Origin: an uncultured Candidatus Saccharibacteria bacterium
GTDB taxonomy: Bacteria; Patescibacteriota; Andersenbacteria; UBA10190
Direction of reading: 5' to 3'
NCBI GenBank assembly: GCA_964450915.1
Contig: CAYVFG010000001.1
Location: 1,694-65,693 of the forward strand
DNA length: 64,000 nucleotides
Part shown: positions 1-64,000 of the stretch, piece by piece
Layout of the letters: each line of letters begins with the position of its first letter
Numbering within the stretch: the stretch's first letter is position 1
The notes under the pieces: generated by a model
Database searches by the model: none
What the model was told of the DNA's origin: nothing
The model's input: only the letters and a program-made list of their open reading frames with translations
Program-made: the position numbers and the translations under genes

Positions 1-1
1 T

Positions 2-2161
2 ATCGTCAACAATTCGGCCAGCGTGCAGACGATTAGCTTTGGTGGTACGGGCATCACCCTGGGTGCAGCACAGACGTGGAATTCAGGCCTTGTCCCGTTG
101 GGGGGGCTGAGTGTGGGCTCTGCGGTTGATCTGGCAGGTCAGGCACTGACGGTCGATGGCACCAACAATACAACCATCTCGGGTGCGATCTCTGACACGG
201 TTGTCGGCGGCTCACTTGTCAAAAATGGTTTAGGAACGCTTCTTTTGAGCGGCACGAACACCTTCACTGGGACCACCACCGTCAATCAGGGCATCCTGCA
301 GCTTCAAAACGGAGCAGCGATTGCAGACACGTCCGCAGTGACCGTGACGGCACCAGGTTCACTCGACCTGCTCACAAGTGAAACCATCGGCAGCCTTGCA
401 GGCAGCGGCGACACCACCCTCAACGCCAATACCCTGACCACAGGCGGTGACAACACCTCAACCACCTACAGTGGTGTTCTGAGTGGCGTCGGCGGCTCAC
501 TGGTCAAAAATGGCGCAGGAACGTTCACGACATCGAACATCCTTCCCAACACCTATACGGGCACCACGGCAGTCAACGCGGGAACTCTCAATGTGCTGGG
601 CACCCATGCCGGTGGCGGAAATTACACCATTGCCGCAGGCGCCACGCTTTCAGGCACGGGAATCATCACAGAGGCTGCGGGAGCTTCCATCTTCAACAAC
701 GGGGCGATTGTTGTAGGCGATTCCACAGTCATTCCTGTTGCATCCACACTCTCAATCACCACCTCAGGCGCAGGCGCGATCACCATGGGAGCCGGCAGTA
801 CTTTGGCGGTCGATCTCTTCACCGGTGCCGGTCTTGGAAACAACACCGTCATTCCAGGTTCTTCTGACACGTTCAACCTCGGCGGCAATCTCAATTCTGT
901 TGCTGGCGGCACCCTGGTCATTGGCAATCCTACAGCGATGACAGGCTTCACGGGTGGAGACAGCTGGAAAGTGGTGAATCTCGTTCCAGGCTCCATTACC
1001 GGCAATCTGGGTCTCACCGGCAATCTCGACACCTCTGCTCTGAATCTCACAGCGACTCAGGTGGGCAATTTCAGCCAGACTTCCGGTGTCTTCACGATCA
1101 TCGACACCATCACCGGTTTGCAAATGGCCAACGCCATGGGGCAGGCCGTGCTTGCCAGTACTCAGAGTGTCCTCACGGATGTGAATGGACGCCTGTTCTT
1201 CCTCCGTGCGGGTCAGGGCGACCTGTCCGATGACAGCGAGTACGACCAGGCCGTGGTCAATGATCCGGGCAACGGTTCTGGCAAGAACCCTGCACCAAGA
1301 CCAACGGTTCAGCGCCGTCCCCAGACGGGTCTGTGGCAGGTTTTTGCCACGGCAAACTACAACAACGCCAGGCTCGGCGCTCTCGGCAGTCAGCAGGCGG
1401 GAATCCAGTCTGACAGCTGGAGTCCAGGAGTCGGCGCTGAGGTTCATGTCACACCGAATGTGGCCATTGGTTTCGCCCTCAACTGGCTGGAGTCCAAACA
1501 GACCTTCGGGAATGGCGTCGGCTCCATGGACATGAATGGTTATGCACTGAGCGCCTACACTTCTTATGTGAAGAAGGCATTTTGGGCGGATCTCCTTTAT
1601 AGCTTCGGCAGCTATGACATCGAAACGAACCGCAACCCGATCGGGTTCGGCATGGCTAACGGTAACACCGACGCCTACACCAACACGGTGCAGTTTAACT
1701 CGGGCTGGAACTTCCGTTTCCAGAACAACAGCTTGGTGACCGGTCCGTTCATTGGACTCGACTACACCCACGTCTCCATTGACGCCTATGGAGAGTCTGG
1801 TGGCGGCCTTGGGGCCCTGGCCTACAACAAACGTACCGCTGAGTCCCTGATCTCCCGCATTGGCTGGTCGGTGAGCAAGTATGTCAAAACAGACTTCGCC
1901 GTCATCACTGCACAGGCCCGTCTGAGCTACGAGCGCCAGAACTTGAGCAACAACAGCGGCGCCACCATTGGCCTCATCAATCAGCCATTCGTGGTAAGCG
2001 GCGGCAGTCAGAGCTATGGCCAGGATTACATGGTCGCAGGAGCTGGCCTGAACTTCCAGTTCACGCCAAACCTCGGTTTGCTCCTCAACTACCAGGGTCA
2101 GTTCTTCCGTCAGTCAGTGCAGGCTCATTACGTGGGCCTGCGCCTCAGCTACAAATTCTAA
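2..2161 (+). CDS. Autotransporter-family outer-membrane protein (passenger with beta-strand repeats plus C-terminal beta-barrel), 5'-partial: frame is open to the window start
   Basis: G/T/S-rich repetitive passenger (GTLLLSGTNTFTGTTTVNQGILQLQNG repeated); C-terminal beta-barrel-like domain ending ...LRLSYKF (aromatic terminal residue); intrinsic terminator follows. Confidence 0.7.
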   Translation: MVNNSASVQTISFGGTGITLGAAQTWNSGLVPLGGLSVGSAVDLAGQALTVDGTNNTTISGAISDTVVGGSLVKNGLGTLLLSGTNTFTGTTTVNQGILQLQNGAAIADTSAVTVTAPGSLDLLTSETIGSLAGSGDTTLNANTLTTGGDNTSTTYSGVLSGVGGSLVKNGAGTFTTSNILPNTYTGTTAVNAGTLNVLGTHAGGGNYTIAAGATLSGTGIITEAAGASIFNNGAIVVGDSTVIPVASTLSITTSGAGAITMGAGSTLAVDLFTGAGLGNNTVIPGSSDTFNLGGNLNSVAGGTLVIGNPTAMTGFTGGDSWKVVNLVPGSITGNLGLTGNLDTSALNLTATQVGNFSQTSGVFTIIDTITGLQMANAMGQAVLASTQSVLTDVNGRLFFLRAGQGDLSDDSEYDQAVVNDPGNGSGKNPAPRPTVQRRPQTGLWQVFATANYNNARLGALGSQQAGIQSDSWSPGVGAEVHVTPNVAIGFALNWLESKQTFGNGVGSMDMNGYALSAYTSYVKKAFWADLLYSFGSYDIETNRNPIGFGMANGNTDAYTNTVQFNSGWNFRFQNNSLVTGPFIGLDYTHVSIDAYGESGGGLGALAYNKRTAESLISRIGWSVSKYVKTDFAVITAQARLSYERQNLSNNSGATIGLINQPFVVSGGSQSYGQDYMVAGAGLNFQFTPNLGLLLNYQGQFFRQSVQAHYVGLRLSYKF

Positions 2162-2187
2162 GTCATTAACGTTCACCGTTAAATCCC

Positions 2188-2223
2188 GGGGGGCATTGCT
2201 GAAAGGCAATGCCTCCTTTTTTG
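2188..2223 (+). terminator. Rho-independent terminator after the autotransporter gene
   Basis: GC stem gggcattgc / gcaatgcc followed by tttttt. Confidence 0.6.
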
Positions 2224-2228
2224 TGGCT

Positions 2229-3353
2229 CTAAATTCCCGCACGTTTCGCCCGCAGCACTTCCTCCACCTCTCCCAGCGGCAGGCAGTTGATCACATCCTT
2301 CCGCGTGAGCCAGCCTTTGCGGGCGGCTTTGATGCCATAGATCACCGCCTGCAATCCGTGCGTGCTGTGGGCATCGGGGTTGATGCTGCATTTCACGCCT
2401 TTCGCTTTCGCGAGCTTCCACCAGCGCCAGTCCATGTCCAGACGCCACGCGCTGGCGTTGAGCTCGATGATGGTGCCGGTTTCCGCGGCGGCATCGATCA
2501 CGGCAGCCACGTTCACATTGTAAGCAGGGCGCTGCAGCAGCAGCCGTCCCGTGAGATGTCCCAGCATGGTGACGTGCGGATTCTCAATGGCTCGAATGAT
2601 GCGCTTCGTCATCTCCGCCTCGGGCAAATTGAAGACGTTGTGCACGGAGGCGACCACATAATCGAGCTGGCCCATAATCTCGTCACTGAAATCGAGGCTG
2701 CCATCCTTGAGAATGTCCACCTCGCTGCCGGCAAAGATGCGGAAGCCCTCTTCGGCCATCTCCTCATTCAGTGCCTTGATCTCTTCGATTTGTTTCAACA
2801 GTCGCTTCTCATCCAGCCCATTCGCCTGGAAAGACGACTTGCTGTGATCGGCGATGCCAAGGTACTGCAAACCCAGCTCATGCGCCGCCTCCGCCATCTC
2901 GCGCAAAGTCGCGCCACCATCGCTGGCGGTGGTGTGGTTGTGAAAGACACCGCGCAGATTCTCAAGCTGGATGAGGCGTGGCAGACCACCGTGCTCGGCG
3001 GCATCTATCTCGCCCGTGTTCTCCCGCAGCTCAGGATCGATGAAGTCGAGATCCAGCGCGCGGTAGAGTTCCGCTTCATCATGAACCGGTGGAATGACCG
3101 GCGCATCCGCATGATCCGGCACCGGCGTGAAGCCATACTCATTGAGCGACCAGCCACGAGCAAGCGCACGCTGGCGGATGGCCACATTGTGCTCCTTGCT
3201 GCCGGTGAAGTAGACCAGCGCAAAAGGGAACTCCTTGCTCGATACGGCACGCAGATCGCACTGCACCCCATGAGTGACGTGCACACTGGCTTTCGTCGGC
3301 CCTTTGGCGATGACATCCACCACCAGTGGCAGTTGCACAAAGGACTCGATTAC
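2229..3353 (-). pseudogene. DNA polymerase X family fragment (thumb + PHP phosphoesterase domain only); N-terminal 8-kDa/palm region missing; frame closes with a stop inside the first hairpin of the repeat island
   Basis: FALVYFTGSKEHNVAIRQRALARGWSLNEYGF (PolX thumb) followed by a PHP-domain histidine-rich region; no ATG start; in-frame stop at 3354-3356 coincides with hairpin 3354-3376. Confidence 0.55.
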
Positions 3354-3939
3354 CTAGTAAGATTTTTCACTTGCTCCGCGCCCCAGTCAAGACCAGCATG
3401 CTGGAGAAAACGCTACCTATCTTCACAGCATTTAACACCAGCAAGAACAAATTCCTGCTCACAACTCTACGGAACCATGCCATACGTTAGTTGACTCTAC
3501 TGAACTACGCGACGATACACTAGCAAAGTTTCTTGCTCGTAACTTCACACCGGCTTAGTGAGCTGGACGTTAGGTAGCGGTATGATACCAGCAAGAATTG
3601 CTTCCTGCTCTCCACAAAAGGCCAATCAAGTTTAGTTTAATCAAGTCCACTGAATTGTACTAAAGCACGCACCCTAGCAAGAAATAAATCTTGCTCACGA
3701 CATTATTGTAGCGAAGTATACAGCTCCTAATCGTAGGATACTGGACAATGCGATAACACCAGCAAAATTTCTTTGCTCTCTGCTTTAGTCTGCAAAGGGG
3801 AACAACGAATTACTGGAGTCCGCTCAAGTGTATACACTAGCAGAATTTTCATTCTGCTCGCCAAGCAGTACAGTCAACCTCAATTCAGGACAGGTTAAGC
3901 CACGGCAGCATGCCAACACCAGCAAACAGCTGTTTGCTC
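3354..3939 (-). repeat. Hairpin-unit array 1a: 8 units of conserved short stem-loop (AGCAAG-loop-CTTGCT) separated by ~50-65 nt of unique sequence; CRISPR-like but noncanonical
   Basis: Hairpins at 3354-3376, 3437-3460, 3519-3538, 3587-3610, 3674-3696, 3758-3778, 3836-3859, 3918-3939; loops differ; mismatches resolve to G-U pairs on the minus strand. Confidence 0.7.
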
Positions 3940-4050
3940 GCAACCACGCGAAACTATACGTGACTGAAACTCACGTAACGACACTGCACCGAACCTAATT
4001 GAATCAATTGTCAAACAACGATCAACATCCCCCTTTCTGCTGAATATCAG

Positions 4051-4088
4051 GAACGGATTAAAATAACATATTATCATATTTTTTGCAA
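4051..4088 (-). promoter_or_regulatory. Conserved AT-rich junction element, promoter-like (TTGCAA -35-like box directly abutting the upstream terminator T-tract), reading toward array 1a
   Basis: ggaacggattaaaataacatattatcatattttttgcaag; near-identical copies at 7378-7420 and 9606-9650. Confidence 0.4.
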
Positions 4089-4118
4089 GAAAAAAGCGAG
4101 AGTAATGAAACTCTCGCT
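4088..4118 (-). terminator. Intrinsic terminator (minus strand) closing array 1b / helicase transcription unit
   Basis: stem agcgagag...ctctcgct followed by a T-tract on the minus strand (A-tract 4088-4095 on plus). Confidence 0.6.
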
Positions 4119-4173
4119 GTGCACTGTTGTTAACTTCACAGGAGGAAGCAAAACAGCACTTTACTTAATGAAC

Positions 4174-4770
4174 ACTAGCAAGAATTTCATCCTGCCCTGG
4201 ACAATAGCCTAGCTAACTAAAGAACGCTGGAGCGAAGACTACTAAAGCTCAAATACCAGCAAAATTTCTTTTGCTCTATACTACACCAAGCAGCAAGGAA
4301 GTGTGCGTTAGTCTACCAGAGATCACGCTATTTTATAGAAGCGAGAATTCTAAAATTCCCGCCCTGGAACATAGGATAAGGTACTTGGCGGAAGCCCGGG
4401 ATACTCAGCCTAATTTAAACTAGCAAGTTTTCTTGCTCGTTATGCTACGTGAGCATACGTTAGTCCAGATTGCTTAAGTCTGCGACACTCCACTCCAATA
4501 CCAGCAAGAAATAAATCTTGCTCTACAGAAAGCATAAGAACAAATTACTGGAGCCAACAAGACTGGACACTATACACTGGCAAAATTTCTTTGCCCGAAA
4601 CGTTAGGCCAGCCTAATTAAGTCTAGCGAGCTACGACATACAGGACGACACTATGTACACTAGCAAAAAATCTTGCTCTTTACCGAAGAGAACTCCACAA
4701 AGCCCTGCGAGAGCCTACCTAACTTCAGTGTAAGATATAAGAGAAGCGAGGATGCAAGCATCCTCGCCCT
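4174..4770 (-). repeat. Hairpin-unit array 1b: 9 units; immediately downstream (minus strand) of the helicase gene
   Basis: Hairpins at 4174-4197, 4255-4276, 4339-4364, 4419-4438, 4500-4523, 4576-4596, 4658-4678, 4746-4767 (plus 4339 and 4746 long-stem gcgag variants); 4500-4523 identical to 9424-9447. Confidence 0.7.
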
Positions 4771-4815
4771 ACACTCGGCTTCGCTGCAATTCAGAGCAGG
4801 TCACCATACTTCACT

Positions 4816-6672
4816 TCATGTTCTCTGACTCAGCAAATCCTCTGCATCACGAATGCAGTTCTCAAACGGCAAGTCGCTTCGGTAGGATTTCTCCAACCAA
4901 GGAGGCAAAGCCCCCCACACAATCTTCTTGAATTGTTGCGAGATGAAGAATGTAACTCCAACATCTCGCGTACTTCGAACATTGCGTCCGCGCACTTGTA
5001 ACGCTTGCTGCATCACACGCCAATTCCACAGCGCCCACCTGGCACCACCGAACCGCTTCTCTTCGAACTGTGTTCCGGGATCCGTTGGTACAGGGTATCC
5101 GGGCCGCAGAAAGAAGATGATCGGTGCAGTCTGTTTTGGCAGATCAACACCCTCAGCGTAGTTGGAAGCAGTGCCTACCAAGCAGTCGCCTACCCCTTCC
5201 TTGAACTTGATTGCGGCTTGCTTTGCGGTAACGCCATTCCCGTAGCTGATCGCTTCAAGCTTCTCTTCTTTTGCAAGCTGAAGAAACTTGTCACGCTCAT
5301 CATTGGAGATGGTAACCACCAAGCTGCGATGCCCCTTGAGCGCAAATCGTTTTGCCGCACGAGCAATCTTTCGAATGCTTTGTGTCATGTCGCGCGCAGT
5401 CCGCGTGTTCATGGCAAGATTCGGCGTGTCCGTCGGCAAGTACAGCCTTGTATTTCCCGAAGGAAAGTTGGATTGCAACTGCAAGCACGGAAACCGAATC
5501 CCCGTTTCGTGTCCGAAGATTTCAGGATCACCGATCGTCGCAGAAAATGCGACAGTCAGCGGAGGCAGAATCTTTCGAATCAGCGGGGCCACATAATAGC
5601 ACCGCACCACGAGCTTGCACTCCACTAAGTCTCGCTCTCCTTTCTCGAACTTGTAGAAGGCACACGTGTAATTGAGCGGCTTTCGCTCTTCGGTCTCGAG
5701 CGAATACTCAAAAGAATGTGAATACCGGCGCAAATCTCGCACCAGTGTTTCCAATTTCTTGAGCGCCACTCGATCCTCTTTCGCGTCGATGGTTCCGTTT
5801 CTCACGGCCTTCTCAATACGCGAAAGAAGTTTTCCCGAATCCACGTCTTCCAAGATCACCATCAAGCGGCGAAGTTCTGCATCCGTAAGAAGTACTGGCT
5901 CGTCGAGTTTCCTCTTCTTGCAAATGTACTTCATGGAAGCAAGAAACTTTTCCAGCACTTCAACTTCCGGAGCATCTATCCGAGTCAGCAATTCGATAGA
6001 CCGTTCCAGATGGTAATCTGTAATGTCGTACGAAAGCGAACTGCGAACGATTTCCGCAATCCGATGCGCTTCATCAATCACGAGCGCGCCCGTTTCCGGG
6101 AACTCATGACTGAACAGTTGAGTGAACAAGTAGAACGACGTGGTGCAAACCACGACGCCCCCTTGCTTCGCTTCGAACTTCTGCTGAAGATACGGACAAG
6201 CAGTTGCCCCCGGCTCAAACGTTTCTCCTGTTGTTTGATCAACCCGGTGAGGGCATGCCTTCAACATCGAACACGGAACTTCGTCAGCTTTGATGGTTTT
6301 TGAATCCAACGTAAGCTGAACCAGCTCTTCGTCACCGATGACTGATTGCCCTTGGTAATACAAGCACGGATGCTCGCATCGCCCCAAGGCAATTTTTACG
6401 TCTGGAAACTCCTCCCTGATTTGCCCTACCAACGTTTTGTTGGGAGTGACAAAAAATGAGGTACCTCCATCGCGCTGCACCGATGCTTCAAGCCATGCTT
6501 TGGCAACTGCCGTTTTCCCTGAACCTGTCGGGGATTCAACGACCGCAGACCCGTTCTGGGCCAAAAATTCCATCATTTCATCTTGGCCTTTCCATGGGCC
6601 ATTTGCGTACCTTCCGCCTCGCGGAAAGCTAGCCTGCAATGCGTTCAGGCTAAGAGGGTTCTGATGTTTCAT
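4816..6672 (-). CDS. Rad3/XPD/DinG-like superfamily-2 helicase with Fe-S cysteine cluster between Walker A and B (Csf4/DinG-like)
   Basis: Walker A ESPTGSGKTAV, DEAH box VIDEAHRIAEI, Cys-rich insert (CEHPC, CSMLKACPH, ACPYL, VVVCTT) between them; start ATG at 6670-6672 (MKHQNP) with GAGAAGGAA RBS. Confidence 0.7.
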   Translation of the reverse strand: MKHQNPLSLNALQASFPRGGRYANGPWKGQDEMMEFLAQNGSAVVESPTGSGKTAVAKAWLEASVQRDGGTSFFVTPNKTLVGQIREEFPDVKIALGRCEHPCLYYQGQSVIGDEELVQLTLDSKTIKADEVPCSMLKACPHRVDQTTGETFEPGATACPYLQQKFEAKQGGVVVCTTSFYLFTQLFSHEFPETGALVIDEAHRIAEIVRSSLSYDITDYHLERSIELLTRIDAPEVEVLEKFLASMKYICKKRKLDEPVLLTDAELRRLMVILEDVDSGKLLSRIEKAVRNGTIDAKEDRVALKKLETLVRDLRRYSHSFEYSLETEERKPLNYTCAFYKFEKGERDLVECKLVVRCYYVAPLIRKILPPLTVAFSATIGDPEIFGHETGIRFPCLQLQSNFPSGNTRLYLPTDTPNLAMNTRTARDMTQSIRKIARAAKRFALKGHRSLVVTISNDERDKFLQLAKEEKLEAISYGNGVTAKQAAIKFKEGVGDCLVGTASNYAEGVDLPKQTAPIIFFLRPGYPVPTDPGTQFEEKRFGGARWALWNWRVMQQALQVRGRNVRSTRDVGVTFFISQQFKKIVWGALPPWLEKSYRSDLPFENCIRDAEDLLSQRT

Positions 6673-6758
6673 GACCTTGCGTTCCTTCTCATTAATCATC
6701 CAAATTGTCAAACAGCACTGTTCGCAGCGCCAAAAAAGGCACAAGCTACGAACTCATT

Positions 6759-6788
6759 TTTATAGCATATCTTACTATTTTTGTAAAG
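6759..6788 (-). promoter_or_regulatory. Sigma70-like promoter for the helicase gene (TTTACA-N18-TATAAA)
   Basis: -35 tgtaaa at 6783-6788 and -10 tttata at 6759-6764 read on the minus strand. Confidence 0.4.
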
Positions 6789-6798
6789 TATCTTTGGG

Positions 6799-6832
6799 TA
6801 AAAAAAGAAGCAGGCGTTTTGGAACACCTGCT
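6799..6832 (-). terminator. Intrinsic terminator (minus strand) closing array 2a
   Basis: agcaggcgttttggaacacctgct stem-loop followed by T-tract (A-tract 6799-6807 on plus). Confidence 0.6.
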
Positions 6833-6895
6833 CGGTAACTTGCTTCACTGTGCCTAAGTGGACATCAGGACAAAGAACAACGCCTCAGTGGATAT

Positions 6896-7321
6896 ACCAG
6901 CAAGAATAAACTTGCTCTAGACTACTCGGAAGAATACTTCACTCGAGGACAGGTTGCGCTACACCAGTGCATTACACTAGCAAGCCGAAGCTTACTCAAG
7001 ACTCAGGGGTACGCCAGATTAGGCTGCTTAGCGAAACCTCGCGCTAGGCCATAACACTGGCAAATCGCAATTTGCTCCCTACACGACATTAGTTTGCTTG
7101 GCTAGGGTCTACAGTGCAGAAACGCACTATACAAAATCAAAGAGTAGCAAGAATTATTTCTTGCTCTGGGGTGAAAAGGACCACAGGATACGGTAGTGAA
7201 CTGCGACAAACTAGAAACACCAGCAAGAATAAACTTGCTCTCCACACCTACACAACTTTGCAACAGTATGCGAGACGCCAAAGTACTGAGGAATAACACT
7301 AGCAAGAAGTTATTCTTACCC
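6896..7321 (-). repeat. Hairpin-unit array 2a: 6 units
   Basis: Hairpins 6896-6917, 6976-6997, 7056-7077, 7143-7166, 7219-7240, 7298-7321. Confidence 0.7.
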
Positions 7322-7377
7322 TACAAAAAATGGCAATCTAGACTACTCGACCCAAGCCCACGGAATTTAATGAGTTG

Positions 7378-7455
7378 TTAAAGAACAAACTAAAATAACA
7401 CAAGATTATATATTTTGCAAGTAAAAAAAGAAGCAGGCGTTTAGAAACACCTGCT
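7378..7455 (-). terminator. Terminator (7423-7455) plus conserved promoter-like junction element (7378-7420) separating arrays 2b and 2a
   Basis: agcaggcgtttagaaacacctgct + T-tract, then TTGCAA and AT-rich box; near-identical to 9606-9685. Confidence 0.55.
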
Positions 7456-7510
7456 ACGCACGGAGCGCGAATTAACTCTACGTCAGAACGCTGTAGTTAA
7501 CTTCATTACC

Positions 7511-7783
7511 CTAGCAAGGAAGAAACCCTGCTCATAACCGTACTTACAAGACACTTAAGCAGGCAGCTGTATACTGCAGAGCGCATAACTACATACACTA
7601 GCAAGAAATGAATCTTGCTCTGCACGTTGCTTTGCTGCTGAATAATGGACTGCAGATAGCTGCACCTAACCGCGCATACCGGCAAGAATGCTCTTGCCCG
7701 CCACCCTAACCAACTGCTCAGCAATGGAGAGGACCCCAGTTTACCTTACTCAGAAGTAACAATGGCAAAGCGATCCCTTGCTC
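7511..7783 (-). repeat. Hairpin-unit array 2b: 4 units; begins 18 bp after the stop of the 211-aa RAMP-like gene (likely co-transcribed)
   Basis: Hairpins 7511-7533, 7597-7620, 7678-7699, 7761-7783. Confidence 0.65.
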
Positions 7784-7800
7784 GAACCTGAACGAGACAA

Positions 7801-8436
7801 TTACGAAGTTTGTTCGTTCCATTCACGAACCCGAAATGCTCCATACGGCCCCTTCTTATTGGGACGATACAATCCTAGCCCTTGACCTTGTCCAGCCATC
7901 TGAAACAATCGAACAAGTTTTTCACGAAGTATCATGTTGTGATCATACGAAATGTTGATCACGAATCCCCACTGGTCAAACCGGGGATATGAAGTGTAGA
8001 CCAATCCTCGGTGTCTCGATGTTTGAGGTGATATGTGACGTACGTGGCATACCCAATCGGGCTCTCGTTCGTCATGCCCGTTGGAAAGAACCGTGAATTC
8101 ATCTTCGAAACGAATGACCTCACTGATAATGTCTTCCGCGCTTCTGCAGCATCTAAGCGAGTTCTGACAACGAAGCGCAGCAACTACTGCCCCGCAAAGC
8201 ATTGAATTTGGTATCGCCACTTTACCCGCCGGATTCCGATAGATGCATGCTGCGGCACGATCTCTAAAAGATTCTCTTTTGATGACACTCATCACTTCTT
8301 CGGAAAATTTGTTCATGATGAGCGGACTTGTACCGATGCAGGCAATGGCAACTGAGCGCATGTCTGCTTCAGGATCTGCGACTCGACCAATCAGTATGCG
8401 GTCATTTACGATTACCATACGACGAATCTTCCCCAT
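7801..8436 (-). CDS. RAMP-like protein (Cas5/Cas6-like size, C-terminal glycine-rich loop), 211 aa
   Basis: C-terminal AGQGQGLGLYRPNKKGPYGAFRV glycine-rich loop; internal IPNSMLCGAVVAALR motif; paralogous to 11550-12206 and 10440-11348; GAGGAA RBS. Confidence 0.45.
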   Translation of the reverse strand: MGKIRRMVIVNDRILIGRVADPEADMRSVAIACIGTSPLIMNKFSEEVMSVIKRESFRDRAAACIYRNPAGKVAIPNSMLCGAVVAALRCQNSLRCCRSAEDIISEVIRFEDEFTVLSNGHDEREPDWVCHVRHISPQTSRHRGLVYTSYPRFDQWGFVINISYDHNMILREKLVRLFQMAGQGQGLGLYRPNKKGPYGAFRVREWNEQTS

Positions 8437-8543
8437 TATTTATTCCTCAAATTGGAACAGAACAATCAAAAAATCATCCAATAGAATCATCTATTGGAAC
8501 ATGATAATTTAGCATAATATTGAAATAAAGTCAAAATTTACGC

Positions 8544-8575
8544 AAAAAAAGAAGCAGGCATATAAAACACCTGCT
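8544..8575 (-). terminator. Intrinsic terminator (minus strand) closing array 3
   Basis: agcaggcatataaaacacctgct + T-tract (A-tract 8544-8550 on plus). Confidence 0.55.
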
Positions 8576-8628
8576 CTAAAAGAAGCTACAGTGAACCTGG
8601 CTAGAATCTACGCTAGGACACGCAAATA

Positions 8629-9532
8629 CACTAGCAAGGGAACCCCTGCTCTGTGCCGTATTGAACCGCACGTTAGTTTACGCTGCGAGACCAAACGGCA
8701 ATACCAGCAAGACTAAACTTGCTCTCCCAGGACACAGTAATCTAGGTTACTGTACTACGCTCAAGTGATCTCTACAGAACAGAATAATACTAACAAGAAT
8801 GACAACACTCTTGCTCGATACGGCACCCTAGGAAACGTAACTCAACCCTAGAGTAGCGCTGACACAAGCAAAAACTTGCTCTCAACGAAACCTTTGTTCG
8901 CCTAACACCAGCCAACCGAGGGACACTGGGCATCAGAACACGCCAGTGCAAACAATAGCAAGATTTTTCTTGCTCGACACCAAAGGTGACGGGACTGAAC
9001 TACAGGCCAGAAAACTATATACACTAGCAGGAAGAGCCCTGCCCATAACTGCTGTGCGCACTAGTTGACGGGAACACACGTAACCCTGGGGGACCTAATA
9101 CACTAGCAAATCGGAACTTGCCCAACACCTTAGCCGGCATTAACACACTAAACGCAAGCCTAGCGGAACTAAGACAGAAGCAAGCAACGCTTGCTGATTA
9201 CTAAGGCGAAGAAAACTCTGCTCAAGTCAAGGACTCTCAACTCAAGTCTACCTAAAATACTAGCAAGGAAATTCTTGCTCAGCATGACACACTACCGCTC
9301 AGCACAACAGACTTCTGAAGAAAGCTACAGGCTAGAGAAGATTAATACTAGCAAGAAAACTTGCTCATCACTTCAGAAAGGAAAACGTTGCGAAAGTAGA
9401 CTGTGCGTTACTCTGGGTAATACACCAGCAAGAAATAAATCTTGCTCGCTAGCGGAGCGTATAATAGCGAACTCAAGAAAACCTGGCGGGGCTGCACTCC
9501 ACTTCAACACTAGTAAGAAAGGCTTCTTGCTC
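8629..9532 (-). repeat. Hairpin-unit array 3: 12 units
   Basis: Hairpins 8629-8651, 8703-8724, 8789-8816, 8864-8883, 8954-8975, 9023-9044, 9102-9123, 9177-9197, 9259-9280, 9347-9366, 9424-9447, 9509-9532. Confidence 0.7.
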
Positions 9533-9605
9533 TTTAGTACACTCGAAAATGGGCCACGAAACTAGGCAAGAGCAAACCTAAGTTCACTACACGTACTTCT
9601 TAAGT

Positions 9606-9685
9606 TGTTAAAGAACGAATTAAAATAACACAAGATTATATTTTTTGCAAGTAAAAAAAGAAGCAGGCGTTTGGAAACACCTGCT
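9606..9685 (-). terminator. Terminator (9653-9685) plus conserved promoter-like junction element (9606-9650) between arrays 4 and 3
   Basis: agcaggcgtttggaaacacctgct + T-tract; TTGCAA abuts the T-tract; AT-rich box follows. Confidence 0.55.
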
Positions 9686-9732
9686 CGAGACTGAGCCTAA
9701 GCCCACTAGAGAGCACGTAACATCACGTGAAT

Positions 9733-10305
9733 ACTAGCAAGAGACTTCTTGCTGCGCGCCAAAGATAACGACAAGAAAGAACACGATACTACGCCAGACG
9801 AACATACACCAGCAAGTCGAAACCTGCCCCAAACGCCACCGTGACATACAATATCGTACGACACTCAAACAAGCTATACTGAATCCAGCAAACCAGCAGA
9901 ACTATTTCTGCCCTCGACAAAACGGCGCCGTAGACGACTTGAATATAGGGTACTGTGCTAAACCAAATACACTAGCAAGGCTTGGCCCTGCTCCTCACGA
10001 AAGACGAGATTACCCCAGCAGACTCAACTTTAGAGTGCAGTGCGATAACACAAGCAAGAAAATTCTTGCTCTCGAGAACGGGGTGCTTTACGCCGGGGTA
10101 CGTAAGCCGACGCCAGGGTAACTTATAACACAAGCGAGCAACTTCTCGCTCTGCACCAAACCAAACTGGAATGTAGGTAACAGTGTCGTAGCGCAGAATA
10201 TCACACAAGCAAGAATAAACTTGCTCACCACTATAGCGGACCGTGCCAGGCATGAGTCCAGTCGACGTGACGAGAGCACATTATAATAGCAAGAGAGTCT
10301 TGCTC
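9733..10305 (-). repeat. Hairpin-unit array 4: 8 units
   Basis: Hairpins 9733-9754, 9808-9829, 9892-9913, 9971-9993, 10049-10073, 10129-10151, 10204-10226, 10287-10305. Confidence 0.7.
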
Positions 10306-10365
10306 ACAAACAATAGTCGAACGGACCGGAACAAACTGCACTAAAGCACGCTTGACGTTAATAAA

Positions 10366-10398
10366 GAAGCGGGCAATTCAGATGAATCACCCGCTTTG
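10366..10398 (-). terminator. Probable terminator after the 312-aa RAMP-like gene
   Basis: aagcgggcaattcagatgaatcacccgctt stem-loop with weak T-tract on the minus strand. Confidence 0.4.
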
Positions 10399-10439
10399 GA
10401 CTGCGCTGCAAAGCAGGTTAGTCAACAGCAGAACAGTAT

Positions 10440-11348
10440 TTACACCAGCGAGATGCCGTATGCCTGCTTGGCAAATGATGTTTGTCGAGGAGTGGAAAAT
10501 CTCCCACCCGACCGAACAAATGGTTCATCAAGCTTTTCGTACGTCACCCGCTCACCAGGTACCAAGAACTGCCGAAGTGGGCGCTTCGGAGCGTCTCGCC
10601 ATCCGACGCGCGCCGTAATCCGCTGATCACCCACGTAGGTGATGATCGTGCCGACACCTCGAGCTTGGTAGAAACTTTCCACCACGCCTTCGTTGTCTTG
10701 AAGATCATGCGGAACTTGCAACTCAGGCTCCTCCACATACTCCGCTCCCGAAGGAATGACGAGTTCTGGACGAACAAGTTGTTCCATCAACATCCAGTCT
10801 GCCAACAAATTGTTGAACGACTGGTGCCGTTCGAGCCGCGGAAATGTTGGTCCGTCTCGATCAACGCATTGCAATCGATCATAGGCAAGTTGAACGGTGA
10901 GAAAGAAGTTGCCGCCTTGCGAGACGACCGCCACCTTCCACACGTTCATAAGATTCGTAGGCGAGCTCCCGTTCAAGACAAGCCCTGCAATGCAGAGCAT
11001 GTTGTTGGGGTAGCTCACGAACGATTCGCCTTGGCCATCGGTGCTGGCTTCGACCGGCATCTTAATGCCGTACACCTTCGATCCAGAAGGAAGTCCGCGA
11101 GCGGCTACTGCCGCTTGCATCTCCTTCTGAAATGGCTTTTTGGGCTCGCCAGGCGCAGCCCAGTCTCGCTGAAGCCTGCACTCGTCGCTGCCTTGTCGGA
11201 TAAATCCGAAGCAAGGAACGCCGGGGTCAACCGTGGCATCCAACACGACATGCCCAGAATAGAGCTTGCCCATGGACCCGTCTTCCGCAACGTCGATCAA
11301 TCGACCTTGCTTGTAGACATTCAGCGTAACACCAGGAATCCGAATCAT
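10440..11348 (-). CDS. RAMP-like protein, ~303 aa (Cas7-like size), paralogous motif to the two ~215-aa proteins
   Basis: YPNNMLCIAGLVLNG motif shared with IPNSMLCGAVVAAL / LPAQMLIAALVTAG; upstream TTGACA-N17-TACAAA promoter; fully antisense ORF 10482-11375 judged to be a shadow. Confidence 0.4.
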   Translation of the reverse strand: MIRIPGVTLNVYKQGRLIDVAEDGSMGKLYSGHVVLDATVDPGVPCFGFIRQGSDECRLQRDWAAPGEPKKPFQKEMQAAVAARGLPSGSKVYGIKMPVEASTDGQGESFVSYPNNMLCIAGLVLNGSSPTNLMNVWKVAVVSQGGNFFLTVQLAYDRLQCVDRDGPTFPRLERHQSFNNLLADWMLMEQLVRPELVIPSGAEYVEEPELQVPHDLQDNEGVVESFYQARGVGTIITYVGDQRITARVGWRDAPKRPLRQFLVPGERVTYEKLDEPFVRSGGRFSTPRQTSFAKQAYGISLV

Positions 11349-11425
11349 GATTCCAACCCTTCTTTTGCAAATTGACAACGATCAACCACACAATCTCGAA
11401 AGGCACTCCCAATCGAGAACATTGC

Positions 11426-11454
11426 TTTGTAGCATGACTTGCATAAAATGTCAA
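11426..11454 (-). promoter_or_regulatory. Sigma70-like promoter (TTGACA-N17-TACAAA) for the 312-aa gene, directly abutting the upstream terminator
   Basis: tgtcaa 11449-11454 and tttgta 11426-11431 on plus. Confidence 0.45.
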
Positions 11455-11488
11455 GAAAAAAAGAAGCGAGAGTAATGAAACTCTCGCT
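11455..11488 (-). terminator. Intrinsic terminator after the 218-aa RAMP-like gene (same hairpin family as 4088-4118)
   Basis: agcgagagtaatgaaactctcgct + T-tract on the minus strand. Confidence 0.6.
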
Positions 11489-11549
11489 ATTTACTTCTCC
11501 TAACGTTGAATTGGGAACAGATAGACGTTTCAAGACACGTCCGAACGAA

Positions 11550-12206
11550 CTAAGCCGCCGCTTTGCCTTCTTCCTTTCCGTCGACCACGATCTTGATGGT
11601 GTTGTCGGATGAAGCGACAGCGTCGTCGTTCCATTCGATGACCCGGAACATTCCGTACGGCCCCTTCTTGTTCGGGCGGAACGATCCGAGTCCCTGGCTG
11701 GTACCGGCGTTGGCGAACAGCTTGAGAACCGAGTCGCGTCCGGCGATCTTTTCGTCGTACGTGAGCTCAACTTCGAACGCCCATTCGTCGCATCGCGGAC
11801 GGACGACGCACACAGCCACGGGACTCGCCGAAGCATTGCTGACGCCTCGCCTGCTGTCGGGAACCCATGTCGGCTCCTTCCCATCCCGACCGTTCGTGAG
11901 GTACAGGTGCTGGCTCGTCACCGTCAAGAAGTCGAACAAAGTCGTGGTCTGCGCTGTCGAGACCTGCTTCTTGCCGAGCTTGACATTGCGACCAGCGGTC
12001 ACCAACGCTGCGATCAGCATCTGTGCCGGCAGGGCGAGCTTACCATCCTTGTCGGTGTAGACCTTTTCCTTGGCCTTTTCCTCTTGAGGACGATCCTTCT
12101 GGAGTTGGAGCCGAACGCCGGTATCGAGGCTTTTGAGCACCTCTTCCGACATCCGATCCATCAACAAAGGGCTGATCCCCACGCACACGCATCGAACTTT
12201 TCGCAT
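11550..12206 (-). CDS. RAMP-like protein (Cas5/Cas6-like size, C-terminal glycine-rich loop), 218 aa
   Basis: AGTSQGLGSFRPNKKGPYGMFRVIEWND loop nearly identical to the 211-aa paralog; LPAQMLIAALVTAGR motif; GGAG RBS. Confidence 0.45.
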   Translation of the reverse strand: MRKVRCVCVGISPLLMDRMSEEVLKSLDTGVRLQLQKDRPQEEKAKEKVYTDKDGKLALPAQMLIAALVTAGRNVKLGKKQVSTAQTTTLFDFLTVTSQHLYLTNGRDGKEPTWVPDSRRGVSNASASPVAVCVVRPRCDEWAFEVELTYDEKIAGRDSVLKLFANAGTSQGLGSFRPNKKGPYGMFRVIEWNDDAVASSDNTIKIVVDGKEEGKAAA

Positions 12207-12303
12207 GGCTGAACTCCAATTCTTCTATTGTAAAGACACGAAACGATTGTTCCATCAAGACCTTTTCTTGCGGAACAAATGACCCTAGCATAATGATAAA
12301 ATC

Positions 12304-12352
12304 TTGTCAATAGCAAAAGAAAAAGACCCCGATGCCACGTGGCAAAGGGGTC
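12304..12352 (-). terminator. Terminator (gacccc...ggggtc + T-tract) with abutting TTGACA -35 box; marks the upstream boundary of the island operons
   Basis: Same terminator-then-promoter architecture as the internal junctions. Confidence 0.45.
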
Positions 12353-12377
12353 AGGGCAAATTCACCCTAAAACATTA

Positions 12378-12560
12378 TTACGACTTCTTGGCATTTTGAG
12401 AAAGATGAGCGTACTTGTTTTGCGCCTTCCCTCTCCTCAAGCGCCTGCTTTTGCGAGTCTCGCCGCCCGGTTTCTTCATCTTCTTGCTGCTGCCGCTTTT
12501 CCCACTTGTACCAGTAAAGTGGGTACTTTTGTGAGAATGCCCACGATTACTACGAGCCAT
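12378..12560 (-). CDS. Small lysine/arginine-rich hypothetical protein (60 aa)
   Basis: MARSNRGHSHKS...; followed by the terminator at 12316-12352; no family recognised. Confidence 0.3.
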   Translation of the reverse strand: MARSNRGHSHKSTHFTGTSGKSGSSKKMKKPGGETRKSRRLRRGKAQNKYAHLSQNAKKS

Positions 12561-12678
12561 TACGATTTCCCTTTCAATTTCGCACTAAGAAAGAACACGT
12601 TAGGATATTATACATATTATCTTAATAACGTCAAGTTGTGTTCGATGCATGTCGGTATACCCTTATATATGAAAAGAG

Positions 12679-13341
12679 GTGATATTTATGAATATACGAA
12701 ACACGTTTATAAAAACTGTCGGATTTGCTCTCGTACTTGTAAGTTCATTTTTACTTGTACCAGTAACGCATGCATCTACAGGATTACTTGATCGCGTACA
12801 TGAAGCGCTCGTTACTGCCAATCTTCCCACTGACCAAAAAACGCAGCAAGCATACGACGTATGCGTTATCAGCGGACACTATACAACATTCGAACAATTG
12901 GTAAACGCAATGAAATGGCAAAAACAACACGGCCATACTATTCCAGATGTAATGAAGTGCATGGACACGAAGAATGTTTGGAAATTCACCGGAGAAGTCA
13001 CAGAAGTAAACAAATGGAAGCTGGAAACAGTTGGTGTTACAAAAAATGGATTGGAAACTCGGCCGAAGTTCGATATTACCAACCATACCGTTGTAAAACA
13101 TGGCGTGCTGTTATTCGATGCAAACTACCAGATGCACTACAACGTGAAGGATGAAATTCGAAGAGGTTCTGCCGTTACCGTATGGGCAACACACAACAAT
13201 GAAGCGCTGATTATCCAGAACAATGCGCCGCACGGACAAGGAGACTATTACGGACACGTTGATTGCCCGTCATGCCAAGTAGACAATACATTTGCCGCAA
13301 CCCCAGATCCGATTATCAACGAATATCACTGCGAAGATTAA
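12679..13341 (+). CDS. Secreted hypothetical protein (signal peptide), paralog of 13480-13896
   Basis: AGAGGTGA RBS; N-terminal hydrophobic signal; C-terminal VTVWATHNNEALIIQNNAPHGQGDYYGHVDCPSCQ shared with the neighbour; terminator follows. Confidence 0.6.
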   Translation: MIFMNIRNTFIKTVGFALVLVSSFLLVPVTHASTGLLDRVHEALVTANLPTDQKTQQAYDVCVISGHYTTFEQLVNAMKWQKQHGHTIPDVMKCMDTKNVWKFTGEVTEVNKWKLETVGVTKNGLETRPKFDITNHTVVKHGVLLFDANYQMHYNVKDEIRRGSAVTVWATHNNEALIIQNNAPHGQGDYYGHVDCPSCQVDNTFAATPDPIINEYHCED

Positions 13342-13363
13342 CTCGAAAGCAACGCATGAAGTA

Positions 13364-13400
13364 TCAATACCCCCGTCATTAGCGGGGGTATTGATTTTTT
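13364..13400 (+). terminator. Rho-independent terminator
   Basis: tcaatacccccgtcattagcgggggtattga + tttttt. Confidence 0.65.
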
Positions 13401-13479
13401 GTCAGCAAATTATAACGCATTGCGTTTGCGAATACTGCCATGATTTGTATGGTGGATATATGAAAGAAGGTGATAGCGT

Positions 13480-13896
13480 ATGAAAACATTACACAAGATA
13501 CGCGCAGTAAGCGCCGCAGTTGCTGTTATTATTTCAATCGCTTTCTTTCAGTTTGCGCGTGCCGCAGACACCACATTTACTCCCGGAACCTGGGTATTTA
13601 CCGGCATGGTAACGGAAGTAAATCAGAACAAGATTGAGTTATTTGGAATGAATGCAAACGGAGTAGAGGCATGGCCAAAATTCAGCATCACGCCCGATAC
13701 TCAAGTAAAAAACGGGGTCTTATTGTTCAATGCAAGCAACGACGTTCGATGGAATGTTCCCAACGAAATCCAGCGAGGATCATCGGTAACAGTATGGGCG
13801 ACCACATCCGGCAAGGCAATGGTTATTAAAAACAATGCTCCGGCAGGCCAAGCAGACTACTACGGACAAGTTGACTGCTCGCATTGCGGCAGTTAA
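13480..13896 (+). CDS. Secreted hypothetical protein, shorter paralog of 12679-13341
   Basis: GAAGGTGA RBS; signal peptide; VTVWATTSGKAMVIKNNAPAGQADYYGQVDCSHCG. Confidence 0.6.
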   Translation: MKTLHKIRAVSAAVAVIISIAFFQFARAADTTFTPGTWVFTGMVTEVNQNKIELFGMNANGVEAWPKFSITPDTQVKNGVLLFNASNDVRWNVPNEIQRGSSVTVWATTSGKAMVIKNNAPAGQADYYGQVDCSHCGS

Positions 13897-14393
13897 AGCT
13901 CTTGATTGATGAGCTGGTCAATATCCAAATACTTGGTCACCATCGCAATTTGACCAGCCTCGTCTTTCAGCCATTGTTCTTGCGGGCGATCGCAATACAA
14001 CTCAATACCATTCCCATCCGGGTCATCGAGATACACGGCTTCCGAAACACCATGATCAGAAGATCCCGTAATCGGATATTTGGCATCTAAAATCCGCTTT
14101 ACCGTTTCGGCAAGCGCTTTTCTCGATGGCAATAAAATCGCAACATGATAGAGCCCCGTATGTCCCATAGGCGCCGGCCCCCCGTCTTTGCTTTCCCACG
14201 TATTAAGCCCAATATGATGATGGTAACCGCCTGCGGACAAAAAGACTGCCTGATCCCCAATGCGCGATTGCACTTCAAACCCCAAAATGTCGCGATAAAA
14301 CTTCAGCGAATTATCGATATTCGACACCTTTAAGTGCACATGCCCGATTGTTGTTTGTGGATCTATACTCATACTCTTGAGTATAGCGCACAA
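13893..14393 (-). CDS. VOC (glyoxalase/bleomycin-resistance/dioxygenase) family protein
   Basis: HVHLKVSNIDNSLKFYRDILGFEV... typical VOC fold motifs. Confidence 0.6.
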   Translation of the reverse strand: MCAILKSMSIDPQTTIGHVHLKVSNIDNSLKFYRDILGFEVQSRIGDQAVFLSAGGYHHHIGLNTWESKDGGPAPMGHTGLYHVAILLPSRKALAETVKRILDAKYPITGSSDHGVSEAVYLDDPDGNGIELYCDRPQEQWLKDEAGQIAMVTKYLDIDQLINQEL

Positions 14394-16205
14394 TTAGCTT
14401 TTCTTGTTTCCTCGCTTGCGCATGTTCTTCTTCAAGTGCATTTTGCGCAGTCGCAAGTTTTTCGGAGTAACCTCCAAAAGATCGTCATCGCCCAAGTATT
14501 CAATACATTCCTCTAAACTCATTGAAACGGGCGTATGATATGCCTCGGAAACTCCTTCACCGGCAGATCGCATATTTGTTAATTGCTTTTCTTTGCAGAT
14601 ATTTACGTCCAAGTCTTCAGCGCGAATATGCTCGCCCACGATCATCCCTTCATACACTTTCACCTGCGGACCGATAAACAATTTTCCGCGACCTTGTGCG
14701 CCAACCAATCCGTACGTTGTGCTTACGCCGTCTTCATGCGCAATCAGTGATCCATGATGGCTCGTTGCAATCTCACCGATATATGGCAAGTATCCATGGA
14801 AGATGGAATTGATAATTCCTTCTCCGCGAGTGTCTGTTAAGTACTCTGCTCGGTATCCGATCAACCCTCGAGTAGACACTAAGAAATGCATGTGCGCAGT
14901 TTTTCCTTCAACGCGCATATCTTTCATTTCTCCTTTGCGCTTTCCCATTTTTTCAATCACCGTACCGGCAGCTTCTTCAGGACATTCGAAATACACATCC
15001 TCGAATGGCTCTTCTTTCTTTCCATCTTTTTCATGGAAAATAACTTGCGGTCGTCCAACTTGGAATTCGTATCCTTCTCGAAGCATTTTTTCAATTAAGA
15101 TTGCCAAATGCAATTCGCCTCGTCCGAACACGGTAAACATTCCATCAGTTCCTTCACTGATTTCAACCTTCAATGCAACGTCAGATAATGTTTCTCGCTC
15201 CAGTCGCGCCTTCAAATGTCGAGCAGTTGAAAACTCTCCTTCTTGTCCGGCAAATGGGGACGTGTTTACAGAAAAGCTCATCTTTACTGTTGGCTCATCG
15301 ATATGAATCAACGGAAGCGCTACCGGATTCGCAAAGTCTGCAATCGTTTCTCCGATTTTTACGGGCTCAATTCCGGCAATGGCAACAATGTCGCCAGGGA
15401 ATACTTCGTCAACTTCTACGCGACCAAGCCCGTCGAATGTCATCACGGTCGAAACTTCAGCCGGTACATGCTCGCCATCGCGAGTGATGCGCATTACTTT
15501 TTGCAGCTTCTTAATGGATCCGCCCATAAGGGGTCCGATTACGATCTGGCCTTTATACGTATCGTATACAGCATTTACTACGAGCAGCTGCATCGGCTTG
15601 TCTGAAACTGCCGGTGCTGGAATATGTTCAATAATTGCATCAAAAATCGGCGTAATATCTTTCATCGCTGAAAGATCCGCCTCTTTGCCTGCCTTGCCGT
15701 TGATGGCAGATGCATACAATACAGGGAAATCGCACTGCTCGTCCGTTGCACCCAAATCGACGAATAATCCGAATGTCTGGTCAAGCACCCACTGTACTCG
15801 CGCTTCCGGTACGTCGATTTTGTTAATCACAACAATCACGCGATGCCCTGCCTCAAGCGCTTTTTTAAGCACAAACTTCGTCTGCGGCATCGGACCGTCT
15901 TTTGCATCTACAAGCAGCAATACGCCGTTTGCCATGCTCATGATGCGCTCTACCTCTCCTCCGAAATCGGCATGGCCGGGAGTGTCGATAATATTAATTT
16001 TGTAGCCCTTGTATTGAACGGCTGCATTCTTTGAGAAAATAGTAATTCCTCGTTCTCGTTCCAATTCGTTGCTATCCATGATTAAGTTGCTCGTATCTTC
16101 TTTTGCACGAAATTCCTCAGACTGCCGGAGAAGAGCATCTACTAATGTAGTTTTGCCATGATCTACGTGAGCGATAATTGCAACGTTTCGAATTTGGATA
16201 GCCAT
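14394..16205 (-). CDS. typA: Translational GTPase TypA/BipA
   Basis: IRNVAIIAHVDHGKTTLVDALL, DTPGHADF, NKIDxP G-domain motifs; ~603 aa; EF-G-like domain order. Confidence 0.9.
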   Translation of the reverse strand: MAIQIRNVAIIAHVDHGKTTLVDALLRQSEEFRAKEDTSNLIMDSNELERERGITIFSKNAAVQYKGYKINIIDTPGHADFGGEVERIMSMANGVLLLVDAKDGPMPQTKFVLKKALEAGHRVIVVINKIDVPEARVQWVLDQTFGLFVDLGATDEQCDFPVLYASAINGKAGKEADLSAMKDITPIFDAIIEHIPAPAVSDKPMQLLVVNAVYDTYKGQIVIGPLMGGSIKKLQKVMRITRDGEHVPAEVSTVMTFDGLGRVEVDEVFPGDIVAIAGIEPVKIGETIADFANPVALPLIHIDEPTVKMSFSVNTSPFAGQEGEFSTARHLKARLERETLSDVALKVEISEGTDGMFTVFGRGELHLAILIEKMLREGYEFQVGRPQVIFHEKDGKKEEPFEDVYFECPEEAAGTVIEKMGKRKGEMKDMRVEGKTAHMHFLVSTRGLIGYRAEYLTDTRGEGIINSIFHGYLPYIGEIATSHHGSLIAHEDGVSTTYGLVGAQGRGKLFIGPQVKVYEGMIVGEHIRAEDLDVNICKEKQLTNMRSAGEGVSEAYHTPVSMSLEECIEYLGDDDLLEVTPKNLRLRKMHLKKNMRKRGNKKS

Positions 16206-16229
16206 AATAATTGGATGTGAATAAAAATC

Positions 16230-17573
16230 TTATAAATGAACTCTCGGTTTGCGAGATGAGGAAGAACGACTGCCATGAGGCTTGCGAGAAAATCCGCTCG
16301 CGTTTCGTGTTCCACTTGGACGGTTACTTCGAGGACCTCGTGAATGGGATTGCGGACGAGCATACTTGAATGTTGCTCTGCGATGTCCTTGCCCAACTCG
16401 GCGATCATCTTCGATGAACATATTGTGCGATGTAACTGCTCGCGCCTTCGGAAGTTCCGGCAATGCGGAGATCGAAAGCTGTGTGCGCACCAATCGTTCA
16501 ATAGCACGAAGCTTGTAGCGCTGATCAGGAGTAATAAATGTTACAGCCTTTCCCTTCAACCCTGCTCGGCCAGTTCGGCCAACTCGATGCACATAATCAT
16601 CAGGGCTTTCCGGCAAATCGTAATTTACCACAAGCTCAATATTTGTTACGTCGATTCCTCGTGCAGCAATGTCCGTTGCAACCAATACTCGGTAATCCCC
16701 AGACTTAAACCCTGCAAGAGAGCGTCGTCGTTGAGATAATGACAAATTGGAATGAATTTCCGCAGTCGTATGCCCCATGTGCTTAATTGCTCGGCAAATT
16801 TTCTTTGCGCCGTACTTTGTTCGAGAAAATACCAATACCGTTCCTTTGAATTCTGCTAATAGCTTATCAAGCATTCGGTCTTTTTGGTCTCGAGAAACTA
16901 AGTAAAAATCCTGATCAACTTGCTCAGATACCGACCCTGCTCGCGCAACCTCAATCCGTACAGGAGTTTTCATGTACTTCGTTGCAATAGCAACAATTTC
17001 TTGCGGCATTGTCGCTGAGAACAATAATGTTTGTCGTTCTTTTGGAACGTGTCGTAAAATTTCGTTAATCTGTGGAGCAAATCCCATATCGAGCATTCGA
17101 TCTGCTTCGTCTAATACAAGTACTCCAATATTGTTAAGCTGTAATTTCTTTTGCTCTAAATGGTCATTAATACGCCCTGGTGTTCCGATAATCACATGAG
17201 GACCCCGCTTTAATGACATGATCTGGTGATACATGGACGCTCCTCCAATAAGTACTGCTGTTCGAATTCCGAATGACTGGCCGATTGTTCGAATGGCTTC
17301 CTCAACCTGAATTGCCAGCTCTCGAGTCGGAAGAATAACAAGCCCCTGCTTCTTATTAGCAGCAAGCTGCTGAATCATAGGAAGAGAGAACGCAAACGTC
17401 TTTCCGGTACCCGTTTGGGCGATACCAATCACGTCTTTGCCTTCAACAGCAACAGGGATTGCCTGCGCCTGAATGGGCGTAGGAGTAGTGAACTTTAATT
17501 TATCTAATACAGCAATAATGCTGGGTTTTAAGCCTAATTCGGCAAATGTTGACATAGTTATATAGTGTGACAT
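16230..17573 (-). CDS. DEAD-box ATP-dependent RNA helicase
   Basis: Q-motif, AQTGTGKT, DEAD, SAT, HRVGRTGRAG motifs; basic R/S-rich C-terminal tail. Confidence 0.9.
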   Translation of the reverse strand: MSHYITMSTFAELGLKPSIIAVLDKLKFTTPTPIQAQAIPVAVEGKDVIGIAQTGTGKTFAFSLPMIQQLAANKKQGLVILPTRELAIQVEEAIRTIGQSFGIRTAVLIGGASMYHQIMSLKRGPHVIIGTPGRINDHLEQKKLQLNNIGVLVLDEADRMLDMGFAPQINEILRHVPKERQTLLFSATMPQEIVAIATKYMKTPVRIEVARAGSVSEQVDQDFYLVSRDQKDRMLDKLLAEFKGTVLVFSRTKYGAKKICRAIKHMGHTTAEIHSNLSLSQRRRSLAGFKSGDYRVLVATDIAARGIDVTNIELVVNYDLPESPDDYVHRVGRTGRAGLKGKAVTFITPDQRYKLRAIERLVRTQLSISALPELPKARAVTSHNMFIEDDRRVGQGHRRATFKYARPQSHSRGPRSNRPSGTRNASGFSRKPHGSRSSSSRKPRVHL

Positions 17574-17785
17574 GCTCCCGTAATGTCACAAAATATGCCA
17601 TGTGGGCTCAGGTCCGATTAAGTTGTTAGTGCATGCATCATAGAACATACGGGAAAACATGTCAAATCTCCCGCACTAGACAAGCTCCCTATTTCGTACT
17701 ATTATACTCCTCGTCCTAAATACCTATGGTTGGTATGCCACGGACGGCTCGTTAAAAATTCAAGACGATAGAAAAGGAAGCAAAC

Positions 17786-18535
17786 GTGGAAGACCTGGCG
17801 ATTCAGTGGGGCAACATGTCGATTTACAATCTGCAGAAAATGCCTGGTATGGCTCTGTGGGTGTTCGACAACAGCCTGCTTGTCGACAATGTACCAATTG
17901 TGGCATTCGATGGCTTTGGGGCAATGCGCGCGGAAATCACCGAGCATCTGTGGAAGAAACTAGGTCTTTGCAATGAATATCCGAAAGGATGGCTCAAAAG
18001 CAAGTCTCAGCCCCACAAAACCTGGAGCCCCGCAGGGGTATCCATCCCGGACCTAGGAGATCAGTGCATCCTTGCCCGAAGCATTCATTCGAACATCATC
18101 CAATGCACGATCGATGAACATGGACAATGCGCAAAACAGTGCGTATTCACGCTAGGCGGGAAGAAGGCACCCTTGGAAGAAAGCACCGTGTTCATGTCCC
18201 AAACGGTTATTGAGGAAACTCAAAAAAGATCCGAGGAGATTGCTGATCGTTTGCGCAAGCTATGCGACGCAAACGGAGTCATTGGGATGTCTGGAACACG
18301 AATCTCTTGGGGAATTACAGTAGAAGACGAAGTACTTACTCCAGTTGGCGGAATCGGACTTCCAGACCACACCCGCTATTTCCTGAAAGTTAACGGCCCG
18401 GAACATTTCCTTGATCGCCGAGCGCTTAAGGAAATACTGAGAAACTATCAAAACGCCTCGTTACTTCGAATCGCAGGAAATATCCAGGTAAGAAGCAGAT
18501 ACGAGGCAACACGAGCAATGCTTGTAGCACAGTAG
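17786..18535 (+). CDS. Hypothetical protein (249 aa)
   Basis: Long ORF with terminator hairpin at ~18565-18600; no recognisable family. Confidence 0.4.
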   Translation: MEDLAIQWGNMSIYNLQKMPGMALWVFDNSLLVDNVPIVAFDGFGAMRAEITEHLWKKLGLCNEYPKGWLKSKSQPHKTWSPAGVSIPDLGDQCILARSIHSNIIQCTIDEHGQCAKQCVFTLGGKKAPLEESTVFMSQTVIEETQKRSEEIADRLRKLCDANGVIGMSGTRISWGITVEDEVLTPVGGIGLPDHTRYFLKVNGPEHFLDRRALKEILRNYQNASLLRIAGNIQVRSRYEATRAMLVAQ

Positions 18536-18640
18536 CAGTTCAGCGCACCTTCGTAAAAACTCAACACCCCGTCGTTCAATTGAACTTCTGGGTGTTTTAA
18601 TTTGTCCTTGCAAATTACCCCGAGCGTAGTCGAGGGGTTA

Positions 18641-19015
18641 CTATTCCTCTTTCAAACTCAAGCAAACCGAATTAATGCAGTAGCGCTTTCCGCCCTTATC
18701 TGCCGGGCCGTCATCAAACACATGCCCCAAATGCGCTTTGCAATTTTTACATACCACTTCCGTACGCTTCATGCCGTATTCGTTGTCTTCAAGCAGTTCA
18801 ATATGCTCCAAATTCTTCGGCTCCGTAAAGCTCGGCCATCCGGTACCGGAATCAAACTTCGTATCAGAAGAAAACAGCTCCTGCCCGCACACGGCGCACA
18901 TATATGTACCCTTCGTATGTTCATCTACATACTTGCCCGTAAATGGCGCTTCTGTCCCCTTTTCTCGGGCTACTTTATACAACTCTGGATCTAGTTCGTT
19001 ATCGTTCTTCATCAT
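18641..19015 (-). CDS. msrB: Peptide-methionine (R)-S-oxide reductase MsrB
   Basis: Two CxxC zinc motifs (CAVCGQ, CKNCKAHLGHVF), GTGWPSF; ~124 aa. Confidence 0.85.
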   Translation of the reverse strand: MMKNDNELDPELYKVAREKGTEAPFTGKYVDEHTKGTYMCAVCGQELFSSDTKFDSGTGWPSFTEPKNLEHIELLEDNEYGMKRTEVVCKNCKAHLGHVFDDGPADKGGKRYCINSVCLSLKEE

Positions 19016-19047
19016 TCCATCATACAGCCCGTAGTAGGGTTACTGCA

Positions 19048-20532
19048 ATGAAATTTTCCTATAAAAATCCATATCTAATCGGAGGAGTTATCGTTATTGT
19101 TGCTGCCGGAATATGGTGGATTAATTCCAGCAAAAAAGCAGTAACCACGACTCCAATCACAGCACCCGCTCAACAAGGCACGCTCGTGCAATCAGTTTCC
19201 GGAAGCGGTTCTTTGGATGCGAAAATTCAGGCAGACATTTCTTCGGCAACATATGGCCGAGTTACAAATGTATTAGTAAAAAATGGCGACATCGCAAAAG
19301 CAGATCAGCCGCTTGTACAAGTACAATCGCTCGCAACTCCTCAAGACTTAGCAAAGGGCTTAGCGTCGTACTTGTCTGCGCAGGATTCATTCAATCAAGC
19401 AGTAACAAAACTCACCAGCCTGCAAGGGTCATTAACGAGCGCACAACAATCCCTCCAAGATGCGCAAAAAAATGAGAAGATAACGGCAAGCGCGCTTACA
19501 AGTGCTCAACTTGCATATAGCAAAAGTTCCGTAGATGCGAAATCGACAAGCCTGTCTGCGCAGCAATCCGTATACAGCGCAGGCACTGCGCAAGATAAAG
19601 CCAGCACCGACAACGAACAATCCGCAGCAGATCTGCAGGCTCAGCAAGCGCAATTAGGATTGAAGTCTTCTGCGATTTCTGCAAAAAAATCAGTAAACGA
19701 CGCATTGAACGCTTTGCAACAAGCACAGCGCGACGAAGCGTCTATTAAGCTCAAGACCCAATCAGCGCAAGATGCATACGCCGTAGCGCAAGCGAATTTG
19801 AATAATCAAAACACCTCCATTGCTGCAGCCCGCGCAAATTTGAACGCAGCTAAAATTGCATACCAAATCCTCACCAGTCAGCCGATCACAGCGCCTGTTG
19901 GAGGAACGGTGGTAAATATGAATCTTATTCCCGGCCAAATTGTAGGAACGAGCAATTCTTCAACAGCGTCTACCACAACTCCGCCCACACTCTTTTCTGT
20001 GATCGACTACGACAGCATGAGAGTATCTGTTGCAATGAGCGAGGTAGACATTTCCTCGGTAAAGCTTGGGCAAATCGCGACTGTAACATTCGACGCGCTT
20101 CCCGATTCTACCTTTACAGGAAAAGTTACATACGTCGCATCTATCGGAACAACAACGCAAGGCGTAACAACATACGACGTAGAAATTACGCTTGATGCAA
20201 TCACGCCAGCACTTAAGCCAGGAATGAGCGCCAGCGCAAACATTATTACCAACACCACAGAAAACGCCGTCATCGTTCCTTCTACTGCAGTACAAACTTC
20301 TAGCGGACAAAGCGTTGTGCAAGTAGTAAAGAATGGAAAAACAACATCAACCCCCGTAACAATCGGAGCAAGCAACGATAGCGAAACGCAGATCGTAAAA
20401 GGAATAAGCGTTGACGATGCAGTAGTAACAAATCCTGCAACTGCTACCACCTCATCTGCAACGCGCAGCACGGGCGGATTCTCTGTATTCGGCGGAGGCG
20501 GAGGGCAACGAAACGTTCGAATTGGCGGATAA
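19048..20532 (+). CDS. HlyD/MacA-family periplasmic adaptor subunit of a tripartite efflux system
   Basis: N-terminal TM anchor, long Q/A-rich coiled-coil, C-terminal beta-barrel; precedes MacB-like ABC pair; start ATG 19048 (MKFSYKNPYLIGG). Confidence 0.65.
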   Translation: MKFSYKNPYLIGGVIVIVAAGIWWINSSKKAVTTTPITAPAQQGTLVQSVSGSGSLDAKIQADISSATYGRVTNVLVKNGDIAKADQPLVQVQSLATPQDLAKGLASYLSAQDSFNQAVTKLTSLQGSLTSAQQSLQDAQKNEKITASALTSAQLAYSKSSVDAKSTSLSAQQSVYSAGTAQDKASTDNEQSAADLQAQQAQLGLKSSAISAKKSVNDALNALQQAQRDEASIKLKTQSAQDAYAVAQANLNNQNTSIAAARANLNAAKIAYQILTSQPITAPVGGTVVNMNLIPGQIVGTSNSSTASTTTPPTLFSVIDYDSMRVSVAMSEVDISSVKLGQIATVTFDALPDSTFTGKVTYVASIGTTTQGVTTYDVEITLDAITPALKPGMSASANIITNTTENAVIVPSTAVQTSSGQSVVQVVKNGKTTSTPVTIGASNDSETQIVKGISVDDAVVTNPATATTSSATRSTGGFSVFGGGGGQRNVRIGG

Positions 20533-21227
20533 TGATTACCCTTACCGACATTACAAAAAGCTACCAAATGGGGCCGAATACGTTTCAAGCGTTAAAAGGC
20601 ATTACGCTTACCGTTGAAGAAGGCGACTTTGTAGCAATCATGGGGCCATCCGGTTCCGGCAAATCGACGCTGATGCATATCATCGGCGCACTGGATATTC
20701 CAACTTCTGGAAAATATATTTTAGATGGCGAACCGGTAGAGAAACTATCCGAAGACGAATTGGCAGATATTCGAAACCGCAAAATCGGCTTCGTATTTCA
20801 ATCGTTCAATCTATTACCCCGCATGAGCATTTTAAAAAATGTCGCACTCCCCCTTGCGTATGCCGACGATCCGGGTCGAATGGAAAAAGCGAAAAAAATG
20901 CTTGAGCTTGTAGGATTAGGCTCAAAGCTTGAAAACAAATCGAACGAGATTTCCGGGGGCCAGGTGCAGCGAGTTGCCGTTGCACGAGCTCTGGTTACAA
21001 ATCCGAGATTACTGCTGGCAGACGAACCGACAGGAAATTTAGATACGAAAACAGGAGATGAAATTATGCATTTTTTTACTCAATTAAATAAAGACGGCCA
21101 CACGATTGTCATGGTTACGCACGAACCGGAAATTGCCGCTCATGCAAAACGCGTTATCACGCTGCGCGACGGGCTCGTTCATAGCGACGTTCGCCAAAAA
21201 CCTCACCACGAAACCTATGGAAATTAA
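20532..21227 (+). CDS. ABC transporter ATP-binding protein (MacB/LolD-like)
   Basis: GPSGSGKST Walker [16 protein letters not shown] signature, [11 protein letters not shown] Walker B. Confidence 0.9.
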
Positions 21228-22440
21228 AGAAACAGCCATCACTGCATTCGAAGCCCTACTCGGCAACAAGCTGAGAACTGGCCTCGCAATTCTCGGTATT
21301 GTCATCGGTATCGGCGCCGTTGTCGCGCTTATTACGCTGGGGCAAGGAGCAACCGCTTCCGTACAAAACAGCATTAGCTCACTGGGTGCAAATCTCCTCA
21401 CCGTGTCGCCAGGCGCTGCGTCACAAGGCGGGGGTATACGAGGCGCTGCCGGTTCCGGAACAAGCCTTTCACTTGAAGATGCGCAAGCAATTGCAACATC
21501 CCCCTCCCTTACAGCCGTAAAAGCAGTGAGCGCCGAAGCCTCTCGCAATTACCAAATTACCTACAAGAAACAAAATACGAATGCTCGTGTTACCGGGGCA
21601 CTTTCAGCATACCTAACAGTCCACGATGACACCCTCGCACAAGGTTCATTTTTTACAGATAAAGACGTAACAAGCATCGCGAAAAAAATCGTACTCGGCG
21701 CAACAGTTGCAACAGACTTATTCGGAACCGCAAGCCCCATCGGCCAAACCGTACAGGTAAATCACATTCCGTTTAAAGTGGTGGGCGTACTTGCGAGCAA
21801 GGGTGGTACGGGATTTTTCAGCGAAGACGACACTACGCTCATTCCGCTCGTCACTGCGCAAAAATTATTACTGGGCAACTCGAACGTCCAAAGCATTTCC
21901 ATCACTGCTACAGACTCTTCCACGATGACACTGGCTACGCAGCAAATCACCACGCTCCTCCTTTCCCGCCATCATATTGCAGATCCGACAAAAGCAGATT
22001 TCAATATCCGCTCCCAAGCAGATATTTTGGGCGCCGCGACGTCCGCAACAGGAGCATTAACCGGATTGCTATCCGGTATTGCAGCAATTTCATTGTTAGT
22101 AGGAGGAATCGGAATTATGAATATTATGTTGGTGACTATCACAGAACGCACGCGCGAAATCGGGATACGAAAAGCAATTGGTGCAAAGAAAAAAGATATT
22201 CTTCTCCAATTCTTATTTGAATCTATCGTACTCACATTAACGGGCGGAATACTGGGAATATTGCTCGGCTTCGCACTTTCCTATTTTGGAGGCAAGTTGC
22301 TTTCTATTCCGTTTACGGTCACGTTCTTTGCTCCGTTTATTGCATTCTCCGTATCATCCGGCATCGGGATTATTTTCGGCTACTACCCTGCGCGCAAAGC
22401 GGCGACCATGCAGCCTATCCAAGCATTGCGCTATGAATAA
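21217..22440 (+). CDS. ABC transporter permease, FtsX/MacB-type
   Basis: N-terminal TM, large periplasmic domain, C-terminal FtsX 3-TM bundle; overlaps the ATPase stop (coupled). Confidence 0.8.
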   Translation: MEIKETAITAFEALLGNKLRTGLAILGIVIGIGAVVALITLGQGATASVQNSISSLGANLLTVSPGAASQGGGIRGAAGSGTSLSLEDAQAIATSPSLTAVKAVSAEASRNYQITYKKQNTNARVTGALSAYLTVHDDTLAQGSFFTDKDVTSIAKKIVLGATVATDLFGTASPIGQTVQVNHIPFKVVGVLASKGGTGFFSEDDTTLIPLVTAQKLLLGNSNVQSISITATDSSTMTLATQQITTLLLSRHHIADPTKADFNIRSQADILGAATSATGALTGLLSGIAAISLLVGGIGIMNIMLVTITERTREIGIRKAIGAKKKDILLQFLFESIVLTLTGGILGILLGFALSYFGGKLLSIPFTVTFFAPFIAFSVSSGIGIIFGYYPARKAATMQPIQALRYE

Positions 22441-22470
22441 TTTCATACTTGAAAGGAGGTGTTTGAACAT

Positions 22471-22893
22471 ATGAACACAAAAGCAATGCTACTTCTTACG
22501 GCAATTATCGCATTAGCTGTCGGATTCGGCACGGGATACTACACAAAAGGAGCAATGACTCCGCAGCGAGGTGTGCGATTCGCACAAGGGCAAGCAGGCG
22601 CTCAGGCAGGCAGGTTCGGCGCAAACGGCCAGCGTCCTGTTACCGGAACCATCCAAAGCATTTCTGCAACGAGCATGACGGTGCAATCGCCTGACGGGTC
22701 TACGCACGCAGTATTATTGGATAACAATACCCAGTACAAAAAGACTGCCGATGCAACTCAAACAGACTTCGCGCAGGGCGCACAAGTCATGGTTGTAGGA
22801 ACGTCTAATCCGGACGGCAGCGTCACCGCAGCGAGCGTTCAAACAGCTCCGCAGCGTCCAGCATCCCAATCCCCAGCACCAGCAGCACAGTAA
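22471..22893 (+). CDS. Hypothetical membrane-anchored/secreted protein (~140 aa)
   Basis: GAAAGGAGGT RBS 8 nt before ATG 22471; N-terminal hydrophobic helix; bidirectional terminator at 22905-22945. Confidence 0.55.
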   Translation: MNTKAMLLLTAIIALAVGFGTGYYTKGAMTPQRGVRFAQGQAGAQAGRFGANGQRPVTGTIQSISATSMTVQSPDGSTHAVLLDNNTQYKKTADATQTDFAQGAQVMVVGTSNPDGSVTAASVQTAPQRPASQSPAPAAQ

Positions 22894-22939
22894 ATAAACA
22901 CACACGCATAACAAATCCTCCGTGTGGAGGATTTGTTAT

Positions 22940-24688
22940 TTATCCATGAACGAAATGCCAGCACATTGCGCCATACAACTTTTTCCAATCACGCTTATCG
23001 TGCTCGTATCGATATGCCCAATACTTCCATTCCTCAAACGTAGGCAAGCGATGATATACGGAAAAGAATATATCGTTAAGCGGCTGTAATTCTTCAAGTG
23101 TAACTTTTTTTAATTTACTCGTAGATGCACCCAACACTTTGCCGTGCTTTTTTATGGGCTGAATCGAATCATGCCCCGCACAGCAATCCCCCTCATCCCC
23201 TCGCGGATGATCGCCAGAACCTCCAGACGATGGAGAATCATTTTTAATTTCAGAAACATCTGCGCCATCATCACTAATTTTTACAGTGAAAGATTCTTGT
23301 TTACCCGGTGTCGTAGTGCCTGTCAGAGTTTCTGAAGTATTGCCGCCATCCTCATTTCCATATGTCAGCACCACATGGTACTCCCCCGTGCCGGTTCCTG
23401 TAAGATTTACCGTGTATATTCCGCTCGGCACATTTTGCAAAATAATAACTTTTGGATCATCCGATGATGAATCTGGTGAAATGCTAATGTACGCATCGTC
23501 GCCATAATCATTTACATCTTTAGACACCTTCTTCCCATTCGGATCCGTAATAATGACCGACACAGGAGATAATACCGCGAGGCCAAATAAACTTTTCGGC
23601 GCTTGGTAAATAAATTCTGGCCCATGATTATCAGATATTCCAAGAGCATTTAATATTTGATCTTGTGCATGTTCCGGCAAATCAATATGTTTTACGCCGT
23701 CAACAATAACCGGCTCATTTGCGCCAAAACTTTCGTCGAGAACTGCGCTCGATTTCAATACGGTAGAATCTCCTTCGTCCGTATTCGGCGATGGCACTTC
23801 TTCGGCTGGGTGCCCGTCCCTCCAGCGGTCCAGCGCTTTGTCTTGATCCGTCTGATCGCCAGACAGTGCAATTGTTCCGAGCGTTTGTTCGCCATTACCG
23901 GCAATCGTTGCAATATTCACGTCTTGTAAAATATTCTCCAAATTATCATGCAAAGATTGCAAAATTGGATTTGTATCTACGTCGCTTAGCTGAGCATCGC
24001 CTCCATCTTTTATGAGAAACGGCTGCGACGGTAACAGTTCTTTTAATGATGGAAAGAACTGACGATAACCGGCAGGGTTTTGTAGATCCGGTTGCTTTGT
24101 TACAACCTTCAAAGCGCCTTCTATTAAGTTGACATAATTATTCAAGACAAAACTCCAGCTTTTCGGCAACACCCCGCCTTCCCACGGCAAGTATACATCA
24201 CTCGCCCCCTCATTAGGAGTTCCCAACATTACAAGATTTCCGATTTCTCCGGGCGTGTAATCGTCACTGTTCATATACTCCTGCACGACCAACCCACCCA
24301 TACTATGTGCCACTATATCCACCTGTCCCGTTTTTTGTTTCGCCGCCTTAATCATGGGCATAAGAAAATTGTGAGCAGACTCTGCATTCGGTTTTCGCCA
24401 GTCGTAATATGCGGTAAAAAGATCTACATCGTTTTTATATCCCGCAGAATGTAATCGAACGCGCAAACCCGCATATATATCGTAAGATGGTACAGCTTGC
24501 CATGTTCCACCTGATTTATTTTCAAATAACGCCAATGAATTAAATGACCCTAGGAGCCCAGGAACAATGATGACAGGATTCTTCGGGGGAGGCGGAGCTA
24601 CAATAATTTGCGCATCTGCGCCACTGGACCGAAATAAGAAAAAGATTAGAAAAAGAAAACCGAATAAATATTTATATCGTTCCGCCAT
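22940..24688 (-). CDS. Secreted alpha/beta-hydrolase, lipase/esterase-like (PGAP1/triacylglycerol-lipase-like) with C-terminal extension
   Basis: Signal peptide; PGLLGSF ... VAHSMGGLV nucleophile-elbow (GHSMGG). Confidence 0.6.
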   Translation of the reverse strand: MAERYKYLFGFLFLIFFLFRSSGADAQIIVAPPPPKNPVIIVPGLLGSFNSLALFENKSGGTWQAVPSYDIYAGLRVRLHSAGYKNDVDLFTAYYDWRKPNAESAHNFLMPMIKAAKQKTGQVDIVAHSMGGLVVQEYMNSDDYTPGEIGNLVMLGTPNEGASDVYLPWEGGVLPKSWSFVLNNYVNLIEGALKVVTKQPDLQNPAGYRQFFPSLKELLPSQPFLIKDGGDAQLSDVDTNPILQSLHDNLENILQDVNIATIAGNGEQTLGTIALSGDQTDQDKALDRWRDGHPAEEVPSPNTDEGDSTVLKSSAVLDESFGANEPVIVDGVKHIDLPEHAQDQILNALGISDNHGPEFIYQAPKSLFGLAVLSPVSVIITDPNGKKVSKDVNDYGDDAYISISPDSSSDDPKVIILQNVPSGIYTVNLTGTGTGEYHVVLTYGNEDGGNTSETLTGTTTPGKQESFTVKISDDGADVSEIKNDSPSSGGSGDHPRGDEGDCCAGHDSIQPIKKHGKVLGASTSKLKKVTLEELQPLNDIFFSVYHRLPTFEEWKYWAYRYEHDKRDWKKLYGAMCWHFVHG

Positions 24689-25064
24689 ACATTGAATACG
24701 CCGCGAGACTTCCTAAAATTGCCACAAATAACCAAGGAATAACATAATGACCCAGAAGGAATGCTCCAATCGAATAAAGCACTATCTTCCATACAAATTT
24801 TTTAGGATCTTTTTTATAGCGCCCTTTTTTAATAAAAAAGAATACCCAAACAACTAACATAAGAGCATATGGCAAATAGGGAAATACGTAATACAACAAA
24901 ACATGATCTTCAATCTCAATCCACTTATCCGACGTCTGCACATACGCATCCGGATTATCACCAATCATTCTCAATAACGTGTCTACAAACATGAAGATAT
25001 CGTACCACCGTCGCTCAACAGCGCAAAAATAATGCGTCAAAGGTCGTTGACAACCCCACACCAC
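24672..25064 (-). CDS. Small integral membrane protein
   Basis: Two to three hydrophobic helices; overlaps the lipase-like gene start. Confidence 0.4.
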   Translation of the reverse strand: MVWGCQRPLTHYFCAVERRWYDIFMFVDTLLRMIGDNPDAYVQTSDKWIEIEDHVLLYYVFPYLPYALMLVVWVFFFIKKGRYKKDPKKFVWKIVLYSIGAFLLGHYVIPWLFVAILGSLAAYSMYGGTI

Positions 25065-25075
25065 AGGCCTACGCT
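25047..25075 (+). promoter_or_regulatory. Sigma70-like promoter TTGACA-N17-TACGCT upstream of 25139 gene
   Basis: ttgaca 25047-25052, tacgct 25070-25075; AAAGGAG RBS at 25124-25130. Confidence 0.35.
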
Positions 25076-25138
25076 AGCAGTGCGAGCTAGTACAGACTAT
25101 CTGAAACACGTTCCTGTCCTTTTCCAAAGGAGAACATA

Positions 25139-25858
25139 ATGTACAACGTTATTGGTATCGACGCCGACATCAGCTGCGGTTGCGGAACTGCCATCCCTGT
25201 TGTTCAAGATAACGACAAAAACGGAAAATGGTGCTGGCTGCACCACGATGGCAGAAATCCGTTATGGTATCCAAAAACGAGACTGTCGGAAGAAATTGCG
25301 CTAGGAAACTTTCACCCTCTTGATACTTCAATCCCATTTAACCAAAAACAATCAGATACCCCCGTATTCGTCTCCACGGAGTTCCTGGATTTTAATCGCA
25401 TCGGCCTGCCAAAATTCTTTAGCAATAAGCGATGCTGCTGGGAATGCCTTTCCGGAGTACAGCCTTACACCTTAGTAACCTGCACTTCCTTACTGTGCTC
25501 CATGTATTGGCTCGATGATTTGGCGCGAATGACAGCGTATAGTATTGATCGCCATATTCGAAAGCCTTCAGATGCCGCTGGAGAAAACGCTATGCTTCGA
25601 AGAATGGCGGGGATCGCAATACGAATCGCGAACGACCAGTCGATTGTCTTAAATCTGCACATTCGCATCTGCGCCTTCCTGATTGATCAAGAAGAGATAT
25701 ATGGCTACTTCTGTGACCATGTTGCAGAAAAGCACCACATGGAAGTAACGGACAATATTACACGAAGAACGAAGCGCAAAAATGTTGAATTCTGGGATTT
25801 TAAGGAGATGATCCTTGCCCACATTGAAAAGATCGGGTCGTTACAGCATGCACTTTGA
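25139..25858 (+). CDS. Hypothetical protein (239 aa, Cys-rich N-terminus)
   Basis: Strong RBS; terminator ccgcgc...gcgcgg+TTTTTT at ~25885-25915. Confidence 0.5.
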   Translation: MYNVIGIDADISCGCGTAIPVVQDNDKNGKWCWLHHDGRNPLWYPKTRLSEEIALGNFHPLDTSIPFNQKQSDTPVFVSTEFLDFNRIGLPKFFSNKRCCWECLSGVQPYTLVTCTSLLCSMYWLDDLARMTAYSIDRHIRKPSDAAGENAMLRRMAGIAIRIANDQSIVLNLHIRICAFLIDQEEIYGYFCDHVAEKHHMEVTDNITRRTKRKNVEFWDFKEMILAHIEKIGSLQHAL

Positions 25859-25991
25859 GGATAGAAAACTAACCCACACACCCCTCGCCGCCCCACGCAC
25901 CGCGCGGGGCTTTTTTATTGACAAAAAGCTATTAAAAGCCTAACGTAGATATGCGTTTGATCGTTTCATCCCCCATTGAGGAGGCAGGAAG

Positions 25992-26354
25992 ATGCTGTAC
26001 ATCGTCCGGATTACCCAACCAATCAGCATGGAAATTCACGGCGCTCTTATGGTCGCCACGTACAGAATGCTGGCGAACATGGATCGGCGTCGAAGAATTT
26101 GCTCTTCAACGTGCGAAGGCTGGGTTCAAACGAACCGCCGCGAAATCACCATCAGCAGTCTTCGAGGCGTTGCGTGCGAAGCAAAATTCGACTGCGACCC
26201 GTACGACGAACCGGTCACTGCAAACTTCGTGATGCCGTACGCCGGAATCGCCCAGCTCGAGCAAGCAAAATCTCTCGGACGGATCAGTTCGATCTTTGGC
26301 GTGCAGGAAGGCATCCCGAACCCAATCCGCGACTTGCTCCGCAGAGCTGCATAA
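25992..26354 (+). CDS. Hypothetical protein (120 aa)
   Basis: GGAGG RBS at 25980; terminator ccccgtgcacatgctcgggg+TTTTTT at ~26388-26415; overlapping Arg-rich 25976 frame rejected. Confidence 0.45.
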   Translation: MLYIVRITQPISMEIHGALMVATYRMLANMDRRRRICSSTCEGWVQTNRREITISSLRGVACEAKFDCDPYDEPVTANFVMPYAGIAQLEQAKSLGRISSIFGVQEGIPNPIRDLLRRAA

Positions 26355-26485
26355 GCAACCCGTCACCATCCGCTCCTTGCCCTTTCGCCCCGTGCACATG
26401 CTCGGGGCTTTTTTATGTAAAAAAAATCCTGCTTAAGCATCATGCTAAGCAGGAACACAGATCTTCGGGAATATTGCATACATGT

Positions 26486-26917
26486 TCAAAATTCTCGCCC
26501 CTCCGCAATCATTTGATGCTTTCGAGGCTTGGATGCCCGCATGAGCTGAACACCGTTTGGAGTATCGACCACTTCCAGCCCTTCCAACACAACATGAAAT
26601 GTGAGCAGCGTGCCATCGTCTTGCTCAAACACAGCCCGCAGCATGAAACTCTTGTCGGGCCTCGTCCAGATCGGAGTAACTGATTCAAGTTTGCCAGACG
26701 GACAAAGCTGAAACATCACTGCAAACCCTTGCACCTGTTCAACATTTATCACGGAGTCCGGCGCATCTTGAAGCATCATTCTTGGAACAGGCCGCTCCGA
26801 CACTGCTTGCCGGGTTCGAATACGACGCTCCCACTGATCCCCAATACACAGCAGAAAAATCACCGTGCTTATCACCAATACTTGCCTCGACGAGATAGAG
26901 CAAAAAATCCTTCTCAT
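26486..26917 (-). CDS. Hypothetical secreted/membrane-anchored protein
   Basis: N-terminal hydrophobic segment; no family recognised. Confidence 0.4.
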   Translation of the reverse strand: MRRIFCSISSRQVLVISTVIFLLCIGDQWERRIRTRQAVSERPVPRMMLQDAPDSVINVEQVQGFAVMFQLCPSGKLESVTPIWTRPDKSFMLRAVFEQDDGTLLTFHVVLEGLEVVDTPNGVQLMRASKPRKHQMIAEGREF

Positions 26918-27142
26918 GGCTCACTCCCCAGACTAAAGAACTCGTGAATTGGAAAAGAGCGTATTGCTCCCTATTGGGAAGTATCTGCTTTTTTGTTCAC
27001 TAGGCAAATGCAGTTGTGCACCGAACTTCGTTACTATCAATGTCAATATTGCCTGACAACTCGATCATAAAATTGCCTTGTTGCGCATTTTTATAGGCTG
27101 TATATATGGATTTATGAAGATAAATATACACCATCAAAGGAG

Positions 27143-27370
27143 GTGTTCGTCATGACAACAGTCGTTAATACTCCCCCGTCATCCGGAGATAATGGAAATT
27201 CGGGGATCATTATCGGAGTAGTCATACTGCTCATAGTGCTTTTCCTCCTCTTCTTCTTTGGCGCTCCATTCCTTCGAGGAAATCGAACGGCTCCGGCTCC
27301 ACAATCAGGAGGAGTACAAGTCCCTAGCCAGATTGACGTAAATGTTAATAAAGCTCCTCAGCCATCCTAA
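27143..27370 (+). CDS. Small membrane protein (75 aa)
   Basis: AAAGGAGGTG RBS; single TM (GIIIGVVILLIVLFLLFFF). Confidence 0.5.
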   Translation: MFVMTTVVNTPPSSGDNGNSGIIIGVVILLIVLFLLFFFGAPFLRGNRTAPAPQSGGVQVPSQIDVNVNKAPQPS

Positions 27371-27795
27371 CCCTGCGCCATGGTTGTGGGTTGCAAAAGC
27401 GATACTCGATTGCCTTCGGTGTCTACAATAGATGCGAATAATCCAACACCGGGAATTTCATCGGGCTGGCCATCTTTCAAGTGTCCGCCAATAACTTTTC
27501 CGCCTGCATCGGCAACCTTTTTCATCGCAGCTTGAATATCGTCTACGGAAATAACGATAGATGGATACTGCGACATCGGATCCTCCGTCTTTTGGTAAAA
27601 TCCGCCGTTAATAGCGCCGGGAGTTGTGGGGCGTCCGGCAGGATCGTTCGGGTCAGTGTCTGTCGTCGTCACCGTTACATAATCGCCCATTTCCGGGCCC
27701 ATCTGATTCGTTTTCCAGCCGAACGCTGTTTCGTAAAATGCGCGCATGCGCGCTCGATCTTCTGCTGGCATTTCAAAATGAACTACTGGATTCAT
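27367..27795 (-). CDS. VOC (glyoxalase) family protein
   Basis: MNPVVHFEMPAEDRARMRAFYETAFGW...; typical VOC N-terminal motif. Confidence 0.65.
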   Translation of the reverse strand: MNPVVHFEMPAEDRARMRAFYETAFGWKTNQMGPEMGDYVTVTTTDTDPNDPAGRPTTPGAINGGFYQKTEDPMSQYPSIVISVDDIQAAMKKVADAGGKVIGGHLKDGQPDEIPGVGLFASIVDTEGNRVSLLQPTTMAQG

Positions 27796-27905
27796 ACATT
27801 ATAGAGATAAAAAATTATATATTCAGTATACAAAAAATCGCTCGCCTTGAACAAAAAAGTTCGAAGCGAGCGCGGTTGGAAATGGTGTTGCGTTACTCCG
27901 CAAGA

Positions 27906-28334
27906 TCAATGGGCAGCCGAGCACAGTTGTCGAAATTCCCGATGGCTTTCTTCGTAGTGGACGGAGAAGCTCACATCAATCGGCTCCGTCTTCGTGATCC
28001 GGCCGCTCAGCTGGATATGTCCGTTGCTGTGCACAAAACCGTGCAAACGAACGAACCCGTGGGGCGGCGCCTCTTGGAAAATCCGTCGGCGCAAGTTATT
28101 GCTCACCGCAACTCGAGACGGGATCGGCTGTCGGCGCTCTTCTGGCGTACCTTGCTGCAAAACCGTAACCCTGAGCACACTCGATGGGCAGAACGAGAGC
28201 ACGAGGCGGTCATCTCGCTGACGAACGCCAACGCCGTCAAGCGTAATTTTTGCTGTATCGCCATGCATGATGCCCGCAGCTTCCAGCCGGTCAATCAACG
28301 ATGGTTCCTGGTCAAAGATCAAAGGTCGATTCAT
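27906..28334 (-). CDS. Hypothetical protein
   Basis: ORF in a locally GC-richer segment; overlapping + frame is Arg-rich and judged spurious. Confidence 0.35.
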   Translation of the reverse strand: MNRPLIFDQEPSLIDRLEAAGIMHGDTAKITLDGVGVRQRDDRLVLSFCPSSVLRVTVLQQGTPEERRQPIPSRVAVSNNLRRRIFQEAPPHGFVRLHGFVHSNGHIQLSGRITKTEPIDVSFSVHYEESHREFRQLCSAAH

Positions 28335-28792
28335 GATCCTGCTCCTGTGCAAGAGTTCCGACGGATTTCAATCCCCACATTGAGAACGAAATCTGCATAT
28401 ACCGTACGCCTAACTACAGCATCCCTGCAAGCGTTTTTGCCGGCCTGCGATAATAAAGAAAAACGAGTACCGATATCGCTATCAGTACTCGACTAAAACA
28501 TACTTCATTTACTCGTCACCACCGACGGTGCACGCAGCCATTCGCCGCTGACACTCCGCACAAGTAGCTACGTGCGCCCCAATAATCGCATGGCTTGTTG
28601 CCTCAAAATCACCAGGACTTTCCGCATAATGCTGAATTAACGGAAACACACGTTCGTGCAATTGCGCTGCGTCGTCCGTCATTTCAATGCGAATGGGTTC
28701 GCGCGCTTGCTCGTTCATAGTAAGCTCCTCCTTTCAAAGAACTGAACTGGTATTAGGTTGGAAACTATATGTAGCATGAGTAATTACTTATG

Positions 28793-29773
28793 TCAAGCTG
28801 CGCTTGATTGATTAGCTGCTTCATCGATTCCTCGCAACTGCCCCGCAACCTCTCTGGCAAACTGAGGGCTTGGCATCCCGGTTTGCTTGTTTATATACTC
28901 TCCGCTTGCAGAAATACGCATAAGAAATCCCTTTGTTTGGTTTTCTTGTAATTCGTTATCTTTCACAAAGTCGTACATCCCTCGGCTAGCTTGGTCCGCA
29001 TATGCGGAGGGTTCTCCTGCCACAGGAAATACTTGCTCCATATTCCATGCTCCGTCCGTCTTTTTTTCCATTGGCTTGAGCTGAAATAAATAGGCAATAT
29101 CGCTTTTGGAACTCAGCCCAACGAGATCGATTTTATTAATTGCATCAACGCGAATGTCATCATGAGGCACAATGTCCCATCCGCATTCTTCGCGAATAAC
29201 CCATTGCAAAGCAACATCTCGCAGAATCCCATTTTTCCATCCATCAAACGTGAGCCCCTTTGGATTTTGATGAAAATACCTGCCTAAATACGTTTCTTGT
29301 GTATTCCAAAAAATAGCTGCTTTTCGAACTGCTTCAGCGGGATTATTTCTGTGATTATCATTCAATTCAGTCAGATACGATGCAATGGAAGATTGCACGG
29401 AAATATTTTCTTCAAACTCTAATGGCAACGAAGACGCTCCTCTTTTTTCCAACCCGCCGAATATTGCATGTTGACTAAGAATAAACGTACCCAGCATTGC
29501 TTGCACGGCAGTCTTGTTTGCCTGCGGCTCTTTTTGGCGATCAGCGATTTGCAAATATTTATCACGAAACCGATGAATAAGTTCCAAGTATTTCGAATCG
29601 CGTTGAGCTTTATTGAGAGTGGCATCGCTGTCCGCCATGTGCTCGGCTGTCTGTCGAATTCTATCTACCTCTACGTTGAAATTCTCCGGAGTAAAGTCTA
29701 TATGAAGAGCTTCCGGCGAAGCAGGCTTCTTGGGCGCCTCACGTTCCGCTCGTGGCATTGTTTCCATTCTCAT
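28793..29773 (-). CDS. Hypothetical protein (326 aa)
   Basis: Long ORF, no recognisable motif. Confidence 0.45.
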   Translation of the reverse strand: MRMETMPRAEREAPKKPASPEALHIDFTPENFNVEVDRIRQTAEHMADSDATLNKAQRDSKYLELIHRFRDKYLQIADRQKEPQANKTAVQAMLGTFILSQHAIFGGLEKRGASSLPLEFEENISVQSSIASYLTELNDNHRNNPAEAVRKAAIFWNTQETYLGRYFHQNPKGLTFDGWKNGILRDVALQWVIREECGWDIVPHDDIRVDAINKIDLVGLSSKSDIAYLFQLKPMEKKTDGAWNMEQVFPVAGEPSAYADQASRGMYDFVKDNELQENQTKGFLMRISASGEYINKQTGMPSPQFAREVAGQLRGIDEAANQSSAA

Positions 29774-29787
29774 ACAAAAATAATACC

Positions 29788-30012
29788 CTACTTTACGCTA
29801 ATCTCCAGCAGCTTTTTGGTACTTGTTCGCCCGCGTGCCAGCCTCACCTGCGTCGTCGGCACGCCATAATACTGCGCCACCAGTTTTATTATCGCCCAAT
29901 TCGCCCGCCCCTTTTCGGGCGCCTCCTTCACATACACAACCAAATTCTCCTCGTCGATTTTCTCAACCCGACTCTCCCGGGCATGAACCTTCGCCTTGAT
30001 TGTGATGTACAT
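29788..30012 (-). CDS. DUF167/YggU-family small protein
   Basis: MYITIKAKVHARESRVEKIDEENLVVYVKEAPEKGRANWAIIKLVAQYYGV resembles the UPF0235 fold signature. Confidence 0.55.
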   Translation of the reverse strand: MYITIKAKVHARESRVEKIDEENLVVYVKEAPEKGRANWAIIKLVAQYYGVPTTQVRLARGRTSTKKLLEISVK

Positions 30013-30179
30013 ATTTAAACTTTAGCATACTGGTCGCTTGCCCTGCGAAGCTCGTAAGCGTAGTAGGGTCATCCCGGACTTGATCCGGGATCCAGAAAAT
30101 CCCTTGCAAACTCACGAACACTTTCGGAACAATAGAAATATTGAAAAATTAATCACTTATTTTCAATTTAATCATACAT

Positions 30180-30389
30180 ATGAAACCAAAATATCTTCGA
30201 AATAGCGGTAAGCAATGGACACCACAAGAGCAAATAACTCTTTTAAATTTGGCTATGCGAAATACACCAACACGAGTAATAGGGCTCGAATTAGGAAGAC
30301 CTGAAGCAGGCGTTTATGCGAAAGCAAGAGAGCTTGGCATCAGTCTTCATCCAACAAATCAATCTCCCTATAACCGAAGGGCAAAATAG
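30180..30389 (+). CDS. Small putative helix-turn-helix protein (69 aa) at the edge of the AT-rich island
   Basis: WTPQEQITLLNLAMRNTPTRVIGLELGRPEAGVYAKARELGISL resembles an HTH. Confidence 0.35.
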   Translation: MKPKYLRNSGKQWTPQEQITLLNLAMRNTPTRVIGLELGRPEAGVYAKARELGISLHPTNQSPYNRRAK

Positions 30390-30506
30390 GAAAAAATTAT
30401 AACTTCTTTAATAGCGCCTGGTATAGGATCGATTTTTTTCAAGCGTATCTCTTTCTGCATCACGTGGTAGGAATTTACAATCCTATATATTCGCAAGAAT
30501 CGACTT

Positions 30507-31847
30507 CTAAACGATTCGAATATTTACCCTGTCTTTAGCGACACAGATCGAATTATTTATAGCATAGCATTCGACATAAGATCTGCTCGGAAATGCAGTG
30601 CTCTCTATACCATTTTTCGTACCGCCTTTAGTAATTTCACCTCTTGGATCTTTAGAATTATCACTATTCTTAACCTTCCACCAATAATCATCTGCTCCGG
30701 TTTCATTATTTCTGATAGAAAATCTTATTTTTCGTGTCCTATGACCGCCCGAGGAAACGCCATTTTTTCTTAAAAGAGGCGTTGCTTTTAACCAGCCATG
30801 CAAGAAGCCGCTAAGGGGGTGAACATTCCCATCAATTTTAAATACCAGGCCCTGATCAATCAGAGTTTTGATTTTAAAATCGAATAGATATTCTTCCGAT
30901 GCTATTCTTGAAGTAAAATCAATTTCCATTAGTTTTTCTATCGAACCTTCTTCGCTGAGTCGCTCTAGCTTGATTAGAAAATTATCCCTCGCTGTTTTGA
31001 TTTTTTCCTTCTGAACCTCCGTTAGCTTGTCTAGATAGTCATCAATAAATTTATCGCTATTTGCACGGTCATGAATTTGGTTAGGCTTATTTATTATATC
31101 CGGCAATTCAACAAAAAATTTAAAAATGGCATCAAATATCTCTAGATTATTGTTCTCTTGGAAAAATATTGTGACAATTTGCTCAAGATGAAATGACTTT
31201 AGTTTGAGCTCATTATCCATGTCTTCCAAATTATTTTTCCATTTTTTGACAATCTTGGAAGTTTTTCTAAATTCTCCGCTGGTAGCATTATCTATTTCCG
31301 AAGCCACTTTAATATATCCCCTAGGATCAGATGTAATCCATCCCATATCGCCATGCTGCTGCGAAAGCTTCTCATAATACATAGTACGGTTTTTATGTTT
31401 TTCCTGAATCACTTCCGGCACCTTATATACATCTTCACTAAATTCATTTTTTGAGAAAATATAAACAGGAACAATATCAACAGAGAATACCTCCTCGCTA
31501 CTCTCAAAATATGCAACAGTTACAGAGTGGGTTTGTAGCTGCACTTTAATCTTATAATCAGTAGGGTTGCTATAGTCGCTTTCAATTTTATCCCGCAATT
31601 CTTCTAAAGAGTCTAATGGATTATGAATATTTTCATCCCAATTTCCCAAAAAATACAGGATATCAAGGTCCTGTACATGGGTAATAGCTGTAAATCGCGG
31701 ATACGATCCAATTTGGATACAATTATTATCCCCTAGCAAATCCTGAAAAGATTCGTAGATCTCCTTAATTTGTTCCCGCTCACCCTCCTTCGGAGATAGC
31801 GTTCGTGCGTAACTCCGTAACTTTTCGTTAAACTTATCTTTTTTCAT
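30507..31847 (-). CDS. Minimal nucleotidyltransferase, SMODS/CD-NTase-like (446 aa) with uncharacterised C-terminal region
   Basis: IGSYPRFTAITHVQDLDILYFL (GS...DxD NTase motif) and downstream FSVDIVP third acidic residue; AT-rich. Confidence 0.5.
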   Translation of the reverse strand: MKKDKFNEKLRSYARTLSPKEGEREQIKEIYESFQDLLGDNNCIQIGSYPRFTAITHVQDLDILYFLGNWDENIHNPLDSLEELRDKIESDYSNPTDYKIKVQLQTHSVTVAYFESSEEVFSVDIVPVYIFSKNEFSEDVYKVPEVIQEKHKNRTMYYEKLSQQHGDMGWITSDPRGYIKVASEIDNATSGEFRKTSKIVKKWKNNLEDMDNELKLKSFHLEQIVTIFFQENNNLEIFDAIFKFFVELPDIINKPNQIHDRANSDKFIDDYLDKLTEVQKEKIKTARDNFLIKLERLSEEGSIEKLMEIDFTSRIASEEYLFDFKIKTLIDQGLVFKIDGNVHPLSGFLHGWLKATPLLRKNGVSSGGHRTRKIRFSIRNNETGADDYWWKVKNSDNSKDPRGEITKGGTKNGIESTAFPSRSYVECYAINNSICVAKDRVNIRIV

Positions 31848-32391
31848 AACTCGTGGTGATCATTGATATCATGATGTCGTTAAGTAATCGGCCACGAAAA
31901 TTACTAAGGATCACATTGCGTATTTCGTTAATTTTTTTGATCTCAGTAATAGGGATTGATCCAAGCTCTTGAGGAGCATATATAATAAGTGCTGTCTGGT
32001 CGTTTTTCTGCCTTAAAATATCGTCTATTGAATCAGCCCAATCATGCCAAAATATTAAAAAAAGTGTAGCTTTTTCAGCACGACCAATATCACGCCTATC
32101 CATTATTTCAATAATATTCTTATCACTAAACAGTTCCGAATCTAAGAGCATATTCTTTAAATGTGGAAGGTTTTCACCTTTTGCAAAAACTGCAATTTTC
32201 CTCCTAGCAAGACCATTTCCTAACCTAAGCAACGCTGGCCATATGCCTATAGCCCAAGTAATTACTCCAGCTACCACAGTAATCAGGACAACAAGCGTAC
32301 TTAGTCTCCCCAACCAATCAATTACTGTTAAAAAATCCATAATTACAATATTAGAATGAAAAGTAGAACGTGTAAATACGTTCTTGTGCAC
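31834..32391 (-). CDS. 2TM membrane protein with C-terminal Rossmann/TIR/SLOG-like domain, translationally coupled to the NTase (putative effector)
   Basis: Two N-terminal TM helices (LVVLITVVAGVITWAIGIWPALL); alternating beta-strand/helix pattern IAVFAKG...ATLFLIFW...ALIIYAP; 14-nt overlap with downstream NTase. Confidence 0.4.
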   Translation of the reverse strand: MHKNVFTRSTFHSNIVIMDFLTVIDWLGRLSTLVVLITVVAGVITWAIGIWPALLRLGNGLARRKIAVFAKGENLPHLKNMLLDSELFSDKNIIEIMDRRDIGRAEKATLFLIFWHDWADSIDDILRQKNDQTALIIYAPQELGSIPITEIKKINEIRNVILSNFRGRLLNDIMISMITTSYEKR

Positions 32392-32417
32392 ATCTTATCC
32401 ACAGGTATAATGAAAAT

Positions 32418-33038
32418 ATGTCCAAACTATTACCAAAGCTTCATCCGACGCAAAAAAAAATTCTTGATCTCTTAAAAGAGCATTCTGATAATCCCCTTAC
32501 GATGATTGAGCTCAAAGACTTGGTCGGAGCCTCCTCTACGAGTGTAATTCATCACCACATATTACGCTTAGAGAAGAAGGGGTACTTGAGACGCAACCCA
32601 TCAAATCCTAGAGACTACAGAATTCTTACAGATTCCCCAGATAACTATATGGCATATATTAATTTGTATGGCCTCGCACAGTGCGGTCCTAACGGATCGC
32701 TTCTGGAAGGAGATCCTGTTGATCGTATTAAGATGGAGTCTCGAATGTTAGGTTTTCCATCCGAAGAAGCGTTCATGGTACAGGCTAAGGGTAACTCGAT
32801 GGCACCTCACATTAAGTCTGGAAATTTAGTAATTGCACAAAAGACACAAGACTTTAGTAGGCTAAATGGGAAAGTAGTTGTTTGTGTTAATGATGGAAAA
32901 GCGCTGATTAAAAAAATGACAATTCAAAATCAAGAAATATTACTATCTTCGTTTAATGAAAAATATCATCCATTTGCCGCGGCGGATGATTTTCGAGTGG
33001 AAGGACTAGTTCGCGGAGTCCTGTCGAGATCGTTCTAG
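32418..33038 (+). CDS. LexA-like repressor (N-terminal winged HTH + C-terminal S24 peptidase domain)
   Basis: GNSMAPHIKSGNLVIAQ (Ser nucleophile) ... VVVCVNDGKALIKKM (Lys general base); divergent from the NTase operon. Confidence 0.7.
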   Translation: MSKLLPKLHPTQKKILDLLKEHSDNPLTMIELKDLVGASSTSVIHHHILRLEKKGYLRRNPSNPRDYRILTDSPDNYMAYINLYGLAQCGPNGSLLEGDPVDRIKMESRMLGFPSEEAFMVQAKGNSMAPHIKSGNLVIAQKTQDFSRLNGKVVVCVNDGKALIKKMTIQNQEILLSSFNEKYHPFAAADDFRVEGLVRGVLSRSF

Positions 33039-33091
33039 TCCGAACTATTCTTTTTGGTCAAAAATAATCAATCTTCTGATTTAGCAATTCG

Positions 33092-35428
33092 TTAAAGTAA
33101 TTCCATGAAATCAACCCAGGAGGTATTATCATTTACTTCAAAACCATCCACAGATTCGTTATCGCATTTCCAAATACCGCCTATGTTTGCCACGATGCCA
33201 CCGACAATGTTTTTACCTTGCTTGTTCCATTTTTGTATGTAGGCATACAGGCCCTTTGATTTGTCGATTGTTTCAAATGATTCCACAGTCTGTTTTTTCT
33301 TTGTATCAAATAATCCGATGCGCCCATCTTTGAACTGGACTATAAAATCAACATAAAATGCATCTACGGTATGCGTGCTTCTATTCTCGTACGGCACTGC
33401 AAAATGCTCGCTTCCGTGATCGCCATTCTTATACCACCATGCAATTTTTTCGCTATTTGCTTCTAGGAAGTCCATGAAAGCCGTTTCGTTGATTCTGCCA
33501 GTGTATTCTTTGCGAATATAGCAGGGGGCCATAGCAGCGAGCTTGTACTGCTCTAAGGCCTCGTATTCGTCCGTATAGGATAATTGATCTGGTACATTCC
33601 ATAGCCTTCCTGCTTGGCTCATAGCAAACTGTTGTTTTGCTTCTATTTCTTCACGTCGAACCGGACCATATACAGCAAGTGCCTTGTCGATTATATGCCT
33701 CAATTCACTCTTCTCTTTTTTTGCCATGTCATTGACGAGGATTTTATATATCTCGTAGCTGTCGCTATCAACAATGCTTTTGATCCATACGCGCAACGCT
33801 GATTTGAGCGTGCCCCATGATCGTTCAGGAGCATATTTTTTGCCGTTATCTTCTTGTATCGTTAATATCTCATAGCAATATAAGTTGAACAGTTTTTCTA
33901 AGTCATTGTGCGATATTTCGTGCTCCAATTCTTTATCGCTTTTGCGTATCTCTTTAATAAAATCGTCATACACTTTAATTTCTGCATCTACGATCAAGCG
34001 ATTGTTCAGCTTAAAGTTTTTCAGCTCAAATTTCTTTTTTACCTTAGCAAGTTTTGCAGTGAGAATATCGGAGCCTGTTATGCCGAGTTCGCTGTCTGCG
34101 ACTTCTGCAAAAGTAGTTTGAAACGATGCACCCAGGTCGCCATAGTCTGTACGGCTCAAATAGATTGATTCTAGATCAATATTTTCGACGCCTTTTCTCT
34201 TATTACTTATCAGACTAGTAGCTTTATTTTTTGTGCCTTCCGGTAGCTTGATTTCGTTCTTCTTATAGTTCGTATACAGATAAGCGATGTTGATTAAAGG
34301 CTGTGTTGCATAATGATATCCACGAGGCATACGCAATATACGGCCTACGGTTTGCTCGTGAAAAATAGGACTTTTCACTTCTCGAAACATGACGAGTATG
34401 CTGGCTCGTGGGCAATCCCAGCCGGTAGCTGCCGCTTGTTTAAATATCAAAAATTGCACACTTGATCGATTACTTTCAACGGCTTCAAGATTCTCTTTTT
34501 CTTTTGATAGCCAAACTGCAATCTCATTTTCTTTCACGCCTTTTTGCTTTAGGTATCTTTTTACAGTTTCAAGTTTGCTTTCAGTCTCAACGTCTTTCTT
34601 CTCTGATTCGTCACTAGGAAGCTGGATCAATACAAGCGGGTTTATGTCCTCGTCGATTTCTTGGTATGCGCGTAAAAGCTCGAGACGTTTATTGTACGCC
34701 ATTTCAAGCAACATTCTGTCTTGGTCATCTTCCGTTACTTTTGCAAAGTCTTCTTTTGTTTGTACGACAATTTTTTCTTTGATCAATCCTTGCTCAATAA
34801 CGTCTTCGTGTCGAACGTATACATATCCGGCCTTGCCGTCGTCTTCATCTTCTCGGCTTGGTACGTTTATCGGGGTAGCTGTTACGTGAACGATAATGCG
34901 AGGGCTTATAAGTTCAACCAAGTCATCTGCGAGCGTTGTGCTTGCGTCTCTGTGTGCCTCGTCAATAAGCAATACGATTTCTCGGCCATCTTCTTGGGTA
35001 TTGCGTATAAATTCATCAAATGTCGTGTTTTGTTCGCCTTCTCTGCGTAGTAAGCGGTTTTCTTTACTTGTCGATTTTAGTTTTTGCCAGTTGATAAAGA
35101 ATATCTCGTTTTTCTTCAACTTCTTTTCCTTCAAATCGTTCAAGTCTGTTAACTGTAATTCGCTTGCACCGCCATAATACTCGAAAAACTTTTTCTTGCT
35201 TTGTTCATATGATTCTTCACTGAAACTAACCCATACATATGCTCGGTCCGCATCAAATTGAGGATCATTTACAAGATCACGCAAGAAATGTGCCATCACT
35301 ACAGTCTTTCCACTACCTGTAGGAGCTTTAAACGTAAGCGGTAATTGTTTGTTGCCGGTTTCCCATAGAGTAAGAAACTTCTTTCGTAATTCGGTAATCG
35401 CTGTTTGTTGGAATGGCTTTAGTTTCAT
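33092..35428 (-). CDS. Type III restriction enzyme Res subunit (SF2 helicase/endonuclease)
   Basis: APTGSGKT Walker A, LIDEAHR DEAH box, helicase C motifs; 4-nt overlap with the upstream mod gene. Confidence 0.8.
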   Translation of the reverse strand: MKLKPFQQTAITELRKKFLTLWETGNKQLPLTFKAPTGSGKTVVMAHFLRDLVNDPQFDADRAYVWVSFSEESYEQSKKKFFEYYGGASELQLTDLNDLKEKKLKKNEIFFINWQKLKSTSKENRLLRREGEQNTTFDEFIRNTQEDGREIVLLIDEAHRDASTTLADDLVELISPRIIVHVTATPINVPSREDEDDGKAGYVYVRHEDVIEQGLIKEKIVVQTKEDFAKVTEDDQDRMLLEMAYNKRLELLRAYQEIDEDINPLVLIQLPSDESEKKDVETESKLETVKRYLKQKGVKENEIAVWLSKEKENLEAVESNRSSVQFLIFKQAAATGWDCPRASILVMFREVKSPIFHEQTVGRILRMPRGYHYATQPLINIAYLYTNYKKNEIKLPEGTKNKATSLISNKRKGVENIDLESIYLSRTDYGDLGASFQTTFAEVADSELGITGSDILTAKLAKVKKKFELKNFKLNNRLIVDAEIKVYDDFIKEIRKSDKELEHEISHNDLEKLFNLYCYEILTIQEDNGKKYAPERSWGTLKSALRVWIKSIVDSDSYEIYKILVNDMAKKEKSELRHIIDKALAVYGPVRREEIEAKQQFAMSQAGRLWNVPDQLSYTDEYEALEQYKLAAMAPCYIRKEYTGRINETAFMDFLEANSEKIAWWYKNGDHGSEHFAVPYENRSTHTVDAFYVDFIVQFKDGRIGLFDTKKKQTVESFETIDKSKGLYAYIQKWNKQGKNIVGGIVANIGGIWKCDNESVDGFEVNDNTSWVDFMELL

Positions 35429-37101
35429 AGCTCGGCATTTATCTGCTTATATACTTCGATAATTGGCTCAGGTATATCGTTTACGGTAATGTTTGGAAAT
35501 TCTGCAAAGTCATCTTGATATTGACCTGTAGTCCAAGAGAAAATATATAGAGCGACTTTTTCTAGCTTTGCCAGCTTCTTTGTTAGTTCGGGCAGTTTTC
35601 GCATGTCTTCTCGAAAATATATCGCGCAATGTCGCTTGCCATCTGTAAAAATCTGATAGTACTCAGTTTCATCCGTTTTTTCCCTCAATGTGTTTTCACG
35701 CAATGCAATCATCTCGCCTATATGACGAGCAAGCCTCACTCTGTCGTCATCAGTTACTTCATCTTCACTGTTTTTTTGAACAAAGTTTCGGCGATAATAT
35801 CTTAAATTACCTGGAATAGGATTTACTATTTTTCCATTATACTCATAACCCTCTATTACTTTTTTAATACGAGGGTAACAAACTCTTTCTGCGATAGCAT
35901 TCTCGTTGTTTGTGCATAAAATAAATTGCCTCTGACCCCCGTCTTCTTTATTGAGCATCATTGCAGCATGCCCAGTAGTTCCCGACCCTGCAAAGAAATC
36001 TAGGACTACTGCATCTTGCTTCGCCCCGTGACGCAAAAAGAATTTTATCAGTTCTGTTGGTTTTGGATTTTCAAATATATCTTTTTTACCAAAAATTCTT
36101 GTTAATTCGTTAGTTCCATCTGTAGTAGTTGCAACATCAAGTAGGATGCTTCTTTCTTTGATTTTTTTCACCTCTCCTTCTTTGAAATAGATTTTTTCAT
36201 ACGATAACCATTTTCCTCTTTTCTTTTGCCAAAAAATCAGATCTTTCTCAACTAGCATATTCATTCGTTTCTTACCTACGCGCCATCGCCCATCACCACC
36301 ATCGGGAGCAATAGGATAAACATTTTTTCCGTCAGGAGATTTAATCGAGAAATACATTTTTGGCCTATCTTCTCGTCGAGCTGTATTACCCCATTTCGCT
36401 AATTTGACTGCTGTAAACTTCCCGCTTTGATCTTCTTTATTAAATTCTGATTCTTCAATAAGTATTTCTTCGTCAAGCCATTTAAATTCTTGAGATCTAG
36501 CATATACAAGAACATACTCATGCTCTGTAACAAAATAAGCATCCGCTTGACCTCCGCCTTCCTTTTTTCTCCAAATTAGAGTTCCAACAAAATTATTCTC
36601 ATCAAAGATTTCATCACAAAGCATCCTTAACGGTGCTTGCTCATTATTATCGATACTAATAAAAATTGCTCCTGTTGATTTTAGAAGAGACTTCGCAATT
36701 TTAAGACGTTTTTCCATAAAAGAAAGCCAGGCACTGTGCCGAAAACCATCTTCTTTATCAACAAGCTTGTCATTATATATAAAATCGTTATTGCCAGTGT
36801 TATAAGGCGGATCAATATAAATAACATCTATTTTTCCCGTATGAGTATATCTCAAAACTGAAAGCGCATGATAATTATCACCCTCAATCATTATATTCGT
36901 AGGACCTGTTTCGTCATTGCGTATATCTTTATCGTTTACTGGTTCCAATATTGGAAAATTGTTTTTGCACATTTCCGCAACATCTTCAGGTTTATCCCTC
37001 CATACAAGACCATACTTCTTTCCATTTAAAACGTTTTCAAGCTCGTGCACGAGCTCTTCTTTTGTTAGTTTTGAATAGTCTTTTTTCTTTAGTCTGCTCA
37101 C
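35425..37101 (-). CDS. Type III DNA methyltransferase Mod subunit (N6-adenine, DPPY)
   Basis: VIYIDPPYNTGNNDF catalytic motif; FFAGSGTTGHAA AdoMet motif. Confidence 0.8.
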   Translation of the reverse strand: MSRLKKKDYSKLTKEELVHELENVLNGKKYGLVWRDKPEDVAEMCKNNFPILEPVNDKDIRNDETGPTNIMIEGDNYHALSVLRYTHTGKIDVIYIDPPYNTGNNDFIYNDKLVDKEDGFRHSAWLSFMEKRLKIAKSLLKSTGAIFISIDNNEQAPLRMLCDEIFDENNFVGTLIWRKKEGGGQADAYFVTEHEYVLVYARSQEFKWLDEEILIEESEFNKEDQSGKFTAVKLAKWGNTARREDRPKMYFSIKSPDGKNVYPIAPDGGDGRWRVGKKRMNMLVEKDLIFWQKKRGKWLSYEKIYFKEGEVKKIKERSILLDVATTTDGTNELTRIFGKKDIFENPKPTELIKFFLRHGAKQDAVVLDFFAGSGTTGHAAMMLNKEDGGQRQFILCTNNENAIAERVCYPRIKKVIEGYEYNGKIVNPIPGNLRYYRRNFVQKNSEDEVTDDDRVRLARHIGEMIALRENTLREKTDETEYYQIFTDGKRHCAIYFREDMRKLPELTKKLAKLEKVALYIFSWTTGQYQDDFAEFPNITVNDIPEPIIEVYKQINAEL

Positions 37102-37176
37102 AATATCAACACTACAACATAAAACGGTCCTTCACACACTCAATATAGCCCAGGGAGGTACATTTTGCGAACGTTC

Positions 37177-37887
37177 TCAGTTCTTGAGCATCCCCTCTTC
37201 CCGAAAACTGAAAAACTCTGTTTTACTGATAATAACGTGATCGAGCAGGCCAATACCCATTAATATTCCGGCGTCGAATAGTCGTTTTGTAACCTCGATA
37301 TCCGCTTCGCTGGGATGCGGGTCGCCGGATGGATGATTGTGCGATACTGCGATACTTGCAGCATGATGGGATATGGCCGCTTGGAATGTTTCGCGAGGAT
37401 GGACGAGGCTGGAATTGAGCGTGCCTACGGTAAGCAAGTCCGTGCCTACTATCCTGTTTCTATTATCAAACGAAATAACGTAAAAATGTTCTTTATTCCA
37501 GTTTCGGATTTCTTGGCGAATATGTTCCGCAATATGCTCAGGAGATGCGACGGCGCGTGCAGTATTTTTTATTTTCTCTTTACTACGTTCAGTTTTTAAA
37601 ACTCTTCTGGCAATTTCTAGACTTGCTTTTAATTGCAACGCTTTTGCAGACCCAAGGCCTTTAATATTTTGCAAATCTTCAAGCGATGCATTAACGATGC
37701 TATCTAATGATCCGAACGTTGCCATAAGTTCTTTTGCGATATCCATAACCGGATTACCTGCAACACCTCGACCTATTAACACAGCGAGTAATTCTTGAGC
37801 GGATATTTTTTCGGCACCATCTTTTATCATTCGCTCGCGCGGACGTTCTTCGAATGGTAAATCATGAACGGTGAAGGAGCTCTTCAT
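37177..37887 (-). CDS. radC: RadC-like JAB/MPN domain protein
   Basis: N-terminal HhH region; HNHPSGDPHPSEADIEVTKRL JAMM motif. Confidence 0.85.
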   Translation of the reverse strand: MKSSFTVHDLPFEERPRERMIKDGAEKISAQELLAVLIGRGVAGNPVMDIAKELMATFGSLDSIVNASLEDLQNIKGLGSAKALQLKASLEIARRVLKTERSKEKIKNTARAVASPEHIAEHIRQEIRNWNKEHFYVISFDNRNRIVGTDLLTVGTLNSSLVHPRETFQAAISHHAASIAVSHNHPSGDPHPSEADIEVTKRLFDAGILMGIGLLDHVIISKTEFFSFREEGMLKN

Positions 37888-38515
37888 ACATACAGTATAG
37901 CCCTTCGACTTGGCTCAGAGTAATTTGCACAGGCAAAATAAAAACGCGTGGGCCAATGGCACCACGCGCATACACACAACGACTACCTACACACGAACCC
38001 CATAGCGCTTCGCCTTGCCGTTTGTAAGTCGCCTGCTGCGGGATGATTTCTGCTTATCCCTGGATAGCAACCAAGCCAAATGATCGCGCCTTTGAGCAAG
38101 AATCCTCATGCTGTTCGAGAACGTACTCACAAGCGCAGCAGATTCCGGTGCATTCAAGAATTCCGTCACCGCACGAACGAGAGTATCGGCAGGCCCACGA
38201 ATATTCCCGATCGTTTTTTGGGTTGCGTGTTCCAATTTATGGATGACTTCATCGCAAGAAGCTGTGAGATTGGAAATCTGTGAGTAATCAACCTGAGTCT
38301 TCACGTGATCTCTCCTATAAAGAACCTTCGAAATCTTCCGGACCAAAGATACTGTATGCCCAACTCTGGATAGATGTCAACGTTCATGAACAGTGAAGGA
38401 GTTCTTCGTAATTGCAGTATAATAGCCCCCACTACGCCAAGGCTTCGCGGGGTTACTTGCAAAGGCAAGTAAAAATTAAAACACGGCATCACTTGATACC
38501 GTGCGACATGCATCC

Positions 38516-39331
38516 TCATTCGAACGCAGGGTTGGTTGCGGCTTCCAGTTTCACATATTCGCGAAACTGCCTGCCGGACATTTGGAGCACCTGCCCGCGA
38601 AGCGCCATGGAAGCAAGCATGCGCGTCGTCATGATTTGCTGCCGCATAAGGAGAGGAACTTGATCCTGCCTCATGCACATCTCCAGCTTCTGCTGAAGCT
38701 GTTGCGACATGACCTGCTTCATATGCATTCCCCTAGGCTCGCGCGCAACCCGCTGCATCGTTGCATTGTACTCCCTGCGATCGGCATCATCGGTAAGCTG
38801 GGGGCGGCAATCCTCTTTGCACAGATTGTAGCCCCACACCATATCGAAGAATTCGCCAATGGCATCCACATTCGCGTTCACCATCGGACCGATCGTGTTC
38901 ACCAGCGTCCGAGAGCGTTCGATATCGCGACCGTTTATTCGAAAGCGCTGGCGGGTAACCGTTTTGAGTAACGGCTGCCCGCGGAAATCGATCTGCTTGC
39001 CGTGAAGCGCGAATTGCGATTGCGTTTCCTTGAACGTCGCTTCCACTTTGGGGAAGTCGAGCATCGTAATCTCGATCGCCAAGCGACCGTCTCGGTTGTT
39101 GTGATCAGGAATAATCTCAACATACTTCAGATCCGGGTCGACGGGGAAATGCTCGCGGCGGCATACATATACATGTGGTGAAATGCGCGCGAACATGACA
39201 TCGCTTGCTACAACGGCAGACACGACATCCGACCACACCGGAATATCGATCGTAAAATTGCCATCCACAAACGCGAAGCAATTTTCGATCATCGCCTTCC
39301 ACGGCCTGCTTTCATACATTGGGCGAGTCAT
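38516..39331 (-). CDS. Hypothetical protein (271 aa)
   Basis: Long ORF; Q/M-rich C-terminus; no family recognised. Confidence 0.4.
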   Translation of the reverse strand: MTRPMYESRPWKAMIENCFAFVDGNFTIDIPVWSDVVSAVVASDVMFARISPHVYVCRREHFPVDPDLKYVEIIPDHNNRDGRLAIEITMLDFPKVEATFKETQSQFALHGKQIDFRGQPLLKTVTRQRFRINGRDIERSRTLVNTIGPMVNANVDAIGEFFDMVWGYNLCKEDCRPQLTDDADRREYNATMQRVAREPRGMHMKQVMSQQLQQKLEMCMRQDQVPLLMRQQIMTTRMLASMALRGQVLQMSGRQFREYVKLEAATNPAFE

Positions 39332-39420
39332 GACAATGCTCCGTTTGCGAGAGGGAATATTGTAAAGTGTGCTTGTTCTTATATACTTTTATTTATAGTA
39401 TTTGTCAAGATATACGATAC

Positions 39421-40014
39421 TTACCGATTTTTCGCTGTCCACAAATTGTCCCACCAAGCGGATGGAGCCGTGGTGTAAATAGCTTTGCCGATTTCTTTAG
39501 ATTTTTTATGCGTTAATTTTTGCAACTGCGCATTACCTTTTTGCTTTCCTTTTCCGTTCAGCCAGATGCTTGCCTCTTTATTGCCTTGCCATTCGTATTC
39601 GCGAAGGAGCAACACCTGATCGAGCAAATCTGCGTCTTTGGCAATGGTGGATTCTTTTGATTCCCGAATTTCGTATTCATCGATCAATTCTTTCAAGTCC
39701 GGAAACGGCAATGTGCCCAATTGATCTGCGTGCACTTCGTCTTCAAATAGTTTCGCGTAGCGCTTGTGCACCCAATTGTGATCGCCCGTACGCGCCTCGG
39801 CCATGTCATGGATAAGCGCCATCAGCGTTGTTTTATACGGATCGGCACCTTCTTCTTTTGCCAGAATCCACGCAATAATTGCCACACGGTAGGAGTGCGA
39901 CGCAATGGTATCCGAATCGTCATCCGTAAGGAGCATCTGCCGATGCATGCGAGGCAATTTCCTCATCGTACCGATTTCAAATAAGAAGTTCGCAATTCGT
40001 TTGTATTTATTCAT
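39421..40014 (-). CDS. HD-domain phosphohydrolase (YfbR-like 5'-nucleotidase family)
   Basis: HSYRVAIIAW...LIHDMAEARTGD HD motif; start ATG 40012-40014. Confidence 0.65.
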   Translation of the reverse strand: MNKYKRIANFLFEIGTMRKLPRMHRQMLLTDDDSDTIASHSYRVAIIAWILAKEEGADPYKTTLMALIHDMAEARTGDHNWVHKRYAKLFEDEVHADQLGTLPFPDLKELIDEYEIRESKESTIAKDADLLDQVLLLREYEWQGNKEASIWLNGKGKQKGNAQLQKLTHKKSKEIGKAIYTTAPSAWWDNLWTAKNR

Positions 40015-40064
40015 ATCCAAACTATATCCCTGGCAATGCGCTTTATACAAGGTATAGTAGGTGT

Positions 40065-40526
40065 ATGTTACAAGAAGGCACCAAGGCTCCCGATTTTTCC
40101 GCCCAAGACCAATTTGAAAAGACGCATACGCTTGCAGACTACGCGGGCAAGTGGCTGATACTGTATTTTTATCCGAAAGACGACACGCCAGGATGCACGA
40201 AGGAAGCATGCGCCATTCGCGATGCCTGGACGGATTTTAATACTGCGGGATTGAACGTGTTAGGGGTAAGCAAAGATTCTGTTGCAAGCCATATGAAATT
40301 TGCGGAAAAATATGCATTACCGTTTCCGCTCTTAGCTGATGAAGATAGGAAGATATTAGAAGCATACGAAGCGGAAGGCGAGAAGAATTTGTACGGAAAG
40401 ATGCATTTCGGAACGCTCAGGATTACCTACTTAATTAATCCGGATGGCGTGATTGCAAAAGCATACCCGAACGTAAAACCGGATAAGCACGCAAAGCAGA
40501 TTTTGGAGAATTTTAAGAATCTGTAG
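40065..40526 (+). CDS. bcp: Peroxiredoxin Bcp (thiol peroxidase)
   Basis: YFYPKDDTPGCTKEAC peroxidatic Cys motif. Confidence 0.85.
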   Translation: MLQEGTKAPDFSAQDQFEKTHTLADYAGKWLILYFYPKDDTPGCTKEACAIRDAWTDFNTAGLNVLGVSKDSVASHMKFAEKYALPFPLLADEDRKILEAYEAEGEKNLYGKMHFGTLRITYLINPDGVIAKAYPNVKPDKHAKQILENFKNL

Positions 40527-40661
40527 AAAAACTACTTAATACCTCAATAGGGCTATTTTTATACAATAATTGACATAATTTAACATATGAAGTATAATTA
40601 AAATGTTGATCGTGTGATCAACACACAGCTCCCCCAGTACCTCGACAACAAGGAATGCAGA

Positions 40662-41129
40662 ATGAAGAACGTCGTCCCCGCCCTAATTATCGCTGGTTTA
40701 TTCACCGTCTTGGGATTCGTGTTGCACGATCTTAAAGAACGACCGGTTCAACAACCAGCACAGGTGACCGCCGCCTCTCAAAAGATCGTCGTCCCCCAGC
40801 TCGAGTTAGCTTTCGGCGACAAGTTTAAGGCTGGAGTACCGATCACCATATCTGTCGAAGGAAACCAGAACGAAGAAGAACAACTTCTGCTGGTGTACAA
40901 CGAAGATAAAGTTCAGGTGATGCCATTCTTGGAGAATCCCGGAACTCGCCCTCGAGTTGAGTTTCGATCGCGAACAAGCAAGGAGCAATTTTATCTGTAC
41001 CGAGTGAAAGAAGAAGGTTCGGATCCTACGTGCACCGGCTGTTGGCGAATCGTTCAAAAAATCGAAAAAGGTACTCGAGACCGCGTGGTCTCACAGAAAG
41101 ATATTCAAAACGAGATCGATCTTCTGTGA
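40662..41129 (+). CDS. Hypothetical membrane-anchored protein
   Basis: N-terminal TM; bidirectional terminator at ~41150-41195. Confidence 0.45.
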   Translation: MKNVVPALIIAGLFTVLGFVLHDLKERPVQQPAQVTAASQKIVVPQLELAFGDKFKAGVPITISVEGNQNEEEQLLLVYNEDKVQVMPFLENPGTRPRVEFRSRTSKEQFYLYRVKEEGSDPTCTGCWRIVQKIEKGTRDRVVSQKDIQNEIDLL

Positions 41130-41191
41130 TCAGATCAACAGCATTAAAATCAACAGCCCGCGCGGAGAATTTTCTCCCCGGGCTGATTTTT

Positions 41192-41722
41192 TTATTTCTT
41201 CAACAATTCCGAAAACTTTGCCTGAAGCTTTTCCAGTTTCGGACTGATAGTCGCCTCGCAGTACGGATTGTCTTTATTTTTTTCGTAATACTTTTGGTGA
41301 TAATCTTCTGCGAAATAAAATTCGGTGAACGGCGTCACTTCCGTCACAACTTTTTTGCCGTCTTGATTTAATTGATCTATAAATTTTTTCGCCTCCATTT
41401 CCTGTTCGGGCGTCGTGAAGAAAATAGCAGATCGATACTGCGTACCCACATCTGCGCCTTGGCGATTGAGCGTTGTGGGATCGTGCGTTGCAAAAAACAC
41501 GGTCAGCAAATCGTTATACGTAATTTTCGACGGATCAAACACAATCTTCGTCGCTTCCGCATGCCCCGTATTTCCTGAACAAACTTGTTCGTATGTCGGG
41601 TTTGAAACGGTGCCGCCGGCATAGCCCGGCTTCACATCCTCAACGCCTTTTAAGCTGGAAAAGACAGCTTCCGTACACCAGAAGCATCCTCCGCCAAATA
41701 CTGCTGTTTCTGTATTGTTCAT
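41192..41722 (-). CDS. msrA: Peptide-methionine (S)-S-oxide reductase MsrA
   Basis: AVFGGGCFWCTEAVF active-site motif. Confidence 0.9.
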   Translation of the reverse strand: MNNTETAVFGGGCFWCTEAVFSSLKGVEDVKPGYAGGTVSNPTYEQVCSGNTGHAEATKIVFDPSKITYNDLLTVFFATHDPTTLNRQGADVGTQYRSAIFFTTPEQEMEAKKFIDQLNQDGKKVVTEVTPFTEFYFAEDYHQKYYEKNKDNPYCEATISPKLEKLQAKFSELLKK

Positions 41723-41737
41723 AAATAGGTAAAAATA

Positions 41738-42850
41738 TTATCCGAATGTAAACGTATATGCCTGCAAGCCCGGATTTTGAATGATGAGTTTCAGCGTATG
41801 CGTGCCGGGAGTAGCCTCATCGATCAGATTATAGAGCTGATTTGCCTGTACGGAAATTGTTTTTACCAATACGCCATCGCGGTACACCTGTGCTGCGTTT
41901 TCTGCATTCGATCCTGCAACAAAGTACACGTGCTTGGCATGATATTTATATGAGATAGATGCGCCTGCGGAAATGGTTTGCGCATACTCCTGTTGAATAT
42001 CCCACGAGCCGTCCAAGTAAAATGTATTATCTTTCAGAATTGCCGGTATCTGGAATTGCCCCATGCCCGTTTTGCCAATCGTTCCGTTCCCTAGATATTG
42101 ATTGCGTGCCGATCCGAAATACGTTTCCGGACTACCCACCTGCGCAACATCTACCGAAATTGCGTTCGTCGGATTAGCCATATCTGTTTTGATATCTTCT
42201 TTTTGGCCCAATACTTGCGCGCGCTCTTTGAGCGCATCTTGAATTGCCTTTTCTGTCACATCATAATCGCCCTCGCCCGCATGATCATGCACAATAAAAC
42301 CGTCGATATCTATAAGATACTCCCGCGGCCAATATTGATTTTGAAATGCATTCCATGTGCCGTAATCGTTATCGAGCACCACAGGATACTTTACTCCATA
42401 TTTCTGAGTGGCAGCTTGTACGTTATTGATATCGTGCTCGAATTGAAACTCCGGGGTATGAACACCGATGATTTCTAACCCCTGATCTTTATATTTGTCA
42501 TACCAAGCCGTTACATACGGAAGCGTGCGCTGGCAGTTAATGCAGCTGTACGTCCAAAAATCTATTAAGATAACTTTTTTGCCGATCAAATCTTGAATTT
42601 TAAACGGGTCCGTATTGATAAATCCGCTTGGATTCACAAAGTCTACTGCGCGAGGATACTGCTTCTCTTTTTGCGCAATAATAGCGGACCGATCAGCGGA
42701 TCCAGCCATGGTTGCAACAGGAATAGCAGCGCCCGGGCCAGTTGCGCCATGGTGCGACGAAATGGATTCCAAATACCACACTGCGCCGGCAATAAGAATT
42801 AACACTATTCCTAAAATAGTATTTCTATGACGACGTGATAACGGTTTCAT
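41738..42850 (-). CDS. Thioredoxin-fold thiol-disulfide oxidoreductase (TlpA/ResA-like redoxin) with C-terminal extension
   Basis: N-terminal TM, FWTYSCINCQ CxxC motif; upstream of ccdA. Confidence 0.7.
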   Translation of the reverse strand: MKPLSRRHRNTILGIVLILIAGAVWYLESISSHHGATGPGAAIPVATMAGSADRSAIIAQKEKQYPRAVDFVNPSGFINTDPFKIQDLIGKKVILIDFWTYSCINCQRTLPYVTAWYDKYKDQGLEIIGVHTPEFQFEHDINNVQAATQKYGVKYPVVLDNDYGTWNAFQNQYWPREYLIDIDGFIVHDHAGEGDYDVTEKAIQDALKERAQVLGQKEDIKTDMANPTNAISVDVAQVGSPETYFGSARNQYLGNGTIGKTGMGQFQIPAILKDNTFYLDGSWDIQQEYAQTISAGASISYKYHAKHVYFVAGSNAENAAQVYRDGVLVKTISVQANQLYNLIDEATPGTHTLKLIIQNPGLQAYTFTFG

Positions 42851-43548
42851 GATTGCAATAATATGCTATTTAACACTCCCCAATTTGCAATAAGGCTCAA
42901 GCTTTGAGTAAACACTAAAATACCCAATAAAATTAATATCACTCCGAAGATAATAGATAGAATTTCGAATCTTGATGCGTATTTGTTAATAAACACTTGC
43001 GCTTGGGAAGCAAAGAATCCGACAACGATAAATGGGATGCCAAGCCCGAGCGAATATGCCAGCAGGAGCGCAAACGATTGACCAGGTTGAGTAACAGCAA
43101 GCGATAAGATTGCTCCGAGCGCAGCACCAACGCACGGCGTCCACCCGGCTGCAAATGCGGCACCAAACAGCATCGATGTTACATATCGAGAAGAAAACGT
43201 GTGAACGGAAAATTTATGATCGCGTTCCAGAAACGGAACTTTGATAAGTTTGGTTAGATACAGACCGAAGAAGATAATAAACAATCCGCCGATACGGGCA
43301 AGCCACGATTGAACCGTTGGAGCAATATGAAGTAATACCGTATTAAGAAGAACCCCGAGCAATGCGAACAGAATCGAAAAACCTAGCACGAAAAACACGC
43401 TATTGATAACCATTTCTTTCCTGCTTGGCGTCTTAGTGCCCGCACCTGCCAAATACGCTAAGAATCCCGGAATAATCGGCAATACGCACGGTGCAAAAAA
43501 CGATACTACCCCACCAATAAACGCAACGTAAATGGAAATCGACGTCAT
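42847..43548 (-). CDS. ccdA: Cytochrome c-type biogenesis / thiol-disulfide transporter CcdA (DsbD-family)
   Basis: FFAPCVLPIIPGFLAYLAG and second conserved Cys (WTPCVGAALG). Confidence 0.85.
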   Translation of the reverse strand: MTSISIYVAFIGGVVSFFAPCVLPIIPGFLAYLAGAGTKTPSRKEMVINSVFFVLGFSILFALLGVLLNTVLLHIAPTVQSWLARIGGLFIIFFGLYLTKLIKVPFLERDHKFSVHTFSSRYVTSMLFGAAFAAGWTPCVGAALGAILSLAVTQPGQSFALLLAYSLGLGIPFIVVGFFASQAQVFINKYASRFEILSIIFGVILILLGILVFTQSLSLIANWGVLNSILLQS

Positions 43549-44093
43549 GCTGAATGCGCCCTAACGCGCCTCATGCGCGCCATCCCCAAATATCCGATAC
43601 AAGCTAAAATCACTAAAGCTCCCCACGCACCACCAGCAATTTGCAACACGCTATTTTCCCTTTTTTCCACTTCTCGCAGTGATCGGCCAACTGCAACGTA
43701 CCCGTCTTTATACGGAACAACCACGAGCGCGATGCGCACACCCTTTCTTGGCTGCCATGTAACGCGATCTTGGCCCATCTTTTTTGTACTATCGAATACG
43801 CCCAACGGAATCGCAGGATCTTTGCCATCGAGCTGGCCCGTCGTTTCAAGCACTGCTCCCTTTGAATCCGTCACCACCAAAAACGGCGCAAGACTTGCTG
43901 CCATATCGATACGACTGGTGCTTGCCAAGTCAGACGGCTTTGCCGTTCCATCAAGCAAATGCGCAATATCTTCCGCCAATTGAATCTGCGGGTCGTTCGC
44001 ACTCTGGCGCAATATCTGCTGTCCTACGGCGTATATCGTGCCAAATACGACGATGCTCACAAGTAAACAGATTGCGAAATTGCGTGGTTTCAT
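43545..44093 (-). CDS. Hypothetical signal-anchored protein
   Basis: TM near N-terminus and C-terminal TM; 4-nt overlap with ccdA. Confidence 0.4.
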   Translation of the reverse strand: MKPRNFAICLLVSIVVFGTIYAVGQQILRQSANDPQIQLAEDIAHLLDGTAKPSDLASTSRIDMAASLAPFLVVTDSKGAVLETTGQLDGKDPAIPLGVFDSTKKMGQDRVTWQPRKGVRIALVVVPYKDGYVAVGRSLREVEKRENSVLQIAGGAWGALVILACIGYLGMARMRRVRAHSA

Positions 44094-44158
44094 ATGGTTA
44101 TATAATACACTCTCGGCGCAGACGTGCAATAAAAAACCTGTCAAGGTAGTCTAAAAGA

Positions 44159-45001
44159 ATGAAACAAGAGTTTCAAAAACATACCATAACCATTCAACAG
44201 TCATCTGTAGCGTATTGGACGTATGGCGATCCATCGAAACCAACCGTTCTGCTCATCCATGGATTCAGAGGGAATCACTTTGGATTCACCTCTATCGCTA
44301 AGCACCTGGATTCGTACCATGTTGTTATCCCCGATCTGCCCGGATACGGCGAATCACAATCGTGGCAGACTACGCCACACGCCATTGAAGCGTATGCCGA
44401 GTGGCTGCACGAATTTTGCATCGCAACAAACATTGCGCACCCTATCGTTGTCGGACACTCATTCGGAGCAACAATTACCCTACTGTTCGCTCATCTCTAT
44501 GGCGACGAGATCAGCCAACTTATCCTGATGAGCCCCGTAGTATCTGAAAACTCTCTGCGAGCCGCCATCGGTTCGATATACTACTCATCTGCTCGATATG
44601 TCCCATCATTGTTCCGCCGCACGTACCTTATCAATCCAATTTCCGATGTGTGCGCAAACCTCATGCTCTTTAAAACTGGATCGGTACATAATCGGTTGCG
44701 CATTTTATCTGAAGGGTTGCACAATACAAAAAAATTCCACGAGAATGTTATTTTTGAAAACTTCGCAAGCCTCCAGCGCATTAATCCATTTTCGTACACC
44801 GCAAGTCTCGCTATGCCCGTGTGCATCATTGCCGGGACACACGACGTGTTCTGCAAACCAAACGATATAGAGCGCCTCTGCGGCGGTATTGCGAATATAA
44901 CGTGCACCTACTTGGATAAAGAAGGGCACTTGCTCCCTCTTGAGCAGCCAAAGCGAGCAGCATCTGCGCTGTGCGCCTTCATCTCATCTTCACCAGCGTA
45001 A
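44159..45001 (+). CDS. Alpha/beta hydrolase fold protein
   Basis: VVGHSFGATI nucleophile elbow (GHSFG). Confidence 0.7.
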   Translation: MKQEFQKHTITIQQSSVAYWTYGDPSKPTVLLIHGFRGNHFGFTSIAKHLDSYHVVIPDLPGYGESQSWQTTPHAIEAYAEWLHEFCIATNIAHPIVVGHSFGATITLLFAHLYGDEISQLILMSPVVSENSLRAAIGSIYYSSARYVPSLFRRTYLINPISDVCANLMLFKTGSVHNRLRILSEGLHNTKKFHENVIFENFASLQRINPFSYTASLAMPVCIIAGTHDVFCKPNDIERLCGGIANITCTYLDKEGHLLPLEQPKRAASALCAFISSSPA

Positions 45002-45015
45002 GGTACGATAGAACC

Positions 45016-45678
45016 ATGCGAATATTAGTAGTTGAAGACGAACCAAAGCTCAATAAAGGCTTGGTAAAAGGCCTGCAAAACAAGGGGTATGCAGTCGATT
45101 TTGCATTCGACGGGCTTGCCGGAGAAACACTGGCACGAAAACAGGCATACGATTTGATTATCTTGGATATTATGATGCCCCGCCGAGACGGCATCACCGT
45201 ATGCAACAACCTGCGGACATCCGGGATTGAAACTCCGATACTATTCTTAACTGCAAAAGATGAAATCGCCGATAAAGTAAAAGGGCTCAATATTGGCGCC
45301 GATGATTACTTGGTAAAGCCATTCGCATTCGAAGAATTGTTCGCCCGAATCAAAAGTATTCTGCGCAGGCCAAAGCAAGTTGTTCCGGATATATTAAAAC
45401 TTGAAAAATTGACGCTCGACACAAAAGCGCAGCAACTGACTATTAATAATAAAGTCATCCCGCTCACGCTTCGAGAATACAGCCTGCTTGAATATCTGCT
45501 ACGCAACGAGGGGGCAGTCATTACGCGAGAAGACCTCCTCGACCATGTATGGGATATATTCTATGATTCCCAAAGCAACGTCGTTGACGTGCACGTAAAA
45601 AATATTAGAAAAAAATTACCAACTGCGTATGCAAAACGTATTGAAACAATTCGAGGAAAAGGGTACCGCATTGCTTAG
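45016..45678 (+). CDS. OmpR-family response regulator
   Basis: MRILVVEDE receiver, winged-helix C-terminus (RGKGYRIA). Confidence 0.85.
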   Translation: MRILVVEDEPKLNKGLVKGLQNKGYAVDFAFDGLAGETLARKQAYDLIILDIMMPRRDGITVCNNLRTSGIETPILFLTAKDEIADKVKGLNIGADDYLVKPFAFEELFARIKSILRRPKQVVPDILKLEKLTLDTKAQQLTINNKVIPLTLREYSLLEYLLRNEGAVITREDLLDHVWDIFYDSQSNVVDVHVKNIRKKLPTAYAKRIETIRGKGYRIA

Positions 45679-46684
45679 CGGACAATTTTCGCGTGCGCGA
45701 ATCGAGCTGACGCTCATTTATGCTGTTATTTTGCTGTTCGTGTTAATGGTTTCAAGCGTCATTACGTACTCCAGATTTTCTACGCGAATCGATCTTCGGT
45801 GGGCCGCACACCGCATTATGATTCAACAGCCGATCCCACTGCCCCCATTTGACCCCGAGCAAAACTTCCCTGATGAAGCGCGAACAGAATTAGCCCTATC
45901 ACTATTTCTCGTAAACGGCGTGCTCATCGTCGGCGGAATCGGATTAAGTTACATACTGGCCGGAATTACGCTGCAACCGATCCAGCAAGCATACGAGAAG
46001 CAGCGTCGATTTTTAAGCGATGCATCGCATGAATTGCGAACTCCGCTTGCGATTATGCAAACAGACTTGGAAAACGAGCTTGCAGATAAAAAAATTAGCC
46101 AGCACGCGAAAGAGCAGGCAGAAAGCCATTTGGAAGAAGTGGGCCGTATGTGCGCAATCGTAAAAGATTTGCTGTTAATATCTCGGCTCGATAGAGAAAA
46201 CAATAAAGATGCGCCAAGCCAGCTCGTCGATTTTAGCGCAATTGCAGCTGCGGTCATCGACCGGCTTACGCCGTATGCCGAAAAGCATGCAGTAGCGCTT
46301 GTTTCAAAACTTCCTGAATTACCAGTTACCATACTGGCGCATCCGGAACACCTTTCCCAAGCAATTATGAACCTTGTAAAAAATGCTATCGATTACAATC
46401 AAAAAGACGGCTCCGTAACAGTATCTCTTACCATCGAAAAAAACGTGGCAACGCTCATTGTCCAAGACACGGGCGTCGGTATTCCCAAAAAAGATCTGGA
46501 AAAAATATTCGACCGATTCTATCGAGCAGATGAGAGCAGAACACGTGCAACAGGAGGAAGCGGACTGGGCCTCTCCATCGTGCAATCAATTGCAAAAACT
46601 TATAACGGAAATATCTCTATACAAAGCGACGAAAAAACAGGAACACGCGCAAACCTTTCCTTTCCACTCAAAAATGCATCATAA
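45629..46684 (+). CDS. Sensor histidine kinase (HisKA + HATPase_c); true start probably downstream of 45629, overlapping the regulator
   Basis: SHELRTPL H-box; N, G1 (DTGVGI), G2 (GGSGLGLSI) boxes. Confidence 0.8.
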   Translation: MQNVLKQFEEKGTALLSGQFSRARIELTLIYAVILLFVLMVSSVITYSRFSTRIDLRWAAHRIMIQQPIPLPPFDPEQNFPDEARTELALSLFLVNGVLIVGGIGLSYILAGITLQPIQQAYEKQRRFLSDASHELRTPLAIMQTDLENELADKKISQHAKEQAESHLEEVGRMCAIVKDLLLISRLDRENNKDAPSQLVDFSAIAAAVIDRLTPYAEKHAVALVSKLPELPVTILAHPEHLSQAIMNLVKNAIDYNQKDGSVTVSLTIEKNVATLIVQDTGVGIPKKDLEKIFDRFYRADESRTRATGGSGLGLSIVQSIAKTYNGNISIQSDEKTGTRANLSFPLKNAS

Positions 46685-46693
46685 TGTCGGGTT

Positions 46694-48817
46694 ATGCCTA
46701 TTCCCTGGCCAACCATGCGCCAAAACGCCCAAAATACCGGATTGGGCGTTTTTCGCATTCCTCAAAGCGACTCTCCGTCCGCAAGCGCCTTTCCTACAAA
46801 TGGGCTCATCTTTTCCACTCCGGTTATCGATGAACATGAAATAGTGTATGCAGGCAGCGCAGATCACTACTTGTACGCATACGATCCAAACCGGAAACAA
46901 GTGCTGTGGAAATTTGAAACGGGCGAAATTATCGATTCTGCAGCTGCCTTGCACCCGAATGGAACGATCATAGTTCCGTCAGGCGATGGAAATATATACT
47001 GCCTGGATAAAAGCGGAAAAAAGATATGGGCGTTCGACGTCACAAGTGCTAGAACGCCGGATCAATTCACACTTGCGACAAGCTATTGGTGGGAAGGCAA
47101 TATAGCAATCGGACCTGATGGGAACATCTACGCAGGCAATGATGATTTCTTTTTATACTCGCTTACCCCCGAAGGAACGTTGCGCTGGAAATTCAGAACT
47201 GGATTATTTATCTGGTCGGCTGCCGCATTTGATACAAGCGGCGTGGTATACGCCGCATCGTTCGACGGATACATATACGCGCTCAAGTGCGAAGACGGCT
47301 CGCTGCTCTGGAAAACGGATTTGAAAAATCCGATGATTTCATCTCCTGTTATATACGATGATTACCTGATCGAATGCACGCTGAATGGGACTATGGTTGT
47401 AATGAATCGGCATACGGGCAAAGTGCTGTGGACTACTTCAACTCCGACGCACGCATATGCAACCCCGCTCGTAACTCCAGACGGGCATATTGTCACAGCA
47501 TCCAGTTCCGGAGAAATTATCATGCACGACATCAAAACAAGAAGCAGCGTATGGACGCATACGGAAACATCTGTAGTGCGCGCATCGCTCGTTGCAGGCA
47601 TCGACCCGGAACAAAAAGAGGAATATCTCATCTACGGCGGAAATGCGGAAGGGCACGTGTTTGCGCTAACTCCTTCAGGACAGCAACGCTACCGATTGCA
47701 CACTGCGCCTACAGAAGAAAATCCGAATAAATTTGTCATTAATGCATCGCTTGCATTAGGCAATCATGGCATTGCACTAGCTGCAGGGAAATATATCTAC
47801 TACCTTCCATACAAGCATTACCTTGATAGGAATGCCGACTATGCAATACAGCCGGAGATTCAAAAGCAATTAACGCATACAGATCTCGCGCAAGCAAACG
47901 CTTATATTTTCGATACTATCCATATCACCTCTCCGACAATCGTCCCTACGCTTGATCAAATCGGCCTGCAAAGCCTGCGCGTATACATAGGAGTTGTGGC
48001 GCGCAATGAATCAAACAACACGTTCCTTGCACACGGCATGCTGATGTTCGGAAGAAACGAAGAAGGAGAATTGCTCGGAGTCCCCCATGCGCAAACATAT
48101 TCATTCGCATTTCATGGGAATACATATCCGGACCGCATGGAATTTACAACAGAGAATATTTATTTTGAAACATCCGGCTTTCCGTTCCCGCTCGACAGTC
48201 TCACCATTGCAACCATTCAAGCTCCTACGGATTCTAACGCAACCATCCATGCGCACGTCCATAAAAAGGGGGCGCTGCGAACGTTCTTTGCTGCCATGCG
48301 CGCATACAACGCCACGAATCCCGCACGCAATATATTTAAAAATATCAAAACTATTCATGAAATTCCCCACATGGTCGCGGCATGGCTGCTTTTTGCGAGC
48401 ACGGGGATAAAATTCATCATAAGAAAATACTGGGACGGCTTCGACCTATTTGACGAACATGGGAGCATCGATTGCGTCGGCATGGCGTCGCTCAGGCCGC
48501 TTCACCATGCGCCCAAATCCAAATGGGCCATATCTTCGCGTTCATACAATACGTTTTTCAGAAGAATTGCTGTGCACCTCACTACCACGGATCAGCATGC
48601 GCTACCCGATGAAGTATCGATCATTCTTGCGGACAGCGCTACGCTCGTGCCGCTTGCAATCAATTACAGCAAACTGGTACGACACACGACACTATCGGAA
48701 ACAACAGCTCACGTTTCGCTGTCTATTCCCGAGGGCTATAAAACATCCACCCTTACTGCGTACGTTGTCGATAAAACAACTCTTCTGGAATCTTTCCCCC
48801 TCTACTCCGTAAAATAA
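46694..48817 (+). CDS. PQQ-like beta-propeller repeat protein (BamB-like repeats) with C-terminal domain
   Basis: Repeated ...DG..Y/LW blade motifs (YAYDPNRKQVLWKF, LYSLTPEGTLRWKF, IYALKCEDGSLLWK). Confidence 0.6.
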   Translation: MPIPWPTMRQNAQNTGLGVFRIPQSDSPSASAFPTNGLIFSTPVIDEHEIVYAGSADHYLYAYDPNRKQVLWKFETGEIIDSAAALHPNGTIIVPSGDGNIYCLDKSGKKIWAFDVTSARTPDQFTLATSYWWEGNIAIGPDGNIYAGNDDFFLYSLTPEGTLRWKFRTGLFIWSAAAFDTSGVVYAASFDGYIYALKCEDGSLLWKTDLKNPMISSPVIYDDYLIECTLNGTMVVMNRHTGKVLWTTSTPTHAYATPLVTPDGHIVTASSSGEIIMHDIKTRSSVWTHTETSVVRASLVAGIDPEQKEEYLIYGGNAEGHVFALTPSGQQRYRLHTAPTEENPNKFVINASLALGNHGIALAAGKYIYYLPYKHYLDRNADYAIQPEIQKQLTHTDLAQANAYIFDTIHITSPTIVPTLDQIGLQSLRVYIGVVARNESNNTFLAHGMLMFGRNEEGELLGVPHAQTYSFAFHGNTYPDRMEFTTENIYFETSGFPFPLDSLTIATIQAPTDSNATIHAHVHKKGALRTFFAAMRAYNATNPARNIFKNIKTIHEIPHMVAAWLLFASTGIKFIIRKYWDGFDLFDEHGSIDCVGMASLRPLHHAPKSKWAISSRSYNTFFRRIAVHLTTTDQHALPDEVSIILADSATLVPLAINYSKLVRHTTLSETTAHVSLSIPEGYKTSTLTAYVVDKTTLLESFPLYSVK

Positions 48818-48818
48818 A

Positions 48819-49454
48819 CTATCTCGGCGGAGGAACGGTTGGTCGTGAAGAAGGTGTCGGAAACACAAATTGTGAAGGAGTTGGCGAAGGCTTGAATGTT
48901 GGGGTAGTGGTAGGTGTTTGGCTTGGTGTTGGCTTAGGAGTGTTAGTTGGTTTTGAGGTAGGGCTTGGTGTTGGCGTCAATTTTGGTGTAGGGCTTGGAG
49001 TGGGAGAGGATTTGCAGAGTGGTAAGTCTAATATTTTTTGCGCCTTGATAAGTTCATATTGATCTTTCGCGAGGAGAGTTTCCAAATAATCTCTTTTTTC
49101 TTTCGCCTGCTGAAGCTTTTGATATGTTTGCTGAAGCTTAAGGTTATCAAACGGAACTGCATCATCTAGAATAACATAGAGAAGCTGAAGATCGTTGACG
49201 GCTTTATTCGCGATTGCCAGGCTATTGGTCGAATCTTTGATGTTAAGTTTTGCTAGATCGGCATCTTTCTTTGCCGCATTCTTTTCATCTTGAGTTGCGC
49301 ACTTTGCATTTGCAGCAGGTGCATTCGCAGGGCTGAACGTTTGCGTCGTAATATTTTTTCCGTATAAGCCTACTAGCACAAGAACCAAAACAACAATTAC
49401 TCCACCACCAATTATCAATACCTTTTTGTTCATCCATTGATTTTTATTTGCCAT
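48819..49454 (-). CDS. Membrane-anchored coiled-coil protein with Pro/Thr-rich low-complexity C-terminus
   Basis: N-terminal TM; [35 protein letters not shown]. Confidence 0.5.
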
Positions 49455-49500
49455 AGCCTGATCTTACCATGAAATTTGCTTCATGAAGTGGAAAACTCAA

Positions 49501-51000
49501 TTACGCGGCAAATCCGGGGAAGTAGTCGGTGATGATTTTTTTCTTCGGAATATCCATTTCTCGAATTGTTTTTTCCAGCGCCTGAACCATCAGCTGAGGG
49601 CCTGAAATATAAAACATGCGCTCTGAGAAATCTGGAATTTCATTTTGAATCATTGCAGAATCTATCATTCCAACCTCGCTCGTAATCGTATACACGGTAT
49701 TCACGCCATATTCCCGCGCTTTTTCTAAAATATCTACAAACGCAGCGTCTTGGATTGTTTTCAGAGAATACAATAGTACGATATCGCACGTTTTGTTCTC
49801 CTGAATAATATGCTCGATCATGCTAATATACGGCGTAATTCCAATTCCCCCTGCGATAAAAACTAATTTTTTATTCTCAAAATTTCTCGAGAGCGTAAAA
49901 TCCCCTCCAACTTGAGATGCAATAATTTCTTCGCCAACTTCTAAGTTTTTCAATTTGGTTTTATACGTGCTCGAATTGTCATAAAACTTTACAGCAATAG
50001 ACAGCCTATCGGATTTCGGAGCAGATAGAAGGCTGAAGTATCGCCTATTTCCCCGACTATCCACATGCGCATGCGGCAATGTCCATTCCATATATTGCCC
50101 CGCTGTAAAGGCAAGATGTTCTGCAGGCTTAAAAATAAATTGCAGCGTATCAGGTGTAAGCTGAATTTTTTGTTGCAGCGCAAGCACAAGACGGCTGCGA
50201 GGAGTCATAAAATATGCAACGATATTTCCAATACATAGCGCCTCTTCAGGAGTAAAATTTATTGGAGAAAAGCGCATTTGCTCCGTTGCAACAAGAAGCC
50301 CTACCAAGCTCGCATATACTAATTGAGGTCGCTTGCGAGAAGGCGCAGTGAGCGGTTCCGTTAACATCACCAAACCTAAAAACCACACGGGAGAATGAAA
50401 GAGCAGAACCTTAGCTATCGCTACAAACGAGGCAAAGAATGTCCCCTGAATCATAAATGCAATAGCAGATGCGACTACGTATACAGCAAAAAATGTATAA
50501 ACCATTCCTTCTCTCCTAATTCTTCGCAATAGCAGCAGACCGCCCCCCAGCACAAATGGCATCATAACAGGATTGCCCATCCACCACGTGGCAACGTGTT
50601 CGGGAGATAATAAAGAAATCCCAAGCACTCCGACCGCTGCTGGATTGAAGATATGCTGCTTTTCGATCGTCAAAAGATACTTCGACCCCATCGCGAATAT
50701 GCACGCAGCAGCGAGAAACAATGCATTGTGCGGAAACGCAACAGGAACCAGGCACGCAATAATAAGCGCGGTGATAAATACTGATTCCGTGTTCGTGGTT
50801 GCGCGAACAATTTTCGCAAACCCGTAATTTGCAATCCAAGAAACTATAACAGCAAACAGAGAATCAATAATAATATCCAACGGATTGTACGGAAGCCATC
50901 CCATAGCGCTAAACCCTGCTGCAAGCACAAGCAGCGCGATGAGATAATACAGCGTCAGCCGATACATCGTAATACTATTGAGAAGTTTATCGATGAACAT
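49501..51000 (-). CDS. Membrane-bound ferredoxin-NADP-reductase-like oxidoreductase (multi-TM N-domain + FAD/NAD-binding C-domain)
   Basis: RRYFSLLSAP (FAD RxYS motif), FIAGGIGITP (NAD GxGxxP). Confidence 0.6.
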   Translation of the reverse strand: MFIDKLLNSITMYRLTLYYLIALLVLAAGFSAMGWLPYNPLDIIIDSLFAVIVSWIANYGFAKIVRATTNTESVFITALIIACLVPVAFPHNALFLAAACIFAMGSKYLLTIEKQHIFNPAAVGVLGISLLSPEHVATWWMGNPVMMPFVLGGGLLLLRRIRREGMVYTFFAVYVVASAIAFMIQGTFFASFVAIAKVLLFHSPVWFLGLVMLTEPLTAPSRKRPQLVYASLVGLLVATEQMRFSPINFTPEEALCIGNIVAYFMTPRSRLVLALQQKIQLTPDTLQFIFKPAEHLAFTAGQYMEWTLPHAHVDSRGNRRYFSLLSAPKSDRLSIAVKFYDNSSTYKTKLKNLEVGEEIIASQVGGDFTLSRNFENKKLVFIAGGIGITPYISMIEHIIQENKTCDIVLLYSLKTIQDAAFVDILEKAREYGVNTVYTITSEVGMIDSAMIQNEIPDFSERMFYISGPQLMVQALEKTIREMDIPKKKIITDYFPGFAA

Positions 51001-51007
51001 AGAAAAG

Positions 51008-51514
51008 CTATGTGCGAGCTTGCTTTAGCGCATTGGCAAGCGACTGTTCAAACGCCTGGCTCGTAGCAGACGCCCCTGAAACTCCGCTCACCTTTTCGCT
51101 TTGCGCAGCAATTGCCTCGGACTGCAATATCGGCATCGCCTGCTGATTAATAAACTCGCTCGTTCTTTGATCGTTCGGATATTGCAAAAAATTCACCTGC
51201 GCAATCTTTCCGCCAGTTACTACCACCTGAATTTGCACGTTCCCATAAAACGCGTCCGCGACCGTTCCGGTAAATGTTCCGTCTTTATATTGAGACGCTC
51301 GCGGAGTTGGGGTCGGCGTAGCGACTGAATTATTCGTAGCAACAGGTGTGGGAAGCGAAGCTATGGCAGTGGTGTTTGGAACAATGGCAGTACCCGTTTT
51401 TTGATCGCCACCGAACATATTTTTAATAAAAACAAGGGCGAAAAACGCAGTCAGCACAGTCGTAATTTGGACATACTTTCTAAACTTCATGAATGCAGTA
51501 TAGCAATAATTCAT
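51008..51514 (-). CDS. FMN-binding domain protein
   Basis: DGTFTGTVADAFYGNVQIQVVVTGGKI typical of FMN_bind domains; adjacent to the reductase. Confidence 0.55.
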   Translation of the reverse strand: MNYCYTAFMKFRKYVQITTVLTAFFALVFIKNMFGGDQKTGTAIVPNTTAIASLPTPVATNNSVATPTPTPRASQYKDGTFTGTVADAFYGNVQIQVVVTGGKIAQVNFLQYPNDQRTSEFINQQAMPILQSEAIAAQSEKVSGVSGASATSQAFEQSLANALKQART

Positions 51515-51551
51515 GACACAAAGATGAAGTTTCTATATAATCAGCCATACT

Positions 51552-52661
51552 ATGCGTCGATTATTCTTTGTCCTCATCCCAGCTGCCACGCTAATCGTGC
51601 TCGTATCTCCGATTGCAATCATATCTGCAAATCCGCAGCTCGCATCAGATATTGCTGATAACATTGCGCGCCCCCTCATTGGGGATGCAGCGGTCATCTA
51701 TCTTGAAAAAATATTTTTCAATACATCAGATGCGATCAAAAAAATTACCTACCACGGGGCTCTTCCCGCCTCTGCAACATCCCAAACAGATGTAAGCAAT
51801 ACACACAATACAAACACGCGTCTGGATCTTGCTCCGCTCCCAGTTCCGGCACATATGCCCGCTATGCCCTATGAAGGAGTATGGAAAAAAGTCATTCTCG
51901 ACCAATTTCCAAACGAAGAACCTGTCGCCACAACATTTATCCGTCCGGATGCTGACAGGCCGTATGCGCTCGTAACGATTATTCAAATGGATATAAAAAA
52001 GCTATCGCTCGGCATTGTTGCAGGCATAAAAGAACCGGGCGAATCATTCGGACATCCGGGAACCGGCAGAATTCCTCAAGATAGGATCCAACACGACAAT
52101 GTAATCGGCGCATTTGACGGGGGATTCTTATATAATGACGGACAATACGGGATGATCGCAGACGGAATCACGTATGCGCCCCTCAAGCAAAACATTGCAA
52201 CCCTTGTAGCACGAACAAATGGAGAACTTAGCATCATGAACTACACTGGCCAAGACCTCGGAAATAATATCGCATTCGTACGGCAGAATTGCCCCGTTTT
52301 AATCGAGAACGGCAACCTTTCAGTCACCGATCCGAAAAATAAAGCGCAGTGGGGGAGAACGCTTACCTCACAAACGTATACATGGCGTTCCGGAATCGGT
52401 ATTACAAGTACGGGCAATCTTCTGTATGCGGGAGGAAACAATCTCACGCCCGCAACACTGGCATATGCCCTTAAAGCCGCAGGAGCAGTAAATGCGATGC
52501 AGCTCGATATTAACCCTGCGTGGGTATCGTTCAACTTTTTTACCAAGAATCCTGCAACAGGAATCCTGACATCTATCCCCTTTATGAAAGATGCTCATGA
52601 CAGATCAAAACAGTACATACATGGCCACAATAAGGACTTTTTCTACTTGTATAAAAAATAG
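51552..52661 (+). CDS. Phosphodiester glycosidase-family (DUF2233-like) secreted protein
   Basis: Signal peptide; VIGAFDGGF...GIGITSTGNLLYAGG pattern. Confidence 0.4.
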   Translation: MRRLFFVLIPAATLIVLVSPIAIISANPQLASDIADNIARPLIGDAAVIYLEKIFFNTSDAIKKITYHGALPASATSQTDVSNTHNTNTRLDLAPLPVPAHMPAMPYEGVWKKVILDQFPNEEPVATTFIRPDADRPYALVTIIQMDIKKLSLGIVAGIKEPGESFGHPGTGRIPQDRIQHDNVIGAFDGGFLYNDGQYGMIADGITYAPLKQNIATLVARTNGELSIMNYTGQDLGNNIAFVRQNCPVLIENGNLSVTDPKNKAQWGRTLTSQTYTWRSGIGITSTGNLLYAGGNNLTPATLAYALKAAGAVNAMQLDINPAWVSFNFFTKNPATGILTSIPFMKDAHDRSKQYIHGHNKDFFYLYKK

Positions 52662-52777
52662 TGCCACATTTTTTTGACATATCTTAGTACGGATCTATAC
52701 TGAAGAACGTTGACCCCCGCCTGCCGATACCGACGACGAAGGCCACAGCATTTATATATTAATAACATTCTTTTCAT

Positions 52778-54058
52778 ATGATCGAGTTATTCGCTGCAAT
52801 TCTTTTTATTGCAGGCTATGGAATGATAACAATGGAACAAAAGCTGTTCGTGAGCAAAGCTGCAACAGCAACACTTCTTGCCGTATTCCTTTGGGTTCTT
52901 GCTGCCCTAACGATTCCTATGCAGTCGTTTAATCAACAAATAACTCAAACAGGGTCTGATTTGTTTGGCTTGCTCGTATTTTTACTTGCCGCAATGACAT
53001 TGGTAGAAATTCTTATCCACTACCACGCATTCGACTTGCTCGAATCCTGGCTGCGTTCCATTAACTTTTCTATGCGAAACCTTGCATGGGTGCTCCTTGG
53101 AATTACCTATTTTGCCTCCATGTTTATTGCCAATCTCACGATCACCATCATTATGATTCAGATTGCGAGAAGATTGTTCCCGAAAGAACTTCTTATCCCC
53201 GTTTCAATTGCAATCGTAATTGCCTCGAATACGGGCGGATCCACATCCCCTATCGGAGACTTGAATACGATCATGCTGTGGTTTGCGCATAAATTTACCG
53301 CACTCCAAATTCTATCCCTTGGCTTTCTCCCGAGTCTTGCCACGACATGCGTAGCAGGGGCCCTGTTATTCAGAAAGATATCTGCCAAAGATTTTGTTAC
53401 AGCTAGCAACGAAGCGCCGATGGCAAAGATTTCACGATCGGATACTGCAATTATTATTGCCTCTTTGATTGCATTCCTCATGCCCCTGGCAGCATCTTTA
53501 TTCAATATCCCCGCGTATATGGGAATCATCTTCGGACTTGGAATTGTATGGGTCATGATTGATTTCGCAAAACGCGTGCGCCCACAGACAACGCATCTGC
53601 AAGCAAAGATTCAAAATTTCATGCAACGCAGCGATATTGAAAGTATTCAATTCTTTATCGGAATATTGCTATCAGTAGGAGCATTGACAGCTCTTGGAGT
53701 TCTGCAAACTATTACAAATTCCATCTTAGGCCAGTTCCCAGACACGATCAGGACCGTTGAAGCGTTTATCGGTCTTGGGTTCGCATCCGCAATCGTGGAC
53801 AATATTCCCCTTACTGCAGCTGCCATCAACGCTCTTCCGAATGTATCCCCAAGCTTATGGGTACTCCTTGCCCTATGCGTAACTTCGGGAGGATCTCTTC
53901 TCATCGTAGGATCAGCATCGGGCGTGGTCGCGATGGGTATGGTCAAAGAACTTTCATTTGGAAAATATTTCAAAATAGGAACAGTCCCAGCGCTTCTTGG
54001 ATTCACTGCGGGAATACTCGTATGGGTATTAGAGCAATACGCTGGCGGACTACTATAA
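52778..54058 (+). CDS. ArsB/NhaD/CitMHS-superfamily anion permease
   Basis: ~12 TM helices with internal repeat typical of the ion-transporter superfamily. Confidence 0.5.
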   Translation: MIELFAAILFIAGYGMITMEQKLFVSKAATATLLAVFLWVLAALTIPMQSFNQQITQTGSDLFGLLVFLLAAMTLVEILIHYHAFDLLESWLRSINFSMRNLAWVLLGITYFASMFIANLTITIIMIQIARRLFPKELLIPVSIAIVIASNTGGSTSPIGDLNTIMLWFAHKFTALQILSLGFLPSLATTCVAGALLFRKISAKDFVTASNEAPMAKISRSDTAIIIASLIAFLMPLAASLFNIPAYMGIIFGLGIVWVMIDFAKRVRPQTTHLQAKIQNFMQRSDIESIQFFIGILLSVGALTALGVLQTITNSILGQFPDTIRTVEAFIGLGFASAIVDNIPLTAAAINALPNVSPSLWVLLALCVTSGGSLLIVGSASGVVAMGMVKELSFGKYFKIGTVPALLGFTAGILVWVLEQYAGGLL

Positions 54059-54059
54059 A

Positions 54060-54605
54060 CTACGCACGACCATAAAAATCTTGGAGACGATGATTGTCCG
54101 CTTCATCTGACGGATGTTCAGGGTCGGTATGTTGCCAAATTTCTGCAACAACACCCCAGCCGCCGAGCCCCACTAAGCGATGCCGCGTACCTTGCGGAAT
54201 CTGTATCAAGTCGCCTGCTTGATAGGTAACCGCTTCAGGTTGATCATCTGTTTCGGAAAGCGGATATGCCACAGGACCTTCTACAACCTTATGCCATTCC
54301 GCCCGACGGTCATGATACTGCCATGACAGTTGTTGCAATGGCCCTACAACAAGAATCTTTGGACTTAATTTTGCCTCTTGTTTCGATAATGCTTCTTGGT
54401 GATCTTTGAAAAACTCTTCAGTGAACTTTTTGGTTTGGTCATCTGCAATTACAAAATACCCGCCCCATTGTTTCTCAAAATTCCGATCTGCAATTACAAA
54501 ACCTCTTTCTTCCAGCATTGCTTCAATGCGCTGCTCCGTATCCATTTTCTCTTGCTGGTCTAAAACCGGTAAACGTGGCTCTTGTTTTGGAAGTTTTTCA
54601 TTCAT
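54060..54605 (-). CDS. Cupin-domain protein
   Basis: WHKVVEGPVAY...GDLIQIPQGTRHRL cupin motifs. Confidence 0.45.
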   Translation of the reverse strand: MNEKLPKQEPRLPVLDQQEKMDTEQRIEAMLEERGFVIADRNFEKQWGGYFVIADDQTKKFTEEFFKDHQEALSKQEAKLSPKILVVGPLQQLSWQYHDRRAEWHKVVEGPVAYPLSETDDQPEAVTYQAGDLIQIPQGTRHRLVGLGGWGVVAEIWQHTDPEHPSDEADNHRLQDFYGRA

Positions 54606-54618
54606 ACAACATACTATA

Positions 54619-56382
54619 TCAGGGTTTTTTAGTATCGCCATGCATCAGCATTTCTACCGCATGTTGCATGGAGCCTGCAAGCGTTACTGCTCCTCCGCCC
54701 ACAAAGAAAATCTCGTCCGCATCTTCTATCGTATTCAGCCGATGAGCAATAATAACCTTGGTAGTTTCTTTCGGGAGTTTGCGCAAAATATTCTCAAGCA
54801 GCTGCTCGGTTACAGTATCAATATTCGCAGTTGCTTCATCTAAAATCAGAAGCTTTGGATGCCTGAGCACCGCGCGCATAAATGCGATAAGCTGCTTCTG
54901 TCCCAAAGAAATGGATTCTCCGCTCGACATCACTTTGGTTGCAAGGCCGTCTTCGAACCGTGCCAATAATTCCGACAGCCCTTCTTGCTCTAATAATACC
55001 TGCAGCTGATCGTTCGTATATTCAAAGTAAACATCGTTTCCATATACGATATTATCTCGAACCGTGCCTGTGAACAGGAATGGATCCTGCAGAATAAACC
55101 CGATAATAGCTGCGCGCCGGGCATCTTCATACGACCGAATGTCCATACCATCAAGAAAAACCTCTCCTTTCGTAGGGTCATACAGCCGCGCCATAAGCGA
55201 TGCCGTAGTCGTCTTCCCTCCGCCCGTCGGCCCCACAAGAGCGTATGTTTTTCCTTTTTCGAGAACAAGCGAAATATCTTTCAAGACTTCCTTCCCTGCC
55301 GCGTACGTAAATGAAACACTCTTGAATTCCAAAAGATTCCCCGATCCATCTTTTGTTTTGCCAGGCAGCGTCTTCATATCGGATTCCATACCGAGGACTT
55401 CGGAGATACGGTCGAGCCCTGCGAGAGCCAGCTGCCACGAAGACCAAATTTGCGCCAACTGACGAAGCGGCAAGTAGAAATTTTGGACATAGAGCAAGAA
55501 TGCTACAAGCAGTCCGATAGAAAGCGAGCCCTGGATTATAAAATATACGCCGGCCAAAAGCACGAGCAGCTGCGCAATCTGGCTTGCAAACCCATAAATA
55601 GGAGTTGCGATATTGCTTGCAACTCCGGCCTTCACCGATGCGTTGTAATTTTCCTCATTTACCAATTTAAATTTTTCTTGAAAATAATCCTGCCGATTAA
55701 ACGCGGCGATAATTCTAAAGTTTGTAATGCTTTCTTGTATTTCAGCGCTGAGCGCCCCGAGGGTTTGCAAGCTCCGCACCGTAGAACGGCTCACATATCC
55801 GCTTATCAGGCGAGTAACAATCGCAATGCCGATCGCAGGAACGAGCGCCACCAAGCCCAATTGAATATTGAGAGATAGCAAGAATATGCCCGCACCAACA
55901 ATAAGGAATAAATTTCCCAAAAATTGCACGAGCGCCTGAGCGAAAAAGTTATTTAATTTTTCCGTATCGCTGTTGATGCGAGAAATAATATCTCCTGCCG
56001 TATTCTGATTGAAGAATGCGACGGGCAACGACTGCAGCTTGCTAAATAACGTATTCCGCAGCTGAAATAAAACTCTGCGCCCCACCTTGCCCATAGTAAC
56101 GATCTGCGTGTAGTTTGCGCCAAGCGCCACAATGTACACCGCCCCCAACAGCGCCGTTCGCATAATAAGCCCCATCATGTCGTGCTGCTTGATTGCCTCG
56201 TCGATTGTTTTTGCAATGATGATCGGCCCTGCCAGTGTTGCCACAGAGTTGATAAACATCATGCCGAGCGCAATAGCCACATTGCGCTTTTCCGGGGCCA
56301 TCAACGGCACAAGCCGCCGAATCGCCAGCATCAACGGATTCTTCTTTTCGTATTGATCAGTAGTTTTAAGCTTGTAATTCAT
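54619..56382 (-). CDS. ABC exporter, fused permease/ATPase (MsbA-like), subunit 1 of a tandem pair
   Basis: 6-TM domain + GPTGGGKTT Walker A, SGESISLGQKQL signature, ILDEATANID. Confidence 0.85.
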   Translation of the reverse strand: MNYKLKTTDQYEKKNPLMLAIRRLVPLMAPEKRNVAIALGMMFINSVATLAGPIIIAKTIDEAIKQHDMMGLIMRTALLGAVYIVALGANYTQIVTMGKVGRRVLFQLRNTLFSKLQSLPVAFFNQNTAGDIISRINSDTEKLNNFFAQALVQFLGNLFLIVGAGIFLLSLNIQLGLVALVPAIGIAIVTRLISGYVSRSTVRSLQTLGALSAEIQESITNFRIIAAFNRQDYFQEKFKLVNEENYNASVKAGVASNIATPIYGFASQIAQLLVLLAGVYFIIQGSLSIGLLVAFLLYVQNFYLPLRQLAQIWSSWQLALAGLDRISEVLGMESDMKTLPGKTKDGSGNLLEFKSVSFTYAAGKEVLKDISLVLEKGKTYALVGPTGGGKTTTASLMARLYDPTKGEVFLDGMDIRSYEDARRAAIIGFILQDPFLFTGTVRDNIVYGNDVYFEYTNDQLQVLLEQEGLSELLARFEDGLATKVMSSGESISLGQKQLIAFMRAVLRHPKLLILDEATANIDTVTEQLLENILRKLPKETTKVIIAHRLNTIEDADEIFFVGGGAVTLAGSMQHAVEMLMHGDTKKP

Positions 56383-58093
56383 AGGCGTTGATTGATTGTT
56401 GAGAATCGTAAATCTGAACGTATTCTGGAGATGTTTTCATCAGCTCCTGGTGAGTTCCTTTGGCAAGCAGCTCTCCTTCCATCAATAAAATAACCTGATC
56501 ATAATTCTCAATTGGAGCAATTTTTTGGCTGATAGAAAGCAATGTAATATTCGGATAATTTTTTTCTATATTTCGAACAATGCGCTGCTCCGTATCGATA
56601 TCAACTCGGGCAGTGAAATCATCAAGCACCAAAATACTTGGATTTTGTGCCAATGCTCGAGCAAGCATGACGCGCTGTTTCTGGCCGCCCGATAAACTTG
56701 TCCCCCGCTCAGACACTATAGTATTAAGTCCGTCCGGGAGCGTAGCAATAAAGTCCGCGATCTCTGCAGTTTGCATCGCACGTTCCAAATCATCGCCTTT
56801 AACATCGTCCGTAAATGCGATATTTTCTTTGAGGCTCAAATTAAACAAGATGCTATCTTGAAACACAAAACCGATCTGGCGGCGAAGCGCGTGCTGGTCG
56901 TAATCCGCAGCCGGAACATCGTCGAATGTAATAACTCCGGCTTCAGGCTGCAGCAATCCGGTAATCACATAGAGCAGTTGCGTTTTCCCCGCAGCGGTAG
57001 GCCCTACAATCGCAGTCTTTTTACCCGCACCGACATCAAACGAAATATCATCTAAAACGAGCTTACCGTTATGCTTGACGGTAACATTCTGCACTGCAAT
57101 ATCGCCCCGTATTTTCTTAGATACCGCCCCCGAAGCTTTTCGAGTCGGCGCATCCAACACTTCCGCAATGCGTTGGTATGAAGCAGACGACATTGCAATC
57201 ATATTCGAGGTAAAGCCTAATATGATGATCGGAAACACAAGAATAGCTAAGTACCCGTTAAACGCGGTAAAGTCTCCGAGCGACATAGTCCCGGCGATCA
57301 CAAACCGGCCGCCAAGACCCAAAATAATAATCGTTGCCAGATTCGTCGCAAACGTAATAACTGGAATTAATGTTGCGAACATCTTCAGAATATTTAAACT
57401 GATATTTTTTGCATTATCGGCAGCATCGAAAAACTTTTTGCTTTCCACATGCTGGGCATTCAACAAGCGAACAAGCGATGCAGCGAAGATGCTTTCCTGA
57501 ATTACCTTGTTCAGCCAATCTAACGCCTCTTGCCCGATCTTGAACAGGTGCCGAACGCGACGAAGGACAAAATAAAACGTTACCACGATAATGGGGATGA
57601 TAATCATGACTGCCGACGCTAATCGCCAGTTCGTTATAAAGAGCAATGCGCTGGCGCCGATAATCAAAAAGATGGAAGAAATGATCGATGGAATTGCCTG
57701 CGATACGAACATTTTCACCGCGTCGACGTCGCTCGTTACGTTTGTGAGAAGCTTTGCAGATGTCACGCTTTGGATATACATGTAATCATGCTTGGCAATC
57801 GTCTCCACGAGCTGCTTTCGCAAATCGCGTGCAACGCGCTCCGATGCAATAACCTGCACATATATCTGCAAAAAAGTGAACACGAAAATACCGAGCGCCA
57901 CTGCGCAAAACACCCAGAAGATAAACGAGACATTGAACGTTCCATGAGAAAATTGGTCGATGCCATACGCAACGATTTTCGGTATCGCCAAATTAAGCGC
58001 GTTCGCGCCAACAGTCATTGCAACAAGTCCGGCGACAAGCCCTCTGTAAGGGCCCAGTAGGCTCATGAGATTTCGCTTTGGATTATCAGGCAT
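56366..58093 (-). CDS. ABC exporter, fused permease/ATPase, subunit 2 of the tandem pair
   Basis: GPTAAGKTQ Walker A, LSGGQKQRVMLARAL, LVLDDFTARVD; overlaps downstream partner by 17 nt. Confidence 0.85.
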   Translation of the reverse strand: MPDNPKRNLMSLLGPYRGLVAGLVAMTVGANALNLAIPKIVAYGIDQFSHGTFNVSFIFWVFCAVALGIFVFTFLQIYVQVIASERVARDLRKQLVETIAKHDYMYIQSVTSAKLLTNVTSDVDAVKMFVSQAIPSIISSIFLIIGASALLFITNWRLASAVMIIIPIIVVTFYFVLRRVRHLFKIGQEALDWLNKVIQESIFAASLVRLLNAQHVESKKFFDAADNAKNISLNILKMFATLIPVITFATNLATIIILGLGGRFVIAGTMSLGDFTAFNGYLAILVFPIIILGFTSNMIAMSSASYQRIAEVLDAPTRKASGAVSKKIRGDIAVQNVTVKHNGKLVLDDISFDVGAGKKTAIVGPTAAGKTQLLYVITGLLQPEAGVITFDDVPAADYDQHALRRQIGFVFQDSILFNLSLKENIAFTDDVKGDDLERAMQTAEIADFIATLPDGLNTIVSERGTSLSGGQKQRVMLARALAQNPSILVLDDFTARVDIDTEQRIVRNIEKNYPNITLLSISQKIAPIENYDQVILLMEGELLAKGTHQELMKTSPEYVQIYDSQQSINAYELQA

Positions 58094-58143
58094 ATGCAGC
58101 CTCCAGTATGCCAGATTTTAGTATGTTGTGTACACTTATTTCT

Positions 58144-59565
58144 ATGAAATCCCCCTGGATTATCGTCATACTTGCTGCCATCCTCTATGGCGCAATCTGC
58201 TGGATACAGTATGCAAATCTGCGAAACGGCATCGACTTGGGGACCTATACTCAAATTTTATACAATATTTCTTCATTCCATGCATTTCCTCCGTTCAATT
58301 CCATACTAGGAGAAAGCGCCTGGGGCGATCATGCGCACTTTATCATGATTGTACTAGCCCCATTATTCGCGCTGTATCCGCACGATATAACGCCGATCAT
58401 TCTGCAAATTCTCGCCATCGCAACGTCTGGGTGGGCATTGTGCGATATTGCATACCGAAGATTCAAAAACATATTTTTTGCATACGCAATACTCATTGCG
58501 TATCTGCTCTTTTTCGGAATTCAATATGCGCTAAGCTTTGACATTCACGCGAACGTGTTCACATGCGCATTTCTCGCATGGCTATTTTGGGCATATGAAA
58601 CGGATAAGAAAAAAACGTACTGGATCCTTTTCGCACTAACATTATTAACGCGCGAAGATGCGGCGCTATTCACCGGAGCGTTTGGATTTTACGTAGCGGC
58701 CGTATCGCTATTCCCTGCCCCGTATGGCCGAAACCGCGGCCTCGGCATTATGACGCTATGCTTCTCTATCGCATATTTTTTAGTAACAACGTACTCCATT
58801 ATGCCGGCTCTCCAAGAAAACCATACGGCACTGGCATATTTTGATATCGATAAGCGAATATTCTTCCACCCTGTAAAACTCTTTGAAAATATGTTCGATG
58901 ATTCTGTAAAAGTGCGAACGTTTACCAATTCATTTGGATCATTTAGCTACCTGCCCTTGTTTTCACCATTCTCATACCTGGCGACAGCTCCAAACTTCAT
59001 CGCACGCTTTCTATCCGGCGAACAGCAGCGCTGGGGAATGAAATTGCACTATAGCGCCAGTCTGGCATCTATCCTTGCGTACGGAAGCATATTGGGAACA
59101 GCCACAATCATGCGAATTGCGCGGCGCATACCCGTACTTGCGACCAAAGAAGGCTACATACTGATCATCGCGAGTATCGCACTCCTGTACAGCACATACG
59201 TCGTATCGCTTCGCGACGTCGATTTACCGATCCATCAATTTTTCACTCAAACAAATACTGCCATTACCCCCGACGCACTTTCAATGCGTTCGCGCATTGA
59301 AAAAATCCAACAGCAAATCCCAGAACAAGATAGTATCGCGACAATCAGTTCGTTTGTCCCGATATTCGCAACAAGAGAAACAGTGAACTACATCGACAGC
59401 ACTACAAACTTTTCAGCAGACTGGATCATTGTTTCCAACCAATTTACTTCGTGGCCATTATCTCGAAAAGAAATAAACACGGCAATACACAATCTTAAGC
59501 AAAATCCGGACTACGCGCTACTAGATGATACAGGCAATTTGTTTGTATTTAAGAAAAATAAATAA
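58144..59565 (+). CDS. DUF2079-like polytopic membrane protein
   Basis: Many TM helices, pattern resembles predicted membrane glycosyltransferase-like DUF2079. Confidence 0.4.
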   Translation: MKSPWIIVILAAILYGAICWIQYANLRNGIDLGTYTQILYNISSFHAFPPFNSILGESAWGDHAHFIMIVLAPLFALYPHDITPIILQILAIATSGWALCDIAYRRFKNIFFAYAILIAYLLFFGIQYALSFDIHANVFTCAFLAWLFWAYETDKKKTYWILFALTLLTREDAALFTGAFGFYVAAVSLFPAPYGRNRGLGIMTLCFSIAYFLVTTYSIMPALQENHTALAYFDIDKRIFFHPVKLFENMFDDSVKVRTFTNSFGSFSYLPLFSPFSYLATAPNFIARFLSGEQQRWGMKLHYSASLASILAYGSILGTATIMRIARRIPVLATKEGYILIIASIALLYSTYVVSLRDVDLPIHQFFTQTNTAITPDALSMRSRIEKIQQQIPEQDSIATISSFVPIFATRETVNYIDSTTNFSADWIIVSNQFTSWPLSRKEINTAIHNLKQNPDYALLDDTGNLFVFKKNK

Positions 59566-59621
59566 AAAAATATTGCGCACAAACTGCACGCAATACAAAG
59601 ACTCAAATGAACTACATACTA

Positions 59622-60233
59622 CTAGCTCCCGAAGAGTTTCAGGAGCGAACGATACATGCCCAATCTCACTTCGTAGAATCCCGTAAGTCGATCGTCGACT
59701 GGAAATTCTTTTGTGAGATCATGATGACCCCCATCATCAGAATCAAGACGAATATGCCGTTCCAAAAAGTATCTGTATGCGGAAAGACTTGTGCCAGACC
59801 AATCGGGCGCAGTCAGAATCTGCTCAAAAATCCCCGAAAGCTCCTCCTCGCGACTAAAGACGGACATTGCGCGAACTTCGGCTGAAAGTGCTCGGCAATA
59901 CGCCAAATACACATCGCCCGCTTCCAGGACGGCATCAATTGGCTCGATTGCCTCCTTTTGCAAAAAGTGCAAAAGGAACGCAGAGTGATCCCCTTGAGCG
60001 GAGTAGTCCTCAAACACAAGATTCGACGTTTCCAGCTCTCCTGCCATAAGACTACTGACGTTAGAATTTTCCGCGTACAAGCCCCCGGCAATCCTCAAGG
60101 CTTCAGCAAACTCGAGAGCAGCAATGTACGACAAGTACATCAACTGTCTCAATCCATCCGCATCAAGAGCGCCCCAGCGCAAATACTTGATTTGATCAAC
60201 AATAGCTCGGTAACCAGTTCGCAGGCTAGACAT
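59622..60233 (-). CDS. Hypothetical protein, possibly heme-oxygenase-like/DUF3050 fold
   Basis: ORF only; weak resemblance. Confidence 0.35.
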   Translation of the reverse strand: MSSLRTGYRAIVDQIKYLRWGALDADGLRQLMYLSYIAALEFAEALRIAGGLYAENSNVSSLMAGELETSNLVFEDYSAQGDHSAFLLHFLQKEAIEPIDAVLEAGDVYLAYCRALSAEVRAMSVFSREEELSGIFEQILTAPDWSGTSLSAYRYFLERHIRLDSDDGGHHDLTKEFPVDDRLTGFYEVRLGMYRSLLKLFGS

Positions 60234-60390
60234 GCGATTTCCTCAGATAAATTCCTGTGAGTTTTTAACCCCGATTATATATTCGGATCGTCCAATGACG
60301 ACCATAAATAGTACTCTTATTTTTAAGATTTGTCAACTATTTTTTAAAAGTATCAATAAAATGATTCTATAGCGCAGAATAAGCAATTTT

Positions 60391-61449
60391 CTAAACAACC
60401 GGCTCCAGGTTTTTCTTTTTCTTGAACAGTTTTGCTCCAAGCGTATATTGGTCGTAGCCATGCAAGAAGATGGCGATATTCACTCCGAATAAAATAAGAT
60501 GCGGCCACACGGATTCGCCAAAATAGATAATAGACATCGTAAGAAATACCAAGAAAAATACTGCAAAGAATCGAATGAATATACCCACGATAAACGCTAT
60601 GCCGATCAAACTTTCAACCAAGAACGCGCCGAGAACCAAAAATAGCGGGGTAAAATGGAAAAATTGCGTTAAGTGGTAATCGTTCACGGTATCCAATGCC
60701 AAGTCGCTATGCAAAAACTTTGCATACGCAGATGCGTAGAGAAGCGATACTCCGAATAATATGCGCAGAATAAAGAAGCCGTGTTTTTCAAACGTCGTAT
60801 GGATAGGTTTAAAAAACTTTTGAAGAAATTGCAATTTGCTCCAATGATGATCAAACGACCACATTCCTCCGCCTAATATCAAGATGATCAGCATCTCTCC
60901 TAAATAATTTACATACGTCAGCATGTAGCTGTGGTACGTAAATACGGCACCGGCAAATAACAGCAAACTAATAATCGCAGCAACGCGGGTAAAAAACCCA
61001 AACACAATGCATACCCCCAACGCTACGAACAACCACGAAACAGGAGATGCCAAGTGATGGTATTCAGCAGACAGCGTGAGCTCTGGCCCGAAGATATCTT
61101 GAAAATACCCGGAAAAAATCAAACTGCCTCCGAGCGTAAGGCGGGCAACGAGCGGAGCGAATTTCTTCATGAACTGTATCGGTGTTGCAAAAAATTTCTG
61201 CAATGGCATGTTTGCAGAAATGAATGCGAGCAATACCAGCACCAACACGACTATTCCAAACCACTCCGCAAATTCGCCGGCATGTCCTGCAATTGCCGTA
61301 AACGGATTAGGAGAAGATACCGCAATATCGCTCGCAATCTTGCCGGGCTGAAGAACGTACACTTCGTGTGCAGATGCCACTGGAATAAGCCAACTCATAT
61401 GCTTGTAATCATACACCGCGAAGATAATTTTACAGAACCATCTATCCAC
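60391..61449 (-). CDS. Polytopic integral membrane protein (DoxX-like?)
   Basis: ~8 hydrophobic helices; start may be Met at 61398. Confidence 0.45.
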   Translation of the reverse strand: MDRWFCKIIFAVYDYKHMSWLIPVASAHEVYVLQPGKIASDIAVSSPNPFTAIAGHAGEFAEWFGIVVLVLVLLAFISANMPLQKFFATPIQFMKKFAPLVARLTLGGSLIFSGYFQDIFGPELTLSAEYHHLASPVSWLFVALGVCIVFGFFTRVAAIISLLLFAGAVFTYHSYMLTYVNYLGEMLIILILGGGMWSFDHHWSKLQFLQKFFKPIHTTFEKHGFFILRILFGVSLLYASAYAKFLHSDLALDTVNDYHLTQFFHFTPLFLVLGAFLVESLIGIAFIVGIFIRFFAVFFLVFLTMSIIYFGESVWPHLILFGVNIAIFLHGYDQYTLGAKLFKKKKNLEPVV

Positions 61450-61466
61450 AGTATGCTGATTAGCTT

Positions 61467-63455
61467 ATGCAAAAACGTTCATCTAACGCTTTTTTTATTT
61501 TTGTTCTCGTGCTCTTTGGGCTCGAGATGTTCGGCATTGCCTACACCATCAAGCAATACCGAAGCTACATCATTCCGGAAGAAAATACGTTATTGCACAC
61601 GAGGGATTCTGGCCTGACTATCGAGGATCGCGAAGGTAGTCCGTTTTTTACCTTTGAATCTCCTGCGCGTAAAACATTCGTACCGATCTCCCAAGTACCG
61701 GAATATGCCCAGCAAGCAATTCTGGCATCTGAAGATCGAAATTTCTACAAGCATGGCGCACTTTCGTTTTCTGGAATTATTCGCGCAGTCATAGACGATA
61801 TTAAACTGAAAAAATTAGCATATGGCGGCTCGACACTCACGCAGCAAGTAGTGAAAAACACCATGCTGTCGCCAGAAAAAAGCTTTGCGCGCAAATACAA
61901 AGAAATGCTTTTGGCATTCAAGCTGGAAAAGCAGCTTACCAAGCAGCAAGTCCTAGAACTCTACATAAATACTGCCTACTTCGGACAAAATGCGTTCGGC
62001 ATCGAAGCGGCTTCCGAAACATATTACGGCAAGCACGCTTCAGATCTCACCGTCGGAGAAGCAACCACGCTAGCTGCGCTCCTGCCAGCACCATCAGACT
62101 TAAACCCTGCGCATGGAATATCGCCAACACTGACCGCAAGAAAGACGAGTATTTTAGAGTACTTAGTGGAGCAGCAAAAGATCGCAAAGCAAGACGTTGC
62201 GAAATATAAAGATGATTACGGAACCTTTATTCCAAGAAAAGATCAAAATATCGGCGCCCCCTATTTTGCAACCATGGTACGGGACCAGCTTCTTGCCCAC
62301 TTTGGCGAACAATTCGTGTACGGCGAAGGATTGCATGTCCGAACGACTCTCGACCCAGAGCTGCAGCAGCAAGTAGAAAACATTATTCTCGGCCAACAGC
62401 AGCGGCTGGCTCGATACAATGCGCACAACGCATCGGCTGTTGTCATCGATACCGCAAGCAGGCAAGTGCTCGCCCTTGTTGGAAACATTTCCTGGAACGA
62501 GGGCAAAAACGGGCAAATCAACATGGCCGTATCTCCACGCCAGCCCGGGTCGTCATTCAAGCCTATCGTGTACGCGACCGCGCTCGAGCAAGGCGACATT
62601 ACTCCAGCCACGCCCCTCCACGATATTCCCACTACGTACCAAATCAGCAAAACAAAAACATACACCCCCCAAAATTATACCCGCTCCTTTTTCGGAATAG
62701 TGTCTGCAGGATTCGCCCTGGCAAATTCCCTCAACGTCCCTGCTGTGGAAGTACTCCATTTGGCCGGCGGCAGCAATGTAGCAGCAAAGGCAGTTGGCAT
62801 GGGAATTTCCAACTTGCCAGAATCCGCAAAGACAAGCCTCTCCCTTGCACTTGGCTCATACGAAGTATCGCTATACGACATGACAAATGCGTATGCTACA
62901 TTCTCAGACAACGGACTGTATAAAGAACCGCGAACAATTATAGAAATTCAAGATAAATTCGGAGCAACTATACAGCCGCCAACATTGCAAGAACATCAAG
63001 CGGTATCCGAAGGAGTTGCATCGCTTATCACATCCATGCTTTCGGACGAACAAATGACTACATCAGTATTCGGATCTCTTTTGCACTTCAACCAGCCGCT
63101 TGCATTAAAAACGGGCACCAGCTCGGATTACCGGGATGAATGGACGCTTGGATACTCCGCACGCACTGCCATCGGCGTGTGGGTGGGCAATAGCGACAAC
63201 ACGCCAATGATAAGCCAGCCGAGCGTGGTCACTGCGACCCCGATCTGGAAACAAATTATGGACACTGTAGCGCAAACTAATCCGCTCATTCCATTCGAAC
63301 CATCCGACGAAACAACCATGGCGTATCTGTGCGTTACCCCATCTGCCAAAGGACAGAAGCAATCTCAGCTATTTCTCAAAAATACTATCGACCCGAATTA
63401 CTGCCTTCCAAATACTGCGCCGATTAGTAGAATTCCGAACCTTCCGTTGCCGTAA
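61467..63455 (+). CDS. Class A penicillin-binding protein (PBP1A-type: GT51 transglycosylase + transpeptidase)
   Basis: [13 protein letters not shown] (GT51 motif), TLTQQ, SSFKP (SxxK), KTG. Confidence 0.85.
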
Positions 63456-64000
63456 TGATGCTTGTCATCATTTTCACTGTTCGAACTGGATACTTCCCCA
63501 TTGCAGATTCTCCTGAGAGCATAACGGCGTCGGTGTGATCAAGTACTGCATTTGCAACGTCAGATACTTCTGCGCGAGTCGGGCGAGGATTATATTGCAT
63601 TGACCCCATCATTTCTGTTGCCGTGATCACGAATTTCTTCGCTTCTCGGCACTTCTTAATCATGCGCTTCTGCCAAATCGGCACTTCATGCATTGGGGAT
63701 TCCAACCCAAGGTCGCCTCGAGCAACCATAATACCGTCAACCTCTTTCAAAATTTCATCAAAATTTTCCAGTGCCTGCGGCATTTCAATCTTTGCAATCA
63801 CAAGCGGCATCTTCGCACCTTCCGGCAAGAATTCAGCCATTTTAGCTCGCAAAATTTTAATATCTTCTGCGGATCGTACGAACGAAAGCGCAACGTAGTC
63901 CATGTTGTGCTGCAACCCAAACTGCAAATCATCAATATCCTTGTCCGTCATTGCTTCATCAACCAATGAAACGTTCGGAACGTTAATTCCTTTTTTCGAA
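63424..64000 (-). CDS. pyk: Pyruvate kinase, 5'-partial (N-terminus lies beyond the window end)
   Basis: [25 protein letters not shown] pyruvate-kinase barrel motifs; ORF open to position 64000. Confidence 0.8.

Follow-up and report, generated by a model that had tools for sequence, protein, structure and literature searches.

The Vipr family of CRISPR-like RNA-binding proteins was first described in 2026 (bioRxiv 10.64898/2026.04.26.720920), and the characterised VIPR (Viral Interference Programmable Repeat) systems are those of Escherichia phage SUSP1 and a Pseudomonas fulva prophage (bioRxiv 10.64898/2026.04.26.720920,.720927). According to the first of these preprints, programmable DNA binding has been demonstrated experimentally for Vipr/vrRNA systems, the guide unit is 5 nt in Vipr as against 6 nt in Cas7, and VIPR types III-V carry nucleases or helicases.

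Positions 3356-12206 (minus strand) of the window, i.e. the whole 64-kb stretch of DNA analysed, very probably constitute a chromosomal VIPR locus, and the host is probably a Patescibacteria/CPR bacterium. The locus contains vipr1, a diverged vipr2, an OB-fold accessory gene, a DinG/XPD-like helicase and six arrays of about 51 candidate vrRNAs. This reading is supported directly by the homology and fold of Vipr, pentamer periodicity that is exclusive to one region and strand, hairpin covariation, transcription-unit signals, synteny, and stronger conservation of the third and fourth pentamer positions (n3, n4) than of the fifth (n5). As in the VIPR systems described, there is a homologous single-RRM RAMP of ~200 aa with a G-loop and a thumb arginine, flanked by co-oriented RNAs in which about 8-13 tandem pentamers alternate conserved with hypervariable bases and end in a structured 3' tail; an accessory DNA-acting gene is present, and cas1/cas2 and a CRISPR array are missing. 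In contrast to the single small vap of described VIPRs, two Vipr paralogs, an OB-fold protein and a DinG helicase are found here, and the context is a Patescibacteria chromosome, whereas that of most described VIPRs is a phage. The locus is rated a new member of the recently described systems, and some of its features may be undescribed so far. Its features are as follows.

3356-4010, minus strand: vrRNA array F, 8 units, without a terminator, abutting a 5'-truncated PolX gene
4095-4830, minus strand: vrRNA array E, 9 units, following the helicase gene and closed by terminator 4118-4095
4816-6672, minus strand: DinG/XPD-like SF2 helicase, candidate vap (Pfam, PADLOC and PDB matches)
6808-7385, minus strand: vrRNA array D, 7 units, with the second copy of a terminator-promoter module (7373-7466) before it and terminator 6833-6808 at its end
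7432-7800, minus strand: vrRNA array C, 4-5 units, immediately following vipr2 and closed by terminator 7455-7432
7801-8436, minus strand: vipr2, diverged Vipr paralog, 211-aa ORF (BLASTP with vipr1; ortholog in relative L006)
8552-9600, minus strand: vrRNA array B, 13 units, preceded by the terminator-promoter module 9603-9696 and ending in terminator 8576-8552
9661-10375, minus strand: vrRNA array A, 9 units, 8 with hairpin tails, the tail of the last being the terminator hairpin 9686-9661
10367-10396, minus strand: intrinsic terminator after the OB-fold gene
10440-11348, minus strand: accessory gene, 302 aa, OB-fold/cold-shock-like domains, not a RAMP, candidate vap (structural model matches)
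11465-11488, minus strand: intrinsic terminator after vipr1, AGCGAGAGTTTCATTACTCTCGCT followed by a T-run, identical in sequence to the array E terminator
11550-12206, minus strand: vipr1, primary Vipr protein, 218 aa, single-RRM RAMP (PDB profile match, AF2, Foldseek)

Vipr paralogs and the OB-fold protein

An earlier note on this DNA proposed three paralogous RAMP-like proteins, of sizes matching Cas5, Cas6 and Cas7. The paralogy of the two smaller proteins is borne out by BLASTP (35% identity over 194 aa, E=1e-41) and by a common G-loop block, QGLG[SL][FY]RPNKKGPYGxFRVxEWN, the DNA of which is 75% identical over 71 nt. A second segment, G(I/T)SPL(L/I)M..(M/F)SEEV, is also common to both, as the note had claimed, but the register of its N-terminal alignment had to be corrected: residue 1 of the 218-aa protein falls on residue 26 of the 211-aa ORF. 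This M26 (coordinate 8361) marks the start of the homologous core of Vipr2, and the first 25 residues are an extension missing from homologs; ATG 8436 nonetheless has a good ribosome-binding site, GAGGAA.

When the PDB was searched with the Vipr family profile, the sole family matched was SUSP1 Vipr (36pp; E=1.1e-14), over the full length (residues 1-196/1-193). The AlphaFold (AF2) model of Vipr1 is confident (pLDDT 88.5), and its top Foldseek matches are all Cas7-family RAMPs (Cmr4, Csm3, type VII Cas7, Cas7-11; probability 1.0, E about 3e-6 to 1e-4, TM about 0.45-0.58). Like these Cas7 backbones of type III/VII effectors, the model has an RRM core, a G-loop and a thumb, but Vipr1 is smaller, shares only 9-17% sequence identity with them and is devoid of catalytic-loop or second-RRM elaborations. 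The listed top matches are backbone Cas7 proteins and include no Cas6 endoribonuclease entry. Conserved R136 and R177 of Vipr1 align with R138 and R179 of SUSP1 Vipr, given as the thumb and G-loop arginines, respectively, in the preprint (bioRxiv 10.64898/2026.04.26.720920). A search for Vipr1 homologs found 53 proteins, none of which (0/53) has a Pfam domain, and Vipr1 also matches phrog_4652 (E=1e-19).

The G-loop reads G172-L-G-S-F-R-P-N-K-K-G-P-Y-G185 in Vipr1 and G-L-G-L-Y-R-P in Vipr2. The C-terminal tail of Vipr1 is disordered; Vipr2 lacks this tail, and about 10 aa are deleted from its helical-bundle segment. The same deletion is seen in the Vipr2 ortholog of L006 (182 aa, 41% identity). 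There are only 2 close representatives of Vipr2 in 1.84 billion proteins, and the vipr2 cassette is missing from a near-identical relative (L008, 99.9% nucleotide identity).

The profile search and structure comparison that the earlier note had suggested thus yield a RAMP (Cas7-like) fold for the two small paralogs, placing them in the Vipr family and not among Cas5, Cas6 or Cas7. Cas and Csf models match none of the three proteins, and the proposed size-class trio is unsupported. The RAMP assignment fails for the 302-aa protein, which was said to share a PNxMLC motif with both others. Its 'YPNNMLCIAG' is a beta-strand in the AlphaFold model. The 218-aa protein reads LPAQMLIAAL at that site, so the motif is common to only two of the three. 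BLASTP gives a 9-residue match to the 211-aa protein (E=0.097) and E=3 with the 218-aa protein, and profile-profile alignment of the two families by hhalign has a probability of 0.5%. The structural model matches OB-fold/cold-shock domains only, and the 'PNxMLC' resemblance is therefore due to chance. The 302-aa protein is no relative of the other two.

Organisation of the vrRNA arrays

Each vrRNA consists of a 5' RGTRT handle, 8-13 pentamers of the form (G/C)(T/C)NNN, and a 3' covarying hairpin, G-AGCAAG-loop-CTTGCT. Within 30 inter-hairpin segments there is a sharp period of 5 (z=12.2 for T and 8.9 for A; all other periods are at or below 2), and the phased consensus is G/C (82%) and T/C (90%) followed by three near-uniform positions. 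A 9-pentamer PWM scan of both strands of all 64 kb returned 28 matches, every one of them between 3382 and 10366 on the minus strand.

The GAGCAAG...CUUGCU hairpins that had been pointed out previously are real and numerous. As CRISPR repeats they were rejected; they are the 3' tails of VIPR-type pentamer-repeat RNAs. Across 41 copies the tail is 95.5% paired, with compensatory changes in 5 of the 7 pairs, values reached by 0/500 shuffles, and it folds in all 5 units tested. It is a simple 7-bp hairpin, in contrast to the pseudoknot of described VIPRs. Terminator-like sites are found on the minus strand in 26 of 28 cases and bound the arrays, and the terminator-promoter module, present in two copies, is conserved. 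The guide repertoire (about 51 in six arrays) compares with four guides in SUSP1.

This gene order, together with co-oriented S-T-NNN arrays, recurs in further Patescibacteria loci (L003-L015). Relatives at 24-34% identity have canonical GGY-NN arrays, which are also present, co-oriented with vipr, in 41 of 66 viral loci. The locus itself lies in a chromosome and outside any phage, surrounded by housekeeping genes; its neighbour is typA in the window and in L004, and in L003 and L006-L008 it is flanked by fusA and tuf.

The helicase and competing explanations

The helicase (about 618 aa from ATG 6672, with an ORF reaching back to TTG 6744) contains the Pfam domains Helicase_C_2, DEAD, DEAD_2 and ResIII, and matches XPD in the PDB (E=1e-4). 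PADLOC typeIV_DinG (PDLC01439) matches it over the full profile (E=4e-41), while NCBIfam YoaA/DinG models score far under cutoff. In the Patescibacteria clade, this helicase lies beside vipr in 12/12 loci whose flanks are long enough; it is missing from all the other related loci examined (66 viral, 16 GGY-G-loop genomic). Interference in type IV-A CRISPR-Cas (Csf + DinG/Csf4) relies on binding and helicase action, and the target is not cleaved. The present locus resembles type IV-A in combining a RAMP-backbone RNP with an XPD/DinG-family helicase and in lacking a nuclease and an adaptation module, but has no Csf1/Cas8-like, Cas5 or Cas6 protein and no repeat-spacer array, and its guides are pentamer-coded. 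This likeness is functional, not phylogenetic, because the generic DinG model matches strongly and Csf4-specific models only marginally (E=0.002-0.012).

A degenerate type IV-like CRISPR-Cas system, in which a Cas5/Cas6/Cas7 trio is accompanied by hairpin repeats cut by a Cas6-like paralog, ~55-nt spacers and DinG as Csf4, would account for the RAMP fold of both paralogs, the typeIV_DinG match, the even spacing of the hairpins (about 75-90 nt apart) and the missing adaptation genes. It is nevertheless extremely improbable. Models of Csf1/2/3/5, Cas5, Cas6 and Cas8 are all without a match, the third protein has an OB-fold, in the PDB the Vipr family profile finds Vipr but not a single Cas protein, and the Csf4-specific matches are weak. 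The supposed repeats are short and degenerate, kept by compensatory change rather than identity, and TRF detects no array; the supposed spacers are 5-nt periodic with a conserved dinucleotide, and we know of no CRISPR spacer with this property.

Tandem repeat RNAs serve as antitoxins in ToxIN-type systems, and the arrays might likewise be a structured scaffold or decoy (a type III toxin-antitoxin-like repeat RNA, or a sponge neutralising or storing Vipr) without targeting information. The chromosomal position amid housekeeping genes would suit this, as would the target searches, in which no guide found a target: over 0.94 Mb (the window and related loci), six skip rules gave no excess above a shuffled null, five guides as exact NNx patterns had no match in IMG/VR, and fifty concatenated-triplet 'spacers' had none in INPHARED phages. 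In 11 orthologous guide pairs, however, n3 and n4 are strongly kept (identity 0.90 and 0.82), while n5 (0.57; p=3e-8 against n3+n4) and the 'structural' positions 1 and 2 (0.60 and 0.75) drift, a pattern characteristic of dinucleotides that carry information. Apart from this, the guides are almost wholly replaced between close relatives (2 of 51 guides are detectable in a relative with an 87% identical Vipr1), which is unexpected of a scaffold. A decoy also leaves the conserved DNA helicase unexplained, and homologous Vipr/vrRNA complexes are, according to the preprint, experimentally programmable DNA binders (bioRxiv 10.64898/2026.04.26.720920); this explanation is very unlikely. Alternatively, the machinery might be domesticated for regulation, with the ~50 guides silencing the bacterium's own genes or those of a host cell on which it lives, rather than those of phage or plasmids. 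The conserved, vertically inherited position beside core genes (fusA/tuf; typA) and the absence of phage matches in IMG/VR and INPHARED favour such a role, and one conserved guide, which has 8 metagenome matches, pairs there in antisense with a MOSC-like cellular gene. These matches are, however, at about chance level, with no second guide converging, self-matches do not exceed the shuffled null in related loci or in the 64-kb window, the part of this genome covered by the search, and rapid guide turnover suits an arms race better; we consider regulation improbable.

Proposed mode of action and the pentamer variant

The preferred reading is a VIPR defence system directed at DNA. Vipr1 would act as a minimal Cas7-like RAMP that polymerises along each vrRNA with one protomer per pentamer, hiding the semi-conserved (G/C)(T/C) bases and exposing the variable bases that follow for non-contiguous pairing with DNA, such that three target bases might be read per pentamer. 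The ~51 vrRNAs would come from six separately transcribed arrays, every one having a promoter and an intrinsic terminator to itself, and each vrRNA would carry the constant handle, its pentamers and the hairpin tail, which at array ends doubles as terminator. The helicase, strictly co-inherited with the present Vipr clade, could, as in type IV-A CRISPR, be recruited to the bound target and extend interference. Vipr2 and the OB-fold protein may be lineage-specific accessories, possibly involved in single-strand binding or filament capping.

The pentamer (G/C)(T/C)NNN differs from the GGY-NN of described VIPRs. It is the "YNNNG" variant of GGY/NN, a repeat named in the Methods of the preprint (bioRxiv 10.64898/2026.04.26.720920). 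Application of the SUSP1 1-nt-skip rule to the present arrays is an extrapolation, since the canonical GGY motif is missing from them (they lack G1, and C frequently takes the place of G2). Loss of G1 coincides with replacement of the G-loop Asp (SUSP1 D177) by Ser/Ala, and also with an Asp at the site corresponding to SUSP1 H17, which is Asn in GGY-type relatives of the same branch.

Assignment and layout of the locus

The locus is best supported as a chromosomal, helicase-associated VIPR (Viral Interference Programmable Repeat) system. The Vipr family is described in two 2026 preprints (bioRxiv 10.64898/2026.04.26.720920 and 10.64898/2026.04.26.720927). According to the available text of both, the Vipr protein, a minimal RAMP, assembles as a polymer along a guide RNA (vrRNA) of 9-16 YNNGG pentamers with a structured 3' tail. 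It reads dsDNA by means of the NN dinucleotides, skipping one target base at every repeat. The available text of the first (10.64898/2026.04.26.720920) also describes accessory 'vap' genes at VIPR loci, which in types III-V encode nucleases or helicases.

The minus strand carries every feature between 3356 and 12206.

Protein-coding genes of the locus, in order of transcription
12206-11550, minus strand: vipr1, 218-aa protein; first in the order
11348-10440, minus strand: 302-aa OB-fold/cold-shock-like accessory protein; second, then 1.9 kb without ORFs
8436-7801, minus strand: vipr2, 211-aa diverged paralog of Vipr1; then 1.0 kb without ORFs
6672-4816, minus strand: DinG/XPD-like helicase of roughly 618 aa; then 1.45 kb without ORFs

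Short hairpins (G-AGCAAG-loop-CTTGCT) fill these ORF-free stretches at a spacing of about 67-93 nt. In the set first analysed for periodicity, 30 inter-hairpin segments, the sole periodicity is 5 (Fourier z versus shuffles: T 12.2, A 8.9, G 5.0), other periods giving z below about 2. The phased pentamer has G (0.57) or C (0.25) at position 1 and T (0.73) or C (0.17) at position 2, while positions 3-5 are near uniform; in the register of the preprint this consensus is YNNNG. Sliding-window period-5 power missed even known arrays, as each hairpin resets the phase, and a nine-pentamer PWM was used in its place. Scanned along both strands of all 64 kb, the PWM gave 28 matches, all on the minus strand at 3382-10366, and none outside that interval or on the plus strand. 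It exposed two more arrays beyond the helicase gene, outside the coordinates of the earlier note.

Dynamic programming parsed the arrays into 51 units, of which 50 contain 8-13 pentamers. Each unit is composed of a 5' RGTRT handle (A/G, G 83%, T 97%, G/A, T 97%), the pentamers, and a G plus hairpin. Across 41 aligned copies the 7-bp tail hairpin is 95.5% paired, with both-side changes in 5 of the 7 pairs; none of 500 shuffles was as good, and slid controls paired at only 26-58%. Both the MFE and the centroid structure contain the hairpin in each of the five units tested, and the pentamer body has no consistent fold across units. Tails of this class recur 40-69 times in the related loci L003, L004, L006 and L009, nearly all on the vipr strand with 1-2 on the opposite one.

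The six arrays (A-F) are divided by intrinsic terminators, and 26 of 28 terminator-like sites lie on the minus strand. The terminator stems (AGCAGG...CCTGCT) have a base identical to that of the unit hairpin, and thus the terminator doubles as the last tail. Downstream of each terminator lies a promoter-like module, CTTGCAAAAAATATAAT..TGTTATTTTA, conserved within the locus and in L003 and L004 too. The same 24-nt terminator, AGCGAGAGTTTCATTACTCTCGCT, occurs after vipr1 (11465-11488) and at the end of array E (4095-4118), 7 kb apart, and L004 terminators are near-identical to it (AGCGAGAGTTTCACTACTCTCGCT). Rfam gave nothing in 3000-12500 at E<=1 and nothing in the whole window at gathering thresholds, and detected no hammerhead ribozymes between units.

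Vipr paralogs and CRISPR-Cas alternatives

The 211-aa and 218-aa proteins are paralogs, as the earlier note had proposed: they are 35% identical (E=1e-41) and have in common the block QGLGx[FY]RPNKKGPYGxFRVxEWN. The N-terminal 'MxKIR' motif that was also claimed for both is not at a homologous position, the 218-aa protein aligning from residue 26 of the 211-aa ORF. The 302-aa protein, which had been counted as a third paralog, does not belong with them; BLASTP found a 9-residue match only (E=0.097), and hhalign of the family profiles gave a probability of 0.5%.

That the two paralogs are RAMP-like is upheld by profile and structure alike. The sole match of a 26-member family profile is PDB 36pp, 'SUSP1 Vipr protein' (E=1.1e-14, residues 1-196 aligned to 1-193); single-sequence searches reached the same entry at E=0.0086 (phmmer of the PDB, one weak match) and 0.14. 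AlphaFold (AF2) gives the 218-aa protein a confident model (pLDDT 88.5, pTM 0.82) with a single RRM core. The model's top Foldseek matches in the PDB are all Cas7-family RAMPs (Cmr4, Csm3, type VII Cas7 and Cas7-11; probability 1.0, TM ~0.5), in a fold library older than the release of the Vipr structure. The G-loop (G-L-G-S-F-R-P...G) and the thumb (R136-P137) are kept in the Vipr family alignment.

The further assignment of the three proteins to Cas5, Cas6 or Cas7 fell away, since Pfam, NCBIfam, PADLOC and PHROGs contain no Cas match for any of them; the only model match of both paralogs in these collections is phrog_4652, of unknown function. No Cas6 entry is among the top 50 Foldseek matches, those listed being Cas7-containing effectors (Csm, Cmr, type VII, Cas7-11), and the Cas6-type double-ferredoxin fold is not seen in the 218-aa model.

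L006 encodes an ortholog of Vipr2 (182 aa, 41% identity), and both proteins have a deletion of about 10 residues in the helical-bundle segment and no C-terminal tail. Only two other close representatives of Vipr2 were found among 1.84 billion proteins. The C-terminal tails of the Vipr1 clade are of low confidence (window 11550-11625; proteins P0020, P0038, P0040, P0045 and P0046) and in several of these proteins terminate in Ala-Ala(-Ala); Vipr2 has no tail.

A type IV CRISPR-Cas system is the reading suggested by the helicase, which matches PADLOC PDLC01439 typeIV_DinG over its full length (E=4e-41). Its matches to the subtype-specific Csf4 models are at E=8e-5 to 0.04, with TIGR03117 at E=0.0018, far below cutoff. 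Pfam, NCBIfam and PADLOC gave the small proteins, all three, no match at E<=1 to Csf1 (Cas8-like), Csf2 (Cas7), Csf3 (Cas5) or Csf5/Cas6; the sole sub-threshold match at that level, SurE on the 211-aa protein (NCBIfam, E=0.17), is negligible. Cas models had no match on the locus proteins, and TRF detected no CRISPR array or tandem repeat. The hairpin copies are 66-93% identical to a reference copy, with variable loops, and the intervening sequence is 5-nt periodic. Type IV was rejected on the lack of Csf/Cas proteins and of an array of near-identical direct repeats; the locus is not a CRISPR-Cas system.

Relatives, repeat type and code

The closest relatives in a genome scan belong to Candidatus Andersenbacteria, Parcubacteria, Paceibacterota and Saccharibacteria, and IMG/VR contains none above 41% identity; a Patescibacteria origin of the window is deduced from these nearest relatives. 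L003 (an 850-kb contig), L004 and L006-L009 share the gene order vipr, OB-fold gene, arrays, DinG-like helicase, arrays. The neighbours are core genes: typA, a DEAD-box helicase gene, msrB and macAB in the window and L004, and rpsL-rpsG-fusA ... tuf-rpsJ in L003 and L006-L008. No phage or prophage setting was seen, and phage genes are absent from the syntenic loci L003, L004 and L006-L009.

Every clade locus that has enough flank, 12 in all, places the helicase gene beside vipr; among the other loci fetched, 66 viral and 16 with a GGY-type G-loop, not one does so. The helicase is also the best-conserved protein of the set, with 77-88% identity where Vipr1 has 57-88%. The 302-aa protein has only seven homologs; its gene adjoins vipr wherever homolog contigs were fetched and is confined to the L003-L009 subclade.

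Arrays and vipr2 appear to be gained and lost cassette-wise, through recombination. L006 and L008 are 99.9% identical in nucleotide sequence, yet L008 is without the Vipr2 cassette; the segment missing from it, L006 11334-12765 (vipr2 and one array), lies between 134-nt direct repeats that are 97% identical. In the window, a 94-nt repeat pair (7373-7466 and 9603-9696) surrounds array B, vipr2 and array C.

The GGY/NN (YNNGG) consensus does not hold here, the pentamer reading G/C, T/C, N, N, N. Co-oriented arrays of the S-T-NNN type are present in every close-clade locus, and a GGY PWM found nothing in these loci. Relatives sharing 24-34% identity (Magnetococcales, Geobacter, Chloroflexota and others) have canonical GGY-NN arrays, and so do 41 of 66 viral loci. 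The GYNNN clade has the G-loop GLG(S/A)FRPN and an Asp at the position of SUSP1 H17, the GGY clade GLGDFRPA and an Asn at that position; L012, L014 and L015 are intermediate. On these alignments it is plausible that loss of the G-loop Asp co-varies with loss of the repeat G1, as the two are lost alongside each other and G1 is bound by D177 and H17 in SUSP1 Vipr, according to the available text of the second preprint (10.64898/2026.04.26.720927).

Guides turn over very fast: only 2 of the 51 window units are BLAST-detectable in L004, despite 87% identity of Vipr1. Eleven orthologous guide pairs were chosen by identity over all three variable positions (n3, n4 and n5) with equal weights.

Identity per pentamer position in 11 orthologous guide pairs
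pos1 (G/C): 0.60
pos2 (T/C): 0.75
n3: 0.90
n4: 0.82
n5: 0.57

Identity at n3 and n4 is high relative to n5 (Fisher p=3e-8, n5 versus n3+n4); thus the conserved information sits chiefly in the two bases after the pyrimidine, like the canonical NN, and the former G1 position is relaxed. The far better preservation of n3 and n4 offers indirect support for the predicted binding of DNA by a gapped code. For pairing by n5, the codon-frame and composition tests are weak and mutually inconsistent. A triplet stop-codon test for the third variable base was not significant (p=0.08). Six-frame codon-likeness favoured reading the guides antisense, n5 being the wobble base: 105 of 136 were free of stops, versus 94-96 when shuffled. 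The p was only about 0.01-0.02, uncorrected for multiple testing, and a second, unpredicted frame scored too. The dinucleotide correlation with codon positions 1-2 (raw r=0.68) was gone once positional composition was corrected.

VIPR membership, targets and surroundings

The locus resembles VIPR in its Vipr homolog, a single-RRM RAMP with G-loop and thumb, in its tandem pentamers and structured 3' tail, in the absence of a CRISPR array and adaptation genes, and in the helicase and OB-fold genes kept in synteny. It differs in having a GYNNN rather than a GGY/NN repeat and a chromosomal location among core genes rather than in a phage or prophage. The available text of the first preprint accepts the variant repeats NNNGG, YNNNG and NNNNG, and gives a phage or prophage location as typical but not obligatory, with 25.5% of loci chromosomal (10.64898/2026.04.26.720920). 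Membership is supported, the agreement extending to everything computable but the canonical GGY consensus, for which the preprint text allows the variant observed. The variant consensus is compatible with VIPR membership; to apply the SUSP1 code to the GYNNN locus is an extrapolation. By elimination within the preprint text, the locus is likely VIPR type IV, the helicase type.

In type IV-A CRISPR systems, DinG acts on the bound target. By functional analogy, the DinG/XPD-like helicase would act on a target bound by the VIPR complex. Vipr1 is predicted to form filaments on the pentamer-coded vrRNAs, and the Vipr1-vrRNA filament would read its DNA target in steps of three bases. Vipr2 and the OB-fold protein would be accessories specific to the lineage.

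Non-contiguous RNA-guided DNA recognition by VIPR was described only in 2026 and is proposed to be older than CRISPR. The diverged duplicate RAMP, constant handle/hairpin boundaries and DinG partner of the locus are what the CRISPR-origin model predicts for an intermediate. It is conceivable, if rather unlikely, that the Patescibacteria-clade VIPR evolved CRISPR-like complexity and a relaxed code, and would then represent a still-existing stage between the minimal VIPR of phages and class 1 (type IV-like) effectors. Pointing to such an intermediate are the two specialised RAMP paralogs (a backbone Vipr1, and a bundle-deleted Vipr2 on a gain/loss cassette), the OB-fold subunit and strictly co-inherited DinG helicase, the 40-70 guides per genome between a constant 5' handle and 3' hairpin, and the loss of pentamer G1 recognition in step with the change of the G-loop Asp to Ser. 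Loss of G1 may free the third base of each pentamer for target reading, giving a 3+2 rather than a 2+3 code.

The locus is a large, cleanly bounded natural VIPR that lies outside phages and has about 51 guides; its genome is the reduced one of a Patescibacteria lineage not yet cultivated. This helicase-linked VIPR with a variant GYNNN repeat appears to be vertically inherited on the chromosome among core genes, and the comparative evidence indicates that two of the three variable bases still hold most of the conserved information. Natural guides and proteins are at hand for asking whether variant pentamers alter the recognition code. Relative to the available text of the 2026 preprints, the second RAMP paralog, the OB-fold partner, the handle/hairpin architecture, the terminators doubling as tails, the 40-70-guide repertoires and the apparent G-loop/repeat co-variation may be new.

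No target was established. In 0.94 Mb of local sequence, target scores under six skip rules did not differ from those of shuffled controls. Five guides, as exact 10 x NNx patterns, had no match in IMG/VR, and fifty concatenated-triplet spacers had none among INPHARED phages (blastn). A single guide, at 9973-9913 of the window and conserved in L003 and L004, had eight exact metagenome matches under the NN+skip rule, in four sequence families, against a chance expectation roughly estimated at 3-4. At pentamers 7 and 8 all eight contigs (L098-L105) have AT and TC, the alleles of L004 type, and the match in L102 is antisense inside a MOSC-like gene (2634-3377; motif RKDIRCMVVN). None of 157 guides provided a second match on these contigs. 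With a count near chance and no converging second guide, the eight were rejected as targets.

Immediately upstream of vipr1, the other strand encodes two proteins of 220 and 138 aa (12679-13896), which show no sign of belonging to the VIPR system; at this position L004 has genes of 216 and 138 aa. By eye the two window proteins have a common C-terminal block, VTEVN..K.E..G....G.E..PKF.IT..T.VK.GVLLF.A....NV..EI.RGS.VTVWAT...A..I.NNAP.GQ.DYYG.VDC.

At the other end of the locus, the first 3.3 kb of the window (1-3380) has a GC content of 54-57%, versus about 45-48% in most of the rest. It encodes an autotransporter (23-2161; Pfam Autotransporter, E=2e-37), which is unexpected for a Patescibacteria genome, and a 5'-truncated PolX with thumb and PHP domains only (2229-3338), which array F abuts without a terminator. 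The GC shift, the autotransporter and the junction of array F with the PolX fragment suggest a chimeric assembly join or rearrangement at about 3340-3380.

About 20 kb from the VIPR locus, a low-GC island (30507-37101; GC 0.37-0.40) forms a separate defence island, with a CBASS-type oligonucleotide cyclase (30507-31847; PADLOC PDLC00785, E=9e-176) and a type III restriction-modification pair (Res 33092-35428, Mod 35425-37101). Two adjacent paralogs of about 580 aa at 54619-58093 match mad3/mad8 (methylation-associated defence) of PADLOC in their C-terminal parts (E=1e-22 to 1e-24).

What the first reader, a model, noticed from the sequence alone, without database searches (positions are those of the whole stretch)
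32392..33038. LexA-like S24 repressor divergently transcribed from the NTase/2TM operon and adjacent to Type III R-M
- A complete HTH + S24 autoprotease repressor (Ser in GNSMAP, Lys in GKALIKKM) sits 26 bp from the start of the 2TM-NTase operon on the opposite strand.
- This arrangement suggests DNA-damage- or phage-induced derepression of the defence module, analogous to CapH/CapP-type control of CBASS.
- The shared 26-bp intergenic region would have to hold both promoters and the operator.
Basis: inference. Interest (0 to 1): 0.5.

Follow-up and report, generated by a model that had tools for sequence, protein, structure and literature searches.

The report
LexA repressor wired to CBASS defence
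A self-cleaving LexA-type DNA-damage repressor shares one compact two-way promoter with a CBASS anti-phage operon, and the same pairing, usually with restriction-modification genes on the other side, recurs in many unrelated uncultured bacteria, so DNA damage probably switches this defence on.

Summary
The ORF is real. 32418-33038(+) encodes a 206-aa LexA (winged-helix domain plus S24 peptidase; Cys89-Gly90 cleavage site, Ser127, Lys165). The neighbours are a type I CBASS (TM effector + CD-NTase) and a Type III R-M.

The "26 bp" gap is an ORF-calling artefact. Homologues place the effector start at ATG 32340, giving a 77-bp intergenic region. That region holds back-to-back promoters that overlap a conserved three-part operator, TAGAAtG / TAGAACG-N6-CGTTCTT (32352-32385).

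The pairing is not chance:
- 4 of 80 distant LexA loci from other genomes carry the same effector-cyclase operon divergent from lexA.
- 27 of 56 informative effector loci (22 of 45 after dereplication) have a LexA-like gene immediately upstream.
- The LexA-like gene usually heads a DNA-methyltransferase/Vsr operon, or is fused to a methyltransferase.

Near-identical relatives keep lexA and the promoter but carry other cargo in the divergent slot.

It is not a prophage repressor. In this Ca. Andersenbacteria genome it looks like the chromosomal lexA rather than a CBASS-only regulator.

LexA repression of CBASS with DNA-damage derepression is well supported by comparative evidence but untested experimentally. 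I rate it a new variant of DNA-damage control of CBASS, of the kind known from CapW, CapH/CapP and CapK/CapS.

The parts
32418..33038 (+). lexA: 206-aa LexA-family repressor. It has a winged-helix LexA_DNA_bind domain (res 7-65) and a Peptidase_S24 domain (res 83-198).
   Evidence: Full-length match to TIGR00498 lexA (91 bits, below the equivalog cut-off of 110.95). More than 500 homologues at 55-60% identity, many named LexA, in Patescibacteria.
32682..32687 (+). Codons for Cys89-Gly90, the predicted self-cleavage bond (the UmuD-type Cys-Gly variant of Ala-Gly).
   Evidence: Invariant C89/G90 in alignment A1. Aligned with the E. coli LexA VAAG motif.
32796..32798 (+). Codon for Ser127, the catalytic nucleophile (G-N-S-M).
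   Evidence: Invariant in A1. Aligned with E. coli LexA SGMSM.
32910..32912 (+). Codon for Lys165, the general base of the Ser/Lys dyad.
   Evidence: Invariant in A1. Aligned with E. coli LexA TVKRL.
32365..32384 (.). LexA box palindrome AGAACGT-GTAAAT-ACGTTCT (half-sites H2 and H3).
   Evidence: The only exact match in the window. Identical in L001. L002 has AGAATGT-N6-ACATTCT, a symmetric double change. GAAC-N10-GTTC lies at the lexA promoter in about 41 of 56 matches across 1.2 Mb of loci, against 15 expected by chance overall. Consensus.
32352..32358. Third half-site H1 (TAGAATG; family consensus TAGAACA). It is a direct repeat 12 bp upstream of H2 here (14 bp in most of the aligned family loci) and overlaps the -10 of the CBASS promoter.
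   Evidence: Box-anchored alignment of 43 loci; TAGAACA is conserved at this position.
32348..32376 (-). Predicted CBASS promoter: -35 TTTACA (32376-32371, inside the palindrome spacer), 17-nt spacer, -10 TAATAT (32353-32348). Seven nt separate the -10 from the effector ATG, so the mRNA is probably leaderless.
   Evidence: The homologous promoter in L043 is TTGACT-17-TATACT (10/12). The TTGACT in the box spacer is conserved.
32384..32411 (+). Predicted lexA promoter: -35 TTGTGC (abuts H3), 16-nt spacer, -10 TATAAT. Six nt separate the -10 from the ATG, so the mRNA is probably leaderless.
   Evidence: Read from the sequence. The -35 has only 3 of 6 matches, so the scan tool does not list it. 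The positional homologue in L043 is TTGACA-16-TATAAT, 12/12. Conserved.
32395..32403 (+). Perfect DnaA-box 9-mer TTATCCACA inside the lexA promoter spacer. Its role is unknown.
   Evidence: Sequence. A perfect box lies within 120 bp of lexA in 11 of 76 family loci, against a background of 0.004 per 120 bp.
31834..32340 (-). CBASS effector, 168 aa: an N-terminal transmembrane segment plus a globular C-terminal domain. The start is ATG 32340, not GTG 32391.
   Evidence: PADLOC PDLC00664 'Effector 1TM', 5e-59. Homologue alignment A2.
30507..31847 (-). CD-NTase (CBASS oligonucleotide cyclase) with a C-terminal AGS-C domain. It overlaps the effector gene by 14 nt, so the two form an operon.
   Evidence: PADLOC PDLC00785, 9e-176. 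Pfam AGS_C and SMODS. NCBIfam CBASS_cyclase_b, below cut-off. GS...DLD motif visible.
33092..37101 (-). Type III restriction-modification operon: mod 35425-37101 and res 33092-35428. It is convergent with lexA, with a 53-bp gap.
   Evidence: PADLOC MTase_III 3e-110 and REase_III 5e-15; Pfam N6_N4_Mtase and ResIII.
30000..37101 (.). Low-GC island (35-41% against 44-54% in the flanks) that holds p69, the CBASS, lexA and the Type III R-M.

Best explanation
The gene is a cleavable LexA-family repressor of a Candidatus Andersenbacteria (Patescibacteria) chromosome.

Anatomy. Its 77-bp upstream region holds two back-to-back sigma-70-type promoters: one for lexA and one for a type I CBASS operon (TM effector, then CD-NTase). 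A three-part LexA operator is laid over them.
- The H2/H3 palindrome covers the CBASS -35 and abuts the lexA -35.
- H1 covers the CBASS -10.

Proposed mechanism. LexA dimers bound here repress both lexA and CBASS. DNA damage or phage-derived ssDNA, presumably through RecA filaments, triggers self-cleavage at Cys89-Gly90 by the Ser127/Lys165 dyad. Both promoters are then freed, and levels of the abortive-infection effector and its cyclase rise.

Wider pattern. In many lineages a LexA-like gene sits at the centre of a small defence island. It drives a DNA-methyltransferase/Vsr operon on its own strand, or is fused to the methyltransferase. It also offers a LexA-repressed outward promoter to exchangeable cargo, of which this CBASS is the commonest.

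Shown: domain architecture, catalytic residues, operator conservation, promoter overlap, recurrence, cargo exchange.
Inferred: DNA binding, repression of CBASS, RecA dependence, induction by damage.
For: Protein:
- Pfam LexA_DNA_bind and S24 both match.
- C89, G90, S127 and K165 are invariant and align to E. coli LexA.

Operator:
- The palindrome is unique in the window.
- It is identical in a relative, and a more distant relative carries a symmetric compensatory change.
- The family consensus over 43 loci is TAGAACA-N7-TAGAACA-N6-TGTTCTTGAC.
- The box is essentially confined to lexA promoters in 1.2 Mb of fetched DNA.

Promoters:
- The minus-strand TTTACA-17-TAATAT overlaps the box.
- L043 has TTGACA-16-TATAAT (12/12) and TTGACT-17-TATACT (10/12), back to back.
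- The 24 bp between the box and the effector ATG leave no room for a separate promoter.

Recurrence:
- 4 of 80 LexA loci from other GTDB species carry the same effector (43-60% id). Three of them also retain the cyclase (31-51% id); L017 is cut off by the contig end. All four have it divergent from lexA.
- 27 of 56 effector loci with at least 750 bp of upstream sequence have a LexA-like gene within 700 bp. After dereplication the figure is 22 of 45.
- Overall, 24 are divergent and 8 co-directional. Five of the co-directional ones have gaps of 2-66 bp; the other three have gaps of 252-386 bp.
- CBASS-linked LexAs fall in at least 5 separate places of the LexA tree.

Cargo exchange at the promoter edge:
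- Window against L001: homology is confined to 32347-33037.
- L017 against L018: an OLD/AriA-like ATPase stands in place of CBASS.
- L088 against L061: 97% nt identity up to the divergent -10.
- L153 against L038 shows the same.

R-M link:
- 26 of 80 LexA loci have a methyltransferase or Vsr gene directly downstream.
- Every one of the 18 divergent CBASS + LexA-like metagenome loci with sequence beyond lexA, except one that was not identified (L131), has a methyltransferase/Vsr next to it or fused to it.

Organism: TypA is 93% identical to a Ca. Andersenbacteria protein.
Against: - There is no experimental evidence of binding, repression or induction.
- The window lexA -35 is weak (TTGTGC, 3/6), and both transcripts would have to be leaderless.
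- The protein scores below NCBI's LexA equivalog cut-off (91 against 110.95 bits).
- In the one fetched locus that holds recA (L075), no GAAC-N10-GTTC box precedes recA. So it is not shown that this LexA family runs a canonical SOS regulon or that recA is co-induced.
- recA is not in the window.
- Close relatives keep lexA without CBASS, so in this lineage the pairing is recent and could be neutral.
- The R-M in the window is convergent, not in the lexA operon as in most other loci.
- The promoter and operator assignments are consensus matches.
Confidence: 0.7

Rival explanations
1. LexA regulates only itself. lexA merely lies in a defence-island hot spot, so CBASS, R-M and other systems accumulate beside it without being controlled by it.
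For: - Both flanks of lexA are fully different in related genomes, and all of them are defence-like: Hhe/PDC-S37, an OLD-like ATPase, a Cas4-like nuclease, methyltransferases.
- The box is also found where the divergent gene is not a defence gene, for example the LTD protein and small proteins.
Against: - The cargo promoter is built into the operator (-35 in the spacer, -10 on H1), and this is conserved whatever the cargo.
- Cargo replacement stops exactly at the promoter edge.
- Co-directional LexA-like-effector operons exist.
- About half of the effector loci have a LexA-like neighbour, far above what island co-localisation with one particular gene would give.
Confidence: 0.15
2. The LexA-like protein is primarily a controller of restriction-modification, the functional equivalent of a C protein. 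It times or boosts methyltransferase expression. The CBASS link is secondary, and in this window it may be irrelevant.
For: - 26 of 80 LexA loci have a methyltransferase or Vsr gene directly downstream with gaps from -26 to +73 bp, except L008, L046 and L048 (40-116 bp).
- LexA-methyltransferase fusion proteins exist.
- The R-M association is commoner than the CBASS association.
Against: - In the window, mod-res is convergent with lexA and has its own upstream region without a LexA box.
- This reading does not exclude CBASS control; the two could coexist.
Confidence: 0.1
3. It is the cI-like repressor of a resident prophage or other mobile element, unrelated to the neighbouring genes.
For: - S24 repressors are typical of temperate phages.
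- The gene lies in a low-GC island.
- One IMG/VR contig carries a family member.
Against: - The N-terminal domain is the LexA winged helix, not a lambda-type HTH.
- No phage genes were seen among the neighbours examined. They are CBASS, R-M, RadC, DUF167 and, further out, TypA, PBP and transporters.
- Only 1 of 2.9 million viral contigs has a relative, and there it precedes genes that look like a Type I R-M (read by eye from the translations; not run through any family search).
- A 91%-identical orthologue sits in a related genome in a different, non-phage context.
Confidence: 0.02
4. The palindrome followed by a T-run acts as an intrinsic terminator on the minus strand. It would stop read-through from the mod-res operon (antisense through lexA) into CBASS, rather than serve as an operator.
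For: The terminator scan flags 32384-32365 (-) and the homologous site in L043. The scan of 30000-33200 listed no terminator between res and lexA.
Against: - The stem is only 7 bp with 3 G-C pairs, and the tail is T-poor (ACTTTTCATT).
- Conservation follows the half-site sequence (GAAC/GTTC plus a third direct half-site), not just pairing.
- The site is present where there is no upstream minus-strand operon.
Confidence: 0.03

Closest known systems
CapH/CapP (CBASS-associated HTH repressor plus metallopeptidase; Lau et al., bioRxiv 10.1101/2022.04.27.489752)
   Same: A repressor encoded upstream of CBASS binds the promoter region and is removed by proteolysis after DNA damage, which raises CBASS expression. 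Both are also found next to other defence systems.
   Different: CapH/CapP is a two-protein system: an XRE-type HTH plus a separate ssDNA-stimulated Zn-peptidase related to ImmA/IrrE. Here one protein combines a LexA winged helix with an S24 Ser/Lys self-cleaving domain, and the presumed signal is RecA filaments. The paper does not mention LexA or S24.
CapW/BrxR (wHTH-WYL-WCX repressors) and CapK/CapS (kinase plus repressor)
   Same: They are divergently encoded regulators that couple CBASS or BREX expression to DNA damage.
   Different: They sense ssDNA directly through the WYL domain, or act by phosphorylation, and involve no proteolysis. They have no sequence or domain relationship to the protein here. 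PADLOC has no LexA-type regulator model; the only PADLOC hits are weak wHTH matches.
Canonical LexA / SOS regulon (E. coli, B. subtilis Cheo box GAAC-N4-GTTC)
   Same: The domain architecture, the catalytic dyad and an autoregulatory operator in its own promoter are the same. GAAC/GTTC half-sites match the Gram-positive box. LexA control of toxic cargo (colicins, toxin-antitoxin genes, integron integrase) is established knowledge.
   Different: - The cleavage bond is Cys-Gly, as in UmuD.
- The palindrome spacer is N10 instead of N4, and there is an extra direct half-site.
- The protein scores below the TIGR00498 cut-off.
- No box was seen before recA in L075.
- The family is systematically embedded between R-M and defence cargo.
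- The published Patescibacteria LexA regulon study (Sanchez-Osuna et al. 2017, Environ Microbiol 19:3465; cited) could not be read, so its motif could not be compared.
Controller (C) proteins of restriction-modification systems and HTH-methyltransferase fusions
   Same: A small DNA-binding protein is encoded at the head of an R-M operon and autoregulates it. Some methyltransferases carry an N-terminal HTH domain.
   Different: C proteins are XRE-type HTH proteins of about 80 aa without a protease domain. Here an S24 self-cleavage module is interposed, which would make control responsive to DNA damage. Classical C-protein-like genes of 68-74 aa are additionally present next to the putative REase genes in several loci.
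Phage cI / ICE SetR S24 repressors
   Same: They are S24 self-cleaving repressors that derepress a mobile gene set on SOS induction.
   Different: They have a lambda-type HTH N-domain and sit in a phage or ICE context. Neither is present here.

Membership tests
LexA family repressor | N-terminal winged-helix LexA DNA-binding domain (PF01726) | tested here: met
   40.4 bits against a cut-off of 23.7, residues 7-65.
LexA family repressor | C-terminal S24 peptidase domain with a Ser/Lys dyad | tested here: met
   PF00717, 57.5 bits. S127 and K165 are invariant and aligned to the E. coli LexA catalytic motifs.
LexA family repressor | Scissile Ala-Gly (or Cys-Gly) bond in the linker | tested here: met
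   Cys89-Gly90 is invariant in the family and aligned to E. coli A84-G85. Cys-Gly is the UmuD variant (established knowledge).
LexA family repressor | Operator in its own promoter (autoregulation) | tested here: met
   Conserved palindrome plus a third half-site overlapping the -35. Binding itself was not tested.
LexA family repressor | Curated equivalog score (NCBIfam TIGR00498) | tested here: not met
   91 bits against a cut-off of 110.95, although the match is full-length (3-199 of 203).
LexA family repressor | Control of core SOS genes (recA, translesion polymerases) | tested here: inconclusive
   No recA in the window. In L075, recA lacks the box. This is a single case, and whole genomes were not available.
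LexA family repressor | RecA*-stimulated self-cleavage | not testable with these tools
   Needs biochemistry.
Type I CBASS | CD-NTase cyclase with a GS...DxD active site | tested here: met
   PDLC00785, 9e-176. SMODS and AGS_C domains. GSYPRF...DLD motif in the translation.
Type I CBASS | Adjacent effector gene and no Cap2/Cap3 or HORMA/TRIP13 genes | tested here: met
   Effector PDLC00664, 5e-59, overlapping the cyclase gene. No further genes lie in the operon.
CapH/CapP regulator pair | XRE-type HTH repressor plus a separate Zn-metallopeptidase | tested here: not met
   A single wHTH + S24 protein. No metallopeptidase gene lies nearby.
CapW/BrxR | WYL and WCX domains | tested here: not met
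   No WYL match in Pfam or PADLOC.
Prophage cI-type repressor | Lambda-type HTH and a phage gene context | tested here: not met
   The N-domain is the LexA winged helix. The chromosomal context has no phage genes among the neighbours examined. One relative was found in 2.9 M viral contigs.
Type III restriction-modification | Mod (N6/N4 methyltransferase) followed by Res (SF2 helicase-nuclease) in one operon | tested here: met
   MTase_III 3e-110, REase_III 5e-15. The two ORFs overlap by 4 nt.

The most novel reading that the evidence does not exclude
LexA-like self-cleaving repressors may be the hub of a modular, horizontally shuffled two-layer immune island. The repressor heads, or is fused to, the methyltransferase of an R-M system. 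It also supplies a tightly LexA-covered outward promoter into which abortive-infection cargo is swapped at the transcription start. That cargo is most often this TM-effector CBASS, and elsewhere OLD/AriA-like ATPases.

In this reading, DNA breaks made by the first layer (restriction of phage DNA, or self-restriction) are read through RecA/LexA. This boosts methylation and licenses the second, suicidal layer. A conserved DnaA box would add a replication-status input.
Probability: 0.3. Interest if true: 0.8.

Novelty: new variant of a known kind. Interest (0 to 1): 0.62.

Why it matters
Abortive-infection systems such as CBASS must be kept quiet until needed. Three DNA-damage-responsive regulator types are known for them: CapW, CapH/CapP and CapK/CapS. 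This finding adds the classical SOS repressor architecture itself as a fourth, apparently widespread solution. About half of the sampled loci of one CBASS effector family have it.

It also ties that repressor physically to restriction-modification, which suggests how a first-line and a second-line defence could be coupled through DNA damage.

The work gives concrete, testable parts:
- a 77-bp region with a defined three-part operator;
- two promoters;
- cleavage and catalytic residues.

It provides natural "swap" pairs that show a promoter-edge cassette exchange. It also bears on what LexA does in the small genomes of Patescibacteria, where the visible partners of lexA are defence genes rather than repair genes.

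Tried and rejected
1. GTG 32391 as the effector start (26-bp gap). Rejected: the profile and homologues begin at ATG 32340, and GTG would lie inside the lexA promoter.
2. Prophage repressor. Rejected.
3. A second LexA box in the window, for example before mod-res. There is only a 2-mismatch hit inside radC (37713), within chance expectation. The direct-repeat pattern is at chance level. The GAAC/GAAC/GTTC cluster just after the radC stop (about 37170-37186) has the wrong spacing.
4. LexA box upstream of recA. recA is absent from the window, and there is no box in L075, so the regulon is unresolved.
5. Synteny between the window and its nearest relative. There is none beyond lexA, so 'insertion into a conserved backbone' could not be mapped on the far sides.
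6. Known RNA element in the region. No Rfam hit.
7. Literature.
   - No paper in the searchable library links LexA or S24 to CBASS.
   - The Patescibacteria SOS paper could not be obtained.
   - One malformed search failed.
8. CBASS-linked LexAs as a single clade that travels with CBASS. Rejected by the NJ tree, where they are scattered and interleaved with non-CBASS loci. The tree is a quick distance tree without support values.
9. Structure prediction and fold search were not used. Sequence profiles were unambiguous for the question asked.
Full report
**1. What is there**

The window carries an ORF at 32418-33038 (+) of 206 aa.
- It matches Pfam LexA_DNA_bind (res 7-65) and Peptidase_S24 (res 83-198), both above the curated cut-offs.
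- It aligns over its full length with solved LexA structures. In that alignment G-L-A-Q-C-G-P lies on the E. coli V-A-A-G-E cleavage site, K-G-N-S-M on S-G-M-S-M, and L-I-K-K-M on T-V-K-R-L.
- In an alignment of 25 family members, C89, G90, S127 and K165 are invariant.
- The protein therefore has everything needed for LexA-type self-cleavage, with the Cys-Gly bond known from UmuD.
- It scores 91 bits on NCBI's LexA equivalog model against a cut-off of 110.95, so it is a divergent LexA.
- More than 500 homologues at 55-60% identity exist. Many are named LexA, mostly from Patescibacteria.

**2. Neighbours**

On the opposite strand lie a 168-aa transmembrane effector (PADLOC PDLC00664, 5e-59) and a 446-aa CD-NTase with an AGS-C domain (PDLC00785, 9e-176). 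The two genes overlap by 14 nt. Together they form a minimal type I CBASS.

Downstream of lexA and convergent with it is a Type III mod-res operon.

The stretch from about 30.0 to 37.1 kb has 35-41% GC, against 44-54% in the flanks.

The rest of the window is ordinary chromosome, with TypA, a DEAD-box helicase, PBP1 and ABC/MacB transporters. TypA is 93% identical to a Candidatus Andersenbacteria protein.

No phage genes were seen among the neighbours examined. A scan of 2.9 million viral contigs found one family member, and there it precedes genes that look, by eye, like Type I R-M genes.

**3. The 26-bp claim**

The 26 bp come from the mechanical GTG start at 32391.
- The PADLOC profile starts at residue 19-23 of that ORF.
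- All homologues start at the methionine encoded at 32340.

The real intergenic region is 32341-32417, which is 77 bp.

**4. Anatomy of the 77 bp**

Coordinates are; the elements come.

| Element | Sequence | Position | Strand |
|---|---|---|---|
| Half-site H1 | TAGAATG | 32352-32358 | either |
| Palindrome (H2/H3) | AGAACGT-GTAAAT-ACGTTCT | 32365-32384 | either |
| CBASS promoter -35 | TTTACA | 32376-32371 | minus |
| CBASS promoter -10 | TAATAT | 32353-32348 | minus |
| Effector start | ATG | 32340 | minus |
| lexA promoter -35 | TTGTGC | 32384-32389 | plus |
| DnaA-box 9-mer | TTATCCACA | 32395-32403 | plus |
| lexA promoter -10 | TATAAT | 32406-32411 | plus |
| lexA start | ATG | 32418 | plus |

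- The palindrome is the only exact match in the 64 kb.
- The CBASS -35 lies in the palindrome spacer. A 17-nt spacer separates it from the -10, which begins on H1. Seven nt then separate the -10 from the effector ATG.
- The lexA -35 abuts H3, its spacer is 16 nt, and 6 nt separate its -10 from the ATG.
- Both mRNAs would be leaderless.
- Only 24 bp lie between the box and the effector ATG. Any promoter for CBASS inside this region must therefore overlap the operator.

**5. Is the operator real?**

- In a related genome (L001, LexA 91% identical) the 60 nt from H1 to the -10 are identical.
- In a more distant relative (L002, 79%) the palindrome is AGAATGT-N6-ACATTCT. That is a symmetric change on both arms.
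- Anchoring 43 independent loci on the box gives the consensus TAGAACA-N7-TAGAACA-agtCAA-N3-TGTTCTTGAC.
  - The spacer CAA/TTG conservation is the -35 TTGACT of the outward promoter.
  - H1 is conserved although it is not part of the lexA promoter.
- Across 1.2 Mb of fetched DNA, GAAC-N10-GTTC occurs 56 times against about 15 expected. About 41 of these lie at lexA promoters.
- In L043 the scan tool finds TTGACA-16-TATAAT (12/12) and TTGACT-17-TATACT (10/12), back to back on the box.

**6. Is the CBASS pairing more than chance?**

*Forward test.* Eighty LexA loci were taken from 185,579 species-representative genomes.
- Four (L017, L031, L043, L056) carry the same effector (43-60% id) directly upstream and divergent. 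Three of them also retain the cyclase (31-51% id); L017 is cut off by the contig end.
- Two of the 80 loci (L006 and L043) come from one MAG, so paralogues exist.

*Reverse test.* Eighty effector loci were taken from metagenomes and searched with a LexA profile.

| Measure | Result |
|---|---|
| Loci with at least 750 bp upstream that have a LexA-like gene within 700 bp of the effector start | 27 of 56 |
| Same, after 90% dereplication | 22 of 45 clusters |
| Divergent arrangement, all loci | 24 |
| Co-directional arrangement, all loci | 8 (five with gaps of 2-66 bp, three with 252-386 bp) |

- Seven belong to the same LexA family as the window (55-66% id). Six are counted in the table; the seventh, L138, is truncated at the contig end and excluded.
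- The others are only 22-28% identical and have 11-nt-period direct repeats (TAGAAA or TCGAAA) beside the effector promoter.
- Loci without a LexA-like gene have heterogeneous upstream genes.
- In a neighbour-joining tree, CBASS-linked LexAs lie in at least five places, interleaved with unlinked ones.

**7. Cargo exchange**

| Pair | Extent of homology | What differs |
|---|---|---|
| Window / L001 | 32347-33037 only, 86% nt | L001 has an LTD-domain protein in the divergent slot and an Hhe/PDC-S37 helicase-nuclease downstream |
| L017 / L018 | 77% identical from just after the outward promoter through lexA-vsr-dcm | L018 carries a 95-aa gene plus an OLD/AriA-like ATPase instead of CBASS |
| L088 / L061 | The blastn alignment (97% nt over 3.6 kb) runs to 8 nt before the effector ATG; read directly, the sequences diverge just after the outward -10 | CBASS against a 102-aa protein |
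| L153 / L038 | Same pattern | Same pattern |

The lexA module therefore supplies a LexA-covered outward promoter to exchangeable cargo.

Between the window genome and the L001 genome, TypA is 86% identical, MsrB 85% and a DEAD helicase 73%. LexA is 91% identical and its promoter is identical. This hints that the lexA cassette is either unusually constrained or recently exchanged.

**8. The R-M link**

- Directly downstream of lexA and co-directional with it, 26 of 80 loci have one of the following: an Eco57I-type N6 methyltransferase (11), Vsr (6), a C5 methyltransferase (4), an N4/N6 methyltransferase (3) or a D12 methyltransferase (2). In most the gap is from -26 to +73 bp.
- In four of the five CBASS + lexA genome loci (the window included), the other side of lexA is R-M or a methyltransferase. 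In L031 the downstream 543-aa gene was not identified.
- In the metagenome CBASS + LexA-like loci with enough sequence, the next gene is Vsr, Dcm or an N6 methyltransferase. The one exception is L131, whose 360-aa neighbour was not identified.
- Alternatively the LexA-like protein is fused to the methyltransferase. L124 is LexA_DNA_bind + S24 + N6_N4_Mtase. L101 adds N6_Mtase/Eco57I/TaqI_C.
- The window differs in one respect: its Type III operon is convergent and has no recognisable box.

**9. Mechanism proposed**

LexA bound to H1, H2 and H3 occludes both promoters. RecA-stimulated self-cleavage after DNA damage or phage infection derepresses lexA and CBASS.

*Shown:*
- the architecture and residues;
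- conservation of the operator and promoters;
- recurrence of the pairing;
- cargo exchange.

*Inferred:*
- binding and repression;
- the RecA signal;
- the physiological logic, namely restriction-generated damage licensing the abortive layer.

*Weak points:*
- There is no experiment.
- The -35 of the window lexA promoter is weak.
- The model depends on leaderless mRNAs.
- No box precedes recA in the one locus where this could be checked.

**10. Comparison with the known**

DNA-damage control of CBASS is known for CapW, CapH/CapP and CapK/CapS. None of those papers mentions LexA or S24. Searches for CBASS or SMODS together with LexA or S24 found no description of such a regulator. PADLOC has no such component.

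The LexA half-sites resemble the Gram-positive GAAC-N4-GTTC box, but with an N10 spacer and an extra half-site. Published LexA motifs vary widely.

I classify the finding as a new variant of a known kind.

Noticed in passing
window 32395-32403; also L001, L002, L013, L025, L043 (same orientation); L017, L018, L038, L041, L051, L075 (inverted, 11-12 nt before the lexA ATG); L102, L118, L121 (before the effector ATG): A perfect DnaA-box 9-mer, TTATCCACA, lies inside the lexA promoter or leader. It occurs within 120 bp of lexA in 11 of 76 family loci, against a background of about 0.004 per 120 bp. In distant LexA-like systems the same motif lies 5-15 nt before the CBASS effector start. This suggests a DnaA or replication-status input, which is unexplained.
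   Followed up: partly
L124 1442-3004(-), L141, L143, L114/L117, L101 1111-3591(-): Single polypeptides of 519-826 aa combine a LexA winged helix, an S24 self-cleaving domain and a DNA methyltransferase (N6_N4_Mtase, or N6_Mtase/Eco57I/TaqI_C). They are divergent from a CBASS effector. Self-cleavage would detach the methyltransferase from its DNA-binding domain.
   Followed up: partly
L017 vs L018; L088 vs L061; L153 vs L038; window 32347 vs L001: Closely related lexA-vsr-dcm modules (up to 97% nt identity) carry different genes in the divergent slot: CBASS, an OLD/AriA-like ATPase plus a 95-aa protein, a roughly 100-aa protein, or an LTD protein. The break lies at the edge of the outward promoter or transcription start. 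No repeat or recombinase that would explain the exchange was looked for.
   Followed up: partly
window 30180-30389 (+): The 69-aa ORF just beyond the CBASS cyclase resembles by eye (shared ...WTP.Q...LHPTNQSPYNRR.K C-terminus) the 72-aa gene that sits divergent from lexA in L027 and L053. No direct comparison was run. It has no Pfam, PADLOC or NCBIfam match. It may be a remnant of an earlier lexA-linked arrangement.
   Followed up: no
window 23-2161 (+): A 712-aa ORF has a strong Autotransporter beta-domain match (PF03797, 1.8e-37) plus a PATR repeat. This is unexpected, because the genome otherwise looks like Candidatus Andersenbacteria, a group generally thought to lack an outer membrane. 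It could mean a real outer-membrane protein, horizontal acquisition or a chimeric contig.
   Followed up: no
window 32340 and 32418; L001 9924/10001; L002 (GTG at about 10016): Both genes flanking the shared promoter start 6-7 nt after their predicted -10 hexamers and have no Shine-Dalgarno sequence, so the mRNAs appear leaderless in both directions. In L002 the annotated lexA ATG overlaps the -10, and a GTG aligned with the window start is the likelier start.
   Followed up: partly
L031 2226-2850: The lexA of this Gracilibacteria MAG reads through only with genetic code 25 (UGA = Gly). Standard ORF calling missed it.
   Followed up: yes
L075 2254-3240 (-) and its upstream 150 bp: recA lies 2.7 kb from lexA in this Patescibacteria genome but has no GAAC-N10-GTTC box upstream. 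This raises the question of whether this LexA family controls recA at all.
   Followed up: partly
window 37165-37190 (minus-strand reading, just after the radC stop): There is a cluster of GAAC/GAAC/GTTC half-sites (AGAACTGAGAACGTTCGCA) abutting a possible -35 of the mod-res operon. The spacing does not fit the LexA box, so this is probably chance.
   Followed up: partly
L001 10677-15437 (-); L002 10677-15432 (+): In the two closest relatives the genes flanking lexA are also candidate defence genes. L001 has a 1586-aa Hhe/PDC-S37 helicase-nuclease. L002 has an HATPase_c_3 protein, a Cas4-like PD-(D/E)XK nuclease and a SWIM/PDC-S62 protein. So lexA marks a defence-gene hot spot in this lineage.
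   Followed up: partly
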